Below are positions 1 to 64,000 of a stretch of 64,000 nucleotides of DNA, in pieces. This stretch comes from Corallococcus coralloides. Lineage in GTDB: Bacteria > Myxococcota > Myxococcia > Myxococcales > Myxococcaceae. The notes beneath the pieces are model-generated. The model worked only from the letters and a program-made list of their open reading frames with translations, had not been told where the DNA came from and did not search any database. Where the stretch lies: assembly GCF_044792175.1 (NCBI RefSeq), contig NZ_CP172866.1. One strand, 5' to 3'. How positions within the stretch are numbered: the first letter of the stretch is position 1; every line of letters begins with the position of its first letter. The position numbers and the translations under genes were made by a program.

Positions 1-1929
1 TCCGAGCGCCCCGTGCCGCTGGACTTCGACTACCGCGAGGTGCCGCTGCACGAGACCATCCAGGACCTCATCGCGCGCGGGAAGTACCCCGTCTACCTGG
101 TGAACTTCACGCAGCGGGCCGCGGCCGAGCAGGCGCAGAACCTGATGTCCGTGGACTTCAACACCAAGGAAGAGAAGGAGGAGATCCGCCAGGCGCTGCT
201 GGACGCCCCCTTCGACACGCCCTACGGCAAGGACTTCCAGCGCTTCCTGCGCCACGGCATCGGCATGCACCACGCGGGCCTGCTGCCCAAGTACCGCCTG
301 CTGGTGGAGAAGCTGGCGCAGCAGGGCCTGCTCAAGGTCATCAGCGGCACGGACACGCTGGGCGTGGGCGTGAACATCCCCATCCGCACGGTGCTCTTCA
401 CGCAGTTGTTCAAGTTCAACGGCGAGAAGCTGGCGACCTTGAGCGTGCGCGACTTCAAGCAGATCGCCGGCCGTGCGGGCCGCAAGGGCTTCGACACCGA
501 GGGCAGCGTGGTGGCGCAGGCCCCGGAGTACATGATTGAGAACATCCGCCAGGCGGCGAAGGAGGCTGCGGGCAAGAAGAAGTCCCCCAAGGCGAAGCCG
601 CCGCAGAAGGGCTTCGTGCAGTACGACAAGAGCACCTTCGAGCGGCTCCAGAACGGCCTGCCGGAGCCGCTGGAGTCGCGCTTCGACGTGACCCACGGCC
701 TGCTGCTCAACCTGCTCCAGAGCGACAAGACGGAGGGCAGCGGCGGCTACCGGCGGCTGGTGCAGTTGGTGATGCGCTCGCACAGCTCCGACTACACGAA
801 GAAGAAGATCCTGAAGGACGCGGCGATGTACTTCCGCACGCTGCGCGAAGCGGGCATCGTCAAGGTGGTGCAGTGGGAGAAGCACTCGGCGACGGTGGAG
901 GTGTCGGAGGACCTGCAGCGCGACTTCAGCCTCAACCACACGCTGTCCCTGTACCTGCATGAGACGCTGGAGCTGTTGGACCCCACGCTGGACACGTACG
1001 CGCTGGACGTCGTCACGCTGGTGGAGTCCATCCTGGAGAACCCGGAGGTGGTGCTGTACGCGCAGTTGCACCAGTTGAAGGGGGAGAAGATCCAGGAGAT
1101 GAAGGCGCGGGGCGTGGAGTACGACGACCGCATGGAGGAGCTGGAGAAGCTGGAGTGGCCCAAGCCCAACCGTGAGTTCATCTACGGCACCTTCAACGCC
1201 TTCGCGAAGAAGCACCCGTGGGTGGGCGAGGAGAACATCCGGCCCAAGTCCATTGTCCGGGACATGTTCGAGCGCTTCATGTCCTTCCACGACTACGTGC
1301 GCGAGTACGGCCTGCAGCGCAGCGAGGGCGTGCTGCTGCGCTACGTGGGGGACGTCTACAAGTCGCTGGTGCAGACGGTCCCGGAGAAGTTCCGCAACGA
1401 GGACCTGGACGACATCATCGACCACCTGCGCGCGACGCTGCGTCAGGTGGACTCCAGCCTCCTGGACGAGTGGGAGCGGATGCGCAACCCGGAGGCCCCC
1501 ATCGAAGTGAAGCCGGTGGTGGACCTCAAGCCCAAGGAGCTCACGGAGGACCCCAAGGCCTTCGCCGCGCGCGTGCGCGAGGAGCTGCACCGGCTGCTGC
1601 GCGCGCTGGGCCAGCGCCGCTACCTGGACGCGCTGGGCATGCTGGACAACGCGCTGGGCGAGTGGACCGCGCCGAAGCTGGAGCAGGCCATGGCGCCGTA
1701 CTTCGAGGAGCACAAGCTGGTGGTGCTCACGCCCCAGGCGCGCAAGCCGGCGAACACGCAGCTCAAGGAGTCCGGTACGCGCCAGTGGGAGGCCCAGCAG
1801 CGCATCATGGACCCCGAGGGCCATGGGGACTGGGTCATCGACTGTGAGATTGACCTGCGCGGCCGGCGCATGGACGACGGCCCCATCCTGATGCTGCGCC
1901 GCATTGGCGGCATGGCCGCCTGGTCGTAG
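1..1929 (+). CDS. DEAD/DEAH-box (Ski2-like) helicase, C-terminal part with DUF3516-type tail; 5' end lies outside the window
   Basis: Frame 1 is open from nt 1. It has a helicase C-terminal motif block (HHAGLLPKYR..VISGTDTLGVGVNIPIRTVLF), then a long conserved tail typical of DUF3516 helicases. Stop at 1929. Confidence 0.75.
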   Translation, partial: SERPVPLDFDYREVPLHETIQDLIARGKYPVYLVNFTQRAAAEQAQNLMSVDFNTKEEKEEIRQALLDAPFDTPYGKDFQRFLRHGIGMHHAGLLPKYRLLVEKLAQQGLLKVISGTDTLGVGVNIPIRTVLFTQLFKFNGEKLATLSVRDFKQIAGRAGRKGFDTEGSVVAQAPEYMIENIRQAAKEAAGKKKSPKAKPPQKGFVQYDKSTFERLQNGLPEPLESRFDVTHGLLLNLLQSDKTEGSGGYRRLVQLVMRSHSSDYTKKKILKDAAMYFRTLREAGIVKVVQWEKHSATVEVSEDLQRDFSLNHTLSLYLHETLELLDPTLDTYALDVVTLVESILENPEVVLYAQLHQLKGEKIQEMKARGVEYDDRMEELEKLEWPKPNREFIYGTFNAFAKKHPWVGEENIRPKSIVRDMFERFMSFHDYVREYGLQRSEGVLLRYVGDVYKSLVQTVPEKFRNEDLDDIIDHLRATLRQVDSSLLDEWERMRNPEAPIEVKPVVDLKPKELTEDPKAFAARVREELHRLLRALGQRRYLDALGMLDNALGEWTAPKLEQAMAPYFEEHKLVVLTPQARKPANTQLKESGTRQWEAQQRIMDPEGHGDWVIDCEIDLRGRRMDDGPILMLRRIGGMAAWS

Positions 1930-1935
1930 GGCGTA

Positions 1936-2229
1936 TCAGGCGGGCGGCGGCTTGGTGATTCCGGAGCCTTGGGCCGCCTCGCGCACGGTGCGGGCGGCGA
2001 CCTCCACCTCCGCGAGGATGCGGCGCGCGTGCTGGAGCAGGGCCTCGCCGGTGGGCAACAGGCGCATGCCCTTGGGGACACGCTCGAAGAGGGGCGTGCC
2101 CAGCTCATCCTCCAGGGCGAGGATGTGACGGCTGAGCGGCGGCTGGGTGAGGTGCAGCCGGCGCGCGGCCCGGCCCACGTGGCCCTCTTCCGCCACCGCG
2201 ACGAAGGACTGGAGGTGCGTGATGCTCAC
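1936..2229 (-). CDS. LysR-family N-terminal HTH domain only (97 aa); truncated LysR or stand-alone HTH protein
   Basis: MSITHLQSFVAVAEEGHVGRAARRLHLTQPPLSRHILALEDELGTPLFER is a canonical LysR wHTH. The ORF stops right after the linker, with no substrate-binding domain. It is convergent with the helicase, 6 nt from its stop. Confidence 0.45.
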   Translation of the reverse strand: MSITHLQSFVAVAEEGHVGRAARRLHLTQPPLSRHILALEDELGTPLFERVPKGMRLLPTGEALLQHARRILAEVEVAARTVREAAQGSGITKPPPA

Positions 2230-2321
2230 GCGCGGGAGGCTAGCGCGAGTCGTGCGCGCCGTGCACCCAGGCCGCGTGATGCCAGAACAGCATTGGACGT
2301 TCCGGACGGGCGGGTGCCACC

Positions 2322-3122
2322 TTGCCCGCCATGGGCATCCCTCTCTTCAAGGGCAGTGAAGTGGAACGGCTGCGGCTGGCGGGCCGCGCGGCGGCGGGCA
2401 CGTTGGAGCACGTGGCCTCTCGGCTCCAGCCGGGCGTGACGACGGCGGACATCGACGCGTGGGTTCGCGAGGACACGGCCCGGCGCGGAGGCACCCCGAG
2501 CCAACTGGGCTACAAGGGCTTCCCGGCCACGGTGTGCACCAGCCGCAACCACGTGGTGTGCCATGGCGTCCCGCGCGCGGATGAGGTGCTGAAGCCCGGC
2601 GACATCGTCAACGTGGACGTGACGACGCACCTGGACGGCTTCCACGGCGACACGTCCGCCACGTTCATGATTTGCGAGGTCTCCGCGGACGCGAAGCACG
2701 TGGTGGACGTGGCGCGGCGCTGCCGGGACGTGGGCGTGTCCGTGGTGCGGCACGGCGCGCGGCTGGGGGACATTGGCGCGGCGGTGACGGCGCTGGCGAA
2801 GGCGGAGGGGTGCAGCGTGGTGGAGGAGTTCGGGGGCCACGGCATCGGCAGGCAGATGCACGGGGAGCCGCACGTGCCGCACGTAGCCAGGGCGGGCACG
2901 GGCATCACGCTGAAGTCGGGGATGGTCATCACCATCGAGCCGATGATCAACCTGGGGCGGCCGGACATCCGGATGATGCCGGACGGGTGGACCGTCGTGA
3001 CCGCGGACGGCAGCCTGTCCGCGCAGTTCGAGCACACCGTGCTCGTCACCCGCGACGGCTGCGAGATCCTCACCCCCAGTGAGCTGTCCCTGCACATCCC
3101 CGTGAGCCATCCGAAAAGCTGA
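2322..3122 (+). CDS. map: type I methionine aminopeptidase
   Basis: Pita-bread fold motifs: VCHGVP, DIVNVDVT, GFHGD, HGIGRQMHGEP, ITIEPM, QFEHTVLVT. 266 aa. Confidence 0.85.
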   Translation: MPAMGIPLFKGSEVERLRLAGRAAAGTLEHVASRLQPGVTTADIDAWVREDTARRGGTPSQLGYKGFPATVCTSRNHVVCHGVPRADEVLKPGDIVNVDVTTHLDGFHGDTSATFMICEVSADAKHVVDVARRCRDVGVSVVRHGARLGDIGAAVTALAKAEGCSVVEEFGGHGIGRQMHGEPHVPHVARAGTGITLKSGMVITIEPMINLGRPDIRMMPDGWTVVTADGSLSAQFEHTVLVTRDGCEILTPSELSLHIPVSHPKS

Positions 3123-3179
3123 TGGCTCATCGCTTCTGACATCTGGTGTCCGCAGGCAGCCAGGCGCATCTCCTGGCGA

Positions 3180-4157
3180 ATGGAAACGCCTCCACCGCTC
3201 CCTGTTGTCCGTCCCCGGGCCTGGACGGCAGGGCATGTCGTGATGCCGCTCGGCGCGGCGCTCTGCCTGCTGCCTTCCGTCTCCACCGGCGTGGCGCTGC
3301 TCGCGGGGCTGTGCGTGGCCCTGACCGTGGGGAATCCGTTCGCGGGGAAGACGCGAGCCCTGACGCCCCGGCTGTTGTCCCTGGCGGTGGTGGGGCTGGG
3401 CGCGGGCATGGACCTGCGCACGGTGCTCGCCGCGGGGCGTGAGGGGCTGGGCTACACGGTGGTGGGCATCGCGCTGTGTTTGACGCTGGGCGTGGGGCTC
3501 GCCCGGCTGCTGGGCGTGCCTCGCGTGACGGGGCTGCTCATCAGCGTGGGCACGGCCATCTGCGGTGGGAGCGCCATCGCGGCGGTGGTGCCGGTGCTGC
3601 GGCCCCAGGAGCATGAGACGTCGGTGGCCCTGGGGACGGTGTTCCTGCTCAATGCCGTGGCGCTGTTCGTCTTCCCCGTCGTGGGGCACGCGGTGGGGCT
3701 GACGCCGCACCAGTTCGGACTGTGGTGCGCGATGGCCATCCACGACACCAGCTCCGTGGTGGGCGCGGCGCTGCGCTACGGCCCGGAGGCACTGGCGGTG
3801 GCCACGCCCGTGAAGCTGGCGCGGGCACTGTGGATCCTCCCGCTGACGGTGGGCCTGGCCGCGTGGCGGCGGCGCGAGGGCCACACGGTGACGGGCCGGG
3901 TGCGCCGGCCGTGGTTCATCGCCGGGTTCCTCGGCGCGGCGGCGCTCGTGACGGTGTTCCCGTCCCTGGAGCCGGTGGGGCAGGGCGTGGCGGCCGTCGC
4001 CCGGCAGGTGCTCGTGGTGACGCTGTTCCTGCTGGGAGCGGGGCTGACGCGCGAGACGTTGAAGGCCGTGGGCCTCCGTCCGCTCGCGCAGGCGGTGGTG
4101 CTGTGGCTGATCGTGGCGGGCCTGTGCCTGGGCGCGCTGCTCCTGGGCTGGGCGTGA
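3180..4157 (+). CDS. YeiH/UPF0324 family putative sulfate-exporter-like membrane protein
   Basis: Polytopic hydrophobic protein with the conserved YeiH region (MAIHDTSSVVGAALRYGPEALAVATPVKLARALWILPL). The start could be the internal Met at 3243. Confidence 0.7.
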   Translation: METPPPLPVVRPRAWTAGHVVMPLGAALCLLPSVSTGVALLAGLCVALTVGNPFAGKTRALTPRLLSLAVVGLGAGMDLRTVLAAGREGLGYTVVGIALCLTLGVGLARLLGVPRVTGLLISVGTAICGGSAIAAVVPVLRPQEHETSVALGTVFLLNAVALFVFPVVGHAVGLTPHQFGLWCAMAIHDTSSVVGAALRYGPEALAVATPVKLARALWILPLTVGLAAWRRREGHTVTGRVRRPWFIAGFLGAAALVTVFPSLEPVGQGVAAVARQVLVVTLFLLGAGLTRETLKAVGLRPLAQAVVLWLIVAGLCLGALLLGWA

Positions 4158-4166
4158 GCCTCCGGC

Positions 4167-5081
4167 TCAGGGCAGCAGCACGGGGGGCGTGGCGCGGGCA
4201 TGGCGCAGGAAGCGGCCCGCGGCTCCGGATGGCTCGGCCACGGGCAGGGCCCAGGAGAAGGCTCGCGGGATTCGCAGCCCCGGGACGGGCAGCACCTGGA
4301 AGCGGCCCTGGGACAGCTCGCCGTCGATGCTCCAGCGGGACAACAGCGCCACGCCCAGGCCCAGGGACACGGCCCGCTTGATCGCCTCGGTGCTGCCCAA
4401 CTGGAGGTCTCCGCGTCGCGGCCCCTTGCGCACGCCCGCCTTGCGCAGGGCCCTATCCAACACGGCGCGCGTGCCGGAGCCCTGCTCCCGCCACAAGAGC
4501 GGCACCTCTCGCAGCGCCTCCATGGTGCGGATCCGCGACCACTCGGCCGGCCCCTGGGACGAGACGACCGGCACCAGCTCGTCATCCAGGTAGCGCTCCA
4601 GCCGGATGCCGGGCGCCCTCGCGTGGCCCTCCACCAGCCCGAGCGGTACCCGGCCCTCCGACAGCCACGTCAGCACGTCGCGCGTATTGCCCACTTCCAG
4701 ACGGACCTGGAGCTCGCGGTGCGTCCGCAGGAAGGACGCCAGCAGGCCCGGCACGATGGCGTTGGCCACGGTGGTGCTCGCCGCCAGCGCCAGCTCTCCC
4801 GTGAGCGTCTCCTCCGCCGCGATGGCGAGCGCCGCCTCGTCCAGCAGGCCGTGGATGCGCTGGGCATAGTCGAAGAGCACGCGCCCCGCCGCGTTCAGCC
4901 GCACCCCGCGTGCCGTGCGCACGAGGAGCGGTTGGCCGCAGTCCGCCTCCAGTTGCCGGACCTGCGCGGTGACCGCGGGCTGCGACAGGTGGAGCAGGCG
5001 CGAGGCGGCGGAGATCTGCCCGGTCGAGGCGACGACGCGGAAGGTTTCGAGCCGGCGGGGGTCGACGAACAAGGCCGTCAT
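4167..5081 (-). CDS. LysR-family transcriptional regulator
   Basis: MTALFVDPRRLETFRVVASTGQISAASRLLHLSQPAVTAQVRQLE is the HTH, followed by a full LysR substrate-binding domain. The real start is the Met at 5081; the upstream part of ORF 4167..5687 is a frame artefact. Convergent with yeiH. Confidence 0.8.
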   Translation of the reverse strand: MTALFVDPRRLETFRVVASTGQISAASRLLHLSQPAVTAQVRQLEADCGQPLLVRTARGVRLNAAGRVLFDYAQRIHGLLDEAALAIAAEETLTGELALAASTTVANAIVPGLLASFLRTHRELQVRLEVGNTRDVLTWLSEGRVPLGLVEGHARAPGIRLERYLDDELVPVVSSQGPAEWSRIRTMEALREVPLLWREQGSGTRAVLDRALRKAGVRKGPRRGDLQLGSTEAIKRAVSLGLGVALLSRWSIDGELSQGRFQVLPVPGLRIPRAFSWALPVAEPSGAAGRFLRHARATPPVLLP

Positions 5082-5214
5082 CCTAGACGAGGCGCGAAAG
5101 AGGGGGCGCCCGCATCGCTGGGTGTTGAGAAGGGGGCGCTTGCGTCCGCCTGCCCGGCCGGGCAGGCGGTGGTTCTCGTTGGAAGCGTCAGGGCCTTTGA
5201 TAGGTTGCCGCCCC

Positions 5215-6231
5215 ATGAAGAAGATTTTGGTCGCGCTCCTCGTGCTCATCGTCCTGGCGGTCGCGGGTGCAGGCGGCGTGTTCATGCACTTCCAGAACGC
5301 CACCACCGCGCCGCACGCGGCGGCGGATCCGGCGCCCAGGGAGTTCGTGGTGAAGAAGGGCGCGTCCGCGCGCTCGCTGGGCCAGCAGCTCCAGGCCCAG
5401 GGCTTCCTGGACGACCCCAACGTCTGGCGCTTCCACCTGTGGCGCCGGGGCAGCCTCAACGTGAAGGCCGGCCGCTTCATGCTCAGCCCCACCGCCTCCG
5501 TGGCGGAGCTCGCCAACGCCCTGGAAGGCCAGCCGCTGCCGGAGGACGTGCCCTTCGCGATGATCGAAGGCTGGCGCCTGCGCGACACCGACCAGGTGCT
5601 CGCCGCCCAGGGGCTCATCAAGCCCGGGGAGTACATCGCCGCGGCCAGCCAGCCGGGCCGCTTCGCCGCGCCGTTCCCGCTGCCCACGCGCAGCCTGGAG
5701 GGCTACCTCTACCCGGAGACGTACGGGATCATCGCGGCCAACTTCAAGGTGGAGTCCTTCATCCAGCGGCAGATCGACACCTTCCGCGCGCGCTTCTACG
5801 ACGAGCACAAGGACGAGATCGCCAAGAGCGGCCGGTCGCTGCACGACATCGTCGTGATGGCCTCCATGCTGGAGCGCGAGGAGCCCGTGCCCTCCCAGCG
5901 CGCGCTCGTCGCGGGCATCCTCTGGAAGCGCGTGGACAAGGGCTTCCCGCTGGGCGTGGACGCCACCAGCCGCTACGAGCTGGCGGAGTGGAACGACCGC
6001 AAGGCGTTCCTCAAGCGGCTGCGGGACAACTCGGATCCGTGGAACTCGCGCACCCGCGCGGGCCTGCCGCCGGGCCCCATTGGCGCGCCCACGGTGGACT
6101 CGCTGCTCGCCGCGCTGCGGCCGGTGAAGAGCGACTACTGGTACTACCTGCACGACGCGCAGAAGGTCCTGCACCCGTCGCGCAACGCGCAGGAGCACGA
6201 GGCGCTCCGCGCCAAGTACAACGTGTACTGA
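5215..6231 (+). CDS. mltG: endolytic murein transglycosylase MltG (YceG family)
   Basis: MKKILVALLVLIVLAV is an N-terminal TM anchor. YceG signatures present: EGYLYPETY, LIVASMLEREE, GLPPGPIGAPT. The start is the internal Met of ORF 4915..6231. Confidence 0.85.
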   Translation: MKKILVALLVLIVLAVAGAGGVFMHFQNATTAPHAAADPAPREFVVKKGASARSLGQQLQAQGFLDDPNVWRFHLWRRGSLNVKAGRFMLSPTASVAELANALEGQPLPEDVPFAMIEGWRLRDTDQVLAAQGLIKPGEYIAAASQPGRFAAPFPLPTRSLEGYLYPETYGIIAANFKVESFIQRQIDTFRARFYDEHKDEIAKSGRSLHDIVVMASMLEREEPVPSQRALVAGILWKRVDKGFPLGVDATSRYELAEWNDRKAFLKRLRDNSDPWNSRTRAGLPPGPIGAPTVDSLLAALRPVKSDYWYYLHDAQKVLHPSRNAQEHEALRAKYNVY

Positions 6232-6240
6232 GGCGCCACC

Positions 6241-7935
6241 ATGACGTCCCCCCTCCTGGACCCGAGCCGCGTCTCCACGCCCCCCGCCGGCGCGGAGGCC
6301 GCCTTGCGAGAGGAGGTGGCCTTCCTGCGTCAGGAGACCGAGCGGCTGCGCCGGCTGCTGGAGACCGCGGCGCAGGTCACCTGGTCGACGGACCCCGCCA
6401 GGGAGGCGCTGACGCCCGTCTCCGCGTCGTGGACGGCCTTCACCGGCCAGACGCCGGAGCAGATGCGCGACCAGGGGTGGCTCCTCGCCCTGCACCCGGA
6501 TGACCGGGCCGGGGCCCTGGCGGCGTGGGAGCGGGCCAGGACGGGGCCGTCGCTCTTCTCCACGCGCTACCGGCTGCGGCGCGCGGATGGCGCGTACGTG
6601 TGGATGCTCGTCCGGGCCATGCCCATACCGGGGCCGGATGGCGCCGTGAGTGAATGGGTGGGCACCTGCGTCGACATCCAGGCTCAGGTCCTGGGCGAGC
6701 AGCGCTCCGCGTTCCTCGCGCGGGCCAGCGAGCTGTTCGCGTCGTCGCCGGAGGCCTCCGCCACGCTGGCGTCGCTGGCGAACCTGTCGGTGTCGGCGCT
6801 CGCGGACTGGTGCATCGTGGACGTGCTGCACCCGGACGGCCACTTCGAGCGCGCCCAGGTGGTGACGGCGGACCCCTCCCAGGCGCAGCTCGCGGCCGCC
6901 GTGCAGCGGCTGGCGCCGGTGCCCCAGGAGCGGCCCGTCTATCCTCCCGCGGTGGCGCTGGCGACGGGCCAGTCCACCCTGGTGCCGGAGGTCACGGAGG
7001 CGGTGATGCGCTCCGTGGCGCAGGACGCGGACCACCTGGAGACGATGCGCCGGGTGGGCATCCGCTCGCTGCTCACCGTGCCGCTCCTGGCCCGCGGCCA
7101 CATCCTGGGCGCGCTGTCCTTCCTGGTCACCACCTCCAGCCGCCGGTATGGCGACGAGGACCTGCGCTTCGCCCAGGAGCTGGCGAACGTGGCCGCGCTC
7201 GCGGTGGACAACGCGCGGCTGCTCCAGGGCGCGCGCGAGGCCATCCGCCTGCGCGACGAGTTCCTCTCCATCGCGAGCCATGAGCTGAAGACGCCGCTCA
7301 CGCCGCTGAGCCTGAAGCTCCAGGCGCTGTCGCGCGCGGTGAAGTCGCACCCGGACTCGCCGCTGGCCCCGGTCATCCAGGCCCACGTGGAGACGGGGCA
7401 CCGCCAGGTCCGCCGGCTCACGGAGCTGATGAACGACCTGCTGGACGTGTCCCGCATCAGCGCTGGCACCTTCCGCCTGCAGCGCGAGGACGTGGACGTC
7501 GCGGAGGTGGTGCGCGAGGTGGCCGCGAGCTTCGCGCCCCGGTTCGCCCTGGAGCACTGCGACTTCCAGGTGGAGGCCCCGGAGTCGGTGCGCGGCAGCT
7601 TCGATCGGGCGCGGCTGGCGCAGGTGTTGGATCACCTGCTGGACAACGCCCTCAAGTACGGCGCCGGGACGCCGGTGTCCGTGCGGCTGGTGGCGGACGG
7701 GCCCGTGGCGCGGCTCACGGTGCGGGACGGGGGCATCGGCGTCCCGCCGGAGCAGCGGCCCCGCCTCTTCGAGCGCTACGGCCGCGCGGTGTCCGAGCGC
7801 CACTATGGCGGCCTGGGACTGGGGCTCTACCTCACCCGCACCATCGTGGAGGCCGAGGGCGGGTGCGTGTCCCTGGAGAGCCGCCTGGGCGAGGGCGCGG
7901 CGTTCACGGTGGAGCTGCCGCTCACGCGGTCCTGA
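6241..7935 (+). CDS. sensor histidine kinase with PAS, GAF, HisKA and HATPase_c domains (orphan, no adjacent response regulator)
   Basis: PAS block (YRLRRADGAYVWMLVRAMPIPGPDGAVSEWVGTCVDIQAQ), GAF region, H-box (FLSIASHELKTPLTP), and G-boxes (RDGGIGVPPEQ, YGGLGLGL). Confidence 0.8.
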   Translation: MTSPLLDPSRVSTPPAGAEAALREEVAFLRQETERLRRLLETAAQVTWSTDPAREALTPVSASWTAFTGQTPEQMRDQGWLLALHPDDRAGALAAWERARTGPSLFSTRYRLRRADGAYVWMLVRAMPIPGPDGAVSEWVGTCVDIQAQVLGEQRSAFLARASELFASSPEASATLASLANLSVSALADWCIVDVLHPDGHFERAQVVTADPSQAQLAAAVQRLAPVPQERPVYPPAVALATGQSTLVPEVTEAVMRSVAQDADHLETMRRVGIRSLLTVPLLARGHILGALSFLVTTSSRRYGDEDLRFAQELANVAALAVDNARLLQGAREAIRLRDEFLSIASHELKTPLTPLSLKLQALSRAVKSHPDSPLAPVIQAHVETGHRQVRRLTELMNDLLDVSRISAGTFRLQREDVDVAEVVREVAASFAPRFALEHCDFQVEAPESVRGSFDRARLAQVLDHLLDNALKYGAGTPVSVRLVADGPVARLTVRDGGIGVPPEQRPRLFERYGRAVSERHYGGLGLGLYLTRTIVEAEGGCVSLESRLGEGAAFTVELPLTRS

Positions 7936-7939
7936 GCCG

Positions 7940-8905
7940 CTACGGCGCGCTCGTGCCGGGAGGCTCGGGCGACGTCTGGAACATGCCCGCGAGGATGCGC
8001 TCGGCCGCGTCCGCGAGCAGGTCCCGGGCCATGCGCGTCTCCTCGCCGAAGATGCCGCGCGACGTGTTCGCGTCCAGCACGTGCGTGGCCAGCAGCGCGA
8101 ACGCGGAGGGCTCGTCGAACGTCGCCTCCGACGACAGCACGCGCTTGCCGGGCTGTTGATCCTCTTCGTGGAAGCGCCCCTCCCACGTGTCGCCCAGGGT
8201 GATGGAGAAGTACTGCGCCGCCACGTTGCCGGGCCGCGACATGTGCGACGCGGCCACCACGGCGCGCAACTGGCCGCGCTCGTCCCCGGTCATCTCGCGT
8301 TTCCACGCCTCGACGGAGGCGTGCATGGTGTCGATCTGATCCCTCGCCGCGTCCTCGGCGTTCTTCATGAGGTCCGGCACCCGGGCGTGGATGAACGCGG
8401 AGAGCTCCGCCTGCGTTACCCGGTTCGCCGCCAGCACGCCGTCCACGAGCGCGAGCGACGCGTCGAGCAGGCGCTGCTGCCGCGCCAGCGCCTCGGCCGG
8501 AAGCCCCCGGCCTTCCAGGCTCGCGCGGGAGGCGGTGATGAGGCCGCGCAGGGTGAGGAGCCGCGTGCGCGTGTCGTCATCGAGCGCGCCCTTGCCGGCG
8601 AGCAGGACGTGGAGCGCGAGCGGCACGTGGGTGACGGCCTTGTACACGTGGTAGCGGCGCGTGCGCGCGGGCGCCTCGAAGCGCTGGCCGCCCTTGCGAA
8701 GGATGAGCACGTCGTCGATCTGCGCGATGACGGGCCCCATGCGGGACAGCACGGCGTCACGGCGCGCGGCGTACGCGTCGCGGAACGCCTGGTTGAGCAC
8801 GGAGATCGGATCCGCGGGCTCGAGCGCCACGCTTCGCGCGACCTCGGACGGCGGCTCGGGAGGAGGGGAAGGGGAGGCGGGACCAGCCACGGGGCACTCG
8901 GCCAT
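7940..8905 (-). CDS. conserved hypothetical protein
   Basis: Long ORF with coding-like composition and no recognisable motif. The start was chosen at MAECPV (8905). An alternative start at 8974 would abut the inferred terminator hairpin. Confidence 0.5.
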   Translation of the reverse strand: MAECPVAGPASPSPPPEPPSEVARSVALEPADPISVLNQAFRDAYAARRDAVLSRMGPVIAQIDDVLILRKGGQRFEAPARTRRYHVYKAVTHVPLALHVLLAGKGALDDDTRTRLLTLRGLITASRASLEGRGLPAEALARQQRLLDASLALVDGVLAANRVTQAELSAFIHARVPDLMKNAEDAARDQIDTMHASVEAWKREMTGDERGQLRAVVAASHMSRPGNVAAQYFSITLGDTWEGRFHEEDQQPGKRVLSSEATFDEPSAFALLATHVLDANTSRGIFGEETRMARDLLADAAERILAGMFQTSPEPPGTSAP

Positions 8906-8985
8906 GGCGCGCACCGTAGCGTCCCCCGCGCGCCCGTCATCCCCGGCCTCGCGTCGGTGTCCGGATTCCTGCAACCCGGAAGCGA

Positions 8986-9020
8986 AAGGCCGGCCCCGCG
9001 GCGAAGCGGAGGCCGGCCTT
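8986..9020 (-). terminator. GC-rich hairpin downstream of the inhA-like gene (10-bp perfect arms aaggccggcc/ggccggcctt)
   Basis: Seen directly in the sequence, 35 nt past the stop of the minus-strand protease gene. Confidence 0.4.
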
Positions 9021-9054
9021 CCTTCACGGCTCAGCGGTGACGGCGGTCAGGTGC

Positions 9055-11412
9055 TCAGTCGACCGGACGCACCTGGACCTGCATCACGGTGTCGCTCTTG
9101 TTCACCGACAGCACCTCGATGATGGTGCCCGTCTTCGGGACCTTCACGCCGGCGTACGGCTGCGTGGCGTACCAGAAGGTGTTGGTGTCGTTGAACACCG
9201 GCACCGCGGGCTGCGAGGGGTACTCGCTGCGCGGGAAGCCGTTGGGCTTGAGCGACAGCGGGAAGCTGGGGTCCAGGCCGAACGTCGCGTCGTGCGTCTG
9301 CACGCGGCCGGACCAGTAGCGGCCGTCGCTGCGCTGCAGGGGCTGCGGGCGCGAGTCGATGGGCAGGATGCGGCCCTCGCCCGGGTGCTGCGACACGTTG
9401 TTGTTCGACTGGGAGGTGTCCCAGTAGGTGACGAGCAGGCCGGGGTTGTACGAGTAGCGCTCCGCCCAGTCATACAGACCGTCCGCGCTGAAGCCGAAGT
9501 TGTACGGGCCCGTGGCCAGCCCCTCGTCGTAGCCGCGGAACTGGCGCCACTCGGCGATGTAGTAGTTGTCGTAGAGCGTGTGGGTGCCGTCCGTCACGAA
9601 GAACGTCGACTTGTCCCACCACTTGTGGCCCCACTCACCGTCGTCGCCAAAGACGTAGGTGTTCTTCGCCCACAACTGCACGGCGTCCACCAGGAAGCCG
9701 GCCTGGAAGTAGGCCGCGTCCGTCTTGTAGCGGATGCGCAGCGTGACCTTCTTGCCCGCGTAGGAGGACAGGTCGAACGACAGCGGTACCCAGCCCGTGG
9801 ACGTGCCGGTGATGCCGTTGCCCAGGTTGTTGCCGTACGGGTTGCTGGTGCGGCTCACCGGGCTGGGCAGGTTGACGAACGAGCCCCCCTCCTCGGCGAT
9901 GGAGACGTAGGCGTAGTCCCAGTCCTCCTCGATGTCGAACCACGTCTGGAAGGAGAAGGTGATGGGCGTCTTGCTCGGCAGCTTCACCGTCTTCTCCAGC
10001 ACGCGGTCCAGGTTGTTGCCCTGGCCGCCCTGCCACATGCCCTGGCCCTCGAAGGGGGCGGTGGTGGGCTGCAGCACGGGCTTGCCGGGCAGCTTCACCA
10101 CGAGCGCCTGCTTCGCGTTCTGCGAGGTGAACTCCGCGGGGCCCAGCCGGTGGTACGAGTACAGGCCCGCGTCCGTGGTGGCGTAGTCCAGCCAGCCCAA
10201 CTGCAGCTTGTCCCAGGCGAAGAAGTCACCCGGACGGCTGCCGATGTCCGTGGTGCCGTCGTTCAGGTACGAGCCGGAGGACATGATGGTCCAGAAGCCC
10301 GTCCCGTTGTCCGCCGCGTTCGTCGTGTCGTAGTGGTCCGGCAGGCCCAGGTCGTGGCCGTACTCGTGCGCGAACACGCCCAGTCCGCCGTTCTCCGGCT
10401 GGATGGTGTAGTCGCCCACCCACTTGTCCACGCCCGTCCCGAAGCGCGCGCCGCCGTTCTGGTTGTACGCGGGACCCGCGCCATCCGGGCCCAGGCCCGT
10501 GCTGTACGCGTACCAGCGGTGGCTCCACACCGCGTTCGGGCCCTGCGCGCCGCCGCCGACCTCCTCACCCATGCCGGCGTGGACGATCTGGAAGTGGTCG
10601 ATGTAGCCGTCCGGCTCGTCGAAGTTGCCGTCGCCGTCGTAGTCGTACCGGTCCCACGTGTCGAACGTGTCCAGGTACGCCTTGATCTCCGCGGGCGTCT
10701 TGCCGGCGGCCTGCTGCGCGTGGGTCCACGCCTTGATGGCGTCGCTGATGAGCGGCCACACGGAGTTGGAGCAACTGGAGCTGCCGCACAGGTTGTTGCC
10801 GTAGCGGGCGGCGTTGTAGGGCACCTTCACCCACTCGGACACCGCGCCGGACACGGCGTAGCGGCCGGAGGACGCGGCCTTGTAGAAGTTCGCCACCGAG
10901 TCCGCGCCCGGAGTGGTGTCGAAGTAGAGCTTCTCGAAGTGCTCGCGGTTGTAGTCCGGCTGCCAGATGGTGGTGTTGTCCACCGAGCGGTCCGGGGCCG
11001 GAATCTCGTTGTGCAGCGGGCCGGGGATGTCGCCGCCCGGGTTGGTGGTCGGGTTGCCGAACACCGGGTGGATCTGCGTGCCGTACTCCACCAGGATGAC
11101 GAAGATGCGGTCCGTGCGCTGCAGCTCCAGCTCCACGAACTTGCCGTTGGCCAGCTTCTGCACGCGGCCGGGCTGACCGCGACCCTCCAGGCGCTGCTGC
11201 AGCGCCTGCGCCTTCAGCTCCTTCTGCTGCTCCCCCAGACGGTGGGGCAGGTCATCCGTGATGTCCTGGACCACGGACTTGCGCAGCGACGCCGACGGCG
11301 GGGCGATGTCCGGTTGCGGCTTCTCGTACCACGCGCGCTCCGCGTACGCGGACGGCGCCGCGAGCGCGAGCAGGCCCACGGCCAGCCAAGACGGGTTTTT
11401 CCGCATTGCCAC
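9055..11412 (-). CDS. secreted M6-family (immune inhibitor A-like) zinc metalloprotease
   Basis: Signal peptide (MAMRKNPSWLAVGLLALAAPSAYA). HExxH zinc motif (FAHEYGHDLGLPDHYD). Long C-terminal beta-rich region typical of InhA/M6 peptidases. Confidence 0.8.
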   Translation of the reverse strand: MAMRKNPSWLAVGLLALAAPSAYAERAWYEKPQPDIAPPSASLRKSVVQDITDDLPHRLGEQQKELKAQALQQRLEGRGQPGRVQKLANGKFVELELQRTDRIFVILVEYGTQIHPVFGNPTTNPGGDIPGPLHNEIPAPDRSVDNTTIWQPDYNREHFEKLYFDTTPGADSVANFYKAASSGRYAVSGAVSEWVKVPYNAARYGNNLCGSSSCSNSVWPLISDAIKAWTHAQQAAGKTPAEIKAYLDTFDTWDRYDYDGDGNFDEPDGYIDHFQIVHAGMGEEVGGGAQGPNAVWSHRWYAYSTGLGPDGAGPAYNQNGGARFGTGVDKWVGDYTIQPENGGLGVFAHEYGHDLGLPDHYDTTNAADNGTGFWTIMSSGSYLNDGTTDIGSRPGDFFAWDKLQLGWLDYATTDAGLYSYHRLGPAEFTSQNAKQALVVKLPGKPVLQPTTAPFEGQGMWQGGQGNNLDRVLEKTVKLPSKTPITFSFQTWFDIEEDWDYAYVSIAEEGGSFVNLPSPVSRTSNPYGNNLGNGITGTSTGWVPLSFDLSSYAGKKVTLRIRYKTDAAYFQAGFLVDAVQLWAKNTYVFGDDGEWGHKWWDKSTFFVTDGTHTLYDNYYIAEWRQFRGYDEGLATGPYNFGFSADGLYDWAERYSYNPGLLVTYWDTSQSNNNVSQHPGEGRILPIDSRPQPLQRSDGRYWSGRVQTHDATFGLDPSFPLSLKPNGFPRSEYPSQPAVPVFNDTNTFWYATQPYAGVKVPKTGTIIEVLSVNKSDTVMQVQVRPVD

Positions 11413-11516
11413 TCCTTAGGGTCAGGTCAGACATCCCGGCGGGGTCCGGGATTGCCCACTTTTTAGTGGAAGGCTCGTCCCCTTGGGAAGACCGGGTAGT
11501 TGAATTTTTACTGCAA

Positions 11517-11538
11517 GGACGGAGTGAGTCATCCGTCC
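11517..11538. promoter_or_regulatory. inverted repeat GGACGGA-N8-TCCGTCC in the divergent inhA/ppc intergenic region, next to an AT-rich patch
   Basis: Perfect 7-bp arms. The surrounding sequence (ttgaatttttactgcaagg) is unusually AT-rich for this genome. Confidence 0.25.
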
Positions 11539-11604
11539 GCTGGCGGTCGGAAATCCGAGAATGGGTAGGGGCGGTGGGGGGCCAAAGGACTACGGTTCCG
11601 GTCC

Positions 11605-14277
11605 GTGATGGCGCGTACACGTCCCGTGGATCCCCCGCTGCGGCGGGATGTCCGGCTCTTGGGCCGGCTGTTGGGTGAGGTGTTGGTGGAACAGGAGGGG
11701 CAGGCCCTGTTCGACAAGGAGGAGGAGGTCCGCCACCTGGCCATCCAGCGCCGGCGGGGGCCGGTGGCCGGACGACGCGCCGCGGCGGCGGAGCTGGCGG
11801 CGGTGTTGCGGCGGCTGCCGTCGGAGCAGGTGGAGCCGGTGCTGCGCGCCTTCTCCGTCTACTTCCAGTTGGTGAACCTGGCCGAGCAGCACCACCGCAT
11901 CCGCCGCGCGCGGGCCCACGCGAGCCCCACCTCCGCCCGGCCCCAGAAGGGGTCGCTGGAGGCGACGCTGCTGACGCTGAAGGCCGCGGGCGTCAGCGCC
12001 GACAAGGTGCGTGAGACGCTGGGGACGCTGAAGGTGACGCTGACGTTCACCGCGCACCCGACCCAGGCGGTGCGCCGCACGCTGCTGGAGAAGCTCTACC
12101 GGCTGGCGCAGTTGTTGGAAGAGCGCGACCGCTGCGCGCTCACCCCGCGCGAGTCCGCCGCGAACCTCACGGCCATGCGCGAGGAGATCACCGCGCTGTG
12201 GCAGACGGACGAGCTGCGCCGCGAGCGCCCCACGGTGGGCGACGAGGTGAAGAACGTCCACTGGTACGTGGAGGAGATGCTGTCGGAGCCGGTGGCCCGG
12301 CTGCCGGAGGCGCTGGACTGGGCCTTCGAGCGCGCCTACGGCGAGCCCCTGGGCGCGCTGGACACGCCCGTGCGCGTGCATTCGTGGGTGGGCGGCGACA
12401 TGGACGGCAACCCGCTGGTGACCCCGGAGGTGTTCGCGGACACGCTGCGCGCGCACCGCGCCCGGGGGCTGCGGCTGCTGTTGCGCGACGTGGAGCGGCT
12501 GGGCGGGATGCTGTCGCAGTCGGAGCGGCACGCGCGCCCCACGCAGGAGCTGGAGCGCTCGCTGGACGAGGACGCGAAGGCGCTGCCGGAGGTGGCCAGG
12601 CAGCAGGGGCCGCGCACGCTGGGTGAGCCGTGGCGCCGCAAGCTGCGCTTCATGGAGGAGCGGCTGACGCTGGCGCTGGAGCACGTGCTGGCGCGGCGCG
12701 AGGGGAGGGAGTCCACGCTGCCGGCCGGGGCGTACCGTTCACCGGAGGCGCTGGGGGATGACCTGGCGGTGCTGGAGCGGTCGCTCTTCGCGGCGAGAGC
12801 GGAGCACGCGGGCCTGCGCGAGGTGCGCCGCATGTCCGAGCGCGTCCGCGCGCTGGGCCTGGGCCTGGGCGAGCTGGAGGTGCGGGCCCCCGCGGAGGAC
12901 GCGGTGAGCGCGGCGGCGTCCTTCCACGGCGGACCGGCCCCCACCGAAGGCGGCAAGCGGCTTCTGGAGGTGCTGGCGAAGCTGCGCGAGGGCCAGGACG
13001 AGGGCGGCGAGTCCGTCTGCCGCACGCTCATCCTCTCCATGGCCTCCACCGCGGACGACGTGCTGGCGGCCTTCCAGTGCCTGAAGCACGCGGGGCTCTG
13101 GGACAAGGCGCGGCAGTGCGCCACCGTGGACGTGGCGCCCCTCTTCGAGCAGTTGGGCGCGCTGGACGGCGGCCCGGACGTGCTGCGCCAGCTCTTCGCG
13201 CACCCGGAGTACCGCCAGCACCTGAAGGGCCGCGGGGTGCAGGAGGTGATGGTGGGCTACAGCGACTCCGGCAAGGAGGTGGGCCTGCTCGCCGCGAGCG
13301 CCGCGCTGTACCGCGCCCAGGTGGCGCTCACCCAGGTGGCGGATGAGCACGACGTGCCCCTGCGCCTGTTCCATGGCCGAGGGGAGACGGTGGCGCGCGG
13401 CGGCGGCCCCGCCCAGACGGCCATCCTCGCGCTGCCGCCGGGCACGGTGGCCGGCGCCTACAAGGCCACCGAACAGGGCGAGGCGATGGACCACAAGTAC
13501 GCGCGCCCGGAGCTCACCCAGCGCACGCTGGAGCTGGTGGTGGGCGGCGTGCTGCTGCACACGCTGGACGCGCAGCCGCGCCCGTCGCCGGAGGACGAGT
13601 CCGCCTTCCGCGCCGCCTTCGACGCGCTGGCGGAGTCCGGCCGCAAGGCGTACCGCGCGCTCGTCTGGGAGGACCCGCGCTTCGTGGAGTTCTTCATGAA
13701 GGGCACGCCGGTGGATGAAATCTCCGCGCTGCCCATCGGCTCGCGCCCCAGCAAGCGCAAGGCGGGCGGGCTGGACACGCTGCGTGCCATCCCCTGGAGC
13801 TTCGCGTGGACGCAGACGCGCGCCATCCTCCCGGCCTGGTACGGCGTGGGCAGCGCGCTGGAGGAGTCCGCGGCCACGCCGGAGGGCGCGGCGCTCCTGC
13901 AGCGCATGTACAAGGAGTGGCCCTTCTTCCGCGCGGTCATCGACAACGTGACCATGGTGCTGGCCAAGACGGACATGGCCATCGCGGCGCGGTACGCGAA
14001 GCTGGCCCCCGCGGCCACGCGGCCCCTGTGGCTGCGCATCCAGCAGGAGCACTCGCGCACGCGCCGCGCGGTGAAGTCGCTCACGGGCGAGGCGAAGCTC
14101 CTGGACAACAACCCGCAGCTCCAGCGGAGCATCGCGCTGCGCAACCCCTACGTGGACCCCATGTCCTTCCTCCAGGTGGAGCTGCTCAAGCGCAAGCGGG
14201 ACGGGGACGCGGAGTGCGACCGGCCGCTCCTCCTGGCGCTCAACGGCATCGCTGCGGGCATGCGGAACACCGGTTAG
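11605..14277 (+). CDS. ppc: phosphoenolpyruvate carboxylase
   Basis: PEPC signatures: VTLTFTAHPTQ, VMVGYSDSGKEVG, FHGRGETVARGGGP, and the C-terminal LNGIAAGMRNTG. Confidence 0.9.
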   Translation: MMARTRPVDPPLRRDVRLLGRLLGEVLVEQEGQALFDKEEEVRHLAIQRRRGPVAGRRAAAAELAAVLRRLPSEQVEPVLRAFSVYFQLVNLAEQHHRIRRARAHASPTSARPQKGSLEATLLTLKAAGVSADKVRETLGTLKVTLTFTAHPTQAVRRTLLEKLYRLAQLLEERDRCALTPRESAANLTAMREEITALWQTDELRRERPTVGDEVKNVHWYVEEMLSEPVARLPEALDWAFERAYGEPLGALDTPVRVHSWVGGDMDGNPLVTPEVFADTLRAHRARGLRLLLRDVERLGGMLSQSERHARPTQELERSLDEDAKALPEVARQQGPRTLGEPWRRKLRFMEERLTLALEHVLARREGRESTLPAGAYRSPEALGDDLAVLERSLFAARAEHAGLREVRRMSERVRALGLGLGELEVRAPAEDAVSAAASFHGGPAPTEGGKRLLEVLAKLREGQDEGGESVCRTLILSMASTADDVLAAFQCLKHAGLWDKARQCATVDVAPLFEQLGALDGGPDVLRQLFAHPEYRQHLKGRGVQEVMVGYSDSGKEVGLLAASAALYRAQVALTQVADEHDVPLRLFHGRGETVARGGGPAQTAILALPPGTVAGAYKATEQGEAMDHKYARPELTQRTLELVVGGVLLHTLDAQPRPSPEDESAFRAAFDALAESGRKAYRALVWEDPRFVEFFMKGTPVDEISALPIGSRPSKRKAGGLDTLRAIPWSFAWTQTRAILPAWYGVGSALEESAATPEGAALLQRMYKEWPFFRAVIDNVTMVLAKTDMAIAARYAKLAPAATRPLWLRIQQEHSRTRRAVKSLTGEAKLLDNNPQLQRSIALRNPYVDPMSFLQVELLKRKRDGDAECDRPLLLALNGIAAGMRNTG

Positions 14278-14287
14278 AGAAGAGACC

Positions 14288-15010
14288 ATGGCCCAGGAGA
14301 CGTTCGTCGTGGAGGAGATCAACCCCAAGCACGGCTTCGCGCGCGTGCGCCCGGAAGAGGGCACGGGGTTGCTGCACACCGCCCTCTATCCGGATCCGGA
14401 GTTCACCCAGGCGCCGCCCTTCCAGCTCCGCAAGGGGGACCGGGTGACGGGCCTTCGCCGGGGCCAGACTGTGTCGGAGGTGGCCTGGCTCGAGCGCGTG
14501 GAGCCGCCCTGGGAAGAGGTGGAGCGCGTGGCGGAGCTGCTCGCGCTCCTGGAGCGCTGGGAGATCCGCGTCCCCCACGAGGCCCGCGTCCTGGCCGAGC
14601 ACGCCTGGCGCGACAGCAAGGACAACCCGCTGCGCGACGAGCTCCAGGCGCAGTTGCCCACCTTCTTCGACCTGGAGGGCGCCCACCCCTTCGAGGACCC
14701 CACGCTGCTGGAGCGCCTGTCCGCCGCCATGCAGCCGTACCTGCCGGGGTTCGCCCTCCAGCCGGTGCAGGGCCAGCCCGCGGTGCGCGTGGAGCCCGGC
14801 GCCGTGGAGGTCCAGGCGGGCGTGGGGAGCTGGGACGTGCCCCAGCCCACCTTCGCCCCGATGATCGCGGAGGTGAACGCGAGGCTCGCCGCCGCCGGAG
14901 CCCCCGTGCGATGGGTGCCCACGCGCGAGGACTGGATGCTCGCGCCGCCCGCGCTGGCCGCGCTCCTCCAGAAGCACGGCCTGCTCGAAGCCGCCGCGCC
15001 CTCCGCCTGA
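14288..15010 (+). CDS. hypothetical protein
   Basis: ORF 10 nt after ppc, coding-like composition, no recognisable domain. Confidence 0.5.
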   Translation: MAQETFVVEEINPKHGFARVRPEEGTGLLHTALYPDPEFTQAPPFQLRKGDRVTGLRRGQTVSEVAWLERVEPPWEEVERVAELLALLERWEIRVPHEARVLAEHAWRDSKDNPLRDELQAQLPTFFDLEGAHPFEDPTLLERLSAAMQPYLPGFALQPVQGQPAVRVEPGAVEVQAGVGSWDVPQPTFAPMIAEVNARLAAAGAPVRWVPTREDWMLAPPALAALLQKHGLLEAAAPSA

Positions 15011-15087
15011 GGGAAGGGGCCTCCGCCGCGCTGTGTCACAAGGCGGTGTGAGGTCAAAGCATTGTCTGGTACAGGACGGAGACCCGC

Positions 15088-16998
15088 ATGCGTCTCCGTC
15101 ACCTCGCGCCCCTCCTCCTGGGTCTCCTCGTCCTCGCCGGGGCCGGCTGTGAGCCCGCCCCCGAGCGGCGGCTGAACGAAGCCGAGCTCCCCCCGCCCTC
15201 CGGTCCACGTGTCACCCTCGACGGGCACGACCCGGACACGCACCGGCTGTTCGGCACGGTGTCGAGCGACGCCGGCGCCTCACGGGTGCAGGTGTTCGAG
15301 GACGGGCGCTTCCTGGGCCACGCCGACATCGACGGTGTCCGCTGGAGCCTGCCCTGGTGGCCGGGCCCGCGCGCGCTGGGGCTGGAGGTGGTGGCTCGCG
15401 ACAGGCGGGGCTCCGAGGCGCGGGCCCGCGTCGACTTCCAGCACCTGACGTTCGACGCGCGGCCCGGGCTCTACCAGCCGGAGACGCTGCTGGCGTTGCC
15501 CACGGCCCGGGGGCTGCGGACGTACTTCACGCGGGACGGCTCCACGCCCACGCCCGCGTCGTCGCGCTACACCGCGCCCATCGCGCTGCTCGCGCGCTCC
15601 ACGCCTCCGGCGCGGTGGTCCTTCGTCCCCACGACGCCGCTGGACGCGGTGGAGGCCTTGCGGTGGGTCGCGCCGCTGGAGGAGCCGCCCCAGGTCGCGG
15701 TGGTGCGCTACCGGCAGTTCGCGGGCGCGGAGCCGGCGGGCCCGGTCCGCACGCGCACGTTCGTCATCGGCCGGGCGCCGTACTCGCTGCCGGTGCTGTC
15801 GCTCGTCACCGACGCGGCGAACTTCTTCGACCCGGCGAAGGGCATCTACGTCCCCGGCCTCCTCGCCGAGGCCCGGCCTGACGACCCATTCGCGGCCAAC
15901 TACCTGCGGAACGGCAAGGAGTGGGAGCGGCCCGTCCACGTGGAGTGGTTCGAGACGTCCGGCGAGCGCGTGTTCGACCAGGACGCGGGCGTGCGCATCC
16001 ACGGCACGGGCAGCGCGGTGATGCCGCAGAAGAGCCTGCGGCTGTACGCGAAGGAGGACTACGGCCCGAAGACGTTCGCGGGCCCGGTGTTCCCCGTCTC
16101 CCCGGTGACGGAGTTCACCCGGCTGCTGGTGCGCACGTCCGGACAGGACCAGGGCATCACCAAGCTGCGCGACTGCGTGCTGCAGGGCCTGCTGGCGGAG
16201 ACGCGGCTCGCGCTCCAGGCCTGCCGTCCCACGCTCGTGTTCCTCAACGGCGAGTACTGGGGCTTGCACGAACTACGCGAGCGCCTGGACGAGTACTACC
16301 TGGCGTCGCACTACGGCGTGGACCGCAAGAAGGCCGTCATCCTGGAGGGCTCCGGGGTCCTGGACGTGGGGGAGGAGGGGGACGAGCAGCCCTACCAGGA
16401 GCTCATCGACTACGTGGCGACGCACGACCTGGCGGTGCCGGAGCACTCCGCCTGGGTGCGCGCGCGCATGGACGTGGAGGACTTCATCGACTACCAGGTC
16501 GCGCAGCTCTACCTGGGCAACACGGACTGGCCGCACAACAACGTGAAGTTCTGGCGGCTGCGCACGAAGGAGCCCGAGCCGGACGCGCCCCATGGACACG
16601 ACGGCCGCTGGCGCTGGCTCGTGTACGACCTGGACGTCGCCCTGGTCCACGGCCCGGCCCAGGACAGCCTGGGGCGCGTGCTGGACGGCACGTCGGACGT
16701 GGCGCCCTGGTCCACGCTGCTCTTGAGGGGGCTGCTCCAGTCGCCGGAGTTCAAGGCCCGCTTCGTCGAGCGCTTCCTCTGGCACGCCGAGCACACGTTC
16801 GCTCCGGAGCGGGTGACGGCGGCGCTGGACGCGGCGGTGGAGGCGCTCGAACTGGAGATGCCCGGCCAGGTGGCGCGCTGGAGCCAGCCGGCCTCCATGG
16901 CGGGGTGGCGCGCGAACCTCCTGGACCTGCGGGAGACGCTGCGTCAGCGGCCGGCGTTCATGCGCCGGCTGCTGGAGCAGTACCTGGGGTCTCAGTAG
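15088..16998 (+). CDS. CotH kinase-family lipoprotein
   Basis: Lipobox LAGAGC. Central region matches the CotH fold (VHVEWFETSGERVFDQDAGVRIHGTGS...SLRLYAKEDYGPK...NTDWPHNNVKFWR). Confidence 0.7.
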   Translation: MRLRHLAPLLLGLLVLAGAGCEPAPERRLNEAELPPPSGPRVTLDGHDPDTHRLFGTVSSDAGASRVQVFEDGRFLGHADIDGVRWSLPWWPGPRALGLEVVARDRRGSEARARVDFQHLTFDARPGLYQPETLLALPTARGLRTYFTRDGSTPTPASSRYTAPIALLARSTPPARWSFVPTTPLDAVEALRWVAPLEEPPQVAVVRYRQFAGAEPAGPVRTRTFVIGRAPYSLPVLSLVTDAANFFDPAKGIYVPGLLAEARPDDPFAANYLRNGKEWERPVHVEWFETSGERVFDQDAGVRIHGTGSAVMPQKSLRLYAKEDYGPKTFAGPVFPVSPVTEFTRLLVRTSGQDQGITKLRDCVLQGLLAETRLALQACRPTLVFLNGEYWGLHELRERLDEYYLASHYGVDRKKAVILEGSGVLDVGEEGDEQPYQELIDYVATHDLAVPEHSAWVRARMDVEDFIDYQVAQLYLGNTDWPHNNVKFWRLRTKEPEPDAPHGHDGRWRWLVYDLDVALVHGPAQDSLGRVLDGTSDVAPWSTLLLRGLLQSPEFKARFVERFLWHAEHTFAPERVTAALDAAVEALELEMPGQVARWSQPASMAGWRANLLDLRETLRQRPAFMRRLLEQYLGSQ

Positions 16999-17345
16999 CC
17001 GTAGGAGCCGCTGCGCACGTCCACCAGCCGGCCGTCGCGGAAGATGGCCACCTGCATCAGCCGGTGGGGCCCGAAGTTGTAGGTCCACTCCTCCACGGTC
17101 GTGGAGGTCGTGACCTCCGTGGAGGCCTCGCCGTAGCGCGTCCGGTCCCGCGTCCCTTCCTTGACCTTCTGGGTCACGTACTCCGTCCTGCTCTGCTTCG
17201 TCACCGGCTCGCCGCACTTGGCCAGCGCGTCCGTCTGCGAGGCCCCCTCCGACACGAGCTTGTTCTCGCAGCGCAGCGCGGACGCGTGGACGAGCGAGGG
17301 CAGGGAGAGGCAGGCGACGACGAGGGCGGCGGGAAGGGTGCGCAT
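16992..17345 (-). CDS. DUF2845-like small secreted protein
   Basis: Signal peptide. Conserved Cys pair (LRCENKLVSEG...AKCGEP). C-terminal motif WTYNFGPHRLMQVAIFRDGRLVDV. Overlaps the cotH stop by 7 nt on the opposite strand. Confidence 0.6.
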   Translation of the reverse strand: MRTLPAALVVACLSLPSLVHASALRCENKLVSEGASQTDALAKCGEPVTKQSRTEYVTQKVKEGTRDRTRYGEASTEVTTSTTVEEWTYNFGPHRLMQVAIFRDGRLVDVRSGSYGY

Positions 17346-17445
17346 GGGGGACGCTCCGGGGAGTGGGAAGGGGCAGGGAACACGGCCAGGACGCGGCGGA
17401 CCCGAAACTATTCAACCCTCCGTGCGCTTTCCCGCCGGGCAGCCG

Positions 17446-18723
17446 CTACAGGCCGCCCTTCGCCTTGAGGGTGCGCGCCACCTCGTCCGCCATCACGCGG
17501 TGGCCTTCCACGGACGGGTGGATGCCGTCCACCTCCAGTCCGTCGATGAAGAGGTCCACGTTGCCCGGCTGGCGCGTCACGGCCTCCAGGTCGATGAGCT
17601 GCGCGCGCGTCAGGGAGCGCAGCCACGCGTTGAACTCGTGGCGCTGGGCCTTCATCAGCTCGAAGTCCCCGCCGTCCGCGCCCATCTTCTCCTTGGGCAG
17701 CAGCGTGCTCACCCACAGCCGGCACATGGGCTGGAGCTGATCCAGCAACTGCGTCATGCGCTGCTGCAGCTTCGGCACCGTCATGCCCTCCGCGGCCAGG
17801 TCGTTGACGCCCAAGAGGACGATGCAGTCGGTGACGCCCTGCAGGGAGAGCACCTCCTGCGGCAGTTGGAGGTTCGCGTCCCAGAAGCCCTGCCCGGACG
17901 CGCCCGAGTTCACCACCGGCACCCCGAGCTGCTTCTCCACCCGGGACGGCCACGCGTTGCGCGTGTCGTTGAACGTGCCCGTGTAGCCCTCCGTGATGCT
18001 GTCTCCAATGGCGACGAAGGCCCGGCCCGGCGCGCCCTCCACGTCCACCGTCGCCACGCCCGTGGCGTACTCCCAGGCCTGGCCGCCCAGCGCGCCCTGC
18101 GTCGTCGCGTAGGCGCCGGCCTTCATCCAACTGTCCGGGAACGCCTGGATGCGGCTCTTGCCCAGCGCGCCCTTCACCTCGAAGGAGATGGCCAGCTCGT
18201 CGCGGAAGCCCACCGGGAAGGAAACCGGATCCGACGTCACCAGCGTGCGCGTGCCCGTGGTGAAGCCCGGCTGGCCGCCGAAGGTGAGCGCCACCGGAGC
18301 GGAGTCCAGCGCGCCGTTGTTGCCCGCCTTCGCCACCGTGGCCCGCTGCAGCGTCAGGCTGCCGTCGCCGGAGCGGAAGGTGACGCGCACGCGGCTGCCC
18401 GCGCGCCCCAGGGGGACCTTGAGCCGGTACGTGGTGAAGGTCCCCACGGAGACGGATTCGCGCAGCGACTGGTGGAAGGCGGGCTGGAACTTCGTGGGCA
18501 GGGGCGCCACGGGCGGCGTGGCCTGCACCTGGTGCCCGTCATGCAGCGTCAGTGTGGGGGCGGCCTCCACGGACCCCTCGGCGGCGGGCGCGGTCACCTC
18601 CGCGTCCGTGCGGCCCTGCCCGGAGGGCTCCTCGGGCGAGCGGCCGTCATCCATGCCTCCACACCCCACCAGCACGCCCAGGGCTCCGAAGCACCCCCAG
18701 CGCAGCGCCTTCCTCAGACCCAT
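17446..18723 (-). CDS. SGNH/GDSL-hydrolase family lipoprotein
   Basis: GDS motif (FVAIGDSITEGY). Later VLLGVNDL and a DGIHPS block. Lipobox LVGCGG. Alternative start at 18756. Confidence 0.7.
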   Translation of the reverse strand: MGLRKALRWGCFGALGVLVGCGGMDDGRSPEEPSGQGRTDAEVTAPAAEGSVEAAPTLTLHDGHQVQATPPVAPLPTKFQPAFHQSLRESVSVGTFTTYRLKVPLGRAGSRVRVTFRSGDGSLTLQRATVAKAGNNGALDSAPVALTFGGQPGFTTGTRTLVTSDPVSFPVGFRDELAISFEVKGALGKSRIQAFPDSWMKAGAYATTQGALGGQAWEYATGVATVDVEGAPGRAFVAIGDSITEGYTGTFNDTRNAWPSRVEKQLGVPVVNSGASGQGFWDANLQLPQEVLSLQGVTDCIVLLGVNDLAAEGMTVPKLQQRMTQLLDQLQPMCRLWVSTLLPKEKMGADGGDFELMKAQRHEFNAWLRSLTRAQLIDLEAVTRQPGNVDLFIDGLEVDGIHPSVEGHRVMADEVARTLKAKGGL

Positions 18724-18939
18724 GCCCACGACCTCCCGGCGCAAGACAATGTGCACGATCTGCCCGCGTGGCGACCCGGGGATTCATGGCGCGCGCCAAT
18801 CCCAGCGGGCCATGAACAGCCCCCGCCAGGGAGCGGACGGCGCAGGACTTCCCCCACGCGGTGGCGGGCCGGGCCCCTGGAGGACCCGCGCGCTCGCCAC
18901 CCCGGGCAGGGGCGCGGCCTTCCGTGGGCAATCCGTTGC

Positions 18940-19836
18940 CTACGGGACGCAGGCCCCCACGTCGCCGTCGTTGTTGTTGATGGGCCGGCAGGTCGCGCCG
19001 TTCGCGCACCCCGGTGAGCCCGAGGGCAGGCGGCACAGCGTCCGGCACGTGCCGCCGCCGCCGCCGGTCATCACGCAGGTGCTGCCCCGTGAACACTGGT
19101 TGCTGAACTCGCACGCCGCGCCTTCCGTCCGCGACCCCTGGCCCGCGCACACCGAGCCGGTGGCGGCCGGGTAGCAGGCCAGCGGGCTCTCGCAGTCCTG
19201 CGCGAAGGCATCGCACCGCGCGGACGCGGGGCCGCACACCAGCGGCAGCTCGCGCGTGCCGGACAGCCGCAGCACGGTGTTGCATTCGCCCGTGCCGCAG
19301 TCGGAGGTCGCGTGGCACAGCTCGCGGCAGAAGAAGCCGACGCCGCCGTCGCCCTGCGACTCGTCCTTGCAGTACAGGCCCGCAGCGCACGTGTCGTACG
19401 TCTGGCCCGGAGGCGACTCGGCCAGCGTGCACGGCGCGCCCTCCGTGGCGGTGCCCGCCGCGACGCACTGGCGCTCGGTGGTGCCGGCGTCGGAGCCCAC
19501 GTACGTGCACCGCTGTCCGGACGGACAGTCCTGGCGGACCACGTCGCACGCGGCCGCGAAGCACTGGCTGCCCGTGCCGCCGTCCGCCAGGTCCGTGTAC
19601 AGACAGCTCTGGCCCGCGGCGCAGCCCTCCTGCTTCGTCACGTTGCACGCGAAGTCGGAGCTTCCACCGCCGCCGCCATCACCCGCGTCGACAGTCCCGG
19701 AATCTCCGGCGTCGGTCCCGGAATCCAGGGTGGTCCCGCCATCCGTTGGCGGGCGGACAGTCCCGCCGTCATCGCAGCCCGCCACCCACAGCCCCAGCAT
19801 CAGGGCGCCACCCAACAACACGAGACGTGCACTCAT
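18940..19836 (-). CDS. Cys-rich secreted lipoprotein with repeated C-x-G-x-C modules
   Basis: Lipobox WVAGCDDGG. Gly/Asp-rich linker. More than 30 Cys in repeated blocks (CAAGQSCLY, CPSGQRCTY, CAAGLYCKD and others). Confidence 0.6.
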   Translation of the reverse strand: MSARLVLLGGALMLGLWVAGCDDGGTVRPPTDGGTTLDSGTDAGDSGTVDAGDGGGGGSSDFACNVTKQEGCAAGQSCLYTDLADGGTGSQCFAAACDVVRQDCPSGQRCTYVGSDAGTTERQCVAAGTATEGAPCTLAESPPGQTYDTCAAGLYCKDESQGDGGVGFFCRELCHATSDCGTGECNTVLRLSGTRELPLVCGPASARCDAFAQDCESPLACYPAATGSVCAGQGSRTEGAACEFSNQCSRGSTCVMTGGGGGTCRTLCRLPSGSPGCANGATCRPINNNDGDVGACVP

Positions 19837-19963
19837 CCGGAAACTCCTGGCGTCGAAGTAGCCTGGGACTTACACGAGCCATTCCGTTGTCCGGGGGCCC
19901 TTGAACCGGGCCTGGAAACCAGCCGACACTTCCGGTTTGAGAACCGAGGGGGTCAGGGTGCGC

Positions 19964-20320
19964 ATGAACACGAAGTTGGATGGGCCGGTGGAGCCAGACC
20001 CGTACATGAACCGCCGCGCCGAGGAGCGCGTGGCGGCGCGGTTCGAAGTGCGTTTCGAGCAGATGGAGGACGCGGCGCGCGCGCTGCGGGCCTACTCGCT
20101 GAACCTGTCCGCGGGCGGGCTGTGCCTGCGCACGCGCAAGTCCTACGACGTGGGCGCGCAGGTGCGGCTGGCCATGGTCATCGACGGGGAGGAGTTCCAC
20201 CTCACCGGCGTCGTGGCCTGGGTGCGCGACGAGGCGGAGGCCATCGGCGTGCGCTTCATCGACGTGAGCGAGGAGGACCACGAGCGCCTGCGCCGCGTGG
20301 TCGCGAGCTTCAAGCGCTGA
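19964..20320 (+). CDS. PilZ domain protein
   Basis: RxxxR...D/NxSxGG c-di-GMP motifs (RRAEERV ... LNLSAGGLCL). GAGGGG Shine-Dalgarno 8 nt upstream of the chosen ATG. The track ORF starts earlier, at 19901. Confidence 0.65.
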   Translation: MNTKLDGPVEPDPYMNRRAEERVAARFEVRFEQMEDAARALRAYSLNLSAGGLCLRTRKSYDVGAQVRLAMVIDGEEFHLTGVVAWVRDEAEAIGVRFIDVSEEDHERLRRVVASFKR

Positions 20321-20380
20321 AGCCGCATCCGCCGCGGGTGGTGCCCGGCCAGGACGCCGGGCCCTCGCGGCACCCTGCCG

Positions 20381-20848
20381 CTACTTCTGGGGCTCGTACT
20401 CCGAGTGGCGGAACACCCCGGAGTCACCCTCCACGTAGCCGCACGCGCGGTAGAAGGCGCGCGTCTCCTCGGTGACGTTGATGGGGGCGATGAGCTGCAA
20501 CTGCTTCACGCTCAGCACCTTGCCCCGCTGCGCCACCTGCGCGAGCAGCGCGCGGCCCACGCCCCGGCGGCGCCAGCCCTCGGACACCACCAGCTCGTCC
20601 ACGGTGGCCACGCGCCCGCGCAGCCGAAGCTGCGGCCGGTGGGAGAAGGACACCATGCCCACCGCGCGGTCCTGCGGGTCTCCCGCGACGAAGATCTCAA
20701 TCTCCGGATGGCTGATGACCCAGTGCACCGTCTGCTGATCGGTGCCCTGGGGGTAGCCCAGCTCACGCAGCAGCTGGGCCATGACCTCGGCGTCACCGCG
20801 ACGCGCGCGGCGGATCCGGAAGGCGTTGGCGTCTGGGGCGGGGGTCAT
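20381..20848 (-). CDS. GNAT-family N-acetyltransferase
   Basis: Acetyl-CoA binding motif (RRRGVGRALLAQVAQ). Start at MTPAPD; the track ORF extends to 20911. Confidence 0.75.
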   Translation of the reverse strand: MTPAPDANAFRIRRARRGDAEVMAQLLRELGYPQGTDQQTVHWVISHPEIEIFVAGDPQDRAVGMVSFSHRPQLRLRGRVATVDELVVSEGWRRRGVGRALLAQVAQRGKVLSVKQLQLIAPINVTEETRAFYRACGYVEGDSGVFRHSEYEPQK

Positions 20849-20966
20849 GGTGCGGACGATGGGCTGGGACACGGAAGTTGGGATTCTAACGACTGGGCCG
20901 CCGGCCTCCAAAGAGGAACGGCGGCCCGGATGTCTTTCTGCGGTGGGGGCGGAACCGGCGCCGGCC

Positions 20967-22022
20967 CTACGGCTGCTCGCGGCAGAGCGAGCGCAGGGCG
21001 GTGGTGATGTCGTTCTGCTGCGGCACGGACGCCATCTCCAGCGCGTCCGCCAGGCCGATGCCCGGGACGAACTTGCCGGCGACCAGCCGGGGCGGCGCGA
21101 GCAGCGAGTAGAACAGCTCCTCCACGGTGCGCCGGACCAGGTGCTCGCCGAAGTTGGTGACCTCGGTGTCCTCGTTGACGAAGAGCACGCGGCCCGTCTT
21201 CTGGACGGAGGCCTTGATCATCTCCCAGTCGTACGGCCAGAGCGAGCGCAGGTCGATGACCTCCACGCTCAGGCCTTCCTCCGCCAACTGCGCGGCGGCC
21301 TTGATGCACAGGGGCATGGTGCGGCCGTAGCTGATGACCGTGGCCTGGGTGCCCTCGCGCACGAGCTTGCCCTTGCCAATGGGGATGGCGAACGCCTCCA
21401 CCAGCGGCCACTGGGGCTTCCACTGCGAGCGGTCACCCAGGGGCGCGTCGATCATCTTCGACAGCGCGCGGTCGTCGTCGGGCTCGCCCGGGATGCGCTC
21501 CTCGCCCTTCACGCGCAACAGCGCCTTGGGCTCCAGGAACATGACGGGGTTGGGGTCCTGGCACGCGGAGATGAGCAGGCCGTACGCGTCCAGCGGCGTG
21601 GAGGGCATGACGACCTTCCAGCCGGGGATGTGCGTCATCGTCGCGTCGAAGGAATGCGAGTGGTACAGCGACCCGCGGATGCCGCTGCCCACGGGCGTGC
21701 GCACCACCATGGGCACCGCCCAGTCCCCGTTGGTGGCCCAGTGCGTGTTGCCCGCCAGCTTGAGCAGGTCGATGGTGTTGTAGATGTAGTCGCAGAACTG
21801 GATCTCCGCGACGGGGCGGTGGCCCGCCATCGCCAGGCCCATGGCCGCGCCGATGATGCCGCGCTCGTCCAGGGGGCTGTTCCACGCCGTCTTCAGGCCC
21901 TGCGTGCAGGTGAAGACGCCGCCCAGCGGGGCGCCCACGTCCTCGCCGAAGATGTCGGTGACGCCCAGGTTCTCTTCCGCGTAGTGCAGGGCCATCCGGA
22001 TGGCCTGTGCCATGTTCGCCAT
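20967..22022 (-). CDS. 2-oxoacid dehydrogenase E1 component, beta subunit (transketolase-like; BCKDH/esg-like)
   Basis: E1-beta signatures: FGEDVG..GGVF, GIIGAAMGLAMAGHRP, TPVGSG, WKVVMPSTP. Confidence 0.85.
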   Translation of the reverse strand: MANMAQAIRMALHYAEENLGVTDIFGEDVGAPLGGVFTCTQGLKTAWNSPLDERGIIGAAMGLAMAGHRPVAEIQFCDYIYNTIDLLKLAGNTHWATNGDWAVPMVVRTPVGSGIRGSLYHSHSFDATMTHIPGWKVVMPSTPLDAYGLLISACQDPNPVMFLEPKALLRVKGEERIPGEPDDDRALSKMIDAPLGDRSQWKPQWPLVEAFAIPIGKGKLVREGTQATVISYGRTMPLCIKAAAQLAEEGLSVEVIDLRSLWPYDWEMIKASVQKTGRVLFVNEDTEVTNFGEHLVRRTVEELFYSLLAPPRLVAGKFVPGIGLADALEMASVPQQNDITTALRSLCREQP

Positions 22023-22024
22023 GG

Positions 22025-23032
22025 TTACTTCTTCTCCGCGTAGATGTGGTCCCAGATGGAGTCGCCAGAGGGCTGCGGCTCGTCGCGCACGGTGCGCGCC
22101 GCGGCGGCCAGCTCCTCCGTGTAGCGGTTGCGCGCCTCGTCCATCTGCTTGCGGTCGAGGACGCCCTCCTGCTCCAGCCGCGCCTCGAACAGGCGCAGGC
22201 AGTCCTGCTCCTCGTTCACGAAGTTGGCGCCGGACGCGGACGAGTGCCCGTACAGGCGCGACACGCGCGCCTCGATGAAGTACGGCTTGCGCTCCTTGCG
22301 CACGTAGTCCATCGCGGCCTGGAGCTCCTGGTAGGACTCCACCGGATCATTGCCGTTGATGACCTTCGCCGGGATGTTGAAGGCGCGCGCGCGGTCCGCG
22401 ATGTTCGTCTCGCCGTGCTGGCCGTCCGAGGTGGTGCTGATGCCCCACTTGTTGTTCGTGACGATGATCAGGATGGGCAGCGGGTTCGCCGGGCGGCTGC
22501 TCCAGATGAGGCAACTGGCGAAATCGCCCTCGGCCGTCCCCGCGTCGCCGCCGGTGACGATGCTGATGCCGTCGCCGCCGTGGCGCTTCTGGGCCATGGC
22601 CGTGCCCGGCGCGATGGCGTACTGCACTTCAATGGGGGACGTGACGGGCGCGATGTTCTTCGAGCGCCGGCTGAAGTGGCCCGCGAAGTTGCGGCCGCCG
22701 GAGTAGGGGTCCGTGGCCGTGTTCTTCATCTGCCGCAGCGCCCCGATGGGCTCCTCGCCCATGGCGAGCAGCGTCGCGGACTGGCGGTAGTGCGCGTGCA
22801 GGTAGTCGTAGGCCGGGCCCTCGCCGACCTTCATCAGCATGCCCAGGGGGACGTTGAACGCCTCCTCACCGGGGCCGCCGATCCAGAAGTAGCCGTGGCC
22901 CTGCTTGTACATCTGGATCAGGCGCTCCTCCAGGACGCGCGCCTTCACCATCAGGTCATGGATGCGGATGAGCTGCTCTCGGGGCAGGGAGAGCGGCGCG
23001 GAGTTTTCTTTGATCAACCGGGGCCGTGACAC
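22025..23032 (-). CDS. 2-oxoacid dehydrogenase E1 component, alpha subunit (TPP-dependent)
   Basis: TPP-binding GDG..EG motif (VTGGDAGTAEGDF) and YGHS. Ends 2 nt before the beta-subunit start, so they form an operon. Confidence 0.85.
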   Translation of the reverse strand: MSRPRLIKENSAPLSLPREQLIRIHDLMVKARVLEERLIQMYKQGHGYFWIGGPGEEAFNVPLGMLMKVGEGPAYDYLHAHYRQSATLLAMGEEPIGALRQMKNTATDPYSGGRNFAGHFSRRSKNIAPVTSPIEVQYAIAPGTAMAQKRHGGDGISIVTGGDAGTAEGDFASCLIWSSRPANPLPILIIVTNNKWGISTTSDGQHGETNIADRARAFNIPAKVINGNDPVESYQELQAAMDYVRKERKPYFIEARVSRLYGHSSASGANFVNEEQDCLRLFEARLEQEGVLDRKQMDEARNRYTEELAAAARTVRDEPQPSGDSIWDHIYAEKK

Positions 23033-23361
23033 GGGCGGAGGACCTCGAAGGGAAAGAAAGGGACGCCCCTATACTCCGAACGCGGCCTCCCGGCTCAAGG
23101 ACCTGTTGGCCGCCGTGTTCGCCAGCACCTTTCCGCCCCCGGGGTGGCGCGACGCGGCAATGAGCGGAACTCATCCATGCCCCGTGACGTGCTGTTCCAG
23201 GAGCGCTCCCGGTCCGGGTTGATCGCACGGCCGCTGGGGGGCCGGCGGAGGGAGCACCCGCGAGGAATTGCCCGACAGGTGGACTCCTCGCGTCAATCAG
23301 GAAGTGCGATACAGTCCGCCCCGCCCCGACCGCGTTCGTCACGACGCGGGCTCCCCCAGGT

Positions 23362-25167
23362 GTGCCTTTGTCCCGTACGAACACGCGCCTCGACCCCGTG
23401 CCCGAATCACCTGATGCGTCCGATGCGGCGCCCGGCACCCCGCCTCCTCCTCCGGAGTACACCGGCACGCATTCCCGGGAGCTCACCGCGCTGCGCGGGG
23501 AGCACACGGCCACCCGGCTGACGGGGGCGCTGGGCCTGCCGGCCGTGGAGCCCACGAGCACGGTCATCGCGCCCATGGAGGCCGGCGAGCTGCCCAACGT
23601 GGCGGCCATCCGCGGGCTGCGGTTGGATCAACTGCTGCTGCTCACCACGGGCGCGCTGGTCATCGTCATCGTGGGGCTGCTCGCCGCGCTGTCCGCGAAG
23701 ACGACGGAGGCGCAGCTCACCGCGACGTCGGACCGCTTCACGCAGCGGCTGCAGTCCCAGGCGCGCGAGCTGGGCCAGACGGTGAGCCACACGCTGGCGC
23801 TCACCTCCGCCACCAGCCTGCGTGACAACAACTACGCGTTCCTCACGGAGGTGGCGCGCTCCATCATCGCGGACAACCACAACATCCTGCGCGTGCAGAT
23901 GTTCGACGCGGACGGGCAGCTCGTCGCGGACAGCGACCCGGCCGCGAAGCTGGGCGAGTCCTCCGGAGGCCGCACCGCAGAGCGCCGCTGGGCCAGCGCC
24001 TTCTTCCAGGGCCAGCCCGTCTTCGAGTTCCAGGAGCCGCTCGACTACGGCTCGCAGGGCGGCAAGGGCGTGGTGGTCATCAGCTACTCGCTGGAGGACC
24101 TGCAGAAGCAGCTCCACGAGCTGGAGGAGACCAACCGCGCCGCGGTGCGCGCCAACACGCTGCGCATCGTGGGGCTGGGCGTGGGCTTCGTCGTCCTGGC
24201 CGGCGTGCTGGCCGCCTTCCAGAGCCGCCGCATCACCAAGCCGCTGGGCGTGCTCACCCACCGCGTGATGCAGCTCGCCGCCGGTGACCTGGGCGCCCGC
24301 GCGGGCACGGCGCCGGGCGCGGGCCGCGAGGTGACGACGCTGGGCGTGGTGTTCAACCACATGGCGGAGCGCATCAAGGTCCTGCTGGAGGACGTGCGCG
24401 CCAAGGCGCAGTTGGAGCGCGAGGTGTCGCTCGCGCGCACGGTGCAGGAGACGCTCCTGCCGGGCCGCGAGGCCGTGACGGTGGGCCCGCTGCGGCTGGC
24501 CGGGCTGGTGGTGCCCGCGGACGCGTGCGGCGGCGACTGGTGGTTCCGCGCCGCGCTGGACGACCGGCGCGTCGTCATTGGCATCGGAGACGTGACGGGC
24601 CACGGCCTGTCCACGTCGCTGGTCGCCACCAGCGCCACCAGCGGCTTCGCCTCCGCCATGACGCTGCGCGAGCCGTCGCAGGTGCACGCGCAGATGCTCA
24701 TCACCGCGCTCAACGTGACGCTGGCCAACGTGGGCCGCGGCGAGCACCAGATGTCCAGCGCGCTCGCGGTCATCGACGTGTACAGCGGCAGCATCGACTA
24801 CGCGGCGGGCGCCCACCCGGCGGCGGCCATCTACAACCGGAACACGCGGCAGATGGCGTCGCTGCCGGCGCGCGGTCCGCTGCTGGGCGCGAACGTGGCG
24901 TCGCAGTTCACGTCGCGCCAGGCGCAGTTGAGCCCCGGCGACATCATCGTCTGGTACACGGACGGCCTCACGGAGGCGCGCGACGGCGCCAACCGGCTCT
25001 ACGGCACGCAGCGGCTGGCCGCCGCGCTCCAGACCCACGCCCACCTCCCCGCCGACGCCCTCCGCGACGCGCTCCTCGCGGACGTGCGCGCGTTCAGCGC
25101 CGGTCAGCCCCAGCGCGACGACATCACCGTCATCGTCGCCGAATTCAGCCCCGCCCCCTCGCCGTGA
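23362..25167 (+). CDS. HAMP-domain PP2C-type (SpoIIE/RsbU-like) serine phosphatase, membrane-anchored
   Basis: TM segment. HAMP (RRITKPLGVLTHRVMQLAAGDLGAR). PP2C motifs (DACGGDWWF, GIGDVTGHGLSTSL, VWYTDGLTEA, DDITVIV). Confidence 0.75.
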   Translation: MPLSRTNTRLDPVPESPDASDAAPGTPPPPPEYTGTHSRELTALRGEHTATRLTGALGLPAVEPTSTVIAPMEAGELPNVAAIRGLRLDQLLLLTTGALVIVIVGLLAALSAKTTEAQLTATSDRFTQRLQSQARELGQTVSHTLALTSATSLRDNNYAFLTEVARSIIADNHNILRVQMFDADGQLVADSDPAAKLGESSGGRTAERRWASAFFQGQPVFEFQEPLDYGSQGGKGVVVISYSLEDLQKQLHELEETNRAAVRANTLRIVGLGVGFVVLAGVLAAFQSRRITKPLGVLTHRVMQLAAGDLGARAGTAPGAGREVTTLGVVFNHMAERIKVLLEDVRAKAQLEREVSLARTVQETLLPGREAVTVGPLRLAGLVVPADACGGDWWFRAALDDRRVVIGIGDVTGHGLSTSLVATSATSGFASAMTLREPSQVHAQMLITALNVTLANVGRGEHQMSSALAVIDVYSGSIDYAAGAHPAAAIYNRNTRQMASLPARGPLLGANVASQFTSRQAQLSPGDIIVWYTDGLTEARDGANRLYGTQRLAAALQTHAHLPADALRDALLADVRAFSAGQPQRDDITVIVAEFSPAPSP

Positions 25168-25174
25168 CGAACCG

Positions 25175-27689
25175 CATGCGCCCATTCATCCACTCCCCGC
25201 GCCGCGTCTCCACCGCGCTCGCCCTGCTGGCCACCCTGGCCGGCCCTCCGGCGGCGCTCGCCCAGTTCCGCCCGCCGCCCGCCACCGAGGCGCAGCGCAT
25301 GACGGAGCAGGGCGAGCAGGTCCTCGTGTCCGCCAACGCCGCGCTCGCGAAGGGCGACAAGAAGGAGGCCGAGGAGAAGTTCAAGAAGGCGCTCCAGCTC
25401 TTTGAACAATCGCTCGCGCAGGAGCCGCAGTCCGTGTTCGCCGCCGCGGGCCTGGGCAGCGCCGCCAACGCGCTCCAGGACTTCCAGCGCACGGCGACGC
25501 GCCTGGCGCCGGTGTTCGCGCAGAACCCGCGGGACCTGTCGCTCGCGTACCCGCTGGGCACCGCGTACTTCAAGCTGCGCCGCTTCCAGGAGGCGGTGCC
25601 GGTGCTGGAGCAGGTGGCCGCCGCGGATCAGCCGGACCACCTCATCGTCCACTACTACCTGGCCAGCTATTACCTGTACGTCCAGGACGGGAACCGGGCC
25701 GTGACGCGGCTGCAGCGCTACCTGGTGCTGCGCCCGGAGAAGCTCGCGGGCAACGACTTCCAGATCCACGAACTGCTGGGCAAGGCGCACCTCATCCGCC
25801 GGGACGCGGCCGCCGCGCGCGCCTCGTTCGAAAAGGCCCAGGCCGGCCGGGCCGAGTCCGCGACCGCGCAGATCGGCCTCGCGGCCGTGCTGGAGATGGA
25901 AGGCAAGGTCGCGGACTCCCGCGCGCTCCTGGAGCGGCTGGTGACGAAGTTCCCGCAGGTGGCGGAGCCGAAGGAGCGCCTCGCGCGCCTGTACCTCGCC
26001 GCGGGCGACGTGCCGCGCGCGGACCTCCAGGCCACCGCCTTGATGAAGCTGGGCTCCACGCCCGCCGCGCACCTGTTGCTGGGGGACGTGCGGCTCGCGC
26101 AGAAGCAGCCCGCGCAGGCGGAGGCGGAGTTCCGCAAGGTGCTGGAGCTGCAGCCGGGCCTGCTGATGGGGCAGATCGCCGTGGGCAAGGCGCTCCAGGC
26201 GCAGGCGCGCCACGAGGAGGCCATCCAGTTCCTGGAGTCCGCCGTGAAGTCGGGCGGCGGCAGCCTGGAGCTGTGGGCGACGCTGGGCTCCGTCAACCGC
26301 CGCGCCGGCCGCTACCAGCGCGCGGTGGAGGTGCACCGCCGCGTGGTGGAGATGGCCCCGCGTCAGGCGCTGGGGCACATGCTGCTGGGCGCGGATCACT
26401 TCGCCACCGGCCAGTGGGACCAGGCCATCGAGGACTACGGCAGCGCGCTCCAGGCCGAACCCGGCCACCCCGGCGCGAAGCAGTGGCTGGCCCGGGCCCT
26501 GGCCCACCGCGCGCGCGACCGCGCCGGCACCCAGCGCCTGGAGGACGCCGTGCGCGACCTGCGCCGCGCGTATGACCTGGACCGCTCCGTGCCCATGGCC
26601 CGCCGGCTGGGCGCGGCGCTCCTGGACAGCCACCAGTTCGCGGAGGCCCGCAAGGTGCTGGAGGGCGCGGTGACGCTGCCGGGCGTGAGCTGGCGCGAGC
26701 ACCTGCTGCTGGGCTACGCCCGGCTGGGCGGTGGCGACCCTCAGGCAGCGCTCGCCGCGTTCACCCAGTCCGGCGAGGCCACGCAGGAGCCGGATCAGCG
26801 CGCGGAGGCGTCCGCGGGCGCGGCGCTCGCGGAGGTGGAGCTGGGCCAGGTGGACGCCGCCGTGCAGCGGCTGACGGACGCGGGCCCCTCCAAGACGGCC
26901 GCGAAGGTGGCGGAGGCGAACCTGCCGCGCGTGCTGGTGCGCCGGGCCCTGGCGAAGCTGGAGGCGGGCGACGCCGCCGCGGCGAACCGGGACCTGGACG
27001 CCGTGGACCGCCTGGGCACCGGCAAGCGCGCGGACCTGGCGAAGCTGGCCGCCTTCGCCCGGGCGCTCACGCGCGCGGAGGAGGGGCGGTTCGCGGAGGC
27101 CACCGCCGGCATCAAGCGCTCCCTCACGCCCGCGCCGGAGTGGGCGTGGCCCAACACGCGCGCGCTCGCGGACGCGTGGGTGCTCTACCGCCAGGGCAAG
27201 GTGGCGCCCTCGCGCAAGCTGCTCACCGCCGCCCAGAAGAAGCCCATGCCCGGGCAGCCGAAGTGGATGGGCAACCTCACCGGCGCGCTGCTGCGGCGTG
27301 AGGCCGCGCTCGCGTACGCCTCCGGCAACATGAAGGCGTCCCAGAAGGCGCTGAAGGCCGCGCTCGCCGCGACGCCGGACGACGTGCTGGTGCAGCACAA
27401 CCTGGCGTGCGTGGACTGGCGCCAGGGCGACAGCGGCTCGGCGCTCGCGACGTGGAAGCGCCTGGAGACCTCCGTGCCCGTCGCCTCGCTCAACCTGGGC
27501 ATCGACGCGCAGGAGCGCCGGCATGAACCCGCCGAGGCCGTGGACGCCTGGCGCCGCTACCTGGCCTCCGGCGCGGGCCTCCGCGCCGCCCAGGTGCGGG
27601 AATGGAAGGACCGCCTGCAGGGCCTCTATGGACTGGGTGACGCGCAGGGCGTCACGCCGGCCGCCGGGGTCGCGGAGGAGACGCCGTGA
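25175..27689 (+). CDS. secreted TPR-repeat protein
   Basis: Signal peptide (ALLATLAGPPAALA) and more than 15 TPR-like repeats. The start is the internal Met of ORF 24525..27689; the upstream part overlaps the phosphatase in another frame. Confidence 0.7.
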
Positions 27690-28612
27690 AGACGCCATCC
27701 CTTGTCGCGCGGGGGAGCCTCCTGCTCGCCGCCGCGCTGTTCGCTGTTTCCGTCGCCAGCCCCGCCTCCGCCGCGCCGAAGAAGGCCACGCTGGGCGTGT
27801 TCCTCGCCACCACGCTGTCGGACGGCCAGGAGCGCTTCCAGTACGCGGAGGCGCTCGCCCAGAAGCTGGAGGCCAGCCTGGGCCGCCCCGTGGGCGCCAA
27901 GAGCTTCGGCCGCTACGAGGACTTCTCCAAGGCGGTGGGGGAGGGGCAGATCGACTTCGCCGTGGTGGACGGCTGGGCCGCGGTGCAACTGGGCGCCAGG
28001 GCGGAGGCGGTGGCGTACGCCCCGCGCGCCGGTGAGACGCAGCAGCGCTGGGCCATCATCTCCCTCCAGAAGGGCACCGTGAAGGACCTCGCCGGCAAGC
28101 GCATGGCGCTGGTCAAGGGCGCGGGCTCCTCGGACCCCAAGTTCGTCTCCCACGTGGTGCTGGGCGGCGACCTGGATGCCCAGAAGCACTTCAAGCTGGT
28201 GCCGGTGCCCAACGTGGAGTCGGCGGTGAAGATGCTGGAGGCCAAGGGCGCGGAGGCCGCGCTCGTGCCGGTGGCGCACGTGCCCAGGGACATGCGGGTC
28301 CTCTTCAAGAGCACCCGGGTGCCGGGCGCCGTCCTGGTGGACCTGAAGGGCGGGGGAGACGCGTTGTCCCAGTCCCTGTCCTCCGTGGGTGCGGTGGCCC
28401 CGTTCGACGCCTTCACCCGCATCCAGGGCCGCGAGTTCGAGGACTTCCGCAAGCTCGTCACCCAGGGCCCCCCGCGCCGCCAGCCCGTCTTCGCGGACAC
28501 CCCCGACCTGAGGGTGGAGACCCCCGTGCTCGTCCAGTCCGAGTCGCTGGGTCCCGCGCTCCCGCCCTTCACGGACGACCTGGCCGTCTCCGCCGAACAG
28601 CCCGATGACTGA
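27686..28612 (+). CDS. PhnD-like phosphonate/phosphate ABC-type substrate-binding protein (orphan; no permease or ATPase adjacent)
   Basis: Signal peptide. Conserved SBP_bac_3-like blocks (GQIDFAVVDGWAAVQ, KDLAGKRMALVKGAGSSD). ATGA overlap with the TPR gene stop. Confidence 0.6.
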   Translation: MKTPSLVARGSLLLAAALFAVSVASPASAAPKKATLGVFLATTLSDGQERFQYAEALAQKLEASLGRPVGAKSFGRYEDFSKAVGEGQIDFAVVDGWAAVQLGARAEAVAYAPRAGETQQRWAIISLQKGTVKDLAGKRMALVKGAGSSDPKFVSHVVLGGDLDAQKHFKLVPVPNVESAVKMLEAKGAEAALVPVAHVPRDMRVLFKSTRVPGAVLVDLKGGGDALSQSLSSVGAVAPFDAFTRIQGREFEDFRKLVTQGPPRRQPVFADTPDLRVETPVLVQSESLGPALPPFTDDLAVSAEQPDD

Positions 28613-28741
28613 TTGCGCCGTGAGCTGATCCGCGTGGGGCGCCCCCGCCGCCCCGCGCATGTTTCAGCGGGATCGACAGCCATGACTTGGCCTAAGGCGA
28701 GTTATTGCGGTAATTTGAGAAGTCGAGCGGAACGCCACCGT

Positions 28742-28830
28742 TCAGGGGTGGAAACTCGTCCCTGAGAACGATTGCCAGTCGCACCGGCTCTGGATCCTGG
28801 CGCAACGACCGCGGACATCCCTGCTTCCCC
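28742..28830 (+). promoter_or_regulatory. candidate TPP (THI-box)-like riboswitch leader upstream of the TonB-dependent receptor
   Basis: cAGGGGTGgaaactcgtcCCTGAGAacg...CTGGATCCTGGCGcaacg resembles the THI-element blocks GGGGUGCC / CUGAGA / CUGAUCCGG..GCG. The match is imperfect. Confidence 0.3.
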
Positions 28831-28833
28831 CTC

Positions 28834-31467
28834 GTGGAATTGAGAACGATGGACTCGACTGAGTACGGTGGGCCGCGCACCAACGCGGTGAAGGGGTTTG
28901 CCGGTAGGCTGGGCGCGCGCGCCTGCCTCACCCTGGTGGTCTGCGCACTGTCCCTCTTCGCGGTGGAGACGGCCCAGGCCCAGGAGGCCCAGGAGCCTGC
29001 CCCGAAGACGCGGACCAAGGCCGCCCGCAAGCGCGCGGCGGCCGCCGCGGGCGCGAAGGCCACGACGCCGGGCGCGAAGGCCGCCACGCCGGGCGCGAAG
29101 CCTCCGCGCACGGCGAAGACGCGCCGGGGCGCGAAGACGCCGCCCCCGCCGGTGGAGCCGGAGGTCATCCCGGCGGATGAGCCCACCCCGCAGGAGCCGG
29201 CGCTCGCCACCGAGCCGCCGCCCGCGGCGCCTCCCGCCCCCGTGGCCGGCCCCGGTCCGTCCGTGGCGGATCCGCTGCCCGTGGCCTCGCCGGCCTCCGC
29301 GTCGCCGTCCCCGTATGACGGGCCGCTGACCACGGACATCCCGTCCAACCCGCCGCCCGCGCCCGCGCTGGGTGCCGGCGCGGTGCTGCCGGCGTCGCAG
29401 CCGCGCATGGCGGACAACGTCCCGGACCGCGCGCCCTTCACGGAGCCCGCCTCCGACCGCGCGCTGCCGCCGCCCTCCAGCCTCTCCGGCCTGGACGGCC
29501 CGGACCTGGGCGGGGGCGACGACCTGGAGAAGAACATCAACATGGCGCTGAGCGAGGCCGTCGTCACCACGGCGTCCAAGCGCAGCCAGCGCATCTCCGA
29601 CGTGCCCCTCACGGTGTCGTGGATCCCGGCGGAGGAGCTGGAGGGCACCGGCCAGTTCTCGCTCTGCGAGGCCATCCAGTACTTCCCCGGCATGGAGTGC
29701 CGCCGGGGCTCCATGCGCAAGGCGGCGGTGAGCGCGCGCGGCCTGGGTTCCAACTACCTGTCCAACCGCCTGCTGCTCCTCAAGGACGGCCGTCCGCTGA
29801 CGGACCCCTGGACGGGCCAGTTCTACGCGGATGAGACGACGCCGCTCACCAACCTGAAGCAGGTGGAGGTGATTCGCGGCCCGGGCTCCTCGCTCTACGG
29901 CTCCAACGCCTTCAGCGGCGTCATCAACATCATCGAGCGCCAGCCCGCGGACCTCATCGCCAAGGGCCAGAACGTGGGCGCCGACGCGCGCATCCTCGCG
30001 GGCCAGGACAAGACCTGGCGCCTGCAGACCAACGTCGCCGGCCGCGGCGGCCCGGTGGAGGCGCTGCTCGGCTACTACGGCTTCGGCTCGGACGGCCCGC
30101 AGCTCTTCAACAACCCGCAGCTCGGCCAGACGGACACCAATGAGGACTCGCTGGTCCACCAGGTGAACGGCAAGGTCCGCGTGGGGCCGCTCGCGCTGGA
30201 CGCGGACTTCACGGACGGCAACATCGGCCGGCCCGGCGGGCAGAACATCTCCACCGTGGGCAACTGCGGCCGCTGCCACTACACCGCGCAGGACAACGAG
30301 CACGTCCAGAACCTGAACGCCGCCCTGCAGTTGGATCAGCAGGTGACGGACAACGTGCGCGTGTTCGCCCAGGGCTACGCCTTCTTCAAGCGCCGCAACG
30401 TGACGCTGGAGAATGAGATCACCGGCGCGCTGGAGGACACGCTGGGCAAGCGCAGCCGCCTGGGCGGTGAGGCGCGCGCGCTGTTCTCCCTGGACAAGCT
30501 CTCCGTCACCGTCGGCGGCGACGTGAAGGCCGACCAGGTGAACAACCAGAACATCCTGCCCGGCCTGACCCTGGACGACACGAAGCAGACCATCCTGGGC
30601 GGCTTCGTGGACGCCGAGTACCGCGTCACGGACCGGCTGGTGGTGGGCGCGGGCGCCCGCTACGACAACTACCAGATCCCCTCCAGGGTCTGGGAGGCGA
30701 AGACGGATCAGATCTCCCCGCGCGCCAGCGTGGTGTTCCACGCCATCCCGGAGCTGCTCACGCTGCGCACCAACTACGGCCGCGCCTTCCGCGCGCCCAC
30801 GCTGGCGGAGCTGGCCATCAACCAGCAGATGTACGCCGCGACGCTCTTGGGCAACCCGGCCCTGCGCGCGGAGACGCTGGACACGGTGGAGGCGGCGGTG
30901 GACTTCTGGCCGCTGGACCGCAGGGTGCGCCTGACGGGCACGGGCTTCTACAACCGCGCCCGCAACTTCATCAATCAGGAGCTGCTCTTCGGCTCCACGT
31001 CCCAGTTCAAGAACCTGGGCGACGCGCGCGTGGCGGGCTTCGAGGCCGAGGCCGCGGCGCAGGTCCCGTCCATCAACTCGTCCTTCGACGTGGCCTACCA
31101 GTTCCTGGACGCCCAGGCGCTGCCGGTGGGCGGCGGGGCCGGCTACCCGCTGGACTACGCGCCCACCCACCGCGTCTACCTGCGCGGCCGCACCAACATC
31201 GGCAAGTTCGCCTTCGTGGAGCTCTACGGCCTGTTCGTGGGCGCCCGGTATGATCCGGGCTTCGTGGTGGACGAGAACGCCGGCACCACCACCCGCGTGA
31301 AGCTGCCCAGCTACATCACCGCGACCGCGCGCGTGGGCTTCAACGTCCACGAGCGCGTGGCGGTGTCCCTGCTGGGGACCAACCTCTTCAACGCGAAGTA
31401 CGAGGAGTCCCACGGCTTCCCCGCCCCGCCGCTGGGCGTCTTCACCGAAGTCCGGCTCCATTATTAG
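28834..31467 (+). CDS. TonB-dependent outer-membrane receptor with a long Ala/Pro/Lys-rich N-terminal extension
   Basis: Plug domain (TTASKRSQRISDVPLTVSWIPAEEL, LLLKDGRPL, VEVIRGPGSSLYGSNAFSGVINII). Beta-barrel with a C-terminal aromatic residue (...VRLHY). GTG start at 28834 or ATG at 28849. Confidence 0.85.
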   Translation: MELRTMDSTEYGGPRTNAVKGFAGRLGARACLTLVVCALSLFAVETAQAQEAQEPAPKTRTKAARKRAAAAAGAKATTPGAKAATPGAKPPRTAKTRRGAKTPPPPVEPEVIPADEPTPQEPALATEPPPAAPPAPVAGPGPSVADPLPVASPASASPSPYDGPLTTDIPSNPPPAPALGAGAVLPASQPRMADNVPDRAPFTEPASDRALPPPSSLSGLDGPDLGGGDDLEKNINMALSEAVVTTASKRSQRISDVPLTVSWIPAEELEGTGQFSLCEAIQYFPGMECRRGSMRKAAVSARGLGSNYLSNRLLLLKDGRPLTDPWTGQFYADETTPLTNLKQVEVIRGPGSSLYGSNAFSGVINIIERQPADLIAKGQNVGADARILAGQDKTWRLQTNVAGRGGPVEALLGYYGFGSDGPQLFNNPQLGQTDTNEDSLVHQVNGKVRVGPLALDADFTDGNIGRPGGQNISTVGNCGRCHYTAQDNEHVQNLNAALQLDQQVTDNVRVFAQGYAFFKRRNVTLENEITGALEDTLGKRSRLGGEARALFSLDKLSVTVGGDVKADQVNNQNILPGLTLDDTKQTILGGFVDAEYRVTDRLVVGAGARYDNYQIPSRVWEAKTDQISPRASVVFHAIPELLTLRTNYGRAFRAPTLAELAINQQMYAATLLGNPALRAETLDTVEAAVDFWPLDRRVRLTGTGFYNRARNFINQELLFGSTSQFKNLGDARVAGFEAEAAAQVPSINSSFDVAYQFLDAQALPVGGGAGYPLDYAPTHRVYLRGRTNIGKFAFVELYGLFVGARYDPGFVVDENAGTTTRVKLPSYITATARVGFNVHERVAVSLLGTNLFNAKYEESHGFPAPPLGVFTEVRLHY

Positions 31468-31475
31468 GGCCCTGT

Positions 31476-32318
31476 TTGGATACCGTCGCCGCCGTGAAGG
31501 ATGCTCCCCTGAAGTTGACGCCGGACACGACGCTCACGCCGGAGGCGCTGGAGAAGGCCTCCGGGGTGCTGGCCCGGGACGGCCTGTTGTTGGGGCGCGG
31601 TGACGACGCGGCGCCGCGGCTGGTGCTGTTCGACGGGCGGTTCACCCCCGCCCACGCCGAGCTCCTGGAGCGCCGTCCCCCGGCGCTGCTGCTGGCCACC
31701 CGCGAGGGCGGCCAGCCGTCCGCCTGGGAGGCGCGGTTGCTCAGCGCGCTCCTGCGCGGCGAGCCCATGATCCCCCAGGAGGCCGCCACGTCCGTGGCGT
31801 GGCTGGGCAGCGTGGCGGAGGTGACGGCCGTGGGCGAGCGCGCGGCCGAGGCCGTCCTCCAGGCCGGCGGCTCCAAGGGCGCGGCCAGCCGGGTGGCGGA
31901 TGTCGTCCATGAGATTGGTGTGAACGCCCTGCTCGACGCACCAGTGGACGGAAGCGGCGAGCCGAAGTACGCCCACCGGCGTGGCCAGGTGCAGTCGGTG
32001 GCGGAAGAGGATCGCTGCCTGGTGTCCTGGGCGGTGGCGGACGGCCGGGCCTGGCTGGAGGCGACGGACCGCTTCGGCCGCCTGTCGGTGTCACCGCTGG
32101 TGCGGGTGGTGAAGGCGTGGGGTGAGAAGGCGCAGGTGGATGCTTCGGGTGGTGGCGCGGGCCTGGGCCTGCGGCGCATCCTGGAGCACAGCGACGCAGT
32201 GGCGGTGCGGGTGAGTCCGGGAAAGCGCACGCAGTTCGCCTGCGGGGTGGATCTGGGAGACGCTCGCCGCCGGGCCGCGCAGCCCAAGTCGCTGCTGTTC
32301 TGTCTGGAACGAGGGTAG
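31476..32318 (+). CDS. hypothetical protein with C-terminal GHKL/HATPase_c-like motifs (RsbW/anti-sigma-kinase-like)
   Basis: N-box-like HEIGVNALLDAP and G2-box-like GGGAGLGLRRILEHSDAVAV. Ends 5 nt before the STAS-kinase gene. Confidence 0.5.
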   Translation: MDTVAAVKDAPLKLTPDTTLTPEALEKASGVLARDGLLLGRGDDAAPRLVLFDGRFTPAHAELLERRPPALLLATREGGQPSAWEARLLSALLRGEPMIPQEAATSVAWLGSVAEVTAVGERAAEAVLQAGGSKGAASRVADVVHEIGVNALLDAPVDGSGEPKYAHRRGQVQSVAEEDRCLVSWAVADGRAWLEATDRFGRLSVSPLVRVVKAWGEKAQVDASGGGAGLGLRRILEHSDAVAVRVSPGKRTQFACGVDLGDARRRAAQPKSLLFCLERG

Positions 32319-32322
32319 GCGG

Positions 32323-35300
32323 GTGGAGAGCCAAACTTCCAATGCCAGCATCACCTCCCTGCGCGTGGGCAGTCTGACCCACGTGCGCGTGGCCGGGGTG
32401 ATCGACGAAACCTTCCCCCTCTCCCCAGCCTCCAAGGGCCTCCAGGGCCTGGTGGTGGTGGACCTGGGCCTGGTCGAGCGCATCAGCTCCTTCGGCGTGC
32501 GCCGGTGGATTGAGTTCGCCGGCCACCCGCCGCAGGGCGTGTCGGGGCTGTACGTCGTCAACGCGCCGCCGGTGGTGGTGGATCAGCTCAACATGGTGGA
32601 GGGCTTCGCGGGCGTCGCGCGCGTGCTCTCGCTGCTGGCGCCGTACTCGTGCCGCTTCTGCAAGGAGGACCGGCTGCGGCTGGTGCGCCTGGTGGAGGAG
32701 GCGAAGGTGCTGGAGCAGGGCGGGGCCCCGCCGCACCAGTGCCCCGTGTGCGCCCAGCCGCTGGAGTTCGCGGACGAGCCCACGGAGTTCTTCGACTTCG
32801 CGCGCCGCCAGCAGTTCTCCGCGGTGGACCCGGCGGTGCTGCGCTACCTGCGCTCCGGCATCCCCTCGGAGCCGTCCGAGCTTTCGTCGCACCTGAAGAT
32901 CATCCAGGACGACATCACCTTCATCACCCTGGCCAGCACGCTCAAGGGCGACCTGAACGTGCGCCGGCTGGCGTCCGGCCTGGAGGGGCGCGTCGCGTTC
33001 GACTGCTGCCACGTGAGCGTGGTGGAGCCGGAGGCGCTGCCGCGCATCGAGCAGGTGCTGGAGGTGGCGTCGCAGGGCGCCCAGGTGGTGCTCTGCCGCG
33101 TGCCGCCGCCGCTGTTGGCCGTGCTGGCGAAGTCCACCAAGACGCTGCCCGCGAAGCTGGCCACGCTGTGGCTGCCGTGCGACTGCCGCAACTGCGGCCA
33201 GGTCACCCACCAGCGCATCCAGACCTCCGAGTACCTGGAGGTGCTGCGCTCCAAGGGCACCATGGAGCGCGTGTGCCCCGTCTGCGGCGGCAGCGCCCGG
33301 GCTCCGGCGCTCTCGCAGTTCCAGGGGCTGCTCGCGCGCACGCCGCTCACCGACAAGCCGCTGGACGACATCGAGGCGCTGGAGCAGCGCGCCCTCAGCC
33401 AGTACCTCTTCGGCTCCACCAACCAGGACCCCGGCGCCAAGGGCACGTCCGCCACGGACACGCACAACAGCGGCGCGCGGCTGCAGATCATCCGCCGGCT
33501 GGGGCAGGGCGGCATGGCGGAGGTCTTCCTCGCCAAGCAGCAGGGCGTGAAGGGCTTCGAGAAGTTCGTCGTGATGAAGAAGATTCTCGCGCAGTTCGCG
33601 GAGAATCCTGAGTTCGTCGACATGCTCTTCGCGGAGGCCCGCGCCAACGCGCGCCTCACGCACCCCAACGTCGTGCAGACCTTCGACGTGGGCGTGACGG
33701 ACGGCGTGGCGTACATCCTGATGGAGTACGTGCGCGGTCCGGACCTGAAGCGCCTGCTCACGGAGCTGCGCCGCAAGGGCATGGCGCTGCCGCTGGAGCA
33801 CGCGCTGCGCATCGTGGCGGAGGTGGCCGCGGGCCTGCACTACGCGCACAGCTACGTGGACCCGTCCGGCACGGCGCACCCGGTGGTGCACCGCGACGTC
33901 AGCCCCCACAACGTGCTGGTGTCGCTGGACGGCGCCATCAAGCTGTCGGACTTCGGCATCGCCAAGGTGCAGGGCGAGGAGCACACGCAGGCGGGCGTCA
34001 TCAAGGGGAAGATCTCCTACCTCTCCCCGGAGGCCGCCAGCGGCCGCCCGCTGGACTGGCGCAACGACGTGTTCGCGCTGGGCGTGGTGCTCTTCGAACT
34101 GCTCACCGGCCAGTTGCCGTTCCGCCGGGACCACGACGCGGCCACGCTCGCGGCCATCGTGCGCGAGCCCGCGCCGGTGCCCTCGCAGTTGCGGCCCCAC
34201 ATCCCGCAGGACGTGTCGGACCTGATCCTCCGCGCGCTGGTGAAGGACCCGGCGCGGCGCACGCCCTCCGCGGCGGCGATGCGCGAGGAGATCGAAGCCG
34301 TCATCGCGCACCACCGGCTGTCCTCGTCGCCCGCGTCGGTGGCGCAGTTCTTCAAGGAGGCGCTGGGTGACCGGCTCTCCGAGTACGCGCCGTCGTCCAT
34401 CGCCGGCTCGGGGACGGGCTCCAACCCCCGGGCGCTGATGCCGGGCACGGGCTCGCACTCGCGCAACCTGGGCACGGGCTCCGGCAGCGACATGCGGGCC
34501 CCGTCGGACCTGTCCCGGCCGCCCGTGCGAGGCGGCTCCGGCAGCATGCCCCGCATGGAGCCGCCCCCGGTGGCCTCCCCGCCGGAGCCCGCCGAGCGCG
34601 GGACCGAGGTCGTCTCCGTCTCCTCGCCGCCCGTGGCCTCGCCGCCGGTGGCCCCGCCCGTGGCCGCCGCGCCCCGTCCGTCGCGCCCGGCCGCGGCTCC
34701 GCCCACGTCGCCGCTGCCGCCGCCCTCCGCGGTGCGCCCCGCCGCGTCCGCCAACGTGCCCACGCGCGTGGGCCCCCCGCCGCAGGCGCCCGCGCGCCCA
34801 TCGGTGTCGGTGCCCTCCGTCGCCCCCATGACCGCGGCCCCGCCGCCGCCCCCTGTGTCCGCCATGCCGCCCCCGCCGCCGCATGGGGGCACCCACGCGC
34901 AATACGGGGTCGCCCACGTGCAGCAGGGAGGCGCCCCGCAGCCGCAGGCGGGTGCCTACGCGCAGGGAGGCGCTTCGCAGCCGCAGGCAGGTGCCTACGC
35001 GCCGCAGGGAGGCGCCCACGCTCCGCAGGCAGGTGCCTACGCGCCGCAGGGAGGCGCGTCGCAGCCGCAGGCAGGTGCCCACGCGCCGCAAGGGGGCTCT
35101 CCGCGGACGTCAGGCACCCACGCGCCGCCGACGACGGGCACCCACGCCGCCTATGGGGGGAGCCATCCCTCGTCCGTGGCCCCGCCGCCGCCGCCTGTGT
35201 CGACGCCCATGGCCCCGCCCGCGCGAGCGCCAGCGGCCCACGTGGCCCCGCCGCCGGCTCCCGTCCACGCGGTCTCCCCCACGGCTCAAGCGCCCGCCGC

Positions 35301-35817
35301 CGAAGCGACGGCGAAGGGGCTGACGCCCGGCCAGCGCAAGGGGCTCATCGTGGGCGGCGTGGCCCTGGTGCTCGCGGGGCTCGCGCTGGTGTTCCTGCTG
35401 CCCAAGGGCGGCGTGGAGGTGCGCAACGCCCAGGAGGGTGAGCGCGTCTACGTGTCCGGCGTCCTGCTGGACGCGAACCAGGGCCTGCCCGAGGGCAACG
35501 CCGGCTGGCTCATCTCCACGGCCGTGGACGGCAAGCTGCACCGCTTCGGCAAGGTGCCGAGGTCGGAGCACATCGACCTGCGCACGCTCGCGGACGCCCC
35601 GCCCCAGGCGGAGGCCCGGGGCACGCTCAGCGTCACCGGCGCGCAGGGCTGCCGCGTGGCGCTGGGCTCGCAGGTGCTGGAGGGCCAGACGCCCCTGTCC
35701 AGCCAGATGCCCGCGGGCCGCGAGTTCGAGGTGCGCGTCACCTGCGGCGGCAAGCCGGACCTCGTCCGCTGGGTGATGGCCGTCCCGGGACAGGGCGTCG
35801 CGCTGGACGTGCCCTGA
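32323..35817 (+). CDS. multidomain Ser/Thr protein kinase: N-terminal STAS-like domain, Cys4 ribbons, Hanks kinase, Pro-rich repeat region, TM segment, C-terminal beta domain
   Basis: STAS pattern (GLVVVDLGLVERISSFGVRRWIEF ... LYVVNAPPVVVDQL). Cys pairs (CRFC...CPVC; CDCRNC...CPVC). Kinase subdomains (GQGGMAEVFLAK, VMKKIL, HRDVSPHNVLV, DFGIAK, SPE). TM (LIVGGVALVLAGLALVFLL). Confidence 0.8.
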   Translation: MESQTSNASITSLRVGSLTHVRVAGVIDETFPLSPASKGLQGLVVVDLGLVERISSFGVRRWIEFAGHPPQGVSGLYVVNAPPVVVDQLNMVEGFAGVARVLSLLAPYSCRFCKEDRLRLVRLVEEAKVLEQGGAPPHQCPVCAQPLEFADEPTEFFDFARRQQFSAVDPAVLRYLRSGIPSEPSELSSHLKIIQDDITFITLASTLKGDLNVRRLASGLEGRVAFDCCHVSVVEPEALPRIEQVLEVASQGAQVVLCRVPPPLLAVLAKSTKTLPAKLATLWLPCDCRNCGQVTHQRIQTSEYLEVLRSKGTMERVCPVCGGSARAPALSQFQGLLARTPLTDKPLDDIEALEQRALSQYLFGSTNQDPGAKGTSATDTHNSGARLQIIRRLGQGGMAEVFLAKQQGVKGFEKFVVMKKILAQFAENPEFVDMLFAEARANARLTHPNVVQTFDVGVTDGVAYILMEYVRGPDLKRLLTELRRKGMALPLEHALRIVAEVAAGLHYAHSYVDPSGTAHPVVHRDVSPHNVLVSLDGAIKLSDFGIAKVQGEEHTQAGVIKGKISYLSPEAASGRPLDWRNDVFALGVVLFELLTGQLPFRRDHDAATLAAIVREPAPVPSQLRPHIPQDVSDLILRALVKDPARRTPSAAAMREEIEAVIAHHRLSSSPASVAQFFKEALGDRLSEYAPSSIAGSGTGSNPRALMPGTGSHSRNLGTGSGSDMRAPSDLSRPPVRGGSGSMPRMEPPPVASPPEPAERGTEVVSVSSPPVASPPVAPPVAAAPRPSRPAAAPPTSPLPPPSAVRPAASANVPTRVGPPPQAPARPSVSVPSVAPMTAAPPPPPVSAMPPPPPHGGTHAQYGVAHVQQGGAPQPQAGAYAQGGASQPQAGAYAPQGGAHAPQAGAYAPQGGASQPQAGAHAPQGGSPRTSGTHAPPTTGTHAAYGGSHPSSVAPPPPPVSTPMAPPARAPAAHVAPPPAPVHAVSPTAQAPAAEATAKGLTPGQRKGLIVGGVALVLAGLALVFLLPKGGVEVRNAQEGERVYVSGVLLDANQGLPEGNAGWLISTAVDGKLHRFGKVPRSEHIDLRTLADAPPQAEARGTLSVTGAQGCRVALGSQVLEGQTPLSSQMPAGREFEVRVTCGGKPDLVRWVMAVPGQGVALDVP
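34924..35088 (+). repeat. in-frame tandem repeat, about 4 copies of 39-42 nt (QGGA-x-QPQAGAYAP) inside the kinase linker
   Basis: Direct reading: cagggaggcgc..cgcagccgcaggc.ggtgcctacgcgccg repeated 4 times. Confidence 0.6.
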
Positions 35818-35875
35818 GCCGGACAGGATGACCCCGGGCCGGGGAGAACGCCGCTGACACAGCGGCCCCTTCCGG

Positions 35876-36181
35876 TCAGTCGTGGGTGCCCACGTGCAGG
35901 TCGCCGTGGCGCACGCAGACCCAGTGGAAGGCGCAGGAGCACGCCACCGCGCGCGCGTGCGTGCAGCAGCGCCCCCCGAAGTCCTCCGGCAGCAACTCGC
36001 GCTCCAGCGCCGGCGGGTCCGGCAGCTCCCTGGGGGCGCCCCTCCCGGAGTCCGCAGGCGCGCTGCCGCAGCAGCCGCGCTGGAGGCAGCCGGGGCACAG
36101 GGACAATTCGCAGTGCGCGCACCAGTCGAACACCTCTCCGGCGGTGCCACGGCGCTCACAACCTCCACAGGCGTCGAACAT
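35876..36181 (-). CDS. small Cys-rich (putative zinc-binding) protein, 101 aa
   Basis: MFDACGGCERRG..WCAHCELSLCPGCLQRGCCGS...CCTHARAVACSCAFHWVC. A consensus GAGGAGG lies 6 nt upstream of this ATG. The track ORF 35876..37099 is a long artefactual extension. Confidence 0.45.
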   Translation of the reverse strand: MFDACGGCERRGTAGEVFDWCAHCELSLCPGCLQRGCCGSAPADSGRGAPRELPDPPALERELLPEDFGGRCCTHARAVACSCAFHWVCVRHGDLHVGTHD

Positions 36182-36424
36182 GGACGGCCTCCTCGCTTGC
36201 TTGTGAAGGACGGTAGAGCAGGGGTCCGACATCACGGGTCGTGCGGGGACGTCTGGCGCTCCGGGAGGAGGGAAGCGATGGCTGGCCGACGCTCGCGCCA
36301 CGCACCTTCCACGGGTGGACGGGAGGGAGGACGCACGCCGGTCCGTGAGCCCTTGCGGCGTTGGCCGGGGATTCGCATGGAACAGGGGCTCACGTAGTTC
36401 CAGTTTTTCGGGGAGGACGCAGTC

Positions 36425-36955
36425 ATGCGCAGACACCGCCGCATCATCGGAGTGTTCGGCTCCGGGGCGAACTCCCACGAAGAGTGGGTCGTCCCCCTGG
36501 CGCGGTGGATCGCGGAGGCCGGGTTCGACCTGCTCACCGGCGCGGGCGGCGGCGTCATGAGCGCGGCGGCCGGCGCCTTCGTCCAAGTGGAGGGGCGGCG
36601 GGGGGCGGCCATCGGCATCATCCCCGGCACGGTGGGCCCGGACGGCCGCTACCAGCCCCGGCCCGGCTACCCGAACACGGACATCGAGATCCCCATCTAC
36701 ACGCACCTGCCGCTCAGCGGAGAGCAGGGCACGGACCCCATGAGCCGCAACCACATCAACGTGCTGACGCCGCACGCGCTGGTGGCGCTGCCCGGGGGCG
36801 CCGGCACCGCGGCGGAGGCCTCCCTGGCCCTGCGCTATGGCAAGCCGCTCATCCTGCACGGCCCAACGGAGGTGTTCCGGCGCTTCCCGGCGGAGGCCGA
36901 GCGCACCACCTCCCTGGAGCGGGTGGCCGAGTTCCTCCTGGCCGCCACCCGGTAG
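36425..36955 (+). CDS. LOG/SLOG-family Rossmann protein (TIGR00725-like, 'DprA/Smf-related family 1')
   Basis: IGVFGSG, LTGAGGGVMSAAAGA (PGGxGxxxE-like), and VALPGGAGTAAEASLA (xLPGGxGTxEE-like). Confidence 0.7.
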   Translation: MRRHRRIIGVFGSGANSHEEWVVPLARWIAEAGFDLLTGAGGGVMSAAAGAFVQVEGRRGAAIGIIPGTVGPDGRYQPRPGYPNTDIEIPIYTHLPLSGEQGTDPMSRNHINVLTPHALVALPGGAGTAAEASLALRYGKPLILHGPTEVFRRFPAEAERTTSLERVAEFLLAATR

Positions 36956-37088
36956 GCGGCAGGCGGGCTGAAGCAGGGCCCGGCCGGGGGGAAGCCACCC
37001 CACGGGGTGGCAAAAGATTCTAGGATGGACGGCACGGGGAAGGGCGTGCACCGCGCGCGCACGCCCGGCACCCGTCACGTCCGCCATC

Positions 37089-37493
37089 ATGCTCATCAAC
37101 CCCGACTATCCGCTGGCCAGTTGGTTCCTCGCGGTCTCCACCTCGGTCTTCCTGGTCGTCTACGCGCTGCCGCTGCTGTTCATCCCGCTGCGCTGGGCGC
37201 GCTGGTTCGGGTGGGAGCTGCCCACGGGCAACAACGACTTGACGGTCTACTTCGCGCGCTGCCTGGGCGGCCTGGCGCTGTCCGTCATCATCGCGGTGGT
37301 GCAGTTCATCCCGGACCCCAGGAGCCACCTGGTCATCTTCGAGCTCATCGGCCTGATTGGCGGCCTGATGACGGCGGTGCACATCTGGGGCGCGCTGAAG
37401 AAGCAGCAGCCCTGGCTGGAGACGGCGGAGATCCCCCTCTACGGCGCCATGTGCCTGGGCGCCCTGTACCTGCGCTACGCGCACCTGTCCTGA
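37089..37493 (+). CDS. small integral membrane protein (4 predicted TM helices)
   Basis: Hydrophobic segments FLAVSTSVFLVVYALPLLFIPL, LGGLALSVIIAVVQF, LVIFELIGLIGGLMTAVHIWG and LYGAMCLGALYL. Ends 18 nt before the cyclase gene. Confidence 0.55.
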   Translation: MLINPDYPLASWFLAVSTSVFLVVYALPLLFIPLRWARWFGWELPTGNNDLTVYFARCLGGLALSVIIAVVQFIPDPRSHLVIFELIGLIGGLMTAVHIWGALKKQQPWLETAEIPLYGAMCLGALYLRYAHLS

Positions 37494-37511
37494 GCGGAAA
37501 GCCCTTCAAGG

Positions 37512-40500
37512 ATGCCCTCCACGCAGCCCATTGATCCCGCTGTCGCGATGCTGGCGCCGTACATGCCGGCGGCCATCCTCGCGCGGCTCGGGAGCCAGGA
37601 GGCGGACGCGCTGCCCCGGGCGGAAGGGGTGCGCGGCGCCATCCTGCTGCTGGACATCGCGGGCTTCACGCCCATCGTGGTGGGGCTGAGCGGCGCGGGC
37701 CCGCGCGGCATCGACGCGCTCCAGCGCCTGCTGACGAACTACTACACGGAGATGATCGACGTGGTCCGCGACCACGGCGGGGACATCTACCAGTTCGCCG
37801 GTGACTCCATCCTCGCGTGCTTCGAGGCCGCGCCCGGGGAGGCGGACGCGGACGTCGTGCAGCGCGCGGCGGTGTGCGCGCTGGGCGTGCAGCGGCGGCT
37901 GGCGCGCTTCGCCCGGCTGGAGCTGCTGGGCCAGCGCTTCGGCGTGTCGTCGCGCATCGGCATCGGGTTCGGGGAGGCCACCCGCATCGTGATGGGCGCC
38001 ACCGGCCTGTGGATGCACCCGGCGCTCGTGGGAGAGCCGCTGGCGCAGGCGGTGGGCGCGGAGAAGCAGGCCACGGTGTCGGAGGTCGTCCTGAGCCCGC
38101 GAGCCTGGGCGGCCCTGCCGGAGTCCGCGCGCAAGGGCGAGCCGCGCGAGGGCGGCAACCACCGGCTGGCGCTGGACGCGCCGGTGGAGTCGGTGAAGCG
38201 CCCGCTGCCCGCGCCCACGGGCGGCGCGGAGCTGGTGGGCCGGTGCGCGCTGCTGCTGCACCCGGTGCTCTTCACGAAGATCACCACCGCGCACCAGGAG
38301 TTCGCGGGCGACTTCCGCGACGTCACCTGCTTCTTCGTGCGCTTCACCCACGCGCAACCGGACGCGGATCCGGACACCTTCACCCGCGACCTCAACGCCT
38401 ACTACGAATACGTCCAGCGCGAGTCCGCCCACCACGGCGGCGTGCTGCTGATGACGGACTTCACGGACAAGGGCAACGTGCTCTACGTCCTGTTCGGCGC
38501 GCCCACCGCCCAGCAGAACAAGGAGGTGCTGGCGTGCCGGCTGGCCTGCAAGCTGCTCAAGGCCCGCGAGCAGTTCCCCTTCCTGGACGAGCTGCAGATC
38601 GGCATCGCCACCGGCCACGCCTACTGCGGGGACATGGGCTCGCCCACGCGCAAGGGCTACTCGGCGCTGGGCGAGGTCGTGAACATGGCCGCGCGCCTGA
38701 TGACGCACGGCGGACGCCAGGACGGCGTGCACCTGTGCGCCAACACCCAGGCGCGCTCACAGCAGGGCGGCTTCGCCACCGAGTTCGTCGAGGACGCGAA
38801 GCTCAAGGGCGTCTCGCGCTCGGTGCCGGTGTACCGGCTGCTGGGAGAGACGCGCCGCGGCCTCTTCATCAAGGGCCGGGGCGACATCATCGGCCGCAGC
38901 CGTGAGCTCAACGTGCTGCACGCGTCGCTCAACGCGGCCTTCGCCGGCCAGGGCCGCGTGTGCGTGGTGTCCGGCGAGGCGGGCATCGGCAAGTCGCGGC
39001 TGGGCGCGCGCGTGCTGGAGGACGCGGAGGAGGGCGGCGCCCGGGCGCTGTACGGCGTCTGCTACTCCTACGAGGCCTTCACCCCCTTCTTCCCCTGGAA
39101 GGAGGTCCTGCTCCAGGCGTTCGGCCTGCACGACTCGGACGACACCGACGCGCAGCTCGCGCGCCTGCGGCAGGGGCTGGAGGGACTGGAGGACGTGGGG
39201 CCGGAGTGGATCCCCGTGGTCGCGGGCATCCTCGGCATGTCGCTGGAGGAGACGTCCGCCACCGCGGGGATGGACGCGCGGCGCAAGCAGCAGAAGGTGT
39301 TTCAACTCGTCTTCCAGCTCCTGGAGAAGCTCAGCCGCGCGCAGCCGCTGCTGCTCTTCTTCGAGGACCTGCACTGGGCGGACTACATCTCGTTGGACCT
39401 GCTCCAGTACCTGGCGGTGCGCGTGGGCTCGCACCGCATCATGGTGCTGGCGACCATGCGCCCGGGCGACCAGCTCCGCGGGCTGCGCGACCTGCCGGAG
39501 TTCATCCCGCTGGACCTGGTGAGCCTGGACGACGAGGACACGCGGGCGCTGTTGCGCGTGCACCTGCGCCTGTCGCCGCCGGACGTCGCGCTGGAGGACC
39601 GGCTGCTCGCGAAGGTGCAGGGCAACCCGTTCTTCATCGAATCCATCGTGGAGGGCCTGGCGGAGCAGGGCTACCTGGGGCCGGTGGAGCCCGGCTCGCC
39701 GCGCATGGAGTTGAAGCGCGGCCTGCAGGACCTGCTCCTGCCGGACTCCATCCAGGACGTGGTGCTGTCGCGCATCGACCTGCTCAGCGAGACGGAGAAG
39801 CTGGTGGTGAAGGTGGCGTCCGTCATCGGGCGCATCTTCACGCTGGACGCGGTGGCGGCGCTGGTGCCCACGCTGGGCCACGCCATGCTGCGCGAGGCCA
39901 TGGACACGCTCCAGCGCCTGGGCCTCATCCTGCTGGAGACGGAGGAGCCGTACACCTGCCTCTTCAAGCACATCGTCATCCGCGACGTGGCCTACAACAC
40001 GCTGCTGGTGTCCGCGCGCGAGGACCTGCACCGCCGGCTCGCGCGCTACCTGGAGGCCCGCGCCAACGACAACCTCGCGGGCTCCGCGGGTCTGCTCGCG
40101 TTCCACTTCCTCGCGGGCAACGTGGAGGACAAGGGCCTGGAGTACACGCTGATGGCGGCCCGCAGCGCGCGGGCGCAGTACGCGAACGACGACGCGCTCT
40201 ACCACTACAACCGGGGCCTGGAGCTGCTGGGCACCGTCGTGCCGGTGGACCCGGAGGCGACGCTGCTCCAGACGCGCCGGGTGATGCAGGAGCTGGCGGA
40301 GACGCTGCTGCAGGCGGGCGACTACGCCAACGCCATCCTGATGTTCGAGCAGTGCCTGGTGGACGAGGAGGAGCCTCCCCGCCAGGCGGAGCTGCACCTG
40401 GGCCTGGGCCGCGCGCACCAGGAGAAGGGCGAGTCCGCGCTCGCCACGCAGCACCTGGAGAAGTCGCTGGTGCTGCGGGGCCGCAGCCTCCCGGGGAACC

Positions 40501-41816
40501 TGGCCACGCTGGGCCTGCGCACGCTGGCGAACCTCCTGCTGCGGGGGCTCGCGTCGCTTTTGCCCTTCATCCTGCGCCCGCTGCCGGCGGCGCGGCTGGG
40601 CAACTACCTGCAGCAGTTGTCCACGCTCAACTCGCTCATCCGCATCTACTACTTCGCGGACATCACCAAGCTCACCTGGGCGACGCTGGTGTCCACCAAC
40701 ATGGCGGAGCGCTCGCGCAGCGACTACGCCAGGAGCCTGGCGCGCGGCTACTACGGCACGCTCCTGTTCGGCGCGGGGCTGCTCGGCCGCGCGCGCTACC
40801 ACTGCGAGAAGGCGCTGGAGTACGCCCGGCGCTCCAAGGACCCCGTGGCGGAGGGGCTCGCGCTCAGCCGCCTGGGCATCCAGGCCTTCTTCGCCAACGA
40901 GCTGGAGCGCGCGAGAGAGTTCCAGGAGGAGGCCGTCTCCACGCTGCGCCAGGTGGGCGAGCGCTGGGAGCGCCAGACGTCGCTGATGATGCAGGCCACG
41001 GGCGAGTTCCTCCACTCGCGCTTCCGCGCCGCGGTGGCGCTCTACGAGCAGATGGGGGCCATTGGCGTGGAGCTCAACGCGCTGATGCACCAGGGCTGGG
41101 CGCACTCGTGGGCGCCCATGTGCCGCTACCTCATGGGCGAAGGCGACGTGGGCGAATTGTGCGCGGAGCTGGAGCAGGGCCTGCGCATCAGCGTGGAGGT
41201 GGCGGACCTGGCCAACCAGTGCGCCAGCCTGAACCACCTGGCCAACGTCACGGTGCGCGAGCACCAGGTGGAGGAGGCGGCGCTCGTCGCGGTGCGCTGC
41301 TTCAAGAGCATCTGGAGCTACCAGGTGATGGTGCCCTTCCTCCAGGTGGGGCTGGTGGACGCGGCGGAGGCGGCCCTCTTCGCGCTGGAGGAGGGCGCCA
41401 CGGTGGTGCCGCGCAAGAAGCTGCTGAAGATCGTCAAGCTGGCGTGCATCAAGGCGCGCGTCATCGCCCGGCTCTATCCGTACCTGAAGGGCCCGGCGCT
41501 GCGCGTGACGGCGCGCTCGCTGGCCCTGCGCAAGGGGCCGAAGGCCGCGGAGCCGGTGTTCCTGGAGGCCATCGCCGTCCTGGAGAAGAGCCCCAACCGC
41601 TGGGAGACGGGCGTGGCCTACTTCGACGCGGCGGTGGCCCTGCCGCACCGGCGCGAGGACTTCCTCGCCCGGGCGCGCGCCATCTTCACGGAGGTGGAGG
41701 CCCGCGCGGAGCTGCGCCGCGTGGACCGCTTCCAGGCCACGCTCCAGGCCCCGCCGGCCCCGGCGCTCGTCGCCGTGCCCCAGGCCTCCCAGGTCCGTGA
41801 CGCTCGCGTGATGTGA
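37512..41816 (+). CDS. tandem class-III adenylate/guanylate cyclase domains + STAND/AAA P-loop NTPase + TPR repeats
   Basis: Cyclase domain 1 (ILLLDIAGFTP...IYQFAGDSILACF). Cyclase domain 2 (FRDVTCFFVRF...LMTDFTDKGNVLYVLFGAP...GEVVNMAARL). Walker A GEAGIGKS. Walker B LLFFEDLHWAD. C-terminal TPR/MalT-like helical repeats. Confidence 0.85.
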   Translation: MPSTQPIDPAVAMLAPYMPAAILARLGSQEADALPRAEGVRGAILLLDIAGFTPIVVGLSGAGPRGIDALQRLLTNYYTEMIDVVRDHGGDIYQFAGDSILACFEAAPGEADADVVQRAAVCALGVQRRLARFARLELLGQRFGVSSRIGIGFGEATRIVMGATGLWMHPALVGEPLAQAVGAEKQATVSEVVLSPRAWAALPESARKGEPREGGNHRLALDAPVESVKRPLPAPTGGAELVGRCALLLHPVLFTKITTAHQEFAGDFRDVTCFFVRFTHAQPDADPDTFTRDLNAYYEYVQRESAHHGGVLLMTDFTDKGNVLYVLFGAPTAQQNKEVLACRLACKLLKAREQFPFLDELQIGIATGHAYCGDMGSPTRKGYSALGEVVNMAARLMTHGGRQDGVHLCANTQARSQQGGFATEFVEDAKLKGVSRSVPVYRLLGETRRGLFIKGRGDIIGRSRELNVLHASLNAAFAGQGRVCVVSGEAGIGKSRLGARVLEDAEEGGARALYGVCYSYEAFTPFFPWKEVLLQAFGLHDSDDTDAQLARLRQGLEGLEDVGPEWIPVVAGILGMSLEETSATAGMDARRKQQKVFQLVFQLLEKLSRAQPLLLFFEDLHWADYISLDLLQYLAVRVGSHRIMVLATMRPGDQLRGLRDLPEFIPLDLVSLDDEDTRALLRVHLRLSPPDVALEDRLLAKVQGNPFFIESIVEGLAEQGYLGPVEPGSPRMELKRGLQDLLLPDSIQDVVLSRIDLLSETEKLVVKVASVIGRIFTLDAVAALVPTLGHAMLREAMDTLQRLGLILLETEEPYTCLFKHIVIRDVAYNTLLVSAREDLHRRLARYLEARANDNLAGSAGLLAFHFLAGNVEDKGLEYTLMAARSARAQYANDDALYHYNRGLELLGTVVPVDPEATLLQTRRVMQELAETLLQAGDYANAILMFEQCLVDEEEPPRQAELHLGLGRAHQEKGESALATQHLEKSLVLRGRSLPGNLATLGLRTLANLLLRGLASLLPFILRPLPAARLGNYLQQLSTLNSLIRIYYFADITKLTWATLVSTNMAERSRSDYARSLARGYYGTLLFGAGLLGRARYHCEKALEYARRSKDPVAEGLALSRLGIQAFFANELERAREFQEEAVSTLRQVGERWERQTSLMMQATGEFLHSRFRAAVALYEQMGAIGVELNALMHQGWAHSWAPMCRYLMGEGDVGELCAELEQGLRISVEVADLANQCASLNHLANVTVREHQVEEAALVAVRCFKSIWSYQVMVPFLQVGLVDAAEAALFALEEGATVVPRKKLLKIVKLACIKARVIARLYPYLKGPALRVTARSLALRKGPKAAEPVFLEAIAVLEKSPNRWETGVAYFDAAVALPHRREDFLARARAIFTEVEARAELRRVDRFQATLQAPPAPALVAVPQASQVRDARVM

Positions 41817-41896
41817 CGCGCCGGACGCGCATTCCTTGTCCCGTCAGGCGGGGCCCCTAGACTGCGTGCTTCTTCCTCGACCTCCGCACCGGGCTC

Positions 41897-42727
41897 ATGA
41901 ACACCGCGCCGCTCCGCTTCCAGCTCAGTCCCGTCATCGTCGTCTACATGCTCGTGGTCCACGGCCTGGCCGCGCTGGCGTTCATCCTGCCCTGGCCGCC
42001 GTACGCGCTGCCGGTGGCGCTGGCCGTGTACGTGTCCATTGGCCTGGGCACGACGGTGGGGCTGCACCGGCTCTTGTGCCACCGCGCCTTCGCGTGCCCC
42101 CGCTGGGTGGAGTACGCGCTGGTGACGGTGGCCATGCTCACGGCGCAGGGCAGCCCGCTGCTCTGGGCCGCCAACCACCGGCTGCACCACGCGAAGGCGG
42201 ACGCGGACGGGGACGTGCACTCGCCGGTGCGCGGCTTCTGGTACGCGCACATGGGGTGGATCCTCAACGAGGCCTCCACGGAGGAGGACGGCTGGCGCAC
42301 CTGGTGCCGCGACATGGCGGACGACGGCTACTACCACTGGCTCTTGCGCTACCGCATCGCGCCGCAGGTGCTCGCGGTGCTCTTCGTGGGGCTGACCTTC
42401 GGCTGGCGCACGGTGCCCGCGTACTTCTTCCTGCCCGTGGTGTGCTGGATGCAGAGCACCTACGCGGTGAACTCCGTGTGCCACGCCGCGTTCGGACACC
42501 GCGACCATGACACGCGCGACCACAGCCGCAACGTGTGGTGGGTGAGCGTGCTCGCGCTGGGCGAGGGCTGGCACAACAACCACCACGCCTTCCCCGCGTC
42601 CGCGCGGCACGGCTGGGTGTGGTGGCAGTGGGACCCGGGCTGGCTCTTCATCCGGGCGCTCCAGGCGCTGGGGCTGGCGTGGGACGTGCGCCTGCCGTCC
42701 CGGCTCAGGTCAGGACCTGCGGCGTGA
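41897..42727 (+). CDS. acyl-CoA/acyl-lipid desaturase (stearoyl-CoA desaturase-like)
   Basis: His boxes HRLLCH, HRLHH, HNNHH. Four TM segments. Confidence 0.85.
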   Translation: MNTAPLRFQLSPVIVVYMLVVHGLAALAFILPWPPYALPVALAVYVSIGLGTTVGLHRLLCHRAFACPRWVEYALVTVAMLTAQGSPLLWAANHRLHHAKADADGDVHSPVRGFWYAHMGWILNEASTEEDGWRTWCRDMADDGYYHWLLRYRIAPQVLAVLFVGLTFGWRTVPAYFFLPVVCWMQSTYAVNSVCHAAFGHRDHDTRDHSRNVWWVSVLALGEGWHNNHHAFPASARHGWVWWQWDPGWLFIRALQALGLAWDVRLPSRLRSGPAA

Positions 42728-44120
42728 GGCCCAGCGCGGGCATCCGCTCCGCGTCCCACGCCTCAATGGCGTCCAGCCCCGCGATGTAGCGGCGCTCCGG
42801 GTTCTTCACCGGGTTGCGGATGCTGACGATTTCCGGCCCGGAGAAGAGGATGGTCTGCTTGTAGCGGGGCAGGTCGCTCATCATCAGCTTGGATGCGTAG
42901 TGCCGCGCGATGTTGGGCAGGCTGCCCAGCGTGCGGCACAGCCGCTGGAAGTGCTCCACCACCTCCGACGCGTGCATCTGCTTGGGCCGGTGGCACAGCG
43001 TGTAGCCGTCGTAGTCGCGGCTGGTGGTGCCGGGCAGGAGCCGGTCCTCGGCCTTCAGCTCGCGGAAGAAGGGCGTCTCCGGATACGGGCACACGATGCC
43101 CAGGAACGTGACGGAGAAGTACTTCAGGTCCGCCAGGTAGTCCGGCAGCCGGTGCAGGTACTCGTTGGTGTCGCCGTCCGAGCCGACGATGAGCCCGAAG
43201 GACAGCAGGATGCCGGCGGAGAAGACGCGGCGGATGACGGCGTCCACCTCCGACAGCTTGTTCTGGCCCTTGTTCATCGCCTTGAGCGAGTCCGGGTTGA
43301 GCGACTCCAGGCCGGTGTAGACGTAGCGGCAGCCCGCCTTCGCCATCAGCTTCACCAGCGACTCGTCCTTGAGCACGTTGAAGGTGAGCGCGCAGCCCCA
43401 CGTCTTCTTCAGGGGGATGAGCGCCTCGCACAGCGCGCGCAGGTACTTGGGCGAGCCGCCCAGGTTGTTGTCCAGGAAGACGAACGCGTCCCCCATCAGC
43501 CCCAGGAAGTTCGGGTTCCAGCGCATGCGCGTCTGGATTTCGTCGATGACCTCCGGGATGGGCCGGAAGCGGTAGCGCTCGTGGCCGGTGAGCACGCAGA
43601 AGTTGCACGTGAAGGGGCAGCCGCGCGACGCCTCGATGCCCGGCAGGCGCACCTTGTTGTGCGTGAAGTCGATGAGCTCGTAGCGGTACGGCCGGATGGC
43701 CGCGGCGCCCTGCGACGGCAGGCTGTAGCGGGGCTTGAGCTCACCCTTCTCGAAGTCCGCGATGAGCGCCGGCACGTTGGACTCCGGCTCCCCGGTGATG
43801 ACCGCGTCGAAGTACTTCGCCGCGTCGTCCGGGAAGTGGCTCGCGTGCCGGCCTCCCGCCACCGTCGTCATTCCGCGCTGACGGAAGAGGGTGGAGAGCA
43901 CCTTGGTGTGCTCGTAGTACGAGTGCAGGTACGAGAAGAAGACCAGGTCCCAGTGCCGGTCCAGCGGCAGGTCCGCCTCCTTCTCGTTGAAGATCTCCAC
44001 CTCGGCGTGCTCCGGGCACAGGCCCGCGATGAGCTCCGGCACGGAGGACTGCATGATGGAGGGTTCCTTGATTCGCAGCCGGGTCGGATGGGTGTACGTG
44101 GCGATGATGGCGATGCGCAT
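42705..44120 (-). CDS. B12-binding-domain radical SAM protein (class B rSAM)
   Basis: N-terminal B12-binding-like region. CxxxCxxC cluster (SRGCPFTCNFCVL). The 3' end overlaps the desaturase 3' end by 23 nt on the opposite strand. Confidence 0.85.
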   Translation of the reverse strand: MRIAIIATYTHPTRLRIKEPSIMQSSVPELIAGLCPEHAEVEIFNEKEADLPLDRHWDLVFFSYLHSYYEHTKVLSTLFRQRGMTTVAGGRHASHFPDDAAKYFDAVITGEPESNVPALIADFEKGELKPRYSLPSQGAAAIRPYRYELIDFTHNKVRLPGIEASRGCPFTCNFCVLTGHERYRFRPIPEVIDEIQTRMRWNPNFLGLMGDAFVFLDNNLGGSPKYLRALCEALIPLKKTWGCALTFNVLKDESLVKLMAKAGCRYVYTGLESLNPDSLKAMNKGQNKLSEVDAVIRRVFSAGILLSFGLIVGSDGDTNEYLHRLPDYLADLKYFSVTFLGIVCPYPETPFFRELKAEDRLLPGTTSRDYDGYTLCHRPKQMHASEVVEHFQRLCRTLGSLPNIARHYASKLMMSDLPRYKQTILFSGPEIVSIRNPVKNPERRYIAGLDAIEAWDAERMPALGLTPQVLT

Positions 44121-44343
44121 GCGAGCGGGCCCGGCGGCGCACGCGGCGGAAACGGGGGCGCGCGCGTTCGTGTTTTCACCTGCCGGACCGCGTCCCCCTT
44201 CGTCGGTGGAGGATCACCCGGAGTCCGGGCGGTGGCAAAGGATCTCCCTCACGAACACCACACGCTCCGAGTGTTTCCGGTGGCAGCGGACGACCCAGGA
44301 GGACCTATCTCGCGTGGGGGGCGTACTGATAGATCTTTGAAAC

Positions 44344-46131
44344 ATGGATACTTCTCCTTCGCCAGCCGCCCCGGGTTGGCCGTTTAAGCGTTACTTCTGG
44401 ATTTCCATCGTGCTCGCGGTGGCGCTGGGCGCGACGGCGTTGCGCTCGGGGTTCATGCCGGATGACTTCATCTGGCTGGGCGTCTGGGACAACATTCCGC
44501 CGCCCGCGCCGCTGGGCAACACGCACCTGGACGTGTACCGCACGGCCACCGGCATCCCGGAGCACACGCTGCGTCTGGCGGAGGTGGGCGTCTTCCCGTG
44601 GTGGGTGGAGCCCACCGTGCGCGTCGCGTTCTTCCGGCCCCTGGGCAGCCTGCTCTACGGGCTGGATCACGTGCTCTACAACCGCGTCGCCGTGGCCTAC
44701 CAGTTCCACTCGCTGCTCTGGTACGTGGGCCTGGTGGCGGTGGCGGGCCTGCTGCTCAAGCGCGTGCTGCCCACGGCGGTGGCGGGCGTGGCGATGGTCC
44801 TCTTCGCCCTCTGGGGCTCCCACGCGGCGGTGCTGGGCTGGCTGTCCTACCGCAGCGTGGTGATGTCGCTGCTCTTCGGCATCCTCGGCATCTTCCTGCA
44901 CGTGAAGTGGCGGGAGGAGAAGCGCACGGGCGCGCTGGTGGGCGCGCTGGTGTCCTTCGCGCTCGCGCTCCTCTGCGGTGAGACGATGGTCATCCTCAGC
45001 CCGTACGTGCTGGCCTACGAGGCCTTCTCCGGCCCGGGGCAGGCGAAGGACAAGCTCAAGGGGCTCATCCCGTTCGGCGTGCTGATGGCCCTCTACTTCG
45101 CGGCGTACCGGGCCATGGGCTACGGCGCGGGCGGCTCGGACATGTACCTGGACGCGCTGGGGACGCCGGTGGCGTGGTTCCAGGCGATGCTCGGGCGCGT
45201 GCCGGCCGCCATCGCGGGGCTGACGCTGAACGCGCCCCCGGACTTCATCTTCGATCAATCCCTGGTGCCCCTCTTCACCGTCCTGGGCGCGGTGGGCTTC
45301 ACGCTGTTCGCGCTGCTCGTGTGGGGCGTGTGGCCCCGGCTGGAGGCCGCGGAGAAGCGCACGGTGGGCTGGATGCTGACGGGCGCGTTCGTGTCCACGT
45401 GGCTGTCCAACTCCGCCTTCGCCGGCTCGCGCACGCTCATCGTGCCCAGCCTGGGCATGGCGGTGGGCCTGGCCGTGGTGCTGCGCCACGCGTGGAAGGG
45501 GCGGGCGCTCAAGCTCCGCGCGGGCGCGGTGGTGGCCGGCGCGGCGGTGATGGCCCTCATCCACGTCGTGGGCTCGCCGTACCTCTGGTGGCAGACCATG
45601 GAGCAGTACTCGCAGGCGGACGCGCTCATGGGGCGCGTGCAGGCGCGCTACGAGGAGGCGTTCGATCAGACGAAGCTCCCCAACCAGCGCGTGGTGGTGC
45701 TCAACGCCCCCAACGGCATCATCGGCATCTACGGCTCCGTGCGCTGGTGGTCCTCGGGCAACCCCCTGCCGAAGGCCTGGTGGGTGCTGTCCTATTCGCT
45801 CCACGAGCAGAAGGTGACGCGCACCGGCCCCAACTCGCTGGAGCTGGCGCTCACCCGGGGCGGCCACTTCCTGGACTCCGTGGAGGAGCGCATCCACCGC
45901 GCCGCGCGCCACCCGGTGCGCCAGGGCGACGAGTTCGACATGAAGGGCATGAAGGTGCGGATCGAGGAGGCGGACGCGCAGGGCCCCACGCGCATCTCCT
46001 ACACCTTCGACGTGCCGCTGGAGGACCCGTCGCTGAAGCTGGTCCAGTGGCAGAACAAGAAGGTGGTGCCCTGGGTGCCGCCGGCCGTGGGCGGGCCGCC
46101 GTCCGCCCTCAACGTCCGGGCCGTGCAGTAG
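44344..46131 (+). CDS. large polytopic membrane protein (about 12 TM) with C-terminal soluble domain; function unknown
   Basis: Hydrophobicity pattern and strong coding bias. Divergent from the rSAM gene. No diagnostic motif. Confidence 0.6.
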   Translation: MDTSPSPAAPGWPFKRYFWISIVLAVALGATALRSGFMPDDFIWLGVWDNIPPPAPLGNTHLDVYRTATGIPEHTLRLAEVGVFPWWVEPTVRVAFFRPLGSLLYGLDHVLYNRVAVAYQFHSLLWYVGLVAVAGLLLKRVLPTAVAGVAMVLFALWGSHAAVLGWLSYRSVVMSLLFGILGIFLHVKWREEKRTGALVGALVSFALALLCGETMVILSPYVLAYEAFSGPGQAKDKLKGLIPFGVLMALYFAAYRAMGYGAGGSDMYLDALGTPVAWFQAMLGRVPAAIAGLTLNAPPDFIFDQSLVPLFTVLGAVGFTLFALLVWGVWPRLEAAEKRTVGWMLTGAFVSTWLSNSAFAGSRTLIVPSLGMAVGLAVVLRHAWKGRALKLRAGAVVAGAAVMALIHVVGSPYLWWQTMEQYSQADALMGRVQARYEEAFDQTKLPNQRVVVLNAPNGIIGIYGSVRWWSSGNPLPKAWWVLSYSLHEQKVTRTGPNSLELALTRGGHFLDSVEERIHRAARHPVRQGDEFDMKGMKVRIEEADAQGPTRISYTFDVPLEDPSLKLVQWQNKKVVPWVPPAVGGPPSALNVRAVQ

Positions 46132-46141
46132 GCCGGCAGGC

Positions 46142-46166
46142 GGCGCGGGGGAAGCCTCCCCCGCGC
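46142..46166. terminator. bidirectional GC hairpin (ggcgcggggga-agcc-tcccccgcgcc) between two convergent genes
   Basis: Seen directly in the sequence. Confidence 0.4.
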
Positions 46167-46177
46167 CCGGGCCTGCT

Positions 46178-47203
46178 TCAGCCCACCATCCGCACCACCG
46201 CCAGCGTGAGCCCGTAGACGATGACGGACACCAGCGCGGCGGCGGGGATGGTGAACACCCACGCCCAGATGATGCGGCCGGCGGTGCCCCACTTCACGGC
46301 CCGCCAGCCGCGCGTGGACCCCACGCCGACGATGGCGCCGGTGATGGTGTGCGTGGTGGAGACGGGGATGCCCAGCTCCGCCAGCGCGATGATGGTGACG
46401 CCGCCGCCCGTCTCCGCGCTGAAGCCGCCAATGGGCGCCAGCTTCGTGAGGCTGTGGCCCATGGTGCGGATGATGCGCCAGCCGCCGAAGAAGGTGCCCA
46501 GCGCGATGGCGGCGTGGCAGGAGATGATCATCCACCAGTCGATGTGGAACGGCCGGTCGCGCCAGATGGTGCCGAAGAGCACCACCGCGATGATGCCCAT
46601 GACCTTCTGCGCGTCGTTGGTGCCGTGGCTGAAGGAGAAGATGGCGGACGACACCAACTGCAGCCGGCGGAACCAGGTGTCCACGCGCAGCGGCGTCTGA
46701 CGGTGCACCGCCCAGGTGCTGGCCAGCATCATCCCGATGCCCAGCGTCATGCCGATGAGCGGCGACAGCACGATGAAGGCCGCGATGCGCGCGATGCCAC
46801 TGCCCACCAGGCCCTCGAAGCCCAGCACGGGGAGCGTGGCGCCAATCATCCCGCCCGCCAGCGCGTGCGACGACGACGAGGGCAGCCCCCACCACCAGGT
46901 GAGCAGGTTCCAGACGATGGCGCCCATCAGCGACGAGAAGATGACCATCAGCACCGCGGTGGGGCCGGCGGCGCGGAGCATCTCGAAGTTGATGATGCCC
47001 TTGCCCATGGTGTTGGCCACGTGCACGCCGCCCGCGAAGGCCGCCACGAAGTTGAAGAACGCGGCCCACGCCACGGCCAGGTTCGGCGACAGCACGCGCG
47101 TGGACACCACGGTGGCGATGGAGTTCGCCGCGTCGTGGAAGCCGTTGATGAAATCGAAGATGAGCGCGACGACGACGATGGTGACGACCGCTGCGAGCAG
47201 CAT
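46178..47203 (-). CDS. pitA: inorganic phosphate transporter, PiT family
   Basis: Duplicated PiT signature (GFHDAANSIATVVSTRVL and FSHGTNDAQKVMGII). Confidence 0.9.
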   Translation of the reverse strand: MLLAAVVTIVVVALIFDFINGFHDAANSIATVVSTRVLSPNLAVAWAAFFNFVAAFAGGVHVANTMGKGIINFEMLRAAGPTAVLMVIFSSLMGAIVWNLLTWWWGLPSSSSHALAGGMIGATLPVLGFEGLVGSGIARIAAFIVLSPLIGMTLGIGMMLASTWAVHRQTPLRVDTWFRRLQLVSSAIFSFSHGTNDAQKVMGIIAVVLFGTIWRDRPFHIDWWMIISCHAAIALGTFFGGWRIIRTMGHSLTKLAPIGGFSAETGGGVTIIALAELGIPVSTTHTITGAIVGVGSTRGWRAVKWGTAGRIIWAWVFTIPAAALVSVIVYGLTLAVVRMVG

Positions 47204-47204
47204 C

Positions 47205-47831
47205 TCAGCTATGCTCCAGCACGACGCCTTCGATGACGTTGGCCACGCCCTGGCACTTGTCCGTGGCCGTCTCGATGAGGTCGTAGATCTCCTTCCACTT
47301 GATGATGGTCAGGGTGTCCACGCCGCTCTTGAACAGCCGGCCCATGCCCGCGCGCAGGACCTCGTCCGCCTGGGTCTCCAGGTGCTTGATCTCCTTGCAC
47401 CCCGCGAGGATCTGCTCCGGCTTCTTGATGAGCCGCAGCGCCGCGACGACCTCCTGCACCTTGCGCGTGGAGAGCACCAGCAGCCGCGCCAGCTCCGTGG
47501 CGTCCTCGCGGCTGGACTCAATCTCGTAGTAGAGCAGCCGCGCCGCCGCCGCGTTGGTCAGGTCCAGCACGTCGTCGATGCGCGACAGGAGCGTGTGGAT
47601 CTGACCCCGGTCGAACGGGGTGATGAACTGCTGGTGGAGCCGGTTGAAGGCCGTGTGGGTGACCTCGTCGCCCCGGTGCTCCACGTCCTTGAGGGCCTGG
47701 ACTCGCGCGGGCACGTCCCGGAAGTCGCTCAAGAGGTCGTGCAGGAGCTTCGCTCCCTCGACAGTTCTGGCGCATTGCGCGTCGAAGTCGTCGAAGAACT
47801 CGTCCGACTTCGGCATCAGCTTTTCGAGCAT
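47205..47831 (-). CDS. DUF47/PhoU-like phosphate-transport regulator co-transcribed with pitA
   Basis: Helical DUF47 pattern. Stop is 1 nt before the pitA start. Confidence 0.8.
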   Translation of the reverse strand: MLEKLMPKSDEFFDDFDAQCARTVEGAKLLHDLLSDFRDVPARVQALKDVEHRGDEVTHTAFNRLHQQFITPFDRGQIHTLLSRIDDVLDLTNAAAARLLYYEIESSREDATELARLLVLSTRKVQEVVAALRLIKKPEQILAGCKEIKHLETQADEVLRAGMGRLFKSGVDTLTIIKWKEIYDLIETATDKCQGVANVIEGVVLEHS

Positions 47832-48009
47832 GGGGATCTCCCTCGGCGCCTGGAGGGACAGGAGCTGTCCGCCGCGGGAGGTGGGTGGCGCCTCTGGAGG
47901 GGTGACACTCCCGTGACGCGGGAGTGAGTACCCTACCTGGAGAGATTCGCCAGTGTTCCGTGCGAAAACGTACGGATTCCGAGGGGTTGTGCTTGACGCG
48001 AGGCGCCGC

Positions 48010-48672
48010 TCAGACGACGCGGTTGCGCAGCTCCTCGAAGAATCCCACCCACAACTGCCACATCTCCTCGGCGCCGCGCGTGATGGTGGCCAGCTCCGCG
48101 TCCGTGTACTGGAGGCCCACCGTGTGGCCGGCCGTCTCCACGTGGTCCGGCTCCTGCTTCACGTGGATGTCCACCCAGGGCAGGGCCTTGAGGCCCGTGG
48201 TGCGGCGCACCAGCTTGCCCAGCTTGGCCACCATGGTGAGGTCCGCCACCTCCGTGCCATAGAGGAAGCCCAGGCCCGTGAGGTGGCTGTCCGTGGAGCG
48301 CTGGTAACCGTCGATGAGCCGGCGCGTCGCGGGCGTCATGTCCGCCTCGGACACGCCCGCCTTCGTGAAGCCCGCGTCCGTCATCGTCTGGATGAAGAAG
48401 CGCTCGTGCGCCCTCGCCGGGTCTCCCTCGCCCACCTCCTGGTTGAGGATGTGCGTCACCGCCGTCTTCATCTCCATCTGCGGACAGACGGCGATGAGCT
48501 TGCCCAGGAAGGTGGGGAAGTAGTGCAGGGGGTGCCACCACTGACCCAGCACCATCTCCGCCTGTTCGCGGCTGAAGGCCTTCTCATCCACCACCTCGAA
48601 GAACCGGTGCTTGATCAACTGCTCTCGGTGGGAGTTCTTCGCCAGTGCCGCCTCGATGGTCTGGTTCCGCAT
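48010..48672 (-). CDS. heme-oxygenase-like / TenA-PqqC-fold 'iron-containing redox enzyme family' protein
   Basis: All-helical 220-aa protein with conserved Glu/His-bearing helices (HILNQEVGEG..AHERFF, LYGTEVAD, HVKQEPDHVE). Confidence 0.55.
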   Translation of the reverse strand: MRNQTIEAALAKNSHREQLIKHRFFEVVDEKAFSREQAEMVLGQWWHPLHYFPTFLGKLIAVCPQMEMKTAVTHILNQEVGEGDPARAHERFFIQTMTDAGFTKAGVSEADMTPATRRLIDGYQRSTDSHLTGLGFLYGTEVADLTMVAKLGKLVRRTTGLKALPWVDIHVKQEPDHVETAGHTVGLQYTDAELATITRGAEEMWQLWVGFFEELRNRVV

Positions 48673-48891
48673 TGCCGCCTCCAGGTGGGTCCAAAAGGGC
48701 TGGGTCGGCGTTTATCACAAAGCAGGACTGAGATTCTTGGAAATATAGAAAGACAAGTTCAGCATGACTACGTGGTTTACCGCCAGTGTGGAACGTGCAG
48801 GCAGGCGAGGGTGGGCTGTTCGGCGTGGGGGCTGACAGCCTACAGTTGGAAAATCGGCATTTTCTCCCTGGCCCCCTTGTACGGAAGACGC

Positions 48892-49776
48892 ATGACCCTG
48901 TTCCGGCACCCTGAAGATCGCATCCCGGTCCTGATGTTCCTTGGCGTCTTCGCGCTCGACATGACGGTGTTCCTCACGGCGCGAAGCTGGTGGGTACCGG
49001 TGCTGTGGTTCGGGCTGGGCATCATCCCCAAGGGGTGGATCTGCTCGTGGAACCACCACCACCAGCACCTGTCCTTCTTCAAGCACGCGCTGCCCAACCG
49101 GCTCCTGGAGATCGTCTTCGGCTTCCAGACGGGCGTGACGTCGCAGGCGTGGTTCCTCCACCACGTGCTGGGCCACCACAAGAACTACCTGGACCAGTCG
49201 CAGGACGAGTCGCGCTGGAAGCGGGAGGACGGCTCGACGATGGGGGAGGTGGAGTACTCGCTGGGCACGGCGCTGACCGCGTACCCGCGCGCGTTCCAGG
49301 TGGGCCGGAAGCACCACCCCAAGGCGCTGCGCACGTTCGTGGTGATGGCCGCGCTCCAGGTGGTGCTGCTGGCGGGCCTGTTCTGGGTGAACCCCTACAA
49401 CGCGCTCTTCGTGTTCCTGCTGCCCATGATGGCGTCGCTCTACGTGACGACCTGGGCCACGTACTTCCATCACGTGGGCCTGGACACGGCGAACCACTCG
49501 GAGGCCTCGTACAACATCCTCCACAAGGGCTACAACCTGATGACGGGCAACCTGGGCTACCACACCGCGCATCACACGCGGCACGGCCTGCACTGGTCCA
49601 AGCTGCCGGAGCTGCACGCGCAGTTGGCGCGCGACATCCCCGCGAACCTGTACCGCCAGCCGGGCATCCCGTTCGTCTGGCGCGGCTCCGAGGAGAAGCT
49701 GGTGCTGAGCGAGCACGAGGTCGCCGCGCTCACCGGCGGGCCCGTGGAGGGCCGCGGGGAGAAGCTGGCCGCCTAG
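48892..49776 (+). CDS. membrane fatty-acid-desaturase/hydroxylase-superfamily protein (three His boxes)
   Basis: WNHHHQH, HHVLGHH, HTAHHTRH. TM segments. The start is the internal Met of ORF 47953..49776. Confidence 0.7.
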   Translation: MTLFRHPEDRIPVLMFLGVFALDMTVFLTARSWWVPVLWFGLGIIPKGWICSWNHHHQHLSFFKHALPNRLLEIVFGFQTGVTSQAWFLHHVLGHHKNYLDQSQDESRWKREDGSTMGEVEYSLGTALTAYPRAFQVGRKHHPKALRTFVVMAALQVVLLAGLFWVNPYNALFVFLLPMMASLYVTTWATYFHHVGLDTANHSEASYNILHKGYNLMTGNLGYHTAHHTRHGLHWSKLPELHAQLARDIPANLYRQPGIPFVWRGSEEKLVLSEHEVAALTGGPVEGRGEKLAA

Positions 49777-49803
49777 CGGTCCCGCCGTCCCCGCTGCAAG
49801 CCC

Positions 49804-49829
49804 CCGCCGGAAGCGCTCCCTTCCGGCGG
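49804..49829. terminator. bidirectional hairpin (ccgccggaag-cgctcc-cttccggcgg) between two convergent genes
   Basis: Perfect 10-bp stem seen directly. Confidence 0.45.
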
Positions 49830-49846
49830 CGGGGTTCGACGGACGG

Positions 49847-51265
49847 CTACTTCGGCTGCTGCGGCTCCGTCGTGCGGTTCGCCGCGAGGCTGATGACGTT
49901 GAGGAGCAGGTCCTTCACGCGGCGGGGCTTGTTGCCGCCGTTGTCCTCGATGATCTTCTCGATGTCGTCATCCTGCCGGTGGTACTCGGGGATGAGGTCG
50001 CCGCCGCCCTCGGGGTTGGACAGGCCCTCGAAGAGGAAGAGCACGTCCTCGCCCTTGCGCCCGAAGGACGCGCCGTCCTGCCGGTCGCGGTAGACGTTGA
50101 TGTCGCGGTTGATGCGGTCGAACGGATCCGCCAACTGCTGGTTCGCCTGGTCCACCACGTCGCGGAAGTAGTTGGGCTGGCCCTTGGTGTTGGTGTCCAC
50201 CACGGACAGGCGCTGATCATCCCAGCGGCCCACCATGTCCGTGTTGATGACGCCGGCGATGTTCTTCAGCTCCAGGCCGGGGATGGGGTGGTCCACGAAG
50301 TACTGCGAGCCCACCAGGCCCTTCTCCTCCGCGCCCGTCCAGATGAAGAGCACGGAGCGGTCCAGCTTACCGTTCTTCGCGGCCTCCGCCAGCTCCGGCA
50401 CCGCCGCCATCAGCACCGCGCTGCCGGACGCGTTGTCGTCCGCGCCGTTGAAGGGGTTGCCCTTGCGGTCCACGCCCACGTGGTCCAGGTGGGCCATCAC
50501 CACGATGACCTCGTCCTTGTGGGGGCCCGTGCCGGGCAGCATGGCCATGGTGTTCACCGCCTGGCCCGTGGCCGTGGCCACCTGCTGGAGCTCCTCCACG
50601 CTGCGCTGCTTGCCCGCGCGCGCCGGCACCACCGACTGGCCCGCCGCCTTCATCGTCTGCTCGTACTGCTGGTTGAGCCGCTTCAGCGTGTCCTTGGGCA
50701 TCTTCTCGTCCAGGTAGAAGCCCTCCTGGAAGAGCGTGTGGCCGAACTCCTTGTGCTCGGCGTGGGCTCCGGCCGTCTCGCCCGCCTTGTCCGCGCCCAG
50801 CCAGGAGTAGACCTTGAACTTCTGCTGGAAGGGGTTCTCCGGGTTGTTGATGTTGGGCCCCACCAGCCCGTACTTCTCCGCGTGGGCCTGCACGTAGACG
50901 GAAGCGGCGTCCAGGCCCGCGGAGGGGCTGTCACGCCCCTGCAGCGCGTCCGAGGCCAGGTACTCGAGGTGAGTCATCGGGTCCGAGTCGGCCGACACGG
51001 GCGGCTCGGTGGGCGCCTCCGGCGGCACGGGCGTCGTCGGCGCGGGCGTCGGGGTGGTGGGCGCGGGCAGCCCCAAAATCGGCGGCGGCGCGGGCAGCCG
51101 GGGCAGTTGGCCGGGCGCGGGGCGCGTGCCGCCGGAGGACTCGAAGCCGTCCTTCCAGGCGATGGGGCGGTTCCGGGACTTCGCCTCCGTCGTCCGGGCG
51201 TCCTGCGAGGACAGCCGCGAGACGGAGGTGAGGGGACGCGAGCTGTCGTTGATCTTCGAGGCCAT
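49847..51265 (-). CDS. M28-family zinc aminopeptidase with low-complexity Pro/Thr-rich N-terminus
   Basis: M28 blocks (VIVVMAHLDHVG, GADDNASGSAVLM, FIWTGAEEKGLVGSQ, DMVGR). Confidence 0.8.
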   Translation of the reverse strand: MASKINDSSRPLTSVSRLSSQDARTTEAKSRNRPIAWKDGFESSGGTRPAPGQLPRLPAPPPILGLPAPTTPTPAPTTPVPPEAPTEPPVSADSDPMTHLEYLASDALQGRDSPSAGLDAASVYVQAHAEKYGLVGPNINNPENPFQQKFKVYSWLGADKAGETAGAHAEHKEFGHTLFQEGFYLDEKMPKDTLKRLNQQYEQTMKAAGQSVVPARAGKQRSVEELQQVATATGQAVNTMAMLPGTGPHKDEVIVVMAHLDHVGVDRKGNPFNGADDNASGSAVLMAAVPELAEAAKNGKLDRSVLFIWTGAEEKGLVGSQYFVDHPIPGLELKNIAGVINTDMVGRWDDQRLSVVDTNTKGQPNYFRDVVDQANQQLADPFDRINRDINVYRDRQDGASFGRKGEDVLFLFEGLSNPEGGGDLIPEYHRQDDDIEKIIEDNGGNKPRRVKDLLLNVISLAANRTTEPQQPK

Positions 51266-51401
51266 GGTGGGGAGTCCGGGGGGGAGGAACCGCGCTCCCC
51301 AGATTATCCGCCGGACCCCCCTCGGAGTTGTGCCCCCCGGCGAAGTTCCGCCTGGGAGTGTGGCGCCATGACGCTCCGTGTGAGACCCGGCTTGCTACAA
51401 A

Positions 51402-51418
51402 TCACATGTTTCATGTGA
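51402..51418. promoter_or_regulatory. perfect 17-bp palindrome TCACATG-TTT-CATGTGA in the AT-rich divergent promoter region
   Basis: Seen directly, about 125 bp upstream of the lipoprotein gene. Confidence 0.3.
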
Positions 51419-51542
51419 CATCCGGCGCTACCCTGTTTTCTCAATCATTGAACAACGTGACTGAAGACAGACGGACCTGGGGTGTTGGCGCGCGGGGTGC
51501 AGTGGGGACGGGGGCAGTCCACCCCACACGACGAGGTAGTAC

Positions 51543-52355
51543 ATGCATCTGAGAATCACGGGTTCCCTGCTGGCGTCCATGCTGTTGAGCATCACGGGCT
51601 GCGCGGGCGGCGCCGACGACGGCCAGGCCGGCTCCCTGGGCGCGCAGGAGGCCGCGGCGTCCCAGTGCGTGAAGCGGTTCGACGGCATCACGAGCTGCGC
51701 GCTGGGCCGCGCGAAGGTGGAGTCCGTCGCGGAGGGGCTGGCGGTGTCCAACCTCACGACGCAGAAGGACGGCGTCTCCAGCAGCTTCACGCAGGCCGTG
51801 AAGTGGGAGCAGCGCGTGGCGATGAGCCTGGGGGCGCAGGGCGGCTACCAGTTGGCCGCGCGCGATGGCGATCAGGTCGTCAGCACGCTGCGGGTGACGC
51901 CGGGCCGCGAGGCGAACACGGTCAACATGGCCCCCACGTTCACGGGCTCGCCGGGCGGCTCCGCGTACCGGATGAACATCTACCGCGGGGGCGTGCTCCA
52001 GGGCAGCAGCAGCCAGCCCGCCGGGATGGTCATCACCTTCACCAACTGGCGGGACTTCATCCGCTGGGCGGAGATGAACCACTTCTTCCTGAACGACTTC
52101 GACATCGACGGGCTGTCCACCGGCTCCGCGGAGACGAACGTGGGCGCGTGCGTGTGGCGCTTGAACGCGGAGAAGAACACCTTCACCGTGGACATCGACG
52201 GCAAGTCCATCACCGGTGACTCGGTGGAGTTCATCGAGACCGTCGCGGATGGCGCGTACCCGTACCGCCACTTCACGGGCATCGACACGAACGCCATCGC
52301 CGGCCAGTACACCGTCCGCTCCGAGTCCATCACCCAGCCCACGGGCGTGAAGTAG
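51543..52355 (+). CDS. hypothetical lipoprotein
   Basis: Lipobox LSITGC. Coding-like composition. Confidence 0.55.
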   Translation: MHLRITGSLLASMLLSITGCAGGADDGQAGSLGAQEAAASQCVKRFDGITSCALGRAKVESVAEGLAVSNLTTQKDGVSSSFTQAVKWEQRVAMSLGAQGGYQLAARDGDQVVSTLRVTPGREANTVNMAPTFTGSPGGSAYRMNIYRGGVLQGSSSQPAGMVITFTNWRDFIRWAEMNHFFLNDFDIDGLSTGSAETNVGACVWRLNAEKNTFTVDIDGKSITGDSVEFIETVADGAYPYRHFTGIDTNAIAGQYTVRSESITQPTGVK

Positions 52356-52377
52356 CCCCAGGGCCCGGAGTCCACGC

Positions 52378-52406
52378 GCCGGACGGGGATCACGGTCCCG
52401 TCCGGC
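52378..52406. terminator. hairpin (gccggacgggg-atcacggt-cccgtccggc) between convergent genes
   Basis: Seen directly. Confidence 0.4.
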
Positions 52407-52416
52407 GTCTTCGCGC

Positions 52417-54867
52417 CTAGCGTCTCCCGGAGACGGAGGACGTGGGCGTCGCCACGTTCCGGCCGCTGCCCCCCACGCCAGTGGCGGGGCTCACCGTGGG
52501 CGTGCGCGCGGCCTCCAGCGGGGCCTTGCGGGCTGGCGCGAAGGCGGCGGGGACTTCATTGGCGTAGAGCAGCTTGTAGGCGCTGTAGCTGCTGAGCACG
52601 CGCTTCACGTAGTCGCGGGTCTCGTCGAAGGCGATGTGCTCCACCCACTCGTCCAGCTCCGCCTGGGGCAGCGCCTTGCGCCAGCGCTCCACCGCCGCGG
52701 GGCCCGCGTTGTAGGCGGCCACCGCGTAGGCGGGGTTGCCGTCGAAGTGCTTGAGCAGCGAGCCCAGGTACGCCGCCCCCAGCCGGATGTTCTGCGCGGG
52801 CTGGAGCAGCGACGACACGTCGAACGACGCCAGCTTGAGCGAGTCCGCCACCGCCTGGGCCGTCGTGGGCATGAGCTGCGCGAGCCCCAGCGCGCCGGTG
52901 GACGAGCGCGCGCGAGGGTTGAAGCGGCTCTCCTCGCGGATGAGGCCCTGGAGCAGGTCGGGGTCCACGCGCGCGGCCCGCGAATGGCTCTGGATGAGCG
53001 GCCGGAACGCGAGCGGCCACGTCGCCTCCCACACCGGACGGGACGCGGCGCTGAGCGGCCCGGCGGCCTCCTGGCGCAGCGTCACGCGGGCCACCTGCCG
53101 CGTGGCCCGGCCCCGGCCGGTGCGGCGCATGGTCTGGTAGAGCAGCCGCGCGGGCGCCTCCGCCAGGCCGCGCGTGTCCACCGCGAGCAGCTCCTCCACC
53201 ACGCCCGGCTGGCCCAGGCGCAAAAGCTCCACGCCCGCCGCGAAGCGCGCGTCCTTCTGGAGCGGGCCGGGGGGCAGGGGCCAGACCTCGTCGTTGGCCG
53301 GCGCGGCGGTGTTCACCGCCTTCACCGTGGCCGGCCGCGCGGCGGCCTCCGTCAACCGCGCCAGCCGCTCCGGCGCGTGCTGGGCCAGCCGCGTCCGGGA
53401 CAGCAGCCCGTACCAGGCCGTGGGCCGCTCGGTGGCGATGAGCTCGTAGCGCGCGAGCGCCGCGTCCACCGCGCCGGCGTTCTCCTGGGTCCGCGCCTGC
53501 CAGTAGCGCGCGCGCCAGAGGGCGTCGTCCGTGCGCGCGGCCTCCGGCAACTGCTCCACCGACATCAGCGACGCCAGGCCCGGCTGCGTCTCGCCCTTGC
53601 GCAGGTGCAGCCAGAAGGCGCGGAAGAGGGCCTCGGCGGCGAAGTTGCCGGCCGGGTAGCGCTTCGCCAGCGCCTCGTAGTTCTCCAGCGCCTCGTCCGC
53701 GCGGCCCAGGCGCTGCTGCGTCCAGGCCTCGAAGAAGAGCGCGTCGTCCGCGTAGCCGTGCTCCGGGTAGTCCCGCGCCAGCGTGGCGTACGTCTCCACC
53801 GCCGCCTCGGGCTGCACCACGGACTGCGAATAGGCGAGCAGGTAGAGCGCCTGCGGACGCTGCTCGGGCGACTGGCACTCGCGCGCCACCGGCTCCAGCA
53901 CCTGGATGGCGCGGCGGTGCTGACGCTCCTTGCGCAGGGCGCGGCCCAGGGTGAGCTGGGCGCGGCAGGCCAGCTCGTCCGGGAGCTCCGTGCGGGGCCC
54001 CGAGCGGGCCAGCATGTTCATGGCCGCGACGTTCTGGTGCAGCTCCACCAGCGCCTCCGCGCGGCGCACGCGCCACTTCATGGGCAGGGGCAGGTCGCGC
54101 AGCAGTGCGCGCGCGCGGTCCGCCTCCGGCGACAGGGGCGCGGTGGCCCAGACCTCCAGCAGCGCGCGGTGCTCCGCGTTGTACTGCCCTGCCGCGCGCG
54201 CCAGGTCGCAGTACGCGAGCAGCGCCTTCATGCGCAGCGCGTCCGGCCCGCGGGCCTGCCGGTTGTCGATGAACTCCTGGAGCGCGGCCAGCGCCTCCGG
54301 GATGCGGAGCTGGCGCTTGAGCACGCGCGCCATGGTGAAGCGGGCCTCCGGATAGAGCGGGGAGCCGGGGCTCACCTGGCCATACTGCTCCGCCGCGCGC
54401 AGCGGCTTGCGCAGCCGCTCATGCGCCTGCGCGGCCTTCATCAGGCAGTGGTCTCGCAGCGGGACGTAGTCCTCCGCGAGCGCCGTGAACTCGGCGGCGG
54501 CGGTCGCGAAGTCCCGCGCGAGGAACGCGCTCTGCGCCTGGAGGAAGCGGCCGGGGAGGGAAGGGGAGGGCTCCGTCGCGAGCAGCGCCCGCGCGGACTT
54601 GTACCGGCCGCGGTCGAACTCCGCCTTCGCCTTGGCCAGCAGGCCCTCCGCGAAGTAGGGCGTCAGCCGCTCCGGCCCGAAGGCCTCCGCCGTCACCTCG
54701 TCCTGCGAGGGCTGCGCCGCGGGCGTGTCGAGCAGGGCCTCCAGCTTCTCCTCCGACATCACGTCGCCGGAGTCGTCCTCGCCGGGCGCCTGCGCCCACG
54801 CGGTGCCCGGGGCCCACAGGCCCGCGCACGCGAGCACCACCGCTGCTGTTCCTCGAAGTCCGTCCAT
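52417..54867 (-). CDS. soluble lytic murein transglycosylase (Slt family)
   Basis: Signal peptide. Superhelical repeats. SLT catalytic block (LIREESRFNPRARSSTGALGLAQLMPTTA...AYNAGP). Start is the internal Met at 54867. Confidence 0.8.
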   Translation of the reverse strand: MDGLRGTAAVVLACAGLWAPGTAWAQAPGEDDSGDVMSEEKLEALLDTPAAQPSQDEVTAEAFGPERLTPYFAEGLLAKAKAEFDRGRYKSARALLATEPSPSLPGRFLQAQSAFLARDFATAAAEFTALAEDYVPLRDHCLMKAAQAHERLRKPLRAAEQYGQVSPGSPLYPEARFTMARVLKRQLRIPEALAALQEFIDNRQARGPDALRMKALLAYCDLARAAGQYNAEHRALLEVWATAPLSPEADRARALLRDLPLPMKWRVRRAEALVELHQNVAAMNMLARSGPRTELPDELACRAQLTLGRALRKERQHRRAIQVLEPVARECQSPEQRPQALYLLAYSQSVVQPEAAVETYATLARDYPEHGYADDALFFEAWTQQRLGRADEALENYEALAKRYPAGNFAAEALFRAFWLHLRKGETQPGLASLMSVEQLPEAARTDDALWRARYWQARTQENAGAVDAALARYELIATERPTAWYGLLSRTRLAQHAPERLARLTEAAARPATVKAVNTAAPANDEVWPLPPGPLQKDARFAAGVELLRLGQPGVVEELLAVDTRGLAEAPARLLYQTMRRTGRGRATRQVARVTLRQEAAGPLSAASRPVWEATWPLAFRPLIQSHSRAARVDPDLLQGLIREESRFNPRARSSTGALGLAQLMPTTAQAVADSLKLASFDVSSLLQPAQNIRLGAAYLGSLLKHFDGNPAYAVAAYNAGPAAVERWRKALPQAELDEWVEHIAFDETRDYVKRVLSSYSAYKLLYANEVPAAFAPARKAPLEAARTPTVSPATGVGGSGRNVATPTSSVSGRR

Positions 54868-55306
54868 GCCAGCCCTCGTTCGTCCGCCAGGGACCCCGAT
54901 GGATTGGCACTGCCCGTGCGCTTGGAACCTGCCCGCCTGTCCCCTTGCCAGGCCCGCGTTGCCTTTCGTGCATCCGCCCCCAGGCACACATCCGGAGCGC
55001 TGCAAGAAAGCCAACGGCTCGCGGGCCGGGCGTCTGGCGCCTGGGGTGCTACATACCCAGGGGCGCCTGCCTGCTGTCAGGGCGTGCGTGACGCAAAGGC
55101 CGCCGGGATTGTCCTGGATGGCGGAGCCCTCGCCGTGTCCTCGACTTCGCGCCAGAGGGGATGAGCGTCTGCCTTTGGGTCTCGCCGGAGCGGGGCGGGC
55201 TGTAGACAGGTGATACATGAGGGAAACCGATGTGAAGCATTGGGTCCTCTTGCGGTCGGCGGGCCTGTAGCTTTACCGTGCGCCTGCTGCCCTCCCCCGG
55301 ACATCC

Positions 55307-56236
55307 ATGGCCACTCCGAGTCTCCCGTCGTCGAGTGTCGCAGTCGAAGAAGCCAGGCCCTCGCTGGCCCGCGTCTGGTGGGTCGCGCTGCGGCCCAAGA
55401 CGCTCACGGCCTCCATCGCGCCCACGCTGGTGGGGTGGGCCTTCGCCAACGTGGAAGGGGGCTGGCGGCCGGTGCCGGCGCTGACCTTCCTGGTGGGCTT
55501 CATGCTGGCGCAGATCGTCAGCAACCTGGTGAACGACTACTCGGACTTCGAGCGCGGCGCGGACACGGCGGCCCGGCTGGGGCCCGCGCGCGTCACGCAG
55601 AAGGGCTGGCTGTCCTCACGTGAGGTGGCGGGCGCCGCGGCCCTGGCCTTCACCGGCGCCGCGCTGGCGCTGCTGCTCCTGACGCAGGCGGGCGGCTGGC
55701 CCGTGCTCGCGGGCGGCGCCGTCTGCCTGGCGGGCGCGGTCCTCTATTCCGCGGGCCCCGTGCCGCTGGGCTACATGGGCCTGGGGGACCTGCTGGTGCT
55801 GCTCATCTCCGGCCTCCTGGGCGTCACCGGCAGCTACGGGGTGCTCACCCATCACCTCTCCGGCGACGTGGTGCTCGCGGGCCTGTCCATGGGGCTCATC
55901 GCCGCGGGCATCCTCGCGGTGAACAACCTGCGCGACCGCGAGACGGACGTCCTCGCCGGCAAGCGCACGCTGGTGGTGCGCTTCGGCCGCCGCTTCGGCC
56001 AGTGGGAGTACACGCTCGCGGTGGCGGGGGCGTTCGCGCTGCCGCTCATCGCCTGGGCGCTGTCGCCGGAGCATCCGCGCGCGTGGCTCTTCACGCTGGC
56101 GGGCCTGCCGCTCGCGGCGGTGCAGATCCGCGCCATCTGGAAGGAGGACGGCGGCGCGCTCAACCCGCACCTGGGGCGCACCGCGGGGCTGGGGCTGGTG
56201 TTCGCCGTGCTCCTGTCCGCCGGTCTCAGCCTCTGA
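55307..56236 (+). CDS. menA: 1,4-dihydroxy-2-naphthoate polyprenyltransferase (UbiA family)
   Basis: UbiA motifs: NDYSDFERGAD and a second Asp-rich block NNLRDRETD. 8-9 TM. Confidence 0.8.
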   Translation: MATPSLPSSSVAVEEARPSLARVWWVALRPKTLTASIAPTLVGWAFANVEGGWRPVPALTFLVGFMLAQIVSNLVNDYSDFERGADTAARLGPARVTQKGWLSSREVAGAAALAFTGAALALLLLTQAGGWPVLAGGAVCLAGAVLYSAGPVPLGYMGLGDLLVLLISGLLGVTGSYGVLTHHLSGDVVLAGLSMGLIAAGILAVNNLRDRETDVLAGKRTLVVRFGRRFGQWEYTLAVAGAFALPLIAWALSPEHPRAWLFTLAGLPLAAVQIRAIWKEDGGALNPHLGRTAGLGLVFAVLLSAGLSL

Positions 56237-56306
56237 CTCGGCTAGACTCGCAAGCCCCCGCCCGTCCCCCGTTGCATCCCCCGTCGTCGTTCGCTCCGGA
56301 GTCCCC

Positions 56307-56762
56307 GTGTTCTTCGCGCCGAAGGTCTTCCCCGCCTGGGGTTCGCTCAGCCATGCCGCCCGGTCCCTCTACGGTTGGACCTTCTACACGGTGCCGCTGG
56401 CGCTCCTGACGCTCTTGAGCCCCGCCACCTTCCTCACCGTGGCGGGCATGCAGCCGGACCCCGCGGATCCGCACCACTTCGCGGTCCGCATGTTCGGGTC
56501 GCTCCTCACGTCGCTGTCCTTCATGTCCCACCAGGCCGCGGTGCGGGAGGTCCGCCCGTTCTTCCACTGGGCCGTCATCGGCCGGACCTTCATCACCGGC
56601 GTGGTGCTGCTCTGCACGGCGCTGGGGCAGTGCCCGCCCATCATGGCCTTCTTCGCCTGCATCGACTTCGGGGGCGGCATGTGGACCTTCGTGGGCCTCA
56701 AGCGCGACGCCGCCGAGGCCGCCCGCGGCGCCCAGCCCGCCCTGGCCCATCCGACGCCCTGA
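56307..56762 (+). CDS. hypothetical small membrane protein
   Basis: Hydrophobic segments only. Confidence 0.4.
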   Translation: MFFAPKVFPAWGSLSHAARSLYGWTFYTVPLALLTLLSPATFLTVAGMQPDPADPHHFAVRMFGSLLTSLSFMSHQAAVREVRPFFHWAVIGRTFITGVVLLCTALGQCPPIMAFFACIDFGGGMWTFVGLKRDAAEAARGAQPALAHPTP

Positions 56763-56975
56763 GTCACCCGCGCGATCTGAAGTCCGCGAATTGCGCGGAC
56801 TCTCATAATGTGGTCAGTTTGAACCGATGAGGTGTTCTCCTCCCAACCCTTTCCTGGCTTCACCATCTCCGCGTGGCGGAGCGCTGGCGGCGTCGGGAAG
56901 GGTGGGGCGCGCGGGCCCGCGCGTGAGGATACCTGCTCCCTTTCCTCCCCCCGACTGCCTCCGGCCTCGTCTTCC

Positions 56976-58886
56976 ATGAACCGCTCAATCCTGCTGAAGA
57001 GCGCGTGGTGCGCCCTGCTGGTGCCCCTGCTGTCCTGCAACCTCCTCAAGGTCACTGACGACGAGGGGTCCACGACGGGCCGCGGTGCCAAGCGGTTCGA
57101 CCCCTACCAGGGCCTCAACTCCGGCGCGATCCGGCTGAGCCTCCAGTACATCAACGGCTGCGCCTTCCTGCCCAACGGGCAGATGGTGGCGAAGAACAGC
57201 GTGACCCCGGGGTATCCGGACACGTGCATCACGCCGCTCGCGCAGAACCCGCTGACGCTGTCGCCTCCCACCGGGACGCTGCAGATCCTGTCGGACACGC
57301 AGTACTTCCTGAACCAGTTCTCCGTGTCGGAGACGGTGGTCAACCAGCACAACAACCCCAACGACCAGACCGCCGCGCTGGCGTGGATCAAGAACCAGTC
57401 CGTGTTCTCCGGCCTGGACTGGACCAACGTCAACCAGGGCCCGGACGAGTGGAGCTTCTACAGCCTCGCGGGCGCGGTGGAGGACTGCTGGACCCGCGAG
57501 GTGCAGTTCGGCAACGCGAACTGGCAGAAGGTGAAGGACGACACCATCACCGTGGAGGTGCTGGACGAGACGGGCACCCCGCGCGCGAGCCAGACGTACC
57601 TGCGCTCGGAGCTGCTGGCCTCCTCGCCCTACGCCGGCCACAGCCGCTTCTCCTGGCGCTCGGAGAACCTGAAGCCGCCGCGCTTCCCCGGCGACAAGGA
57701 CCCCGGCACCGTGACGGGCTTCGCGGGCGGCCTGGACCAGAGCGCCATCACGCGCACCATCGCGCGCGTGGACTGGGTGGGCAGCACCAACCCCTTCAAG
57801 GTGCTGCGCGTGCCGCGCCTGTCGGGTCCCGGCGCGCTCCGGGCCACCTGGAGCCAGTTGCCGCACAAGCCGTTCTACTTCCCCGTCACGTACATCATCC
57901 CGGATGACCGCCCGTCCACCTGCACGGACGACGCCGGCAACCCGGTGCAGTGCAGCCCGGGCCTGGACTCGCGGCTGGTGTTCTCGCCCCCGAAGGAGGG
58001 CAGCTTCTACAAGCCTGGCGAGGACGTGAGCGTCTACGTGGACCTGCGCGACAGCGCGGGCGCGCACCTGCACTCGCGCGACCTGCTGCCCAGCGCGCGG
58101 GAGATCATCGGCGGCCAGTCCAACGGCATCCAGACCTTCGTCCCCAACGTCATCGCGACCGTCACGGAGAACGACTCCATCTCCAACGTGGCCATCGCCG
58201 GTCCCATCCAGGACCTGAAGGTGCTGGGCAACCCCAGCGACAAGCCCGAGTTCTTCGCGCGGCCGTTCCCGTTCGCCATGCTGGATGACGCCACGCTCAC
58301 GGGGCTGACGCCGGGCCTCATCGACTACAAGTGGCCCACCCGCCAGACGTTCACGCTGCCCGCGAACGCGAAGCCGGGCACCTACGTGGCGCTGGTGAAG
58401 TTCAACCGCGCGGCCCTGGGCGAGCGCGTCGCCAAGCTGAACCCCTTCTTCTTCCAGGTGGGCCAGGACGAGCCCACGACGTACCCGGGCAACGTGGGCA
58501 ACTGCCAGATCTGCCACCGCGGCGTGCTGTCGCTGGACAACCTGCGCCACGGCCTGTCGGTGGACCACATCGAGAGCTGCAAGGTCTGCCACCACTACGA
58601 CACGGACACGGTGGGCCGCACGCAGGAGATGGTGCACCGCATCCACATGAACTCGCCCAGCTACCCGGCGAACCGCGCGGACTGCACCGTGTGCCACCTG
58701 ACGCGCAAGAGCACGGAGCGGCCCAGCCTGGCGCTGTGCGGCTCGTGCCACATCTCCCAGCACGGGGACGAGTTCTTCCAGATCGCCTTCAACCAGCGCG
58801 GCACGCCCAGCCGGTTCGGCAACTGCGCGCAGACCTGCCACGGCGGCGAGCAGCTCCCCGCCCGACACATCCTCCCCGCGAAGTAG
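56976..58886 (+). CDS. multiheme c-type cytochrome lipoprotein (five CxxCH/CxxxCH motifs in the C-terminal third)
   Basis: Lipobox LLSCN. CQICH, CKVCH, CTVCH, CGSCH and CAQTCH. Confidence 0.7.
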   Translation: MNRSILLKSAWCALLVPLLSCNLLKVTDDEGSTTGRGAKRFDPYQGLNSGAIRLSLQYINGCAFLPNGQMVAKNSVTPGYPDTCITPLAQNPLTLSPPTGTLQILSDTQYFLNQFSVSETVVNQHNNPNDQTAALAWIKNQSVFSGLDWTNVNQGPDEWSFYSLAGAVEDCWTREVQFGNANWQKVKDDTITVEVLDETGTPRASQTYLRSELLASSPYAGHSRFSWRSENLKPPRFPGDKDPGTVTGFAGGLDQSAITRTIARVDWVGSTNPFKVLRVPRLSGPGALRATWSQLPHKPFYFPVTYIIPDDRPSTCTDDAGNPVQCSPGLDSRLVFSPPKEGSFYKPGEDVSVYVDLRDSAGAHLHSRDLLPSAREIIGGQSNGIQTFVPNVIATVTENDSISNVAIAGPIQDLKVLGNPSDKPEFFARPFPFAMLDDATLTGLTPGLIDYKWPTRQTFTLPANAKPGTYVALVKFNRAALGERVAKLNPFFFQVGQDEPTTYPGNVGNCQICHRGVLSLDNLRHGLSVDHIESCKVCHHYDTDTVGRTQEMVHRIHMNSPSYPANRADCTVCHLTRKSTERPSLALCGSCHISQHGDEFFQIAFNQRGTPSRFGNCAQTCHGGEQLPARHILPAK

Positions 58887-58901
58887 GGGAAGCACCCCGC
58901 C

Positions 58902-60023
58902 ATGCAAAGAGCTCTCTTCGTCGGAACGCTCCTCGGCGCGGCCCTGCTGAACGCGGGCTGCCAGGACTCCACCAACCCCGCGGCGTCCACCTTCACGCCG
59001 CGCCCCACGTATGAGAACCGCGAGCCGGAGGGCCTCACCTCCCGCGTGACGGGCTTCACCGTGGATCCGGAGGCCTACTTCCTCAACCTGGCCAACTGCG
59101 CGCCGCCGCCCGCGCAGTGCGCGCTGCCGCCGCTGTACGCGGAGTTCAGCCCGCTCCTGCAGCGCGCGGTGGTGCGCAACGCGCCCATCACCCTGCAGGA
59201 CACGCAGCCGGACCCCGCCACGGGCCAGCCGCCCGCGCCGGGCGCGCCCACGGTGTCGGACGCCAACGGCATCTGGACCCTGGACAAGGTGCCCACCCGC
59301 CGGGGCGCGCCGTTCCTCGTGCTGTCGCTGGGAGGGCAGGCCACGCTGGCCAACAACGCCACGTTGCCGCTGCCGCCTCCGCTGCCGACGCTGCCGCCCG
59401 TGCCGGAGGGCAACTATGTCCCCACGCTGACGGTGCGGCCGGTGGTGCCCGCGCACAGCGCCTGCGTGGGCCTGGAGGCCCTGCAGATGAGCGACAAGGG
59501 CATCCTGGAGGCGGTCGCGAAGTCCCTGACCGCCGAGGGCACGTCCACCACGGTGGCGGACCTGCTCAACCCGGCCCGCTTCGGCGGCGTGACGGTGTTC
59601 TGGATGTACCGGCCGGGCTTCCCCGTGTTCCGCGTGCCGGCGGCGAACACCACCGTGACGGCCACCTCCGGCCGCGTGCTGAACGTCGAGTGGGCGCCCC
59701 CGGGCGCGCTGCCGCCGGCGCTGGCGCCGTTCCAGTCCACGCGCGGCTTCTTCATCCCGCCGGGGCCGCCGGCGCCCAACAGCTCCCTGGGCATCGTCGC
59801 CGTCGTCCACCCGCCGCTGATGGGGCCGCCGCCCGTGGTCCACTACGAGGCGAAGGACGTCACCACGAGCGACCCGGAAGGGCGCCCCTGGTCGCTGATG
59901 CAGCCGGTGGACCTCCCCGTCATCCCGGGGGTCGTGACGTTCGCCGGCCTCCAGTTGGTCAGCAAGACGCCGTCCTCGACGCCCCAGATTCCCCCGCCCA
60001 GCACCTGCCTGCCGGGCCAGTAG
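58902..60023 (+). CDS. Pro-rich lipoprotein, unknown function
   Basis: Lipobox LNAGC. Starts 16 nt after the cytochrome gene. Confidence 0.55.
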   Translation: MQRALFVGTLLGAALLNAGCQDSTNPAASTFTPRPTYENREPEGLTSRVTGFTVDPEAYFLNLANCAPPPAQCALPPLYAEFSPLLQRAVVRNAPITLQDTQPDPATGQPPAPGAPTVSDANGIWTLDKVPTRRGAPFLVLSLGGQATLANNATLPLPPPLPTLPPVPEGNYVPTLTVRPVVPAHSACVGLEALQMSDKGILEAVAKSLTAEGTSTTVADLLNPARFGGVTVFWMYRPGFPVFRVPAANTTVTATSGRVLNVEWAPPGALPPALAPFQSTRGFFIPPGPPAPNSSLGIVAVVHPPLMGPPPVVHYEAKDVTTSDPEGRPWSLMQPVDLPVIPGVVTFAGLQLVSKTPSSTPQIPPPSTCLPGQ

Positions 60024-60122
60024 CCGCCTCACCCGTCCCAACGCCGGCGCTCCCTCCACGCCTCCCCGTGGTGCGGACGGAGCGCCGTGTGCCGTCCCCG
60101 TTCATCCGGAGAAGCGTTCCCC

Positions 60123-61376
60123 ATGATGAAGAAGATCCTGATCGCCATTGGTGCGTTGGTCGCCCTGGTCCTGATTGGCGCGGGCACCGCCATGGGCGTG
60201 GCCAGCCACAAGATCAACAAGTCGTATGACTACGTCGCGCTGCCCAACATCACGCGAGACAGCTCTCCGGAGGGCATTGCCCGCGGTGAGCAGGTGTTCC
60301 GCGCGGTGTGCGCGGAGTGTCACGCGGGCGGTGGCAACACCAAGCCCACGGGCGTGCAGATGCACGACTTCCCGCCGGAGCTGGGCACGTTCTACTCGGC
60401 GAACATCACCTCCGACCCGGAGAAGGGCGTGGGCGCCTGGACGGACCAGGAGATCGCCCGCATGGTGATCAACTCCATCGACAAGAACCACCACGTGCGC
60501 CCCATGCCCGCGTTCCCCAACATGGGTGACAAGGACCTGGCGGCGGTCATCGGGTTCATGCGCTCGGGGCACCCGGACTTCGCGCCGGAGAAGACCCAGC
60601 CGCCGCGCTCCACGCTGACCCCCATGGGCCGGATGGTGTTCTCCTTCGCCATGGGCATCAACGACAAGGGCCGCACGGAGGCGGTGCCCGTGCCCGCGAA
60701 GGCGGCGGACTCGGTGGAGTACGGCCGCTACGTGTCCGCCAGCGTCTACGACTGCGTCTTCTGCCACTCGCCGGGCTTCGAGGGCAGCGCGGCGAAGATG
60801 AAGAACCCGGACACCGTGCTGAGCGGCGGCTTCGAGTTCGACCTGACGCCGCTGGGCGGCGAGGGCAAGCTGCTGTCGCCCAACATCACCGTCAGCGAGA
60901 CGGCCGGCATCGGCAAGTGGACGCTGGACGAGTTCAAGCACGCCATGCGCACGGGCGTGACGCCCGCGGGCCACATCCTGCGCGCGCCCATGCCCAAGTA
61001 CCGCTACGCGGACGACGTGGAGCTCACGGCCATCTACACCTTCCTGCGCTCCATGAAGCCCAACGACACCGTGGTGCCGCCCCCCGCCGGTGGCCGCCCC
61101 AAGGCGGAGCCGTCCAACGACCCGGAGAAGATGTTCAGCTCCCTGGGCTGCGCGACCTGCCACGCCCCCGGCAAGGCCTACGAGGCCAAGCTCCAGGGCG
61201 CCAAGGGCAAGGCCCCGGAGGAAGTGGCCAAGTGGATCCGCAACCCGGAGTCCTTCAAGCCCGGCACGCAGATGCCCACCTACGAGTCGCTCGTCGACGA
61301 GACCAACGCCCTGGCGCTGGCGAAGTACGTCCTGGGCAGGACGGGCGGCACCGTGAGTGAAGGCACCACGCCCTGA
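60123..61376 (+). CDS. membrane-anchored triheme cytochrome c
   Basis: N-terminal TM (ILIAIGALVALVLIGAG). CAECH, CVFCH, CATCH. Confidence 0.75.
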   Translation: MMKKILIAIGALVALVLIGAGTAMGVASHKINKSYDYVALPNITRDSSPEGIARGEQVFRAVCAECHAGGGNTKPTGVQMHDFPPELGTFYSANITSDPEKGVGAWTDQEIARMVINSIDKNHHVRPMPAFPNMGDKDLAAVIGFMRSGHPDFAPEKTQPPRSTLTPMGRMVFSFAMGINDKGRTEAVPVPAKAADSVEYGRYVSASVYDCVFCHSPGFEGSAAKMKNPDTVLSGGFEFDLTPLGGEGKLLSPNITVSETAGIGKWTLDEFKHAMRTGVTPAGHILRAPMPKYRYADDVELTAIYTFLRSMKPNDTVVPPPAGGRPKAEPSNDPEKMFSSLGCATCHAPGKAYEAKLQGAKGKAPEEVAKWIRNPESFKPGTQMPTYESLVDETNALALAKYVLGRTGGTVSEGTTP

Positions 61377-61397
61377 GTTTGACGGCGGTGTGACAAA

Positions 61398-61430
61398 GGC
61401 CCCCGCGTGAGTGTCAACACGCGGGGGGCC
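61398..61430 (+). terminator. hairpin (ggcccccgcgtg-agtgtcaa-cacgcggggggcc) after the cytochrome operon
   Basis: Seen directly. Followed by a second short palindrome. Confidence 0.4.
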
Positions 61431-61498
61431 CGTGAAACATCACGTTTCTTCCGGGGGGGCGGGAGTCACAGGAAGTACAGGTTGGTATAAGCTTTCAT

Positions 61499-62497
61499 GT
61501 GAAGTCGTTCCCCCACCCCGTGGAGCGTCATTCCATGAATGTTTCATCCGCCTCCCCCTCGGCACACCGGACGCAGTCCCCCCAGCCGCTTCACCTCCAC
61601 GAGACGAAGCACCCGGACGCGCAGGGCCCCATCCGGTTGGATGACGTGCTCTGGAACCCGGTCAACGCGGAGGAGGCGCTGGAAGGGCTGGAGAAGATCC
61701 TCGCCCGGCTGAACGCGCGGAATGACTCACGCGCCATCTTCCTGGACATCTACGCCATCGTCACGCGCAAGGTCGTCCACCTGCTGAGCCGGGAGGACGC
61801 GGGCGGCTTCCTCGAACCCGAGTGGCTGTCGCACCTGACGGGCCGCTTCGCGGAGGAGGCGCTCATCGCGGTGCGGGACTCGCTGAAGAACCTGCCGCTG
61901 CCCACCGCGGCGTGGCGCTTCGCGACGCACTACCCGGCGCAGGGCCTGACGCAGCCGTACCAGGACGCGCTCCTGGGCGTGAGCGCGCACATCAACCACG
62001 ACCTGGGAATGGTCGTCTACGACAACATCGCCCACCAGTCGCCGCCGGTGGACGCGCGCCGCCTGGCGCGCTACCGGCATGACTACTTCCACGTGAACGA
62101 GATCCTGCGCTCGTGCATCCCGGAGTGCCTGGACCTGCTCGCGGAGCGCTACCGGTGCGCGTCCACGCGGTTGCTGCTGCGCGTGCCCTTCAGCCGCCCC
62201 GTGGTGGAGCGGGCGGTGATGCAGATGCTCATCGTGTGGCGGCAGCGCGTCTGGGACAACGTCGTCGCGATGCTGGAGGCGCAGACGCCCGAGGAGCACC
62301 AGGCCGTCGTGGAGCGCGTGCGCACCACGTCCGGCCGCATCGCGCAGGCGCTGTGCGCGGACAAGGCGCTCTGGTGGACGGTGCGCGGCGAGTCTCCGCC
62401 GTTCAGCCTGGACCTGCCGCCGGAGGCGTGGCCCGGCGTGGTGCCGCCTCCGGAGCCCGGGCCGGACGCGGACGCGAGCGCTGCCCGCGCCGGCTAG
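61499..62497 (+). CDS. hypothetical protein
   Basis: Coding-like composition. Possible start at 61535. Confidence 0.5.
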   Translation: MKSFPHPVERHSMNVSSASPSAHRTQSPQPLHLHETKHPDAQGPIRLDDVLWNPVNAEEALEGLEKILARLNARNDSRAIFLDIYAIVTRKVVHLLSREDAGGFLEPEWLSHLTGRFAEEALIAVRDSLKNLPLPTAAWRFATHYPAQGLTQPYQDALLGVSAHINHDLGMVVYDNIAHQSPPVDARRLARYRHDYFHVNEILRSCIPECLDLLAERYRCASTRLLLRVPFSRPVVERAVMQMLIVWRQRVWDNVVAMLEAQTPEEHQAVVERVRTTSGRIAQALCADKALWWTVRGESPPFSLDLPPEAWPGVVPPPEPGPDADASAARAG

Positions 62498-62508
62498 CAG
62501 GGCCGCCT

Positions 62509-63924
62509 TCAGGAGGGCGTGACTCCGGCCACGAGGTAGAAGCGCACCTGGCCGGAGTTGACGGCGTAGGCGACGTCCACGCCCAGCAGGGGCAGCACGA
62601 CGTTGTTGAGGTACAGCCGCAGGCCCGCGCCCACGCCCTGGGCCACGGTGACGGGGTTCTGGCCCGTGAGGGTCTCCCGCAGGTAGTCGCGGATGACGCG
62701 TCCGTTGGCGTCGCGGAGGACTCCATCCTCGGGGACGTCCCACCACGCGATGGCGCCCGTGTCGGAGAAGGCCACGCCCCGGAAGGCCAGCGACTGCACC
62801 TTGAAGAGGGGGAAGTGGTACTCGGCCGTGAAGGTGAGGCGGGTGTCGCCGCGGAACTGCCGGTACTGGAAGCCGCGCAGCGTGGTGCCGCCCATCACCA
62901 GCTCCTGGTGGAAGGGCAGGTCCCTGCCCAGGGCCAGCTCGCCGCGCAGCACCAGGTTGTGCTCCGTGAAGAAGCGGATGCCGTGGCGGTAGAGCAGGCC
63001 GAACTTGCGGTAGTCGAACTCGCTCCACACGCCCGGGGTGGACACCTCGTAGGAGGCCTCCAGGTTGAGCCCCTCCGTCACCGCGTGCAGCGTCTGGCGC
63101 GAGTCCAGGCCCACCATGAGGCGCAGCGACGTGTCCCGCATGGCGGGGCCGGTGGAGAAGGGCGGCACCGTGACCGGCATCTCGGGGTCCGGAGCCTTCG
63201 CGTCGATGCTGGCCAGGCGGTACTTCGCCGCCGCGCGCACGCGCTCGAAGAGGATGAAGCCCAGCTCGGAGCTGAGGGACGCGGAGTTGAAGCGCGTGCG
63301 CCGGAGGATCTCCGGGTCGTCCTCGCTGGCGTCCATGCTGTACTCGTCCACGCGGTCGCTCTTGAGCTGCCCCTCCAGGCTGAACTTGAGCTGCGGCAGC
63401 CCGAAGAGGATGGGGTCCAGGAAGCCCACGTACAGGCCGCTCTCGCCGGTGCTCACCTGCGCCGCGACGGCGAACTTCTTCGCGCGGCCGCCCAGGTTGT
63501 TCTCCGCGTAGAGCAGCCCGCCGCCGGTGTTCGCGGAGGACAGGGCCACCGTGGGCGCCACCACCCACGACGCCTTGTCCTTCACGCGCAGCACCAGCCG
63601 CACGCGCCCGTCGGGCATCGGCTCCGTGCTCACGCGGGCGTCCTGGAAGAGGCCCGTGGCCAGCAGGCGCCGCTTCACCTTCTCCAGCTCCTCGTCGTCC
63701 ACCTCGTCGCCCACGTCCACCTTGCCGAACGAGCGCACCGTCGAGGACCGCGTCTTGTTCGCGCCCTCCACCGTCACGTCCCCGACCTCCGAGCGTTGGG
63801 AGGTGGACACGGGCGTGTCCTCGTCGGCGTGGGCCACGGCGGCCCCCAGGCCCGTCAGGGCCAGGGCGAGGACGGACAGGTGACGGCGCAGGCAGGAGAG
63901 ACGCACGCACCGCTCATACTCCAC
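62509..63924 (-). CDS. Omp85/TamA-BamA-family outer-membrane protein (POTRA + surface-antigen beta-barrel)
   Basis: Signal peptide. POTRA-like N-terminal region. Beta-barrel ending in an aromatic-rich C-terminus. Confidence 0.7.
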   Translation of the reverse strand: MEYERCVRLSCLRRHLSVLALALTGLGAAVAHADEDTPVSTSQRSEVGDVTVEGANKTRSSTVRSFGKVDVGDEVDDEELEKVKRRLLATGLFQDARVSTEPMPDGRVRLVLRVKDKASWVVAPTVALSSANTGGGLLYAENNLGGRAKKFAVAAQVSTGESGLYVGFLDPILFGLPQLKFSLEGQLKSDRVDEYSMDASEDDPEILRRTRFNSASLSSELGFILFERVRAAAKYRLASIDAKAPDPEMPVTVPPFSTGPAMRDTSLRLMVGLDSRQTLHAVTEGLNLEASYEVSTPGVWSEFDYRKFGLLYRHGIRFFTEHNLVLRGELALGRDLPFHQELVMGGTTLRGFQYRQFRGDTRLTFTAEYHFPLFKVQSLAFRGVAFSDTGAIAWWDVPEDGVLRDANGRVIRDYLRETLTGQNPVTVAQGVGAGLRLYLNNVVLPLLGVDVAYAVNSGQVRFYLVAGVTPS

Positions 63925-64000
63925 GGGCCTCGGGCCCTGGTTGTTCCGGCGTGCGGCGAACGGCGCGTGCGCGCGATGCTCAACGTTCCGCGCCCGGCTC

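What the first reader, a model, noticed from the sequence alone, without database searches (positions are those of the whole stretch)
35876..41816. Candidate nucleotide-second-messenger module: SLOG/LOG-like protein, 4-TM protein and a double-cyclase STAND-TPR protein in one operon
Three same-strand genes with gaps of 133 and 18 nt encode the following. (i) A 176-aa LOG/SLOG-type Rossmann protein with GGGxG and LPGGxGT motifs. (ii) A 134-aa 4-TM protein. (iii) A 1434-aa protein with two class-III nucleotidyl-cyclase domains, a STAND/AAA P-loop NTPase (GEAGIGKS) and a TPR sensor array. SLOG domains have been proposed as nucleotide-signal sensors, and small TM proteins (SLATT-like) as their effectors. 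Class-III cyclases generate the messenger in Pycsar-like systems. STAND+TPR is the NLR/Avs-like sensor architecture. Together these could form a signal-generator / sensor / membrane-effector unit. A small Cys4-rich protein with a perfect RBS is transcribed divergently and could be its regulator. Caveat: cyclase-AAA-TPR proteins are numerous in myxobacteria as ordinary regulators.
Basis: partly seen in the sequence, partly recalled or inferred. Interest (0 to 1): 0.8.

Follow-up and report, generated by a model that had tools for sequence, protein, structure and literature searches.

The report
Myxobacterial sAC-type cyclase gene neighbourhood
The three genes are real and stay together in one group of myxobacteria, but they look like an inherited housekeeping signalling neighbourhood built around a cyclase shaped like mammalian soluble adenylyl cyclase, not an anti-phage sensor/effector system.

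Summary
All described genes exist at the stated coordinates. The 176-aa protein is a SLOG cluster-4 protein (Pfam PF18306); its closest solved relatives are molybdenum-cofactor carrier proteins, then LOG enzymes. The 134-aa protein is a conserved 4-TM bundle with no Pfam family and no SLATT match. The 1434-aa protein has the plan of full-length soluble adenylyl cyclase (ADCY10): C1-C2 catalytic domains, then a STAND ATPase and TPRs. The catalytic residues form one composite active site, invariant in 22 orthologues.

The order Cys-rich gene / SLOG / 4-TM / cyclase / B12 radical-SAM gene is conserved in Corallococcus, Myxococcus, Pyxidicoccus, Hyalangium and Stigmatella, and sequence identity follows taxonomy. 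Flanking genes are housekeeping, and PADLOC gives only generic cyclase hits.

SLOG orthologues in 49 loci from other phyla (45-59% identical) sit among unrelated housekeeping genes. The 4-TM gene instead tracks the radical-SAM gene. Both were lost together twice, independently. In an unrelated metagenomic contig they lie 16 nt apart, downstream of a different cyclase-STAND-TPR gene.

The defence-like generator/sensor/effector model is not supported. A regulatory link between the cyclase and a membrane/radical-SAM process is the better reading. The SLOG link is unproven.

The parts
35876..36181 (-). Cys/His-rich 101-aa protein (CxxC-x12-CxxC-x4-CxxC-x4-CC, then CC/C-x-C/His-rich tail). It is transcribed divergently from the SLOG gene and is specific to this lineage.
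   Evidence: AGGAGG ribosome-binding site plus ATG. The frame stays open, 57-95% identical over its full length, in 19 loci, always divergent from SLOG. Only 15 protein clusters exist in 5.8 billion proteins, all myxobacterial. No Pfam or PADLOC hit.
36212..36231 (.). Conserved motif GGTAGAGCAGGGGTCCGACA in the 243-nt divergent intergenic region. It may be a promoter or operator.
   Evidence: It is nearly invariant across 21 aligned loci in an otherwise variable spacer. Its function was not tested.
36425..36955 (+). SLOG cluster-4 protein, 176 aa, resembling molybdenum-cofactor carrier proteins and LOG enzymes. It carries GGGxxM and PGGxGTxxE motifs and an invariant SRNHxN motif.
   Evidence: PF18306, E=2.7e-24. 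Best PDB profile hits are 6y01 and 2iz5, E 1e-18 to 1e-20. The model has pLDDT 93, and Foldseek ranks the carrier proteins first, then LOG, YgdH, PpnN and DprA. There are 39 invariant columns across phyla.
36994..37026 (+). Elements in the SLOG-to-4-TM spacer: a GC hairpin (GCCACCCC/GGGGTGGC, 36994-37011) followed by the conserved A/T-rich motif AAAAGATTCTAGGATG (-10-like TAGGAT at 37021-37026). This may be a terminator followed by an internal promoter.
   Evidence: Sequence read. The TCTAGGATG / TCTAGAATG / TATGCT motif is conserved in 22 loci. The consensus scan found no canonical sigma-70 promoter or terminator. This reading is an inference.
37089..37493 (+). 134-aa 4-TM helical-bundle protein from a small, unnamed family. 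Invariant residues include R57, C58, H98, Q107, P108, E111 and E114.
   Evidence: GC3 0.97. 138 homologues. 216 representatives in 1.84 billion proteins. Invariant columns. Model pLDDT 94. No Pfam or SLATT hit. No significant fold match.
37512..41816 (+). 1434-aa nucleotidyl cyclase of the soluble-adenylyl-cyclase type: C1, C2, STAND (AAA_16) ATPase, then TPRs.
   Evidence: Pfam. C1 and C2 each match human sAC C1 and C2 respectively. 22 orthologues aligned.
37548..38141 (+). Cyclase domain C1 (residues 13-210). It supplies the two metal-binding Asp residues (D48 in LLDIAGFT, D98 in FAGDS).
   Evidence: Best PDB hit is human sAC residues 15-198, E=7e-12. The residues were mapped with the table in PMC12867704. 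They are invariant in 22 orthologues.
38274..38861 (+). Cyclase domain C2 (residues 255-450). It supplies Asn and Arg (GEVVNMAARLM) and a sAC-like TDKG loop. The base-recognising Lys334 of sAC is Met here.
   Evidence: Best PDB hit is human sAC residues 283-468, E=2e-12. Residue mapping.
38889..39446 (+). STAND/AAA_16 nucleotide-binding domain. Walker A is GEAGIGKS (residues 488-495) and Walker B is LLLFFEDLHWAD (613-624).
   Evidence: Pfam AAA_16, E=1.1e-24. Walker A is identical in all 22 orthologues; Walker B varies only in its leading hydrophobic residues, and its FEDLHWAD core is invariant.
40212..41711 (+). TPR / helical-repeat C-terminal region (residues about 901-1400).
   Evidence: TPR Pfam hits and TPR matches in the PDB. 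Identity to Stigmatella and Hyalangium orthologues is 56-74%, equal to or higher than for the catalytic domains.
41897..42727 (+). Fatty-acid desaturase family protein, 276 aa. It is inserted between the cyclase and radical-SAM genes in Corallococcus only.
   Evidence: PF00487, E=1.3e-17. Found only in the Corallococcus-type loci (L001-L007, L027; L003 is labelled only as a Myxococcaceae MAG).
42705..44120 (-). B12-binding radical-SAM enzyme, 471 aa, convergent with the cyclase gene. It is the most conserved gene of the cluster, and its presence tracks that of the 4-TM gene.
   Evidence: Pfam Radical_SAM plus B12-binding. All NCBIfam hits are far below their cut-offs. Identity is 81-97% across genera. 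It was lost together with the 4-TM gene in L009 and L011. In L139 it lies 16 nt from a 4-TM homologue.

Best explanation
This is a vertically inherited chromosomal neighbourhood specific to one myxobacterial group (the genera listed below). It is not a mobile defence module.

The cyclase. The central protein is a bacterial counterpart of full-length soluble adenylyl cyclase. Two different cyclase domains fold into one pseudo-heterodimer with a single active site: C1 gives the two metal-binding Asp residues, and C2 gives the Asn and Arg. A STAND ATPase and a well-conserved TPR region follow. By analogy with STAND proteins in general, I infer that this region switches the cyclase on or off in response to an internal cue. 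The product is probably cAMP. That is unproven, because the base-recognising Lys of sAC is Met in every orthologue.

The 4-TM protein. Its gene lies 4-33 nt upstream of the cyclase gene, so the two are almost certainly co-transcribed. Functionally it belongs with the B12 radical-SAM enzyme encoded convergently downstream. I infer that the 4-TM/radical-SAM pair is a membrane-associated enzyme system, and that the cyclase-STAND-TPR protein either senses its state or regulates it.

The SLOG protein. It belongs to a widely conserved, housekeeping-type family that binds small molecules or hydrolyses nucleotides. It probably has its own transcription unit. Its position here is specific to this lineage, and no functional tie to the cyclase has been shown.

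Shown here: the domain identities, the conservation of catalytic residues, the gene order, and the pattern of joint loss. Inferred: the direction of regulation, the product, co-transcription, and any role for SLOG.
For: Cyclase type:
- Domain 1 matches human sAC C1 (44 bits) far better than C2 (2 bits). Domain 2 matches C2 (42 bits) far better than C1 (6 bits).
- I mapped the residues with Table 1 of PMC12867704. Asp47, Asp99, Asn412 and Arg416 are kept. Lys144 is Arg, and the FDKG loop is TDKG. All are invariant in 22 orthologues.
- Full-length sAC is described as C1-C2 plus a predicted STAND domain with a P-loop (PMC12802110).
- sAC catalytic domains are reported as closest to cyanobacterial and myxobacterial cyclases (PMC3918592).
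- Walker A is invariant in 22 orthologues and Walker B nearly so, and the TPR region is as conserved as the catalytic domains.

Vertical, housekeeping nature:
- The same gene order occurs in Corallococcus, Myxococcus, Pyxidicoccus, Hyalangium, Stigmatella and related metagenome-assembled genomes, and identity follows taxonomy.
- The flanks encode a Ser/Thr kinase, a TonB receptor, a PiT/PhoU pair, peptidases, a desaturase and similar proteins.
- PADLOC returns only generic PycC similarity, at most 40 bits.

Link between the 4-TM and radical-SAM genes:
- Both are missing from L009 (a 4-TM remnant only) and from L011, while SLOG, the Cys-rich gene and the cyclase are intact.
- L009 and L011 fall in different Myxococcus clades whose sister species keep both genes, so these are two independent losses.
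- In the unrelated contig L139 the order is single-domain cyclase-AAA_16-TPR, then a radical-SAM gene 64% identical to the window's, then a 4-TM homologue after a 16-nt gap. There is no SLOG gene.
- The gap from the 4-TM gene to the cyclase gene is 4-33 nt in 22 loci.

SLOG is independent:
- 49 loci from other phyla hold orthologues 45-59% identical with no shared neighbour. There it sits between sucB and lpdA, or next to an aminotransferase, NudC, DsbA, GNAT, UvrA-like or ValRS genes.
- In Archangium it sits beside a P450 gene, without the 4-TM or cyclase genes.
Against: - No transcription, enzymatic or genetic data exist for any of these genes.
- The link between the 4-TM and radical-SAM genes rests on two loss events and one independent adjacency. 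About 40 other 4-TM-family loci with adequate flanks have no radical-SAM gene nearby.
- The cyclase persists without the 4-TM and radical-SAM genes in L009 and L011, so it cannot depend strictly on them.
- SLOG, the Cys-rich gene and the cyclase have stayed adjacent across several genera despite extensive rearrangement elsewhere. That leaves room for a real SLOG-cyclase link.
- I took homology of the C-terminal region to sAC's own C-terminus from the literature. I did not test it directly.
Confidence: 0.55

Rival explanations
1. An integrated housekeeping second-messenger circuit. The sAC-type cyclase makes a cyclic nucleotide. The SLOG cluster-4 protein binds it, or degrades a downstream nucleotide as LOG enzymes do. 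The Cys-rich protein and the 4-TM/radical-SAM pair are inputs or outputs of the same circuit.
For: - The Cys-rich gene, SLOG and the cyclase stay adjacent in every locus of this group that has the cyclase, including the two that lost the 4-TM and radical-SAM genes.
- SLOG keeps the nucleotide-binding PGGxGTxxE motif. It also has an invariant Arg108 23 residues before Glu131, the same spacing as the proposed catalytic Arg99 and Glu122 of Corynebacterium LOG.
- SLOG-superfamily proteins have been proposed as sensors or processors of nucleotide signals (PMC6459960).
Against: - Outside this group, SLOG orthologues never neighbour a cyclase.
- The independent cyclase / radical-SAM / 4-TM cluster in L139 has no SLOG gene.
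- Archangium keeps SLOG alone.
- The spacer of 78-155 nt between SLOG and the 4-TM gene carries a hairpin and a conserved promoter-like motif, which suggests a separate transcript.
- Adjacency within a single group can be inheritance alone.
Confidence: 0.2
2. Neighbours by descent only. Apart from co-transcription of the 4-TM and cyclase genes, the genes share no function, and the cluster persists through lack of rearrangement.
For: - Identity tracks taxonomy, and the upstream kinase and downstream radical-SAM gene are also syntenic, as in a generally conserved chromosomal block.
- SLOG and the 4-TM protein each occur alone in many other contexts.
Against: - The two independent joint losses of the 4-TM and radical-SAM genes, and the reappearance of cyclase-STAND-TPR, radical-SAM and 4-TM genes in a different order in L139, are hard to explain by inertia.
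- AAA_16 STAND genes lie near 4-TM-family genes in four different architectures. None was found in 768 kb of control loci.
Confidence: 0.2
3. This is a Pycsar/CBASS-like abortive-infection system: an NLR-like STAND-TPR sensor activates the cyclase, the SLOG protein senses the cNMP, and the 4-TM protein permeabilises the membrane.
For: - Weak PycC profile hits, best 40.6 bits at E=4e-11.
- The parts list (cyclase, SLOG, small TM protein, STAND-TPR) resembles the components of predicted conflict systems (PMC7159879).
- The non-canonical base-recognition residue (Met in place of Lys334) leaves the product open.
Against: - No SLATT or other effector model matches the 4-TM protein. It has 4 TM helices, not 2, and invariant polar residues more typical of an enzyme or ligand-binding protein.
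- No PADLOC hit for the SLOG, 4-TM or Cys-rich proteins.
- The locus is core, syntenic and has housekeeping flanks, with no mobile-element genes among the flanking genes scanned (about 24.5-55.2 kb of the window).
- The TPR region is conserved rather than diversifying.
- The cyclase is a tandem sAC-type pseudo-heterodimer.
- SLOG is closest to the carrier proteins and LOG enzymes. ThsA-type sensors are absent from the top 50 fold matches.
- The 4-TM gene was lost twice while the rest stayed.
Confidence: 0.05

Closest known systems
Mammalian soluble adenylyl cyclase, full-length isoform (ADCY10 / sACfl)
   Same: - Two different class-III domains in the order C1 then C2, each most similar to its sAC counterpart.
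- One composite active site: the metal-binding Asp residues in C1, Asn and Arg in C2, and a similar C2 beta2/3 loop (FDKG in sAC, TDKG here).
- A large C-terminal region containing a STAND P-loop domain.
   Different: - The base-recognising Lys334 is Met, and Thr405 is Ser.
- The bicarbonate ligands Lys95 and Arg176 are Gln and Val. These are also absent from most non-mammalian sACs (PMC12867704).
- Direct homology of the two C-terminal regions was not tested.
- The bacterial gene comes with conserved 4-TM, radical-SAM and SLOG neighbours.
Bacterial cyclase-AAA_16-(TPR/HTH) regulators, for example M. tuberculosis Rv0386 (from my own knowledge) and the TOMM kinase/cyclase fusion family TIGR03903
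   Same: A class-III cyclase fused to an AAA_16 STAND ATPase and helical repeats. TIGR03903 matches residues 258-906 at E=6e-66. L139 carries such a single-domain version.
   Different: - Those proteins have one cyclase domain, which must form a homodimer. This protein has a tandem C1-C2 pair.
- The TIGR03903 score of 223 bits is far below its cut-off of 706, so this protein is not a member.
Molybdenum-cofactor carrier/binding proteins (Chlamydomonas MCP1, PDB 2iz5; Rippkaea MoBP, PDB 6y01)
   Same: - They are the best sequence matches (E 1e-18 to 1e-20) and the best fold matches (TM-score 0.70-0.79, 26-30% identity) for the SLOG protein.
- They share the GxGG and PGTxxE-type motifs.
   Different: - The window protein has two insertions (around residues 70-80 and 95-106) that carry invariant YP, THL and SRNHxN motifs.
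- Cofactor binding was not tested.
- The NCBI name 'molybdenum cofactor carrier protein' given to its homologues is not supported by any neighbouring molybdenum genes.
LOG (cytokinin riboside 5'-monophosphate phosphoribohydrolase) / PpnN nucleosidases
   Same: - SLOG fold.
- An exact PGGxGTxxE motif.
- An Arg 23 residues upstream of the motif's Glu, as in Corynebacterium LOG Arg99 and Glu122.
   Different: - The Pfam LOG model (PF03641) scores 17.6 bits against a cut-off of 27, and TIGR00730 scores 22 against 96.
- Only the N-terminal third aligns by sequence.
Pycsar (PycC cyclase plus PycTM/PycTIR effector) and SLOG/SLATT conflict systems
   Same: A class-III cyclase next to a small TM protein, with a SLOG-superfamily protein nearby.
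   Different: - The cyclase is a tandem sAC-type fused to STAND-TPR.
- The TM protein has no SLATT or PADLOC match.
- The locus is core and vertically inherited.
- The SLOG protein is of the carrier-protein/LOG type.
MalT/AfsR-type STAND regulators with TPR sensors
   Same: An AAA_16 nucleotide-binding domain with conserved Walker A and B motifs, followed by TPRs. In Streptosporangiaceae, 4-TM homologues sit just upstream of AfsR-like SARP-BTAD-AAA_16 genes.
   Different: The effector is a cyclase pair rather than a DNA-binding domain. No inducer is known.

Membership tests
SLOG superfamily, cluster 4 (Pfam PF18306) | Match to the family HMM above the gathering threshold | tested here: met
   85.9 bits against a cut-off of 26.3, E=2.7e-24, covering residues 6-156. 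All 120 listed homologues carry PF18306.
SLOG superfamily, cluster 4 (Pfam PF18306) | Rossmann-like SLOG fold with Gly-rich phosphate-binding loops | tested here: met
   Model pLDDT 93. Foldseek probability is 1.00 to the carrier proteins, LOG enzymes and DprA. GAGGGVM and PGGAGTAAE are present.
LOG phosphoribohydrolase (PF03641 / TIGR00730) | Match to the family HMM above its cut-off | tested here: not met
   PF03641 scores 17.6 against 27. TIGR00730 scores 22.1 against 96. TIGR00725 scores 41.2 against 106.9.
LOG phosphoribohydrolase (PF03641 / TIGR00730) | PGGxGTxxE motif with the catalytic Glu and the upstream catalytic Arg | tested here: inconclusive
   The motif is exact. Arg108 and Glu131 are invariant and 23 residues apart, as in Corynebacterium LOG. 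The equivalence rests on motif and spacing, not on a residue-level structural alignment. The carrier proteins keep the same residues and are not known to be enzymes.
Molybdenum-cofactor carrier protein | Binds and protects molybdenum cofactor | not testable with these tools
   Only similarity was shown. No molybdenum-related neighbours appear in any of the loci examined.
SLATT (SMODS- and SLOG-associated 2-TM effector) | Match to a Pfam SLATT model | tested here: not met
   None of 21 family members matches any SLATT model, even at E<=10.
SLATT (SMODS- and SLOG-associated 2-TM effector) | Two-TM topology | tested here: not met
   The model shows four TM helices at residues 8-31, 50-71, 82-103 and 109-132. 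SLATT is described as 2-TM in PMC7159879.
Pycsar | PycC-type cyclase | tested here: inconclusive
   PADLOC PycC models hit at 16-41 bits. This is generic class-III similarity. The best structural relatives by sequence are sAC C1 and C2.
Pycsar | Adjacent effector with a cNMP-binding domain fused to a TM or TIR module | tested here: not met
   The 4-TM, SLOG and Cys-rich proteins have no cNMP-binding, TIR or PADLOC match.
Pycsar | Anti-phage function, patchy or mobile distribution | tested here: not met
   For distribution only: the locus is syntenic, identity tracks taxonomy, and the flanks are housekeeping. Phage protection itself cannot be tested here.
Soluble adenylyl cyclase (ADCY10) type | Tandem, non-identical C1 and C2 domains, each corresponding to sAC C1 and C2 | tested here: met
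   Domain 1 matches sAC 15-198 at 44 bits (against 2 bits to C2). Domain 2 matches sAC 283-468 at 42 bits (against 6 bits to C1).
Soluble adenylyl cyclase (ADCY10) type | Catalytic residues split between the domains (Asp47 and Asp99 in C1; Asn412 and Arg416 in C2) | tested here: met
   D48, D98, the Asn and the Arg are all present and invariant in 22 orthologues.
Soluble adenylyl cyclase (ADCY10) type | Adenine-recognising Lys334 | tested here: not met
   It aligns to Met in LLMTDFTDKG in all 22 orthologues. The product is therefore uncertain.
Soluble adenylyl cyclase (ADCY10) type | Bicarbonate-binding Lys95 and Arg176 | tested here: not met
   They are Gln and Val here. Most non-mammalian sACs also lack them (PMC12867704).
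Soluble adenylyl cyclase (ADCY10) type | C-terminal STAND P-loop region homologous to that of sACfl | not tested
   An AAA_16 STAND domain is present, and sACfl is reported to have a predicted STAND domain. No ADCY10 C-terminal sequence or structure was available to compare, and the afdb50 library was unavailable.
STAND NTPase (AAA_16 / MalT-AfsR type) | AAA_16 HMM match with intact Walker A and B motifs | tested here: met
   88.3 bits against a cut-off of 32.6. Walker A GEAGIGKS is invariant and the Walker B core FEDLHWAD is invariant in 22 orthologues.

The most novel reading that the evidence does not exclude
The cluster is one integrated circuit. A bacterial full-length sAC-type cyclase uses its STAND-TPR region to read the state of a membrane-bound B12 radical-SAM / 4-TM enzyme system. 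The SLOG cluster-4 protein, perhaps with the Cys-rich protein, acts as receptor or hydrolase for the resulting nucleotide signal. The product may be non-canonical, because the base-recognising Lys is Met. If so, this would give the first genetically tractable model for the unexplained STAND-TPR half of soluble adenylyl cyclase, and a first function for SLOG cluster 4 and for the 4-TM family.
Probability: 0.15. Interest if true: 0.6.

Novelty: new member of a known kind. Interest (0 to 1): 0.36.

Why it matters
If the main reading holds, myxobacteria carry a conserved counterpart of full-length soluble adenylyl cyclase with fixed genomic partners. In mammals, the role of that enzyme's STAND/C-terminal half is still unknown (PMC12802110; PMC3918592). 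A bacterial version with a co-transcribed membrane partner and a co-varying B12 radical-SAM enzyme would make the question testable by genetics in Myxococcus xanthus.

The result also guards against over-calling defence systems from parts lists. Here a SLOG protein, a small TM protein, a cyclase and a STAND-TPR region sit together without the hallmarks of a conflict system.

Tried and rejected
1. SLATT, PycTM or DUF4345 identity for the 4-TM protein. No Pfam hit for 21 members at E<=10 and no PADLOC hit. UniRef's 'DUF4345' label was not reproduced.
3. Fused domains in longer 4-TM-family members. None found.
4. A general association between the 4-TM family and STAND proteins. AAA_16 genes lie near 4-TM homologues in four architectures: the myxobacterial cluster, L139, the SARP-type regulators in L081 and L171, and the kinase-type protein in L086 and L087. 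No true hit appeared in 768 kb of SLOG-baited control loci; the L059 hit was a UvrA-like false positive. About 40 other 4-TM loci have no STAND gene nearby, and the taxa differ between the two sets. I keep this as a lead, not a conclusion.
5. Conserved neighbours of SLOG outside myxobacteria. None found.
6. Promoter and terminator scan. No sigma-70 consensus site. The terminator-like hits are within chance expectation. By eye I found no CRP-like or sigma-54 site.
7. The closest solved relative of the STAND region. Only TPR matches came back.
8. The paper that defined the SLOG superfamily (Burroughs et al. 2015) is not held. I therefore make no statement about how its authors described cluster 4.
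9. My own error. Searches used 35876-36183(-) for the Cys-rich gene, which is out of frame. I corrected this. Searches were in frame.
10. The window's own 4-TM protein is not in the contig index, so the source genome is not on record.

Full report
**1. Observation**

The window has about 71% GC, so I used third-codon-position GC to separate real genes from shadow ORFs. The three plus-strand ORFs at 36425-36955, 37089-37493 and 37512-41816 have GC3 of 0.96-0.98. The overlapping alternatives have 0.49-0.77. The gaps are 133 and 18 nt.

The Cys-rich divergent gene is real, but its exact coordinates are 35876-36181(-), giving 101 aa. It has an AGGAGG ribosome-binding site 6 nt before the ATG. Its frame stays open, 57-95% identical over its full length, in 19 related loci. 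The antisense ORF 35886-36206(+) has an equally high GC3 but is broken by stop codons in several species. My searches used an out-of-frame reference for this gene. Searches are in frame.

**2. What each gene is**

*SLOG protein.*
- It matches Pfam PF18306 (SLOG cluster 4) at E=2.7e-24. The LOG and TIGR00725/TIGR00730 models score far below their cut-offs.
- A 14-sequence profile finds the Rippkaea molybdenum-cofactor-binding protein (6y01, E=1e-19) and the Chlamydomonas carrier protein (2iz5, E=4e-18) as the best solved relatives. LOG enzymes and DprA follow.
- A confident model (pLDDT 93) gives the same ranking by fold. No ThsA-type conflict-system SLOG appears in the top 50.
- The protein has an exact PGGxGTxxE motif. 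It also has an invariant Arg108 23 residues before Glu131, the same spacing as the proposed catalytic Arg99 and Glu122 of Corynebacterium LOG. It could therefore bind or hydrolyse a nucleotide-like ligand. That is an inference.

*4-TM protein.*
- It has 138 homologues, but only 216 representative clusters in 1.84 billion proteins.
- The model is a four-helix membrane bundle with pLDDT 94.
- Invariant residues include Arg57, Cys58, His98, Gln107, Pro108, Glu111 and Glu114.
- No Pfam model matches any of 21 members, SLATT included. There is no PADLOC hit and no significant fold match.

*1434-aa protein.*
- Pfam sees one cyclase domain, an AAA_16 domain and TPRs.
- Searching each half of the N-terminus against PDB sequences shows that residues 13-203 match human soluble adenylyl cyclase C1 (15-198). 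Residues about 255-450 match C2 (283-468). Each prefers its own counterpart by about 40 bits.
- I mapped the functional residues with the table in PMC12867704. The two metal-binding Asp residues sit in C1. Asn412 and Arg416 have equivalents in C2. Lys144 is Arg, and the FDKG loop is TDKG. All are invariant in 22 orthologues.
- Three residues differ. The base-recognising Lys334 is Met, and the bicarbonate ligands Lys95 and Arg176 are Gln and Val.
- Walker A is invariant and Walker B nearly so (its FEDLHWAD core is invariant).
- Full-length mammalian sAC is described as C1-C2 followed by a predicted STAND domain with a P-loop (PMC12802110). Its catalytic domains are reported as closest to cyanobacterial and myxobacterial cyclases (PMC3918592).
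- The protein is therefore a bacterial, full-length, sAC-type cyclase with one composite active site. The product is probably cAMP, but this is unproven.

**3. Synteny**

I used the SLOG alignment as bait on one genome per species, which gave 80 loci. The order Cys-rich(-) / SLOG / 4-TM / cyclase / radical-SAM(-) is present in Corallococcus, Myxococcus, Pyxidicoccus, Hyalangium-like and Archangiaceae metagenome-assembled genomes. It is also present in Stigmatella and several metagenomic contigs. Identity falls with taxonomic distance for every gene, for example 87-94%, then 68-71%, then 58-63% for the cyclase. This is the pattern of vertical inheritance.

The gap from the 4-TM gene to the cyclase gene is 4-33 nt in 22 loci. 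The gap from SLOG to the 4-TM gene is 78-155 nt. That spacer contains a GC hairpin and a conserved A/T-rich, -10-like motif. This suggests, but does not prove, a separate 4-TM-cyclase transcript.

Archangium keeps SLOG without the others, next to a P450 gene. Vitiosangium also keeps SLOG without the adjacent 4-TM and cyclase genes.

**4. SLOG outside this group**

49 loci from Binatia, Acidobacteriota, Alphaproteobacteria, Gemmatimonadota, Planctomycetota and other phyla encode orthologues 45-59% identical. They share no neighbour across phyla. The neighbours I sampled are housekeeping: sucB and lpdA on either side in Alphaproteobacteria, an aminotransferase, NudC, DsbA, a GNAT, a UvrA-like protein, ValRS and Lhr. 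This fits a widely conserved housekeeping-type protein. It does not fit a defence-island sensor.

**5. The 4-TM gene tracks the radical-SAM gene**

Two Myxococcus loci lack the 4-TM gene. L009 keeps only a frame-broken remnant, and L011 keeps nothing. The same two loci also lack the radical-SAM gene, while SLOG, the Cys-rich gene and the cyclase are intact. By cyclase identity, L009 belongs with the M. xanthus clade (88%) and L011 with a different clade (83%). They are 75% identical to each other. These are therefore two independent joint losses.

I then ran a metagenome scan with a 4-TM alignment led by a distant member, which returned 80 more loci. One of them, L139, carries three genes on one strand: a Zn-ribbon / single-cyclase / AAA_16 / TPR protein, then a radical-SAM protein 64% identical to the window's, then a 4-TM homologue (36% identical) after a 16-nt gap. 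It has no SLOG gene.

So the cyclase-STAND-TPR, radical-SAM and 4-TM genes recur together in a different order and with a different cyclase architecture. The radical-SAM enzyme is uncharacterised. Every NCBIfam hit is far below its cut-off, and the nearest solved relative is AprD4 at E=2e-11.

Elsewhere the 4-TM family sits in varied contexts:
- after a rubrerythrin / CCG Fe-S protein / DUF3501 set
- after a CxxCxxCC protein
- beside two-component systems
- upstream of AfsR-like SARP-AAA_16 regulators in Streptosporangiaceae

**6. Is it a defence system?**

The evidence is against it:
- PADLOC gives only generic PycC similarity for the cyclase and nothing for the other three proteins.
- The surrounding 30 kb encodes a TPR protein, a phosphonate-binding protein, a TonB receptor, a Ser/Thr kinase, a desaturase, a PiT/PhoU pair, a haem-oxygenase-like protein, an M28 peptidase and a lytic transglycosylase. 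It contains no mobile-element or defence genes.
- The TPR region is at least as conserved as the catalytic domains: 70-74% against 55-65% identity to Archangiaceae orthologues. An immune sensor would be expected to diversify.

**7. Mechanism I commit to**

The cyclase-STAND-TPR protein is an internal signalling switch. It is co-expressed with a small membrane protein that works with the adjacent B12 radical-SAM enzyme. The cyclase either reports on that membrane-associated process or regulates it. SLOG is a housekeeping-type ligand-binding or hydrolytic protein, and its adjacency may or may not be functional. My confidence is 0.55. The rivals are:
- an integrated circuit that includes SLOG (0.2)
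- neighbours by descent only (0.2)
- the Pycsar-like defence model (0.05)

**8. Novelty and score**

The cyclase architecture is a known kind (sAC and bacterial cyclase-STAND regulators), and the SLOG family is a catalogued Pfam family. In the literature I could search, I did not find three things described: the conserved five-gene neighbourhood, the co-variation of the 4-TM and radical-SAM genes, and the recurrence of those two genes with a cyclase-STAND-TPR gene. These are modest but testable leads. I rate interest at 0.36 and novelty as a new member of a known kind.

Noticed in passing
L035, L041, L057, L032, L037, L038 (Alphaproteobacteria / Micavibrio metagenome-assembled genomes), e.g. 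L035:8517-11970: In L035 the SLOG cluster-4 orthologue sits between the E2 (sucB-like 2-oxoacid dehydrogenase acyltransferase) and E3 (lpdA-like) genes of a 2-oxoacid dehydrogenase operon; homologous flanking genes occur at matching positions in the other five loci. This is a housekeeping context that might hint at the family's function.
   Followed up: partly
window 42705-44120(-) and 41897-42727(+): The B12-binding radical-SAM gene is the most conserved gene of the neighbourhood (81-97% identical across genera). It matches no NCBIfam family at its cut-off. In Corallococcus only, a fatty-acid desaturase gene is inserted between it and the cyclase gene, overlapping its 3' end by 23 nt.
   Followed up: partly
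L121, L143, L146, L147, L148, L151 (e.g. L147:4272-8675); L088:6360-7396: Distant 4-TM-family genes follow a rubrerythrin / CCG-domain Fe-S protein / DUF3501 set (with a ceramidase-like membrane protein nearby), or a CxxCxxCC protein. Taken with the invariant Cys58 and His98 and the Cys-rich neighbour in myxobacteria, this hints at a redox or metal-related role.
   Followed up: partly
L081:474-12372, L171:341-12191 (Streptosporangiaceae): 4-TM homologues (about 53% identical) lie in a conserved block: RamC-like LanKC kinase, S9 peptidase, MFS transporter, an unknown protein, the 4-TM gene, then a SARP-BTAD-AAA_16 (AfsR-like) regulator. This is another pairing of the 4-TM family with a STAND protein, here with a DNA-binding effector.
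   Followed up: partly
window 32323-35817(+): The upstream 1164-aa protein has an N-terminal STAS-like region with Cys pairs, a Ser/Thr kinase domain, and a Pro/Ala/Gln-rich region of roughly 350 residues with 'GAYAPQGGA'-type repeats, followed by one hydrophobic segment. It is syntenic with the cluster in several genera (L006, L023, L024, L170).
   Followed up: no
window 35886-36206(+): A 106-aa antisense ORF with GC3 of 0.91 overlaps the Cys-rich gene. Third codon positions coincide on the two strands, so GC3 cannot tell them apart. Only the stop codons in orthologous loci show that it is a shadow ORF.
   Followed up: yes
L013 (BNCN01000007.1, titled 'Comamonas sp. KCTC 72670') and L016 (titled 'Corallococcus terminator BB12-2'): The L013 locus is Myxococcus-like: its cyclase is 91% identical to that of M. 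xanthus L012. The L016 cyclase is 96-98% identical to those of Myxococcus L015 and L017 and only 69% identical to the Corallococcus-type window. Both record titles look mislabelled or contaminated.
   Followed up: no
L009:10560-10951 (Myxococcus sp. Y35): There is a frame-broken remnant of the 4-TM gene between intact SLOG and cyclase genes. Fragments 'GGHVWGALKKARPVAETV' and 'IRFNALS' lie in two different frames. This looks like a recent pseudogene, unless it comes from assembly indel errors.
   Followed up: partly
window 36212-36231 and 37012-37028: Two short motifs are conserved in otherwise variable GC-rich spacers: GGTAGAGCAGGGGTCCGACA near the start of the Cys-rich gene, and AAAAGATTCTAGGATGG upstream of the 4-TM gene. 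They are candidate regulatory sites.
   Followed up: partly
L018 and L029 (Archangium): Here the SLOG gene is divergent from a cytochrome P450 gene. The PDB entry for the related Rippkaea protein (6y01) is labelled 'p450 cytochrome, putative'. This may be coincidence, or a recurring SLOG-P450 adjacency.
   Followed up: no

Follow-up and report, generated by a model that had tools for sequence, protein, structure and literature searches.

Heme-oxygenase-like dimetal oxidases that modify amino acids, such as BesC (4-chloro-allylglycine synthase), HrmI, PolF and SznF, have an E / H / E / H-x3-E-x2-H pattern of metal ligands and are encoded in natural-product clusters. Their fold is also that of UndA and of CADD (CT610), a Fe-Mn p-aminobenzoate (pABA) synthase in which Tyr27 is a sacrificial residue. 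UndA and UndB, the latter a membrane enzyme of the desaturase family, are alternative 1-alkene-forming enzymes and are not known to act as partners. In a 64,000-nucleotide stretch of Corallococcus coralloides DNA (hereafter the window), a gene for a heme-oxygenase-like protein (HDO) lies divergently beside a gene for a membrane protein of the fatty-acid-desaturase family (DES). A first-pass annotation, drawing on the UndA/UndB analogy, had read the two as a pair with a common AT-rich promoter. We arrive at a different reading, to which we give a probability of about 0.72: the locus consists of two independent genes side by side, an old membrane desaturase and an orphan cassette of an NRPS/PKS-associated HDO clade, with its own predicted promoter.

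Gene content of the locus

Both open reading frames were recovered as first described, together with the 219-bp spacer from which they diverge (48673-48891), and Pfam matched the neighbours that had been called pitA and PhoU-like to PHO4/Pit and PhoU_div/DUF47 (Table 1). The latter two form a tight two-gene unit, with 1 nt between the ORFs, which is context and lies outside the feature itself. The gene order SLT-orf270-M28-DES-HDO-PhoU_div-Pit is common to eight Corallococcus loci. Comparison within the genus indicates purifying selection on both genes, dN/dS being 0.05-0.20 for HDO and 0.21-0.35 for DES at similar dS. The window encodes two desaturases, which are not paralogous to one another. 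No NRPS or PKS gene was detected among the window genes scanned with Pfam (a subset of the genes), nor in a survey of gene sizes over the window.

Table 1. Coordinates of the HDO and DES genes, their neighbours and the associated non-coding features in the window
Feature	Position	Strand	Description
PHO4-family phosphate transporter (PHO4/Pit)	46178-47203	minus	Pfam PF01384
PhoU_div (DUF47)	47205-47831	minus	Pfam PF01865
PhoU_div-Pit upstream region	47832-47992	minus	In block 46175-47992, 90% identical to HDO-less BB11-1
Indel cassette, ~820 bp	47993-48812	.	HDO ORF and AT-rich upstream island; ~56 bp instead in Corallococcus sp. BB11-1
HDO	48010-48672	minus	220 aa; heme-oxygenase-like dimetal oxidase, PF14518
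AT-rich core of HDO promoter/operator region (predicted)	48708-48780	minus	Lowest GC; kept in all eight HDO-bearing Corallococcus loci
17-nt motif TTCTATATTTCCAAGAA, candidate operator	48734-48750	minus	Contains first TTGGAAA; upstream of HDO in three genera
DES own upstream region	48813-48891	plus	Second TTGGAAA at 48846-48852; stays with DES in BB11-1, which is without HDO
DES	48892-49776	plus	294 aa; membrane di-iron fatty-acid-desaturase-family protein, PF00487

Fold and predicted metal ligands of HDO

HDO matches PF14518 over residues 41-208 (E 1.1e-27, 97.4 bits, cut-off 28.9). Its AF2 model is made up of helices throughout (pLDDT 90.8, pTM 0.89), and the top Foldseek matches of this model are CADD, BesC, UndA, PolF and HrmI, with a probability of 1.00 and query-normalised TM of 0.66-0.81; the heme-oxygenase-like fold proposed at first reading is thereby borne out. 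Six predicted ligands, E79, H89, E141, H170, E174 and H177, do not vary among 34 sequences with identities down to 37%, and align with the E/H/E/H-x3-E/D-x2-H positions of BesC and of the pABA synthase 9pj4. The first-pass annotation had asked whether the site is of the 3-His/3-carboxylate or of the TenA/PqqC type: all six ligands are there in the alignment. By fold and alignment, HDO is thus assigned as a heme-oxygenase-like dimetal oxidase with the full 3-His/3-carboxylate set.

Two other family assignments were considered and rejected. Neither PF03070 (TenA) nor a PqqC NCBIfam model matches HDO at E<=0.01, the metal-ligand set is instead complete, and TenA structures, 10-11% identical to HDO, stand below the dimetal HDOs in the Foldseek ranking; neither TenA nor PqqC is known to have the six-ligand metal site, which shows no variation in HDO. 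As for a CADD-type pABA synthase, HDO scores 44.6 bits against TIGR04305, whose cut-off is 200, and profile alignment places F26-Y27 of CADD on F24-F25 of HDO, so that the equivalent of Tyr27 is Phe25, a residue that never varies in a 32-sequence alignment and is conserved to at least 90% in one of 34 sequences. Homologues of HDO are annotated in their sources as 'TenA family' or 'PQQ biosynthesis protein C'.

DES is an old enzyme, probably of lipid metabolism

DES matches PF00487 (E 1.7e-29, 103.8 bits, cut-off 29.7) and carries the His boxes H55-x3-H59, H91-x3-H95-H96 and H224-x2-H227-H228. In 32 homologues of 54-85% identity, no substitution occurs at H55/H57/H59, H90/H91/H95/H96 or H224/H227/H228, which agrees with the three-His-box membrane di-iron protein of the earlier description. 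The AF2 model (pLDDT 92.6) displays the long helix pairs 7-29/34-57 and 119-141/143-166; its best match in the PDB is AlkB (8sbb; TM 0.56, E 1.6e-3), SCD1 being weaker (TM ~0.35). No NCBIfam equivalog was found for DES, the best model being DesA at E 0.058.

A protein search retrieved DES orthologues with 72-78% identity from Myxococcus, Pyxidicoccus, Cystobacter, Archangium and Hyalangium, and orthologues span the Myxococcaceae and Archangiaceae without HDO: DES is a vertically inherited, old and probably lipid-modifying enzyme that is independent of HDO. In Myxococcus and Pyxidicoccus parkwayensis the orthologue stands last in a lipoxygenase-lipoxygenase-P450-desaturase cluster, and for this reason O2-dependent desaturation of acyl chains is the most likely role of DES. 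The M. xanthus counterparts (MXAN_1744/1745) of the lipoxygenase genes beside the Myxococcus orthologue are characterised LOXs (PMC5760719); a search of the literature for a characterised M. xanthus orthologue of DES turned up only this lipoxygenase paper.

HDO and DES are not co-conserved

Co-conservation across relatives had been named beforehand as the test of a functional HDO/DES pair, and it fails both ways. Firstly, Corallococcus sp. BB11-1 has DES but no HDO, and so do two MAGs, Pyxidicoccus parkwayensis, Myxococcus, Cystobacter and Archangium; outside HDO-bearing Corallococcus, HDO is present in 0 of 7 DES contexts. Secondly, all 80 metagenome loci have HDO but no DES, as do Citreicoccus, Pyxidicoccus caerfyrddinensis, a Flavobacterium, an archaeon and Acidobacteriota. 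Adjacency of the two genes was found in the eight Corallococcus loci only; none of the 80 metagenome loci shows it, nor do several MAGs, BB11-1, Citreicoccus, Myxococcus, Cystobacter, Archangium or either Pyxidicoccus species. Since HDO and DES are phylogenetically uncoupled in this manner, the inference of a pair fails. Likewise, nothing ties the two to phosphate starvation, a link that had been suggested from the neighbouring genes: PhoU_div-Pit is self-contained and keeps its own upstream region without HDO.

In BB11-1 (locus L108) the gene order is PHO4, PhoU_div, DES, with no HDO, and the blocks that blastn aligns between the window and this locus stop at 47992 and restart at 48813. When the edges of the ~820-bp cassette so delimited were searched for terminal repeats and duplicated target sites, only weak GC-rich matches came up. 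In Citreicoccus, HDO-PhoU_div-Pit is kept and DES is absent, the divergent neighbour being a 481-aa putative FAD/NAD(P)-binding oxidoreductase, so called from its GxGxxG motif only, which does not match the FAD/NAD-binding protein encoded close to HDO in the Flavobacterium. Citreicoccus also has, ~5 kb from HDO, a gene that is thiD-like by its sequence only. The arrangement in Pyxidicoccus caerfyrddinensis is HDO-MFS_3-NRPS. A different FA_desaturase gene, accompanied by ACP and acyl-CoA dehydrogenase genes, is located ~5 kb from HDO in this species, and this neighbourhood raises the faint possibility of an acyl-chain substrate for HDO.

The AT-rich element travels with HDO

The spacer has a GC content of 0.562, versus 0.711 for the window, a level to which just 0.25% of 219-bp windows fall. 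The 52-mer quoted in the first-pass annotation (48712-48763) has a GC content of 0.365, and the core region listed in Table 1 is the sole place in 64 kb reaching that value, so the AT-rich island described there is the lowest-GC stretch of the window. A sigma-70-like sequence, TAGTCA-17-TATATT, runs from 48770 to 48742 and faces HDO; it is the sole match in 47700-49950, where 0.1 is expected. The two copies of TTGGAAA that had been pointed out are present (48737 and 48846), both inside the spacer and the only ones in the whole window, but their number is by itself not significant, because 0.88 copies are expected over the window and 22 of 100 shuffles contain at least two. Citreicoccus (L020) and Pyxidicoccus (L009) also carry the 17-nt candidate operator ahead of HDO, in both cases without DES nearby; no further copy is found in the window, even allowing 2 mismatches. 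We detected no Rfam RNA element in the spacer and no terminator-like site in the 178-bp gap between HDO and PhoU_div.

The idea that the island is a promoter shared by the two genes is not supported. BB11-1 lacks, along with HDO, the first TTGGAAA and the AT-rich part, and the DES-proximal ~80 bp stays. The DES-proximal and the HDO-proximal parts of the spacer are set apart by an additional ~120 bp in C. llansteffanensis and CA053C. As the AT-rich part goes with HDO, the DES-proximal ~80 bp goes with DES and the motif recurs without DES, sequence comparison does not support a single regulatory region common to both genes. The divergent arrangement is stable in eight Corallococcus species, and local co-regulation is therefore formally possible.

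The HDO clade is associated with NRPS/PKS genes

HDO belongs to a large, sequence-coherent clade of ~230-aa proteins, for which a protein search gave about 1000 matches at E<=0.001, the best 120 sharing 49% identity or more with HDO; its members are mostly from soil Acidobacteriota. In a search of 5.8 billion proteins, only four clusters exceed 58% identity to HDO, and the three with names are from Corallococcus and Pyxidicoccus caerfyrddinensis. The closest non-myxobacterial relatives (50-58% identity) are found in Acidobacteriota NRPS/PKS clusters from soil, and acidobacterial homologues of 51-53% identity adjoin giant NRPS genes in three distinct contexts (five loci). Two arrangements recur in the clade: PKS-LLM-HDO-NRPS, as at locus L022, and HDO divergent from lipopeptide-type NRPS genes; locus L024 reads NRPS-HDO-ATP-grasp. 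Among loci of the clade from soil metagenomes, NRPS/PKS genes adjoin HDO in 54 of 80, at a median distance of 309 bp, and they are near HDO in 19 of the 20 loci with at least 3 kb on both flanks and in all 9 with at least 5 kb. Desaturases, for which three types were searched, are near none of the 80 metagenome HDO genes, and the same is true of PhoU and Pit. Outside Corallococcus and Citreicoccus, members of the clade lie directly beside or inside NRPS/PKS genes. No description of an HDO from this clade came up in the literature searched.

Discussion

The neighbourhood of HDO and DES is most likely a matter of chance, and the pair reading is not supported. In the two-gene reading that we favour, HDO would form a monocistronic cassette of ~0.8 kb, composed of an AT-rich promoter/operator and the ORF, whose presence between PhoU_div and DES varies within Corallococcus and which would have been gained or lost separately from DES; the latter would keep a short upstream region of its own. 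O2 would be activated at a Fe2 or Fe/Mn site with E79, H89, E141, H170, E174 and H177 as ligands, and HDO would then oxidise an amino-acid-derived substrate, free or bound to a carrier, in the manner of BesC, HrmI, PolF and other HDOs. An amino-acid-derived substrate is proposed by guilt by association, because BesC, the closest HDO to have been characterised, shares only ~20% identity. The Corallococcus protein would be an orphan that lost, or never had, an adjacent synthetase, and it may act in trans or on an exogenous compound; a partner for it is hypothetical, since no NRPS/PKS gene is seen among the window genes scanned. More tentatively, the clade may catalyse a tailoring reaction new for heme-oxygenase-like dimetal enzymes; Corallococcus might then have taken over a stand-alone member of the clade, under a conserved operator of its own, and put it to use outside any cluster, for instance to make a building block in trans or to neutralise the metabolite of a competitor.

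Other explanations of the locus were weighed against this one. That HDO and DES form a functional pair with a shared AT-rich bidirectional promoter, devoted to an undescribed lipid or metabolite tailoring and possibly linked to phosphate starvation, we consider highly improbable: it draws on two O2-activating iron enzymes, on a divergent arrangement kept in eight Corallococcus species around the lowest-GC spot of the window and on the different desaturase ~5 kb from HDO in Pyxidicoccus caerfyrddinensis, but BB11-1 has DES and its upstream ~80 bp without HDO and the island, Citreicoccus and Pyxidicoccus carry HDO and its motif without DES, extra sequence of ~120 bp splits the spacer halves in two species, and the counts around HDO (0/80 for three desaturase types) and around DES (0/7 for HDO) are nil. 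A three-gene operon of HDO and PhoU_div-Pit, tied to phosphate or metal-phosphate uptake, is very unlikely. BB11-1, which has no HDO, retains PhoU_div-Pit with its entire 160-bp upstream region in a block 90% identical, PhoU_div or Pit is paired with the HDO clade in 0 of 80 metagenome loci, and DUF47-Pit pairs are a widespread stand-alone unit; these facts outweigh the common direction of the three genes, the HDO-PhoU_div-Pit order kept in Corallococcus and Citreicoccus and the 178-bp gap without a terminator-like site.

A role in cofactor metabolism, with HDO as a self-sacrificing pABA synthase of the CADD type or as a TenA/PqqC-type enzyme, is extremely unlikely. CADD is the top Foldseek match (8va9, TM 0.77), TIGR04305 matches weakly, source annotations name TenA and PQQ biosynthesis, and the thiD-like gene of Citreicoccus is ~5 kb off; yet the TIGR04305 score is far below its cut-off, HDO is only 15% identical to CADD and has Phe25 at the position of Tyr27, PF03070 and PqqC models give no match at E<=0.01, and the NRPS/PKS context of the clade is ill-fitting for a housekeeping cofactor enzyme. 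Finally, the orphan HDO might not supply a building block but serve as a stand-alone detoxifying or resistance enzyme, which would modify a non-proteinogenic amino acid or peptide from other soil bacteria, for example Acidobacteriota with the full cluster. A single-gene cassette with its own predicted promoter/operator and a presence/absence polymorphism would suit such a function, as would strong purifying selection despite the lack of an adjacent synthetase and the position of the closest non-myxobacterial relatives (50-58%) in Acidobacteriota NRPS/PKS clusters from soil. We nevertheless regard this as unlikely, the HDOs characterised so far being biosynthetic.

As the pair is not upheld, the locus gives no call to seek a joint HDO/desaturase pathway. 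The HDO clade, which is tightly tied to NRPS/PKS genes in soil Acidobacteriota, is a reasonable target for enzyme discovery, because HDOs have repeatedly given new amino-acid chemistry. HDO-plus and HDO-minus Corallococcus strains, whose loci are otherwise syntenic, offer a tractable natural experiment on the role of the orphan copy, and the myxobacterial DES orthologue that ends the LOX-LOX-P450 cluster is a candidate for supplying oxylipin precursors.

Compared with known systems, DES resembles the desaturase/AlkB superfamily (PF00487; SCD1 4ymk/4zyo, AlkB 8sbb) in its three invariant His boxes and, in the model, its paired, putatively transmembrane helices, its structural similarity to the solved members being moderate (TM 0.56 for AlkB, ~0.35 for SCD1). 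UndA has the HDO fold in common with the window protein (TM 0.72-0.75) at an identity of 12-13%; the UndA/UndB analogy meets here two genes that are phylogenetically uncoupled. CADD (PDB 1rcw, 8va9; TIGR04305) is the top structural match, of similar length and with an equivalent six-ligand site, but differs from HDO in sequence (15% identity; TIGR04305 score 44.6 vs 200) and in the replacement of the sacrificial Tyr27 by Phe25. BesC (PDB 7twa) is the best sequence match among solved structures, with a profile E of 8e-10 at only ~20% identity. Unlike BesC-type systems, the window HDO has no Bes-type partner genes nearby and is shorter, with 220 aa vs 257-340 aa; BesC, HrmI, PolF and SznF lie in natural-product clusters, as does the HDO clade, whereas the Corallococcus copy lies outside any cluster. 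It has in common with BesC the helical heme-oxygenase-like fold (TM 0.77-0.81), and with BesC and the other amino-acid-modifying HDOs (HrmI, PolF, SznF) the E / H / E / H-x3-E-x2-H ligand pattern.

Locus layout and the HDO protein

The first-pass annotation had described two divergent open reading frames, HDO (a heme-oxygenase-like dimetal oxidase gene) and DES (a three-His-box membrane desaturase-family gene), and gene coordinates, Pfam matches and a GC scan confirmed both, along with the AT-rich spacer of 219 bp between them (GC 0.562, against 0.711 for this high-GC myxobacterial window). The 52-mer that it had quoted has a GC of 0.365, and no other 52-bp stretch of the 64 kb is as low. TTGGAAA does occur twice in the spacer, with no third copy in the window, a count that is not unusual per window (reached in 22/100 shuffles). 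The phosphate-related neighbours are likewise present: a PhoU_div/DUF47 gene and a PHO4-family phosphate transporter gene (Pit) flank one side, and an M28 peptidase gene the other.

Features of the window (positions on the whole stretch)
Feature	Position	Strand	Description
Cyclase protein	37494-41816		1440 aa; adenylate/guanylate cyclase-AAA_16-TPR (Pfam scan)
Second desaturase	41861-42727	+	288 aa; unrelated to DES; top NCBIfam match DesA family, 96 bits, below cut-off
Radical SAM gene	42705-44120	-	B12-binding; converges with second desaturase, 23-bp overlap
Membrane protein	44344-46131		595 aa; no Pfam match
HDO ORF	48010-48672	-	220 aa; Pfam PF14518 (Haem_oxygenas_2), 97.4 bits
17-nt motif TTCTATATTTCCAAGAA	48734-48750	-	upstream of HDO, on the HDO strand
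DES ORF	48892-49776	+	294 aa; Pfam PF00487 (FA_desaturase), 103.8 bits
Cytochrome-like protein	56823-58886		687 aa; weak MtrC/MtrF-like outer-membrane cytochrome domain match (Pfam scan)

HDO, 96-98% identical to its Corallococcus counterparts, had been proposed to be a heme-oxygenase-like metal enzyme, the alternative being a TenA-like protein devoid of metal ligands. Its AlphaFold model, built from 32 homologues, is all-helical (pLDDT 90.8), and the first Foldseek matches in the PDB are CADD, BesC, a CADD-like Nostoc protein, UndA and PolF (query-normalised TM 0.66-0.81); TenA proteins rank below these dimetal oxidases, at 10-11% identity. By sequence, the closest solved relative is BesC (E 2e-4 with a single sequence, 8e-10 with a profile). 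Residues E79, H89, E141, H170, E174 and H177 are invariant in 34 homologues, down to 37% identity, and align to the ligands of BesC and of the p-aminobenzoate synthase 9pj4, which follow the pattern E / H / E / H-x3-(E/D)-x2-H. The fold holds a complete dimetal ligand set. Since the six ligand positions are invariant and dimetal oxidases lead the structural ranking, the TenA-like alternative falls, and HDO is a bona fide heme-oxygenase-like dimetal oxidase. Identity with CADD was rejected, as the TIGR04305 score is 44.6 for a cut-off of 200 and Phe25 aligns at CADD Tyr27; this Phe25 never varies among the 32 aligned sequences and is conserved to at least 90% when 34 are aligned. Two names found in the databases, 'TenA family transcriptional regulator' and 'PQQ biosynthesis protein C', are over-annotations.

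HDO and DES are not a unit

A search of 5.8 billion proteins gave very different distributions for the two proteins. Only four clusters exceed 58% identity to HDO, the three named ones coming from Corallococcus and Pyxidicoccus caerfyrddinensis, and below them lie hundreds of Acidobacteriota proteins at 49-58%. DES orthologues (72-78% identity) were recovered from Myxococcus, Pyxidicoccus, Cystobacter, Archangium and Hyalangium. The window synteny, SLT-orf270-M28-DES-HDO-PhoU_div-Pit-membrane protein-radical SAM, is common to eight Corallococcus loci. Beyond these, DES occurs without HDO in Myxococcus, Cystobacter, Archangium and Corallococcus sp. BB11-1, and HDO without an adjacent DES in Citreicoccus, P. 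caerfyrddinensis and all 80 metagenome loci described below, so the expected co-conservation fails.

The BB11-1 locus, ordered Pit, PhoU_div, DES, Macro-domain gene, M28, has no HDO between PhoU_div and DES. By blastn, window 46175-47992 corresponds to BB11-1 5055-6863 (90% identity) and the next aligned block starts at window 48813, BB11-1 6920; the HDO ORF and the AT-rich island, about 820 bp in the window, are thus replaced by about 56 bp. BB11-1 retains about 80 bp upstream of DES, including the second TTGGAAA, as well as the region upstream of PhoU_div. Because HDO and the island are missing jointly while DES and PhoU_div-Pit keep their own upstream sequence, HDO together with the AT-rich sequence upstream of it behaves like a one-gene cassette, and the island is probably not a promoter shared with DES.

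The core of the island, close to the start of HDO, is conserved in HDO-bearing Corallococcus, and the 17-nt motif also precedes the HDO genes of Citreicoccus and Pyxidicoccus, which have no DES next to them; no further copy with up to two mismatches exists in the window. The sole sigma-70-like consensus match in 47700-49950 (0.1 expected) lies within the island and faces HDO. Since core and motif follow HDO and this match faces it, the island is best read as HDO's own promoter/operator. No Rfam family matched the spacer. Between the island core and the DES-proximal part, C. llansteffanensis and strain CA053C have about 120 bp more; this extra sequence (L014/L018 spacer, about 7660-8000; alignment A1 columns 98-230) is GC-rich.

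Other differences were observed nearby. A Macro-domain gene (BB11-1 7914-8582) lies in the DES/M28 interval, without counterpart in the window (49736-49862), and the 595-aa membrane protein is missing from BB11-1 (4945-5055). The latter shows 64-92% identity among Corallococcus species, against 93-98% for its neighbours, and its gene is fast-evolving and variably present. As the Macro-domain, HDO and membrane-protein indels co-locate, the surroundings of DES are a hot spot of single-gene gain or loss.

Substitution rates were computed for the window against the Corallococcus loci most divergent from it. HDO (dS 0.35, dN 0.018-0.027, dN/dS 0.05-0.08) is under stronger constraint than DES (dS 0.27-0.30, dN/dS 0.32-0.35), and these rates indicate that both are functional genes that diverged along with their neighbours.

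DES and other lipid-related genes

The His boxes of DES, H55-x3-H59, H91-x3-H95-H96 (with H90) and H224-x2-H227-H228, are invariant in 32 homologues. Two long helix hairpins, apparently of the kind usual in membrane di-iron desaturases, are present in its model (pLDDT 92.6). Among solved structures AlkB, an alkane hydroxylase, matches best (TM 0.56), with SCD1 weaker, and no NCBIfam equivalog claims the protein. DES belongs to the membrane di-iron desaturase/hydroxylase family as an ordinary PF00487 member. In Myxococcus sp. SDU36 (L006 247-6846) and Pyxidicoccus parkwayensis (L008 379-6867), the orthologue closes a lipoxygenase-lipoxygenase(PLAT)-P450-desaturase cluster, its start overlapping the P450 stop; those of Cystobacter, Archangium and two MAGs have different neighbours, with no HDO nearby. 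Given the family and this LOX-P450 setting, acyl-chain desaturation is the most likely role of DES. In M. xanthus, the counterparts of the two lipoxygenases are a 12-LOX and an 11-LOX, as characterised in PMC5760719. An oxylipin pathway is suggested by the cluster, the desaturase being a possible source of the LOX substrate.

The second desaturase and the radical SAM gene (top NCBIfam match, sub-threshold, 'lipid biosynthesis B12-binding/radical SAM protein') are also adjacent in BB11-1 and, as a possible lipid-modifying pair, may deserve testing more than HDO-DES.

HDO homologues are associated with NRPS/PKS genes

In Citreicoccus inhibens (87% identity), the HDO-PhoU_div-Pit order is kept and the divergent neighbour is a putative 481-aa FAD/NAD(P)-binding oxidoreductase (GxGxxG motif only). 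In P. caerfyrddinensis (81%), HDO-MFS_3-NRPS-NRPS lie on a single strand. About 3-6 kb upstream of that group (L009 1518-5238), a free-standing ACP is accompanied by another FA_desaturase (332 aa, distinct from DES), an unknown protein of 358 aa and an acyl-CoA dehydrogenase; these proteins may tailor a lipid tail for the NRPS product. Giant NRPS genes are divergent from acidobacterial HDO homologues in the three distinct contexts looked up (five loci), and a Flavobacterium locus reads NRPS-HDO-ATP-grasp.

Scanning metagenome contigs with the HDO family alignment yielded 80 loci, which we queried by tblastn for NRPS, PKS, three desaturase types, PhoU_div and Pit. NRPS/PKS matches were found in 54 (median distance from HDO 309 bp), including 19/20 loci flanked by 3 kb or more on each side and 9/9 flanked by 5 kb or more; no desaturase of the three types and no PhoU_div or Pit was matched near HDO in any of the 80. 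HDO is physically associated with NRPS/PKS genes across its clade. The proposal of HDO and a desaturase as one lipid-tailoring unit is contradicted by these separate distributions and contexts: such a system is not real.

A luciferase-like monooxygenase was matched at 16/80 loci. An order of PKS (KS-AT-KR-ACP), luciferase-like monooxygenase, HDO and NRPS (C-A-T) recurs in L022, L065, L071, L079, L083 and L102, soil-metagenome and Polarisedimenticolia contigs with HDO-neighbour gaps under about 150 bp; in the Polarisedimenticolia MAG (L022 233-10077) the HDO-NRPS gap is 14 bp. No characterised pathway matched this arrangement.

Comparison with characterised oxidases

No NRPS/PKS appeared among the window genes in the Pfam scan, which covered part of the genes, or in a gene-size survey; the Corallococcus HDO is an orphan copy, which may serve a distant synthetase in trans or, alternatively, act on an exogenous compound. 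The interest lies in an uncharacterised NRPS/PKS-linked clade and in the comparison of HDO-plus with HDO-minus Corallococcus, rather than in the pair. HDO would activate O2 at an Fe2 or Fe/Mn site and oxidise an amino-acid-derived (or carrier-bound) substrate, the pattern followed by the characterised enzymes BesC, HrmI, PolF and MboA. HDO is a new, uncharacterised member of the superfamily: it shares about 20% identity with BesC and 15% with CADD, to whose family it does not belong.

Follow-up and report, generated by a model that had tools for sequence, protein, structure and literature searches.

Evidence for a conserved gene module of a pentaheme lipoprotein, a partner lipoprotein and a triheme cytochrome c beside menA in Corallococcus coralloides

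Organization of the locus

We examined a window of 64,000 nucleotides (the whole stretch of DNA analysed) from Corallococcus coralloides, in which three consecutive genes encode a pentaheme lipoprotein (636 aa, 56976-58886), a proline-rich partner lipoprotein (373 aa, 58902-60023) and a triheme class-I cytochrome c (417 aa, 60123-61376). All members of this module are annotated in databases as hypothetical, and the literature search returned no paper naming the C. coralloides locus tags. Every feature of the window described below lies, like these genes, on the plus strand.

Upstream of the module lies menA (1,4-dihydroxy-2-naphthoate polyprenyltransferase, 309 aa, 55307-56236), at the position given in an earlier note on this DNA. 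The profile searches agree with that assignment, with 170 bits against TIGR00751 (cutoff 102.15) and 102 bits against PF01040 (UbiA); the score against NF004751 (236 bits) is under the cutoff of 264. menA precedes the module in all ten other Corallococcus loci compared. Its closest relatives outside the genus (49-52% identity) are members of ordinary men operons, and a MenA with 66% identity is found elsewhere without an adjoining module. We regard menA as a genomic neighbour of the module, probably belonging to a separate transcription unit.

The gap between menA and the pentaheme gene measures 740 nt here versus about 220-260 nt in sister species, and it contains a strain- or lineage-specific segment of ~530 bp (56237-56766) that none of the ten other Corallococcus loci compared possesses. 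When positions 56100-57050 of the window were used as the blastn query, only the flanks aligned (query positions 1-136 and about 663-951). The segment carries a hydrophobic ORF of 151 aa (56307-56762) whose GC3 (0.86) is below that of the neighbouring genes, and which found no match in tblastn of the ten Corallococcus loci and no Pfam or NCBIfam family. The earlier note had listed this small membrane protein immediately upstream of the cytochrome genes; the ORF is real, but we place it outside the system because its host segment is absent from the ten other loci.

The remainder of the gap is a conserved leader (56767-56975; 92-95% nucleotide identity to seven Corallococcus loci and ~85% to three more distant ones by blastn), in which a hairpin (~56778-56803, core GTCCGCG-AATTG-CGCGGAC, z = -2.5) is followed by a locally AT-rich stretch (CTCATAATGTGGTCAGTTTGAACC). 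We interpret the leader as a putative menA terminator combined with the module promoter and 5' UTR. A promoter scan found no sigma-70 consensus, so the module promoter is inferred only; the hairpin and the conserved AT-rich stretch in this spacer suggest that the three module genes probably have a promoter of their own.

Two further RNA elements were identified by folding. The 99-nt spacer between the partner and triheme genes is more stable than any of 200 shuffles (-41 kcal/mol, z = -3.6) and contains a stem-loop (60042-60091) that is kept in 11 Corallococcus sequences, with 81% of cells paired versus 42-60% in a control in which the pairing partners were slid, and with three pairs showing changes on both sides. 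At the end of the module, a GC-rich terminator-like hairpin (61398-61430) consists of a 10-bp GC stem (CCCCCGCGTG/CACGCGGGGG) and an 8-nt loop; the surrounding 61-nt stretch folds at -33.1 kcal/mol (z = -4.05), and no shuffle was equally stable. The strong hairpin of the terminator proposed earlier is thus present, but no U tract was found 3' of it, so that it is not a canonical intrinsic terminator under the rules of the scan.

A pentaheme lipoprotein distantly related to MtrC, and its partner

The pentaheme lipoprotein begins with a signal peptide and a lipobox (LLSC; Cys21 at 57036-57038), the latter kept in all homologs, and an invariant tether motif (residues 22-47). Its heme motifs are all C-terminal, within residues 510-622, and comprise the four CxxCH motifs CQICH (58503-58517), CKVCH (58578-58592), CTVCH (58683-58697) and CGSCH (58737-58751) together with one CxxxCH motif, CAQTCH (58824-58841). 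None of 20000 residue shuffles of the protein reached four CxxCH (mean 0.012). Across 25 homologs sharing 39-94% identity the five motifs are invariant, and the domain has exactly five further invariant His and no invariant Met, which together indicate that it likely binds five bis-His hemes, as far as sequence conservation can tell.

The five-heme protein with a beta-rich N-terminus of about 500 aa that the earlier note described is borne out by the AlphaFold2 secondary structure, in which residues 52-495 are nearly all strands. The N-terminal ~450 aa (residues ~50-500) form three or more Ig-like beta-sandwiches. The pLDDT of the heme domain is low (43-65), which we attribute to the hemes missing from the model. 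The partner lipoprotein, announced as starting within 16 nt, begins 15 nt past the pentaheme stop codon, carries a lipobox (NAGC, Cys20), contains 16.4% Pro and consists of transthyretin/CnaB-like beta-sandwich domains with no cofactor motif. Searches for a catalytic or enzyme fold in the N-terminal region of the pentaheme protein or in the partner returned beta-sandwich matches only.

The suggested comparison with OmcA/MtrC-like proteins was carried out and proved apt: in sequence as well as in fold, the pentaheme domain is matched best by the Shewanella outer-membrane cytochromes MtrF, OmcA, MtrC and UndA. Its profile matches MtrF best among PDB entries (E = 0.03, heme motifs in register), and the top Pfam match of the protein is PF22113 (MtrC/MtrF domains II/IV, E = 3.6e-5), a family precomputed for about 22 of 120 pentaheme homologs. 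The family cutoffs for MtrC/OmcA are not reached (TIGR03507, 19 bits versus 209.3; PF22113, 23.8 versus a GA of 30), and the domain is a distant relative of MtrC/OmcA/MtrF domain II/IV. Like MtrC, OmcA, MtrF and UndA, the protein is a predicted lipoprotein that joins beta-sheet domains to a pentaheme domain of predicted bis-His ligation, with heme motifs whose order and spacing align with MtrF domain II. One of its beta domains has a conserved Cys-x9-Cys pair, presumably reminiscent of the CX8C disulfide of MtrC domain III. Unlike MtrC and OmcA, it has one pentaheme domain and five hemes rather than two such domains and 10-11 hemes, its beta domains are all N-terminal to the hemes rather than alternating in a I-II-III-IV layout, and its companion genes encode a class-I triheme cytochrome and a beta-sandwich lipoprotein, MtrA- and MtrB-like genes being absent. 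The hosts also differ from Shewanella, the module being found in aerobic Myxococcaceae.

A triheme cytochrome c resembling dehydrogenase subunits

The true start of the triheme protein is the ATG at 60123. As described in the earlier note, it combines three CxxCH motifs (CAECH, 60309-60323; CVFCH, 60753-60767; CATCH, 61149-61163), a number reached in none of 20000 residue shuffles, with a hydrophobic N-terminal stretch of 23 residues; no lipobox occurs in this stretch or in any of 20 homologs. The hydrophobic helix could also be a cleaved signal peptide (AMG-VA) rather than an anchor. Three Met-Pro motifs provide the probable Met ligands M128, M290 and M384, and a hydrophobic segment between domains (residues ~168-180) is conserved. 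Pfam matches are limited to the class-I cytochrome c domains PF13442 and PF00034, with no CCP/MauG peroxidase domain.

Among solved structures, the protein matches the glucose dehydrogenase beta subunit (8hdd_B, 4.1e-20, ~310 residues at 40-349), the fructose dehydrogenase cytochrome subunit (7w2j_C, 9.6e-18, in three stretches) and the ADH cytochrome c subunit (8gy2_B, 4.5e-16), in keeping with the comparison to triheme ADH subunits proposed earlier. Its third domain is similar to c550/c551 and to the cytochrome c domain found in subunit II of caa3 oxidase. By sequence, then, membrane-bound dehydrogenases supply its homologs, namely their quinone-reactive cytochrome subunits (GDH beta, FdhC, AdhB); this homology, together with the indirect signs given by the N-terminal anchor, the hydrophobic inter-domain segment and the men-gene linkage, suggests that it may react with quinone. 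It shares with these subunits the set and order of three class-I heme c domains, the alignment spanning domains 1-3, as well as Met-Pro sixth-ligand motifs, membrane association and a place in a three-gene unit. It differs in its predicted anchor, an N-terminal transmembrane helix, and in having no PQQ, FAD or Moco catalytic subunit encoded alongside. As its quinone the host uses menaquinone (MK-8 in M. xanthus), where AdhB, FdhC and GDH-beta work with ubiquinone.

Predicted location of the module proteins

In M. xanthus, Lys at position +2 of a lipoprotein specifies the inner membrane and Ala at +7 the matrix (PMC3222651). The sequences after the lipobox are C-N-L-L-K-V-T in the pentaheme protein and C-Q-D-S-T-N-P in its partner, so that neither lipoprotein has Lys at +2 or, as a signal for matrix export, Ala at +7. 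Homologs behave similarly: position +2 is mostly N, D or Q in the pentaheme family (Lys in 3 of 68, Arg in 1 of 68) and is never Lys in 65 partner homologs. Under the M. xanthus rule, the outer membrane is then the default destination of both lipoproteins. Triheme homologs have a transmembrane helix, and a diheme cytochrome c encoded in paralogous clusters is either a lipoprotein with K, R or Q at +2 or has a transmembrane helix, which places it on the inner-membrane side. These sorting features predict that the two lipoproteins probably reach the outer membrane while the cytochrome c that accompanies them is retained at the inner one.

Conservation of the module and linkage to menaquinone genes

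In 58 of 60 species-representative genomes of Myxococcaceae and Archangiaceae, the pentaheme gene has the partner gene as its direct neighbour, and the pair often occurs as several paralogs. The earlier note regarded such a chain as not a textbook feature of aerobic myxobacteria; its relatives, though unstudied, are common in these aerobes, occurring across the 60 species genomes, and so are no peculiarity of this strain. In 14 loci the pair is joined by a triheme gene, which lies downstream in Corallococcus and upstream in Hyalangium-type loci, that is, on opposite sides in two genera-level lineages. One relative (L068) encodes the third triheme domain as a separate gene.

Genes for menaquinone synthesis lie within 10 kb in 13 of these 14 loci, in four arrangements. 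In Corallococcus, menA is upstream of the module. In the Hyalangium type (L016, L027), the order menF-triheme-pentaheme-partner is followed by menD-H-A-C-E, so that the module is inserted inside the men cluster; all of these men genes score over their NCBIfam cutoffs. In L015, menF lies downstream, and in L053 and L068 menA is transcribed divergently, while menF, YceI and a monoheme cytochrome c lie downstream. The recurrence of this linkage in other genera and in different gene orders speaks for the quinol-linked part of the earlier reading. Elsewhere, a Rieske oxygenase takes the place of the men genes (about 23 module loci), the pair occurs alone (about 18 loci), or, in place of the triheme gene, paralogous clusters carry a gene for a homologous diheme cytochrome c beside the pair; several paralogous copies adjoin NRPS genes.

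We also searched the neighbourhoods for partners of known systems. No dehydrogenase gene stands beside the triheme gene within the 64-kb window, and none of the 14 triheme-adjacent loci encodes a dehydrogenase domain in its cluster, the triheme gene staying with the pair instead; this speaks against its being the canonical subunit of a dehydrogenase encoded elsewhere, an alternative that the earlier note had raised. Neither an MtrA-like decaheme cytochrome nor an MtrB-like porin was found in the window or within 10 kb in 60 related loci. An Omp85 gene lies downstream in Corallococcus only, and the module has no conserved porin neighbour. Taken together, the three genes behave as a single conserved unit that encodes lipoproteins and c-type cytochromes located outside the cytoplasm.

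Discussion

We consider it probable that the module is a menaquinone-linked envelope electron relay. As proposed here, 56976-61376 would encode a three-subunit c-type cytochrome module between the inner-membrane menaquinone pool and the outer cell envelope. The triheme cytochrome c, held by its N-terminal helix at the periplasmic face of the inner membrane, would exchange electrons with menaquinol/menaquinone as AdhB, FdhC and GDH-beta do with ubiquinone, and would pass them to the 636-aa lipoprotein tethered to the outer membrane. In the latter, the stack of Ig-like beta-sandwiches may serve as a spacer or binding platform for a predicted MtrC-type chain of five bis-His hemes, and the Pro-rich beta-sandwich lipoprotein may be its non-redox structural or docking subunit; the proteins would then form a physical complex.

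Regarding the direction of flow and the terminal substrate, we judge outward transfer the likelier, from menaquinol through the triheme and pentaheme proteins to a periplasmic or extracellular oxidant, for which Fe(III), Mn(IV), humics or a ferric chelate are candidates; the relay with outward flow is nonetheless proposed only tentatively. With neither a porin nor a periplasmic decaheme partner nearby, no established path leads across the outer membrane. On general grounds, a step that takes electrons from His/Met to bis-His hemes could run uphill in thermodynamic terms. The characterised triheme homologs reduce quinone and do not oxidise quinol, which runs counter to outward flow. Also counting against the relay are the module loci that lack men genes, which show that this linkage is not universal, and the probably separate transcription of menA in this window.

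Several known systems offer parallels. The flavin-based extracellular electron transfer locus of Listeria monocytogenes (DmkA/DmkB, Ndh2, EetA/B, PplA) likewise co-locates a MenA-family gene with genes for extracytoplasmic lipoprotein electron carriers, a co-location which suggests that quinone supply is tied to an envelope electron outlet. It differs in its lack of hemes, its flavinylated PplA, its Gram-positive envelope and its dedicated NADH dehydrogenase; the menA beside the module is no more than a candidate for a second, dedicated copy. Functional analogues are the CymA/NapC/NirT quinol dehydrogenases and the Geobacter porin-cytochrome conduits, where an inner-membrane multiheme cytochrome similarly links menaquinol to periplasmic and outer-membrane lipoprotein cytochromes. 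In contrast to CymA/NapC/NirT, the triheme protein consists of cytochrome c domains of class I and lacks the NapC/NirT tetraheme fold, and in contrast to the Geobacter conduits no porin gene accompanies the module.

A less likely reading reverses the flow: the pentaheme protein would accept electrons from a reductant in the periplasm or outside the cell (for example Fe(II), reduced humics or shuttles, or a compound derived from prey) and deliver them via the triheme protein to menaquinone, or to a terminal oxidase through its c551-like third domain. The module would then resemble a three-subunit ADH, FDH or GDH in which a multiheme lipoprotein replaces the flavo- or quinoprotein. All solved triheme homologs are indeed electron-accepting, quinone-reducing subunits of three-subunit dehydrogenases, and the module likewise comprises a large, a small non-redox and a triheme subunit. 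By established heme chemistry, low-potential bis-His hemes feeding His/Met hemes would be the downhill order, the host is an aerobe, and the caa3-like third domain suits the oxidase route. However, neither the pentaheme protein nor its partner has a recognisable catalytic or substrate-oxidising domain, menaquinone (about -74 mV) is less favourably reduced from His/Met hemes than ubiquinone, and direct feeding of an oxidase leaves the recurrent men-gene linkage unexplained.

A non-respiratory role appears unlikely, be it detoxification by quinol-driven reduction of periplasmic peroxide or other oxidants, reductive release of siderophore iron, sensing or a repurposed non-redox function. Several paralogs per genome with differing neighbours suggest accessory rather than core energy functions. 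Some of them lie beside NRPS genes, and isochorismate synthase genes could serve catecholate siderophores. M. xanthus offers a precedent for a repurposed c-type cytochrome in TfcP (PMC8833165). Yet the triheme protein has no peroxidase domain, the ten heme-ligand positions of the pentaheme protein are invariant at 39-94% identity, which argues for retained electron transfer, and the flanking MenD, MenH, MenA, MenC and MenE are specific to menaquinone, not siderophores. Finally, a coincidental neighbourhood of a housekeeping menA, a triheme subunit of a dehydrogenase elsewhere and an unrelated pair of envelope lipoproteins is improbable: the hairpin and probable promoter that part menA from the module, the ordinary men-operon relatives of menA and the many paralogous pairs without a men or triheme gene nearby would fit it, but not the triheme gene on either side of the pair in two lineages, the men flanks in four orders (one an insertion inside the men cluster), the diheme homolog in the same place or the absence of a dehydrogenase gene beside the triheme gene in the window.

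The menaquinone-linked relay would represent an envelope electron-transfer capacity not yet studied in oxygen-breathing predatory myxobacteria. As a bolder and rather speculative extension, aerobic predatory Myxococcaceae may possess an unrecognised extracellular or envelope conduit, in which a half-MtrC-like pentaheme protein, a beta-sandwich dock and an ADH-type triheme protein stand in for CymA/MtrA/MtrB and the men genes supply a dedicated naphthoquinone pool, as DmkA does. If true, these bacteria might use minerals, humics or prey as electron sinks or sources whenever O2 runs short within swarms and fruiting bodies.

Organization of the locus

The locus lies on the plus strand and opens with menA (55307-56236), which scores 170 bits against TIGR00751 (cutoff 102) and encodes a classical MenA. 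A 151-aa hydrophobic ORF (56307-56762) separates menA from three genes that we refer to as the module (56976-61376). These encode a 636-aa lipoprotein with five heme motifs (pentaheme protein, 56976-58886), a 373-aa Pro-rich lipoprotein (partner, 58902-60023) whose gene starts 15 nt past the pentaheme gene, and a 417-aa N-terminally anchored cytochrome c with three heme motifs (triheme protein, 60123-61376), for which ATG 60123 is the real start. A 10-bp GC hairpin without a U tract follows on the same strand (61398-61430, -33 kcal/mol, z = -4.05). The pentaheme protein is 100% identical to an entry from Corallococcus sp. AS-1-12 and the partner is 100% identical to an entry from C. interemptor. 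An earlier note, made from the sequence alone, had described these genes and motifs correctly: all elements are present, and the heme-motif numbers were reached in none of 20000 shuffles of either protein. Its interpretation stands in part. The reading as an electron-transfer module with a tie to menaquinone is supported, while the small membrane protein (the 151-aa ORF) has to be dropped as a subunit because it lies in a putative strain-specific insertion. The stretch of about 530 bp that carries this ORF (56237-56766), which may have been gained here or lost elsewhere, is missing from all 10 other Corallococcus loci compared, where only the flanks align. None of 66 loci has a relative of the ORF, which matches no family.

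The 209 nt preceding the pentaheme start codon are 92-95% identical across the closer Corallococcus species and contain a hairpin (z = -2.5) and, after it, a local AT-rich stretch. From this arrangement we infer a terminator of menA and then a putative promoter of the module's own; a sigma-70 promoter scan found none. Terminator-like sites are not more frequent than in shuffled sequence, and an Rfam scan of 55000-61700 (E <= 1) returned three sub-threshold chance matches only, with no riboswitch and no leader. Between the partner and triheme genes, a stem-loop (60042-60091; -41 kcal/mol for the spacer, z = -3.6) is retained in 11 Corallococcus sequences with a few compensatory changes, and could set unequal expression of the lipoproteins versus the triheme subunit.

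Several neighbouring genes recur within the genus. Upstream of menA, a 933-aa TPR and SLT lytic transglycosylase (52417-55218, minus strand) is conserved in Corallococcus; its top NCBIfam match is the spirochaete flagellar-assembly transglycosylase BB0259, below cutoff (170 versus 234 bits). Downstream of the module are a DUF5995 gene (61499-62497, plus strand), present in 6/10 other Corallococcus loci, and a gene for a 471-aa Omp85-family protein with a single POTRA domain (62509-63924, minus strand), present in 8/10. Neither of the two adjoins the module in any non-Corallococcus genus compared.

Protein components of the module

The heme motifs of the pentaheme protein (CQICH, CKVCH, CTVCH, CGSCH and CAQTCH) all fall within residues 510-622. 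In an alignment of 25 homologs (39-94% identity to the window protein), all five motifs and the lipobox Cys are invariant. Since exactly five further His (H525, H554, H557, H596 and H631) and no Met of the heme domain are invariant, the alignment fits a domain that would hold five bis-His hemes. A further four Cys (C62, C84, C316 and C326) are invariant as well and suggest two disulfides, in keeping with an extracytoplasmic protein. The AlphaFold2 model (pLDDT 75 overall, above 85 over most of residues 50-500) consists of a series of beta-sandwiches and then a helical heme domain; the latter is poorly modelled, as expected for a model without hemes. We saw no enzyme-like fold and no metal-site signature in the N-terminal 450 residues. 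A Foldseek search of the model against PDB retrieved only arrays of Ig-like domains of a generic kind (complement C3, transglutaminase, RbmA), at TM of about 0.12, which we rejected as functionally uninformative. The tether that links the lipid anchor to the first beta domain (residues 22-47, window 57039-57116) is disordered in the model (pLDDT of about 30) and bears a near-invariant E-x4-GRG-x3-FDPY-x4-SGA motif across the 25 homologs. Because the motif is almost invariant although the tether is disordered, it suggests a putative docking site for the partner or a sorting machine.

In Pfam, the pentaheme protein matches PF22113 (MtrC/MtrF domains II/IV) best, with 23.8 bits where the gathering score is 30. 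Searching PDB with the family profile gave MtrF as best match (E = 0.03), in an alignment that lines up heme motifs 1-4; the single sequence gave a chance match only (E = 0.19). On these two top matches, the C-terminal domain is predicted to be distantly related to the pentaheme domain found in outer-membrane cytochromes of Shewanella. The protein as a whole falls outside the MtrC/MtrF family: its hemes are half as many, its domains are ordered differently, and it has no partners of the MtrA/MtrB type.

The partner has no sequence relatives beyond this system and no match in a PDB sequence search. Its model (pLDDT 70.6) shows transthyretin/CnaB-like beta-sandwiches joined by Pro-rich linkers, and it evolves faster than the pentaheme protein (72-80% versus 90-98% identity among the closer Corallococcus species).

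The triheme protein (motifs CAECH, CVFCH and CATCH, each with a Met-Pro motif after it) aligns over about 310 residues to the beta subunit of FAD-glucose dehydrogenase (4.1e-20), with further matches to the cytochrome subunits of fructose dehydrogenase and PQQ-alcohol dehydrogenase. Such cytochrome subunits hand electrons to the membrane quinone. Unlike them, the triheme protein has a 23-residue N-terminal hydrophobic helix and no lipobox, a feature conserved in 20/20 homologs, and no dehydrogenase gene adjoins its gene. A hydrophobic segment between heme domains 1 and 2 is also conserved and, speculatively, might approach the membrane. A quinol peroxidase (YhjA/QPO-like) was considered for this protein and rejected because no CCP/MauG domain was found.

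Distribution and gene neighbourhoods

The 120 close homologs of the pentaheme protein all come from Myxococcaceae/Archangiaceae or metagenomes, and none is named. No contig record matched the window's pentaheme protein exactly, and close homologs took its place in the comparison. A profile search of 1.8 billion representative sequences gave 207 relatives, including lipoproteins of about 600-670 aa with the same Ig-plus-pentaheme half from 'Deltaproteobacteria' MAGs and Pendulispora. Some more distant relatives, which share the Ig and multiheme region, are proteins of 900-1200 aa; two of these (P0237 and P0242) appear by eye to end in a T9SS-type C-terminal sorting domain, and would be secreted or surface proteins of another phylum.

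A scan of species-representative genomes, with neighbours placed by tblastn, returned 60 loci. The partner gene lies downstream of the pentaheme gene in 57 of these and upstream of it in one. Four contexts can be distinguished. The order menA, pentaheme, partner, triheme is that of Corallococcus (nine scan loci, the window and one further locus, L004). In Hyalangium and Archangiaceae MAGs (five loci), the order is triheme, pentaheme, partner, with men genes around. About 18 loci hold the pentaheme/partner pair alone. In the remaining context (about 23 loci from Myxococcus, Pyxidicoccus, Archangium, Vitiosangium and Citreicoccus), the pair follows genes for a 60-aa acidic peptide, a Rieske/VanA_C oxygenase and, usually, a diheme cytochrome c lipoprotein.

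This last arrangement is a paralogous five-gene operon, as in M. xanthus (L001, 5719-10999) and about 22 other loci, Pyxidicoccus and Archangium included. Its very acidic peptide has the C-terminal end EEIDFLLEEIESKIAPLALA and resembles a precursor peptide; the oxygenase looks cytoplasmic, yet is linked to periplasmic cytochromes, and the diheme lipoprotein has Lys at +2.

Men genes lie within 10 kb, in four different orders, at 13 of the 14 loci where a triheme gene adjoins the pair; the fourteenth (L018) is truncated by a contig end. At two loci (L016 and L027) the module sits between menF and menD-menH-menA-menC-menE, all above NCBIfam cutoffs, and at another (L015) menF is downstream of the module. 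Two more (L053 and L068) have a divergent menA and, downstream of the module, menF, a YceI gene and a monoheme cytochrome c gene. This recurrence is the main evidence that the module is functionally tied to menaquinone, a tie that is not universal in the wider family. The nearest non-Corallococcus relatives of the window MenA (49-52% identity) belong to ordinary men operons without cytochromes, a relative at 66% identity has no module beside it, and none from Myxococcus, Pyxidicoccus or Archangium is among the best 120 MenA matches. Among Corallococcus species, conservation is lower for MenA (75-82%) than for the adjacent pentaheme protein (85-98%), and the 64-kb window holds no other men genes. 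The window MenA may be a housekeeping enzyme that happens to adjoin the module or may give it a dedicated supply of quinone.

Two loci deserve separate description. In the Archangiaceae-like MAG of L068 (7815-15666), the cytochrome adjoining the pair contains just two heme domains; a 124-aa monoheme cytochrome c is encoded by a gene of its own, past menF and the YceI (polyisoprenoid-binding family) gene. Domain 3 of the triheme protein thus seems to have become a separate protein here. The divergent menA of this locus is adjoined by an NRPS and a P450. In Hyalangium versicolor (L006, 1-6536), a shikimate-pathway run (genes for DAHP synthase, shikimate kinase, a shikimate-dehydrogenase-like protein, chorismate synthase, DHQ synthase and EPSP synthase) lies beside menF and the cytochrome module in divergent orientation, the whole being a chorismate-to-menaquinone supercluster.

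Predicted sorting

In M. xanthus, lipoproteins with Lys at +2 go to the inner membrane, those with Ala at +7 to the matrix and the rest to the outer membrane (PMC3222651). Position +2 of the pentaheme homologs is mostly N, D or Q (Lys in 3/68), and no partner homolog has Lys there. The triheme proteins carry a transmembrane helix, and the diheme cytochromes of the paralogous operon have either K, R or Q at +2 or a transmembrane helix. By these residues, the recurring pattern is predicted to be a class-I cytochrome c tethered at the inner membrane together with two outer-membrane-bound lipoproteins.

Discussion

On the best-supported reading, the module relays electrons between the pool of menaquinone and the outer envelope. 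Electrons would pass from quinone to the triheme protein and on to the pentaheme protein, and the partner would serve as a scaffold. We favour outward flow, toward the envelope, on account of the MtrC-like terminal domain and the linkage to men genes. Inward flow may apply instead: both the precedent of the triheme homologs and the potentials typical of His/Met compared with bis-His hemes speak for it. Less likely are a non-respiratory role (siderophore iron release, detoxification or a repurposed cytochrome) and a merely coincidental gene neighbourhood, the latter to be weighed against the men linkage. A porin-cytochrome complex is rejected, because no porin is conserved with the module and the Omp85 gene is restricted to Corallococcus loci.

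Electron conduits built of multiheme cytochromes are known chiefly from anaerobes that respire metals, Shewanella, Geobacter and Anaeromyxobacter among them; soil myxobacteria are considered strict aerobes. The module represents a variant of these electron-transfer systems that is uncharacterised and spread across the lineage, and it joins parts of two known ones: a pentaheme domain of the MtrC type and a triheme subunit of the ADH type. Our literature search found no paper or experimental work on the pentaheme family, nor any on its locus tags in C. coralloides. The relay hypothesis lends itself to direct testing, since Corallococcus and Myxococcus can be grown in culture and some of their strains are amenable to genetics.

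In these myxobacteria, held to be strictly aerobic, we find a conserved family that has multiple paralogs and a subunit composition not seen before. If the link between menaquinone and the outer envelope is true, it would represent a new way for electrons to cross the periplasm in which no MtrA/MtrB-type complex takes part, would offer a physiological handle on O2 limitation or iron acquisition in dense swarms and fruiting bodies, and would give a function to several hundred 'hypothetical' lipoproteins.
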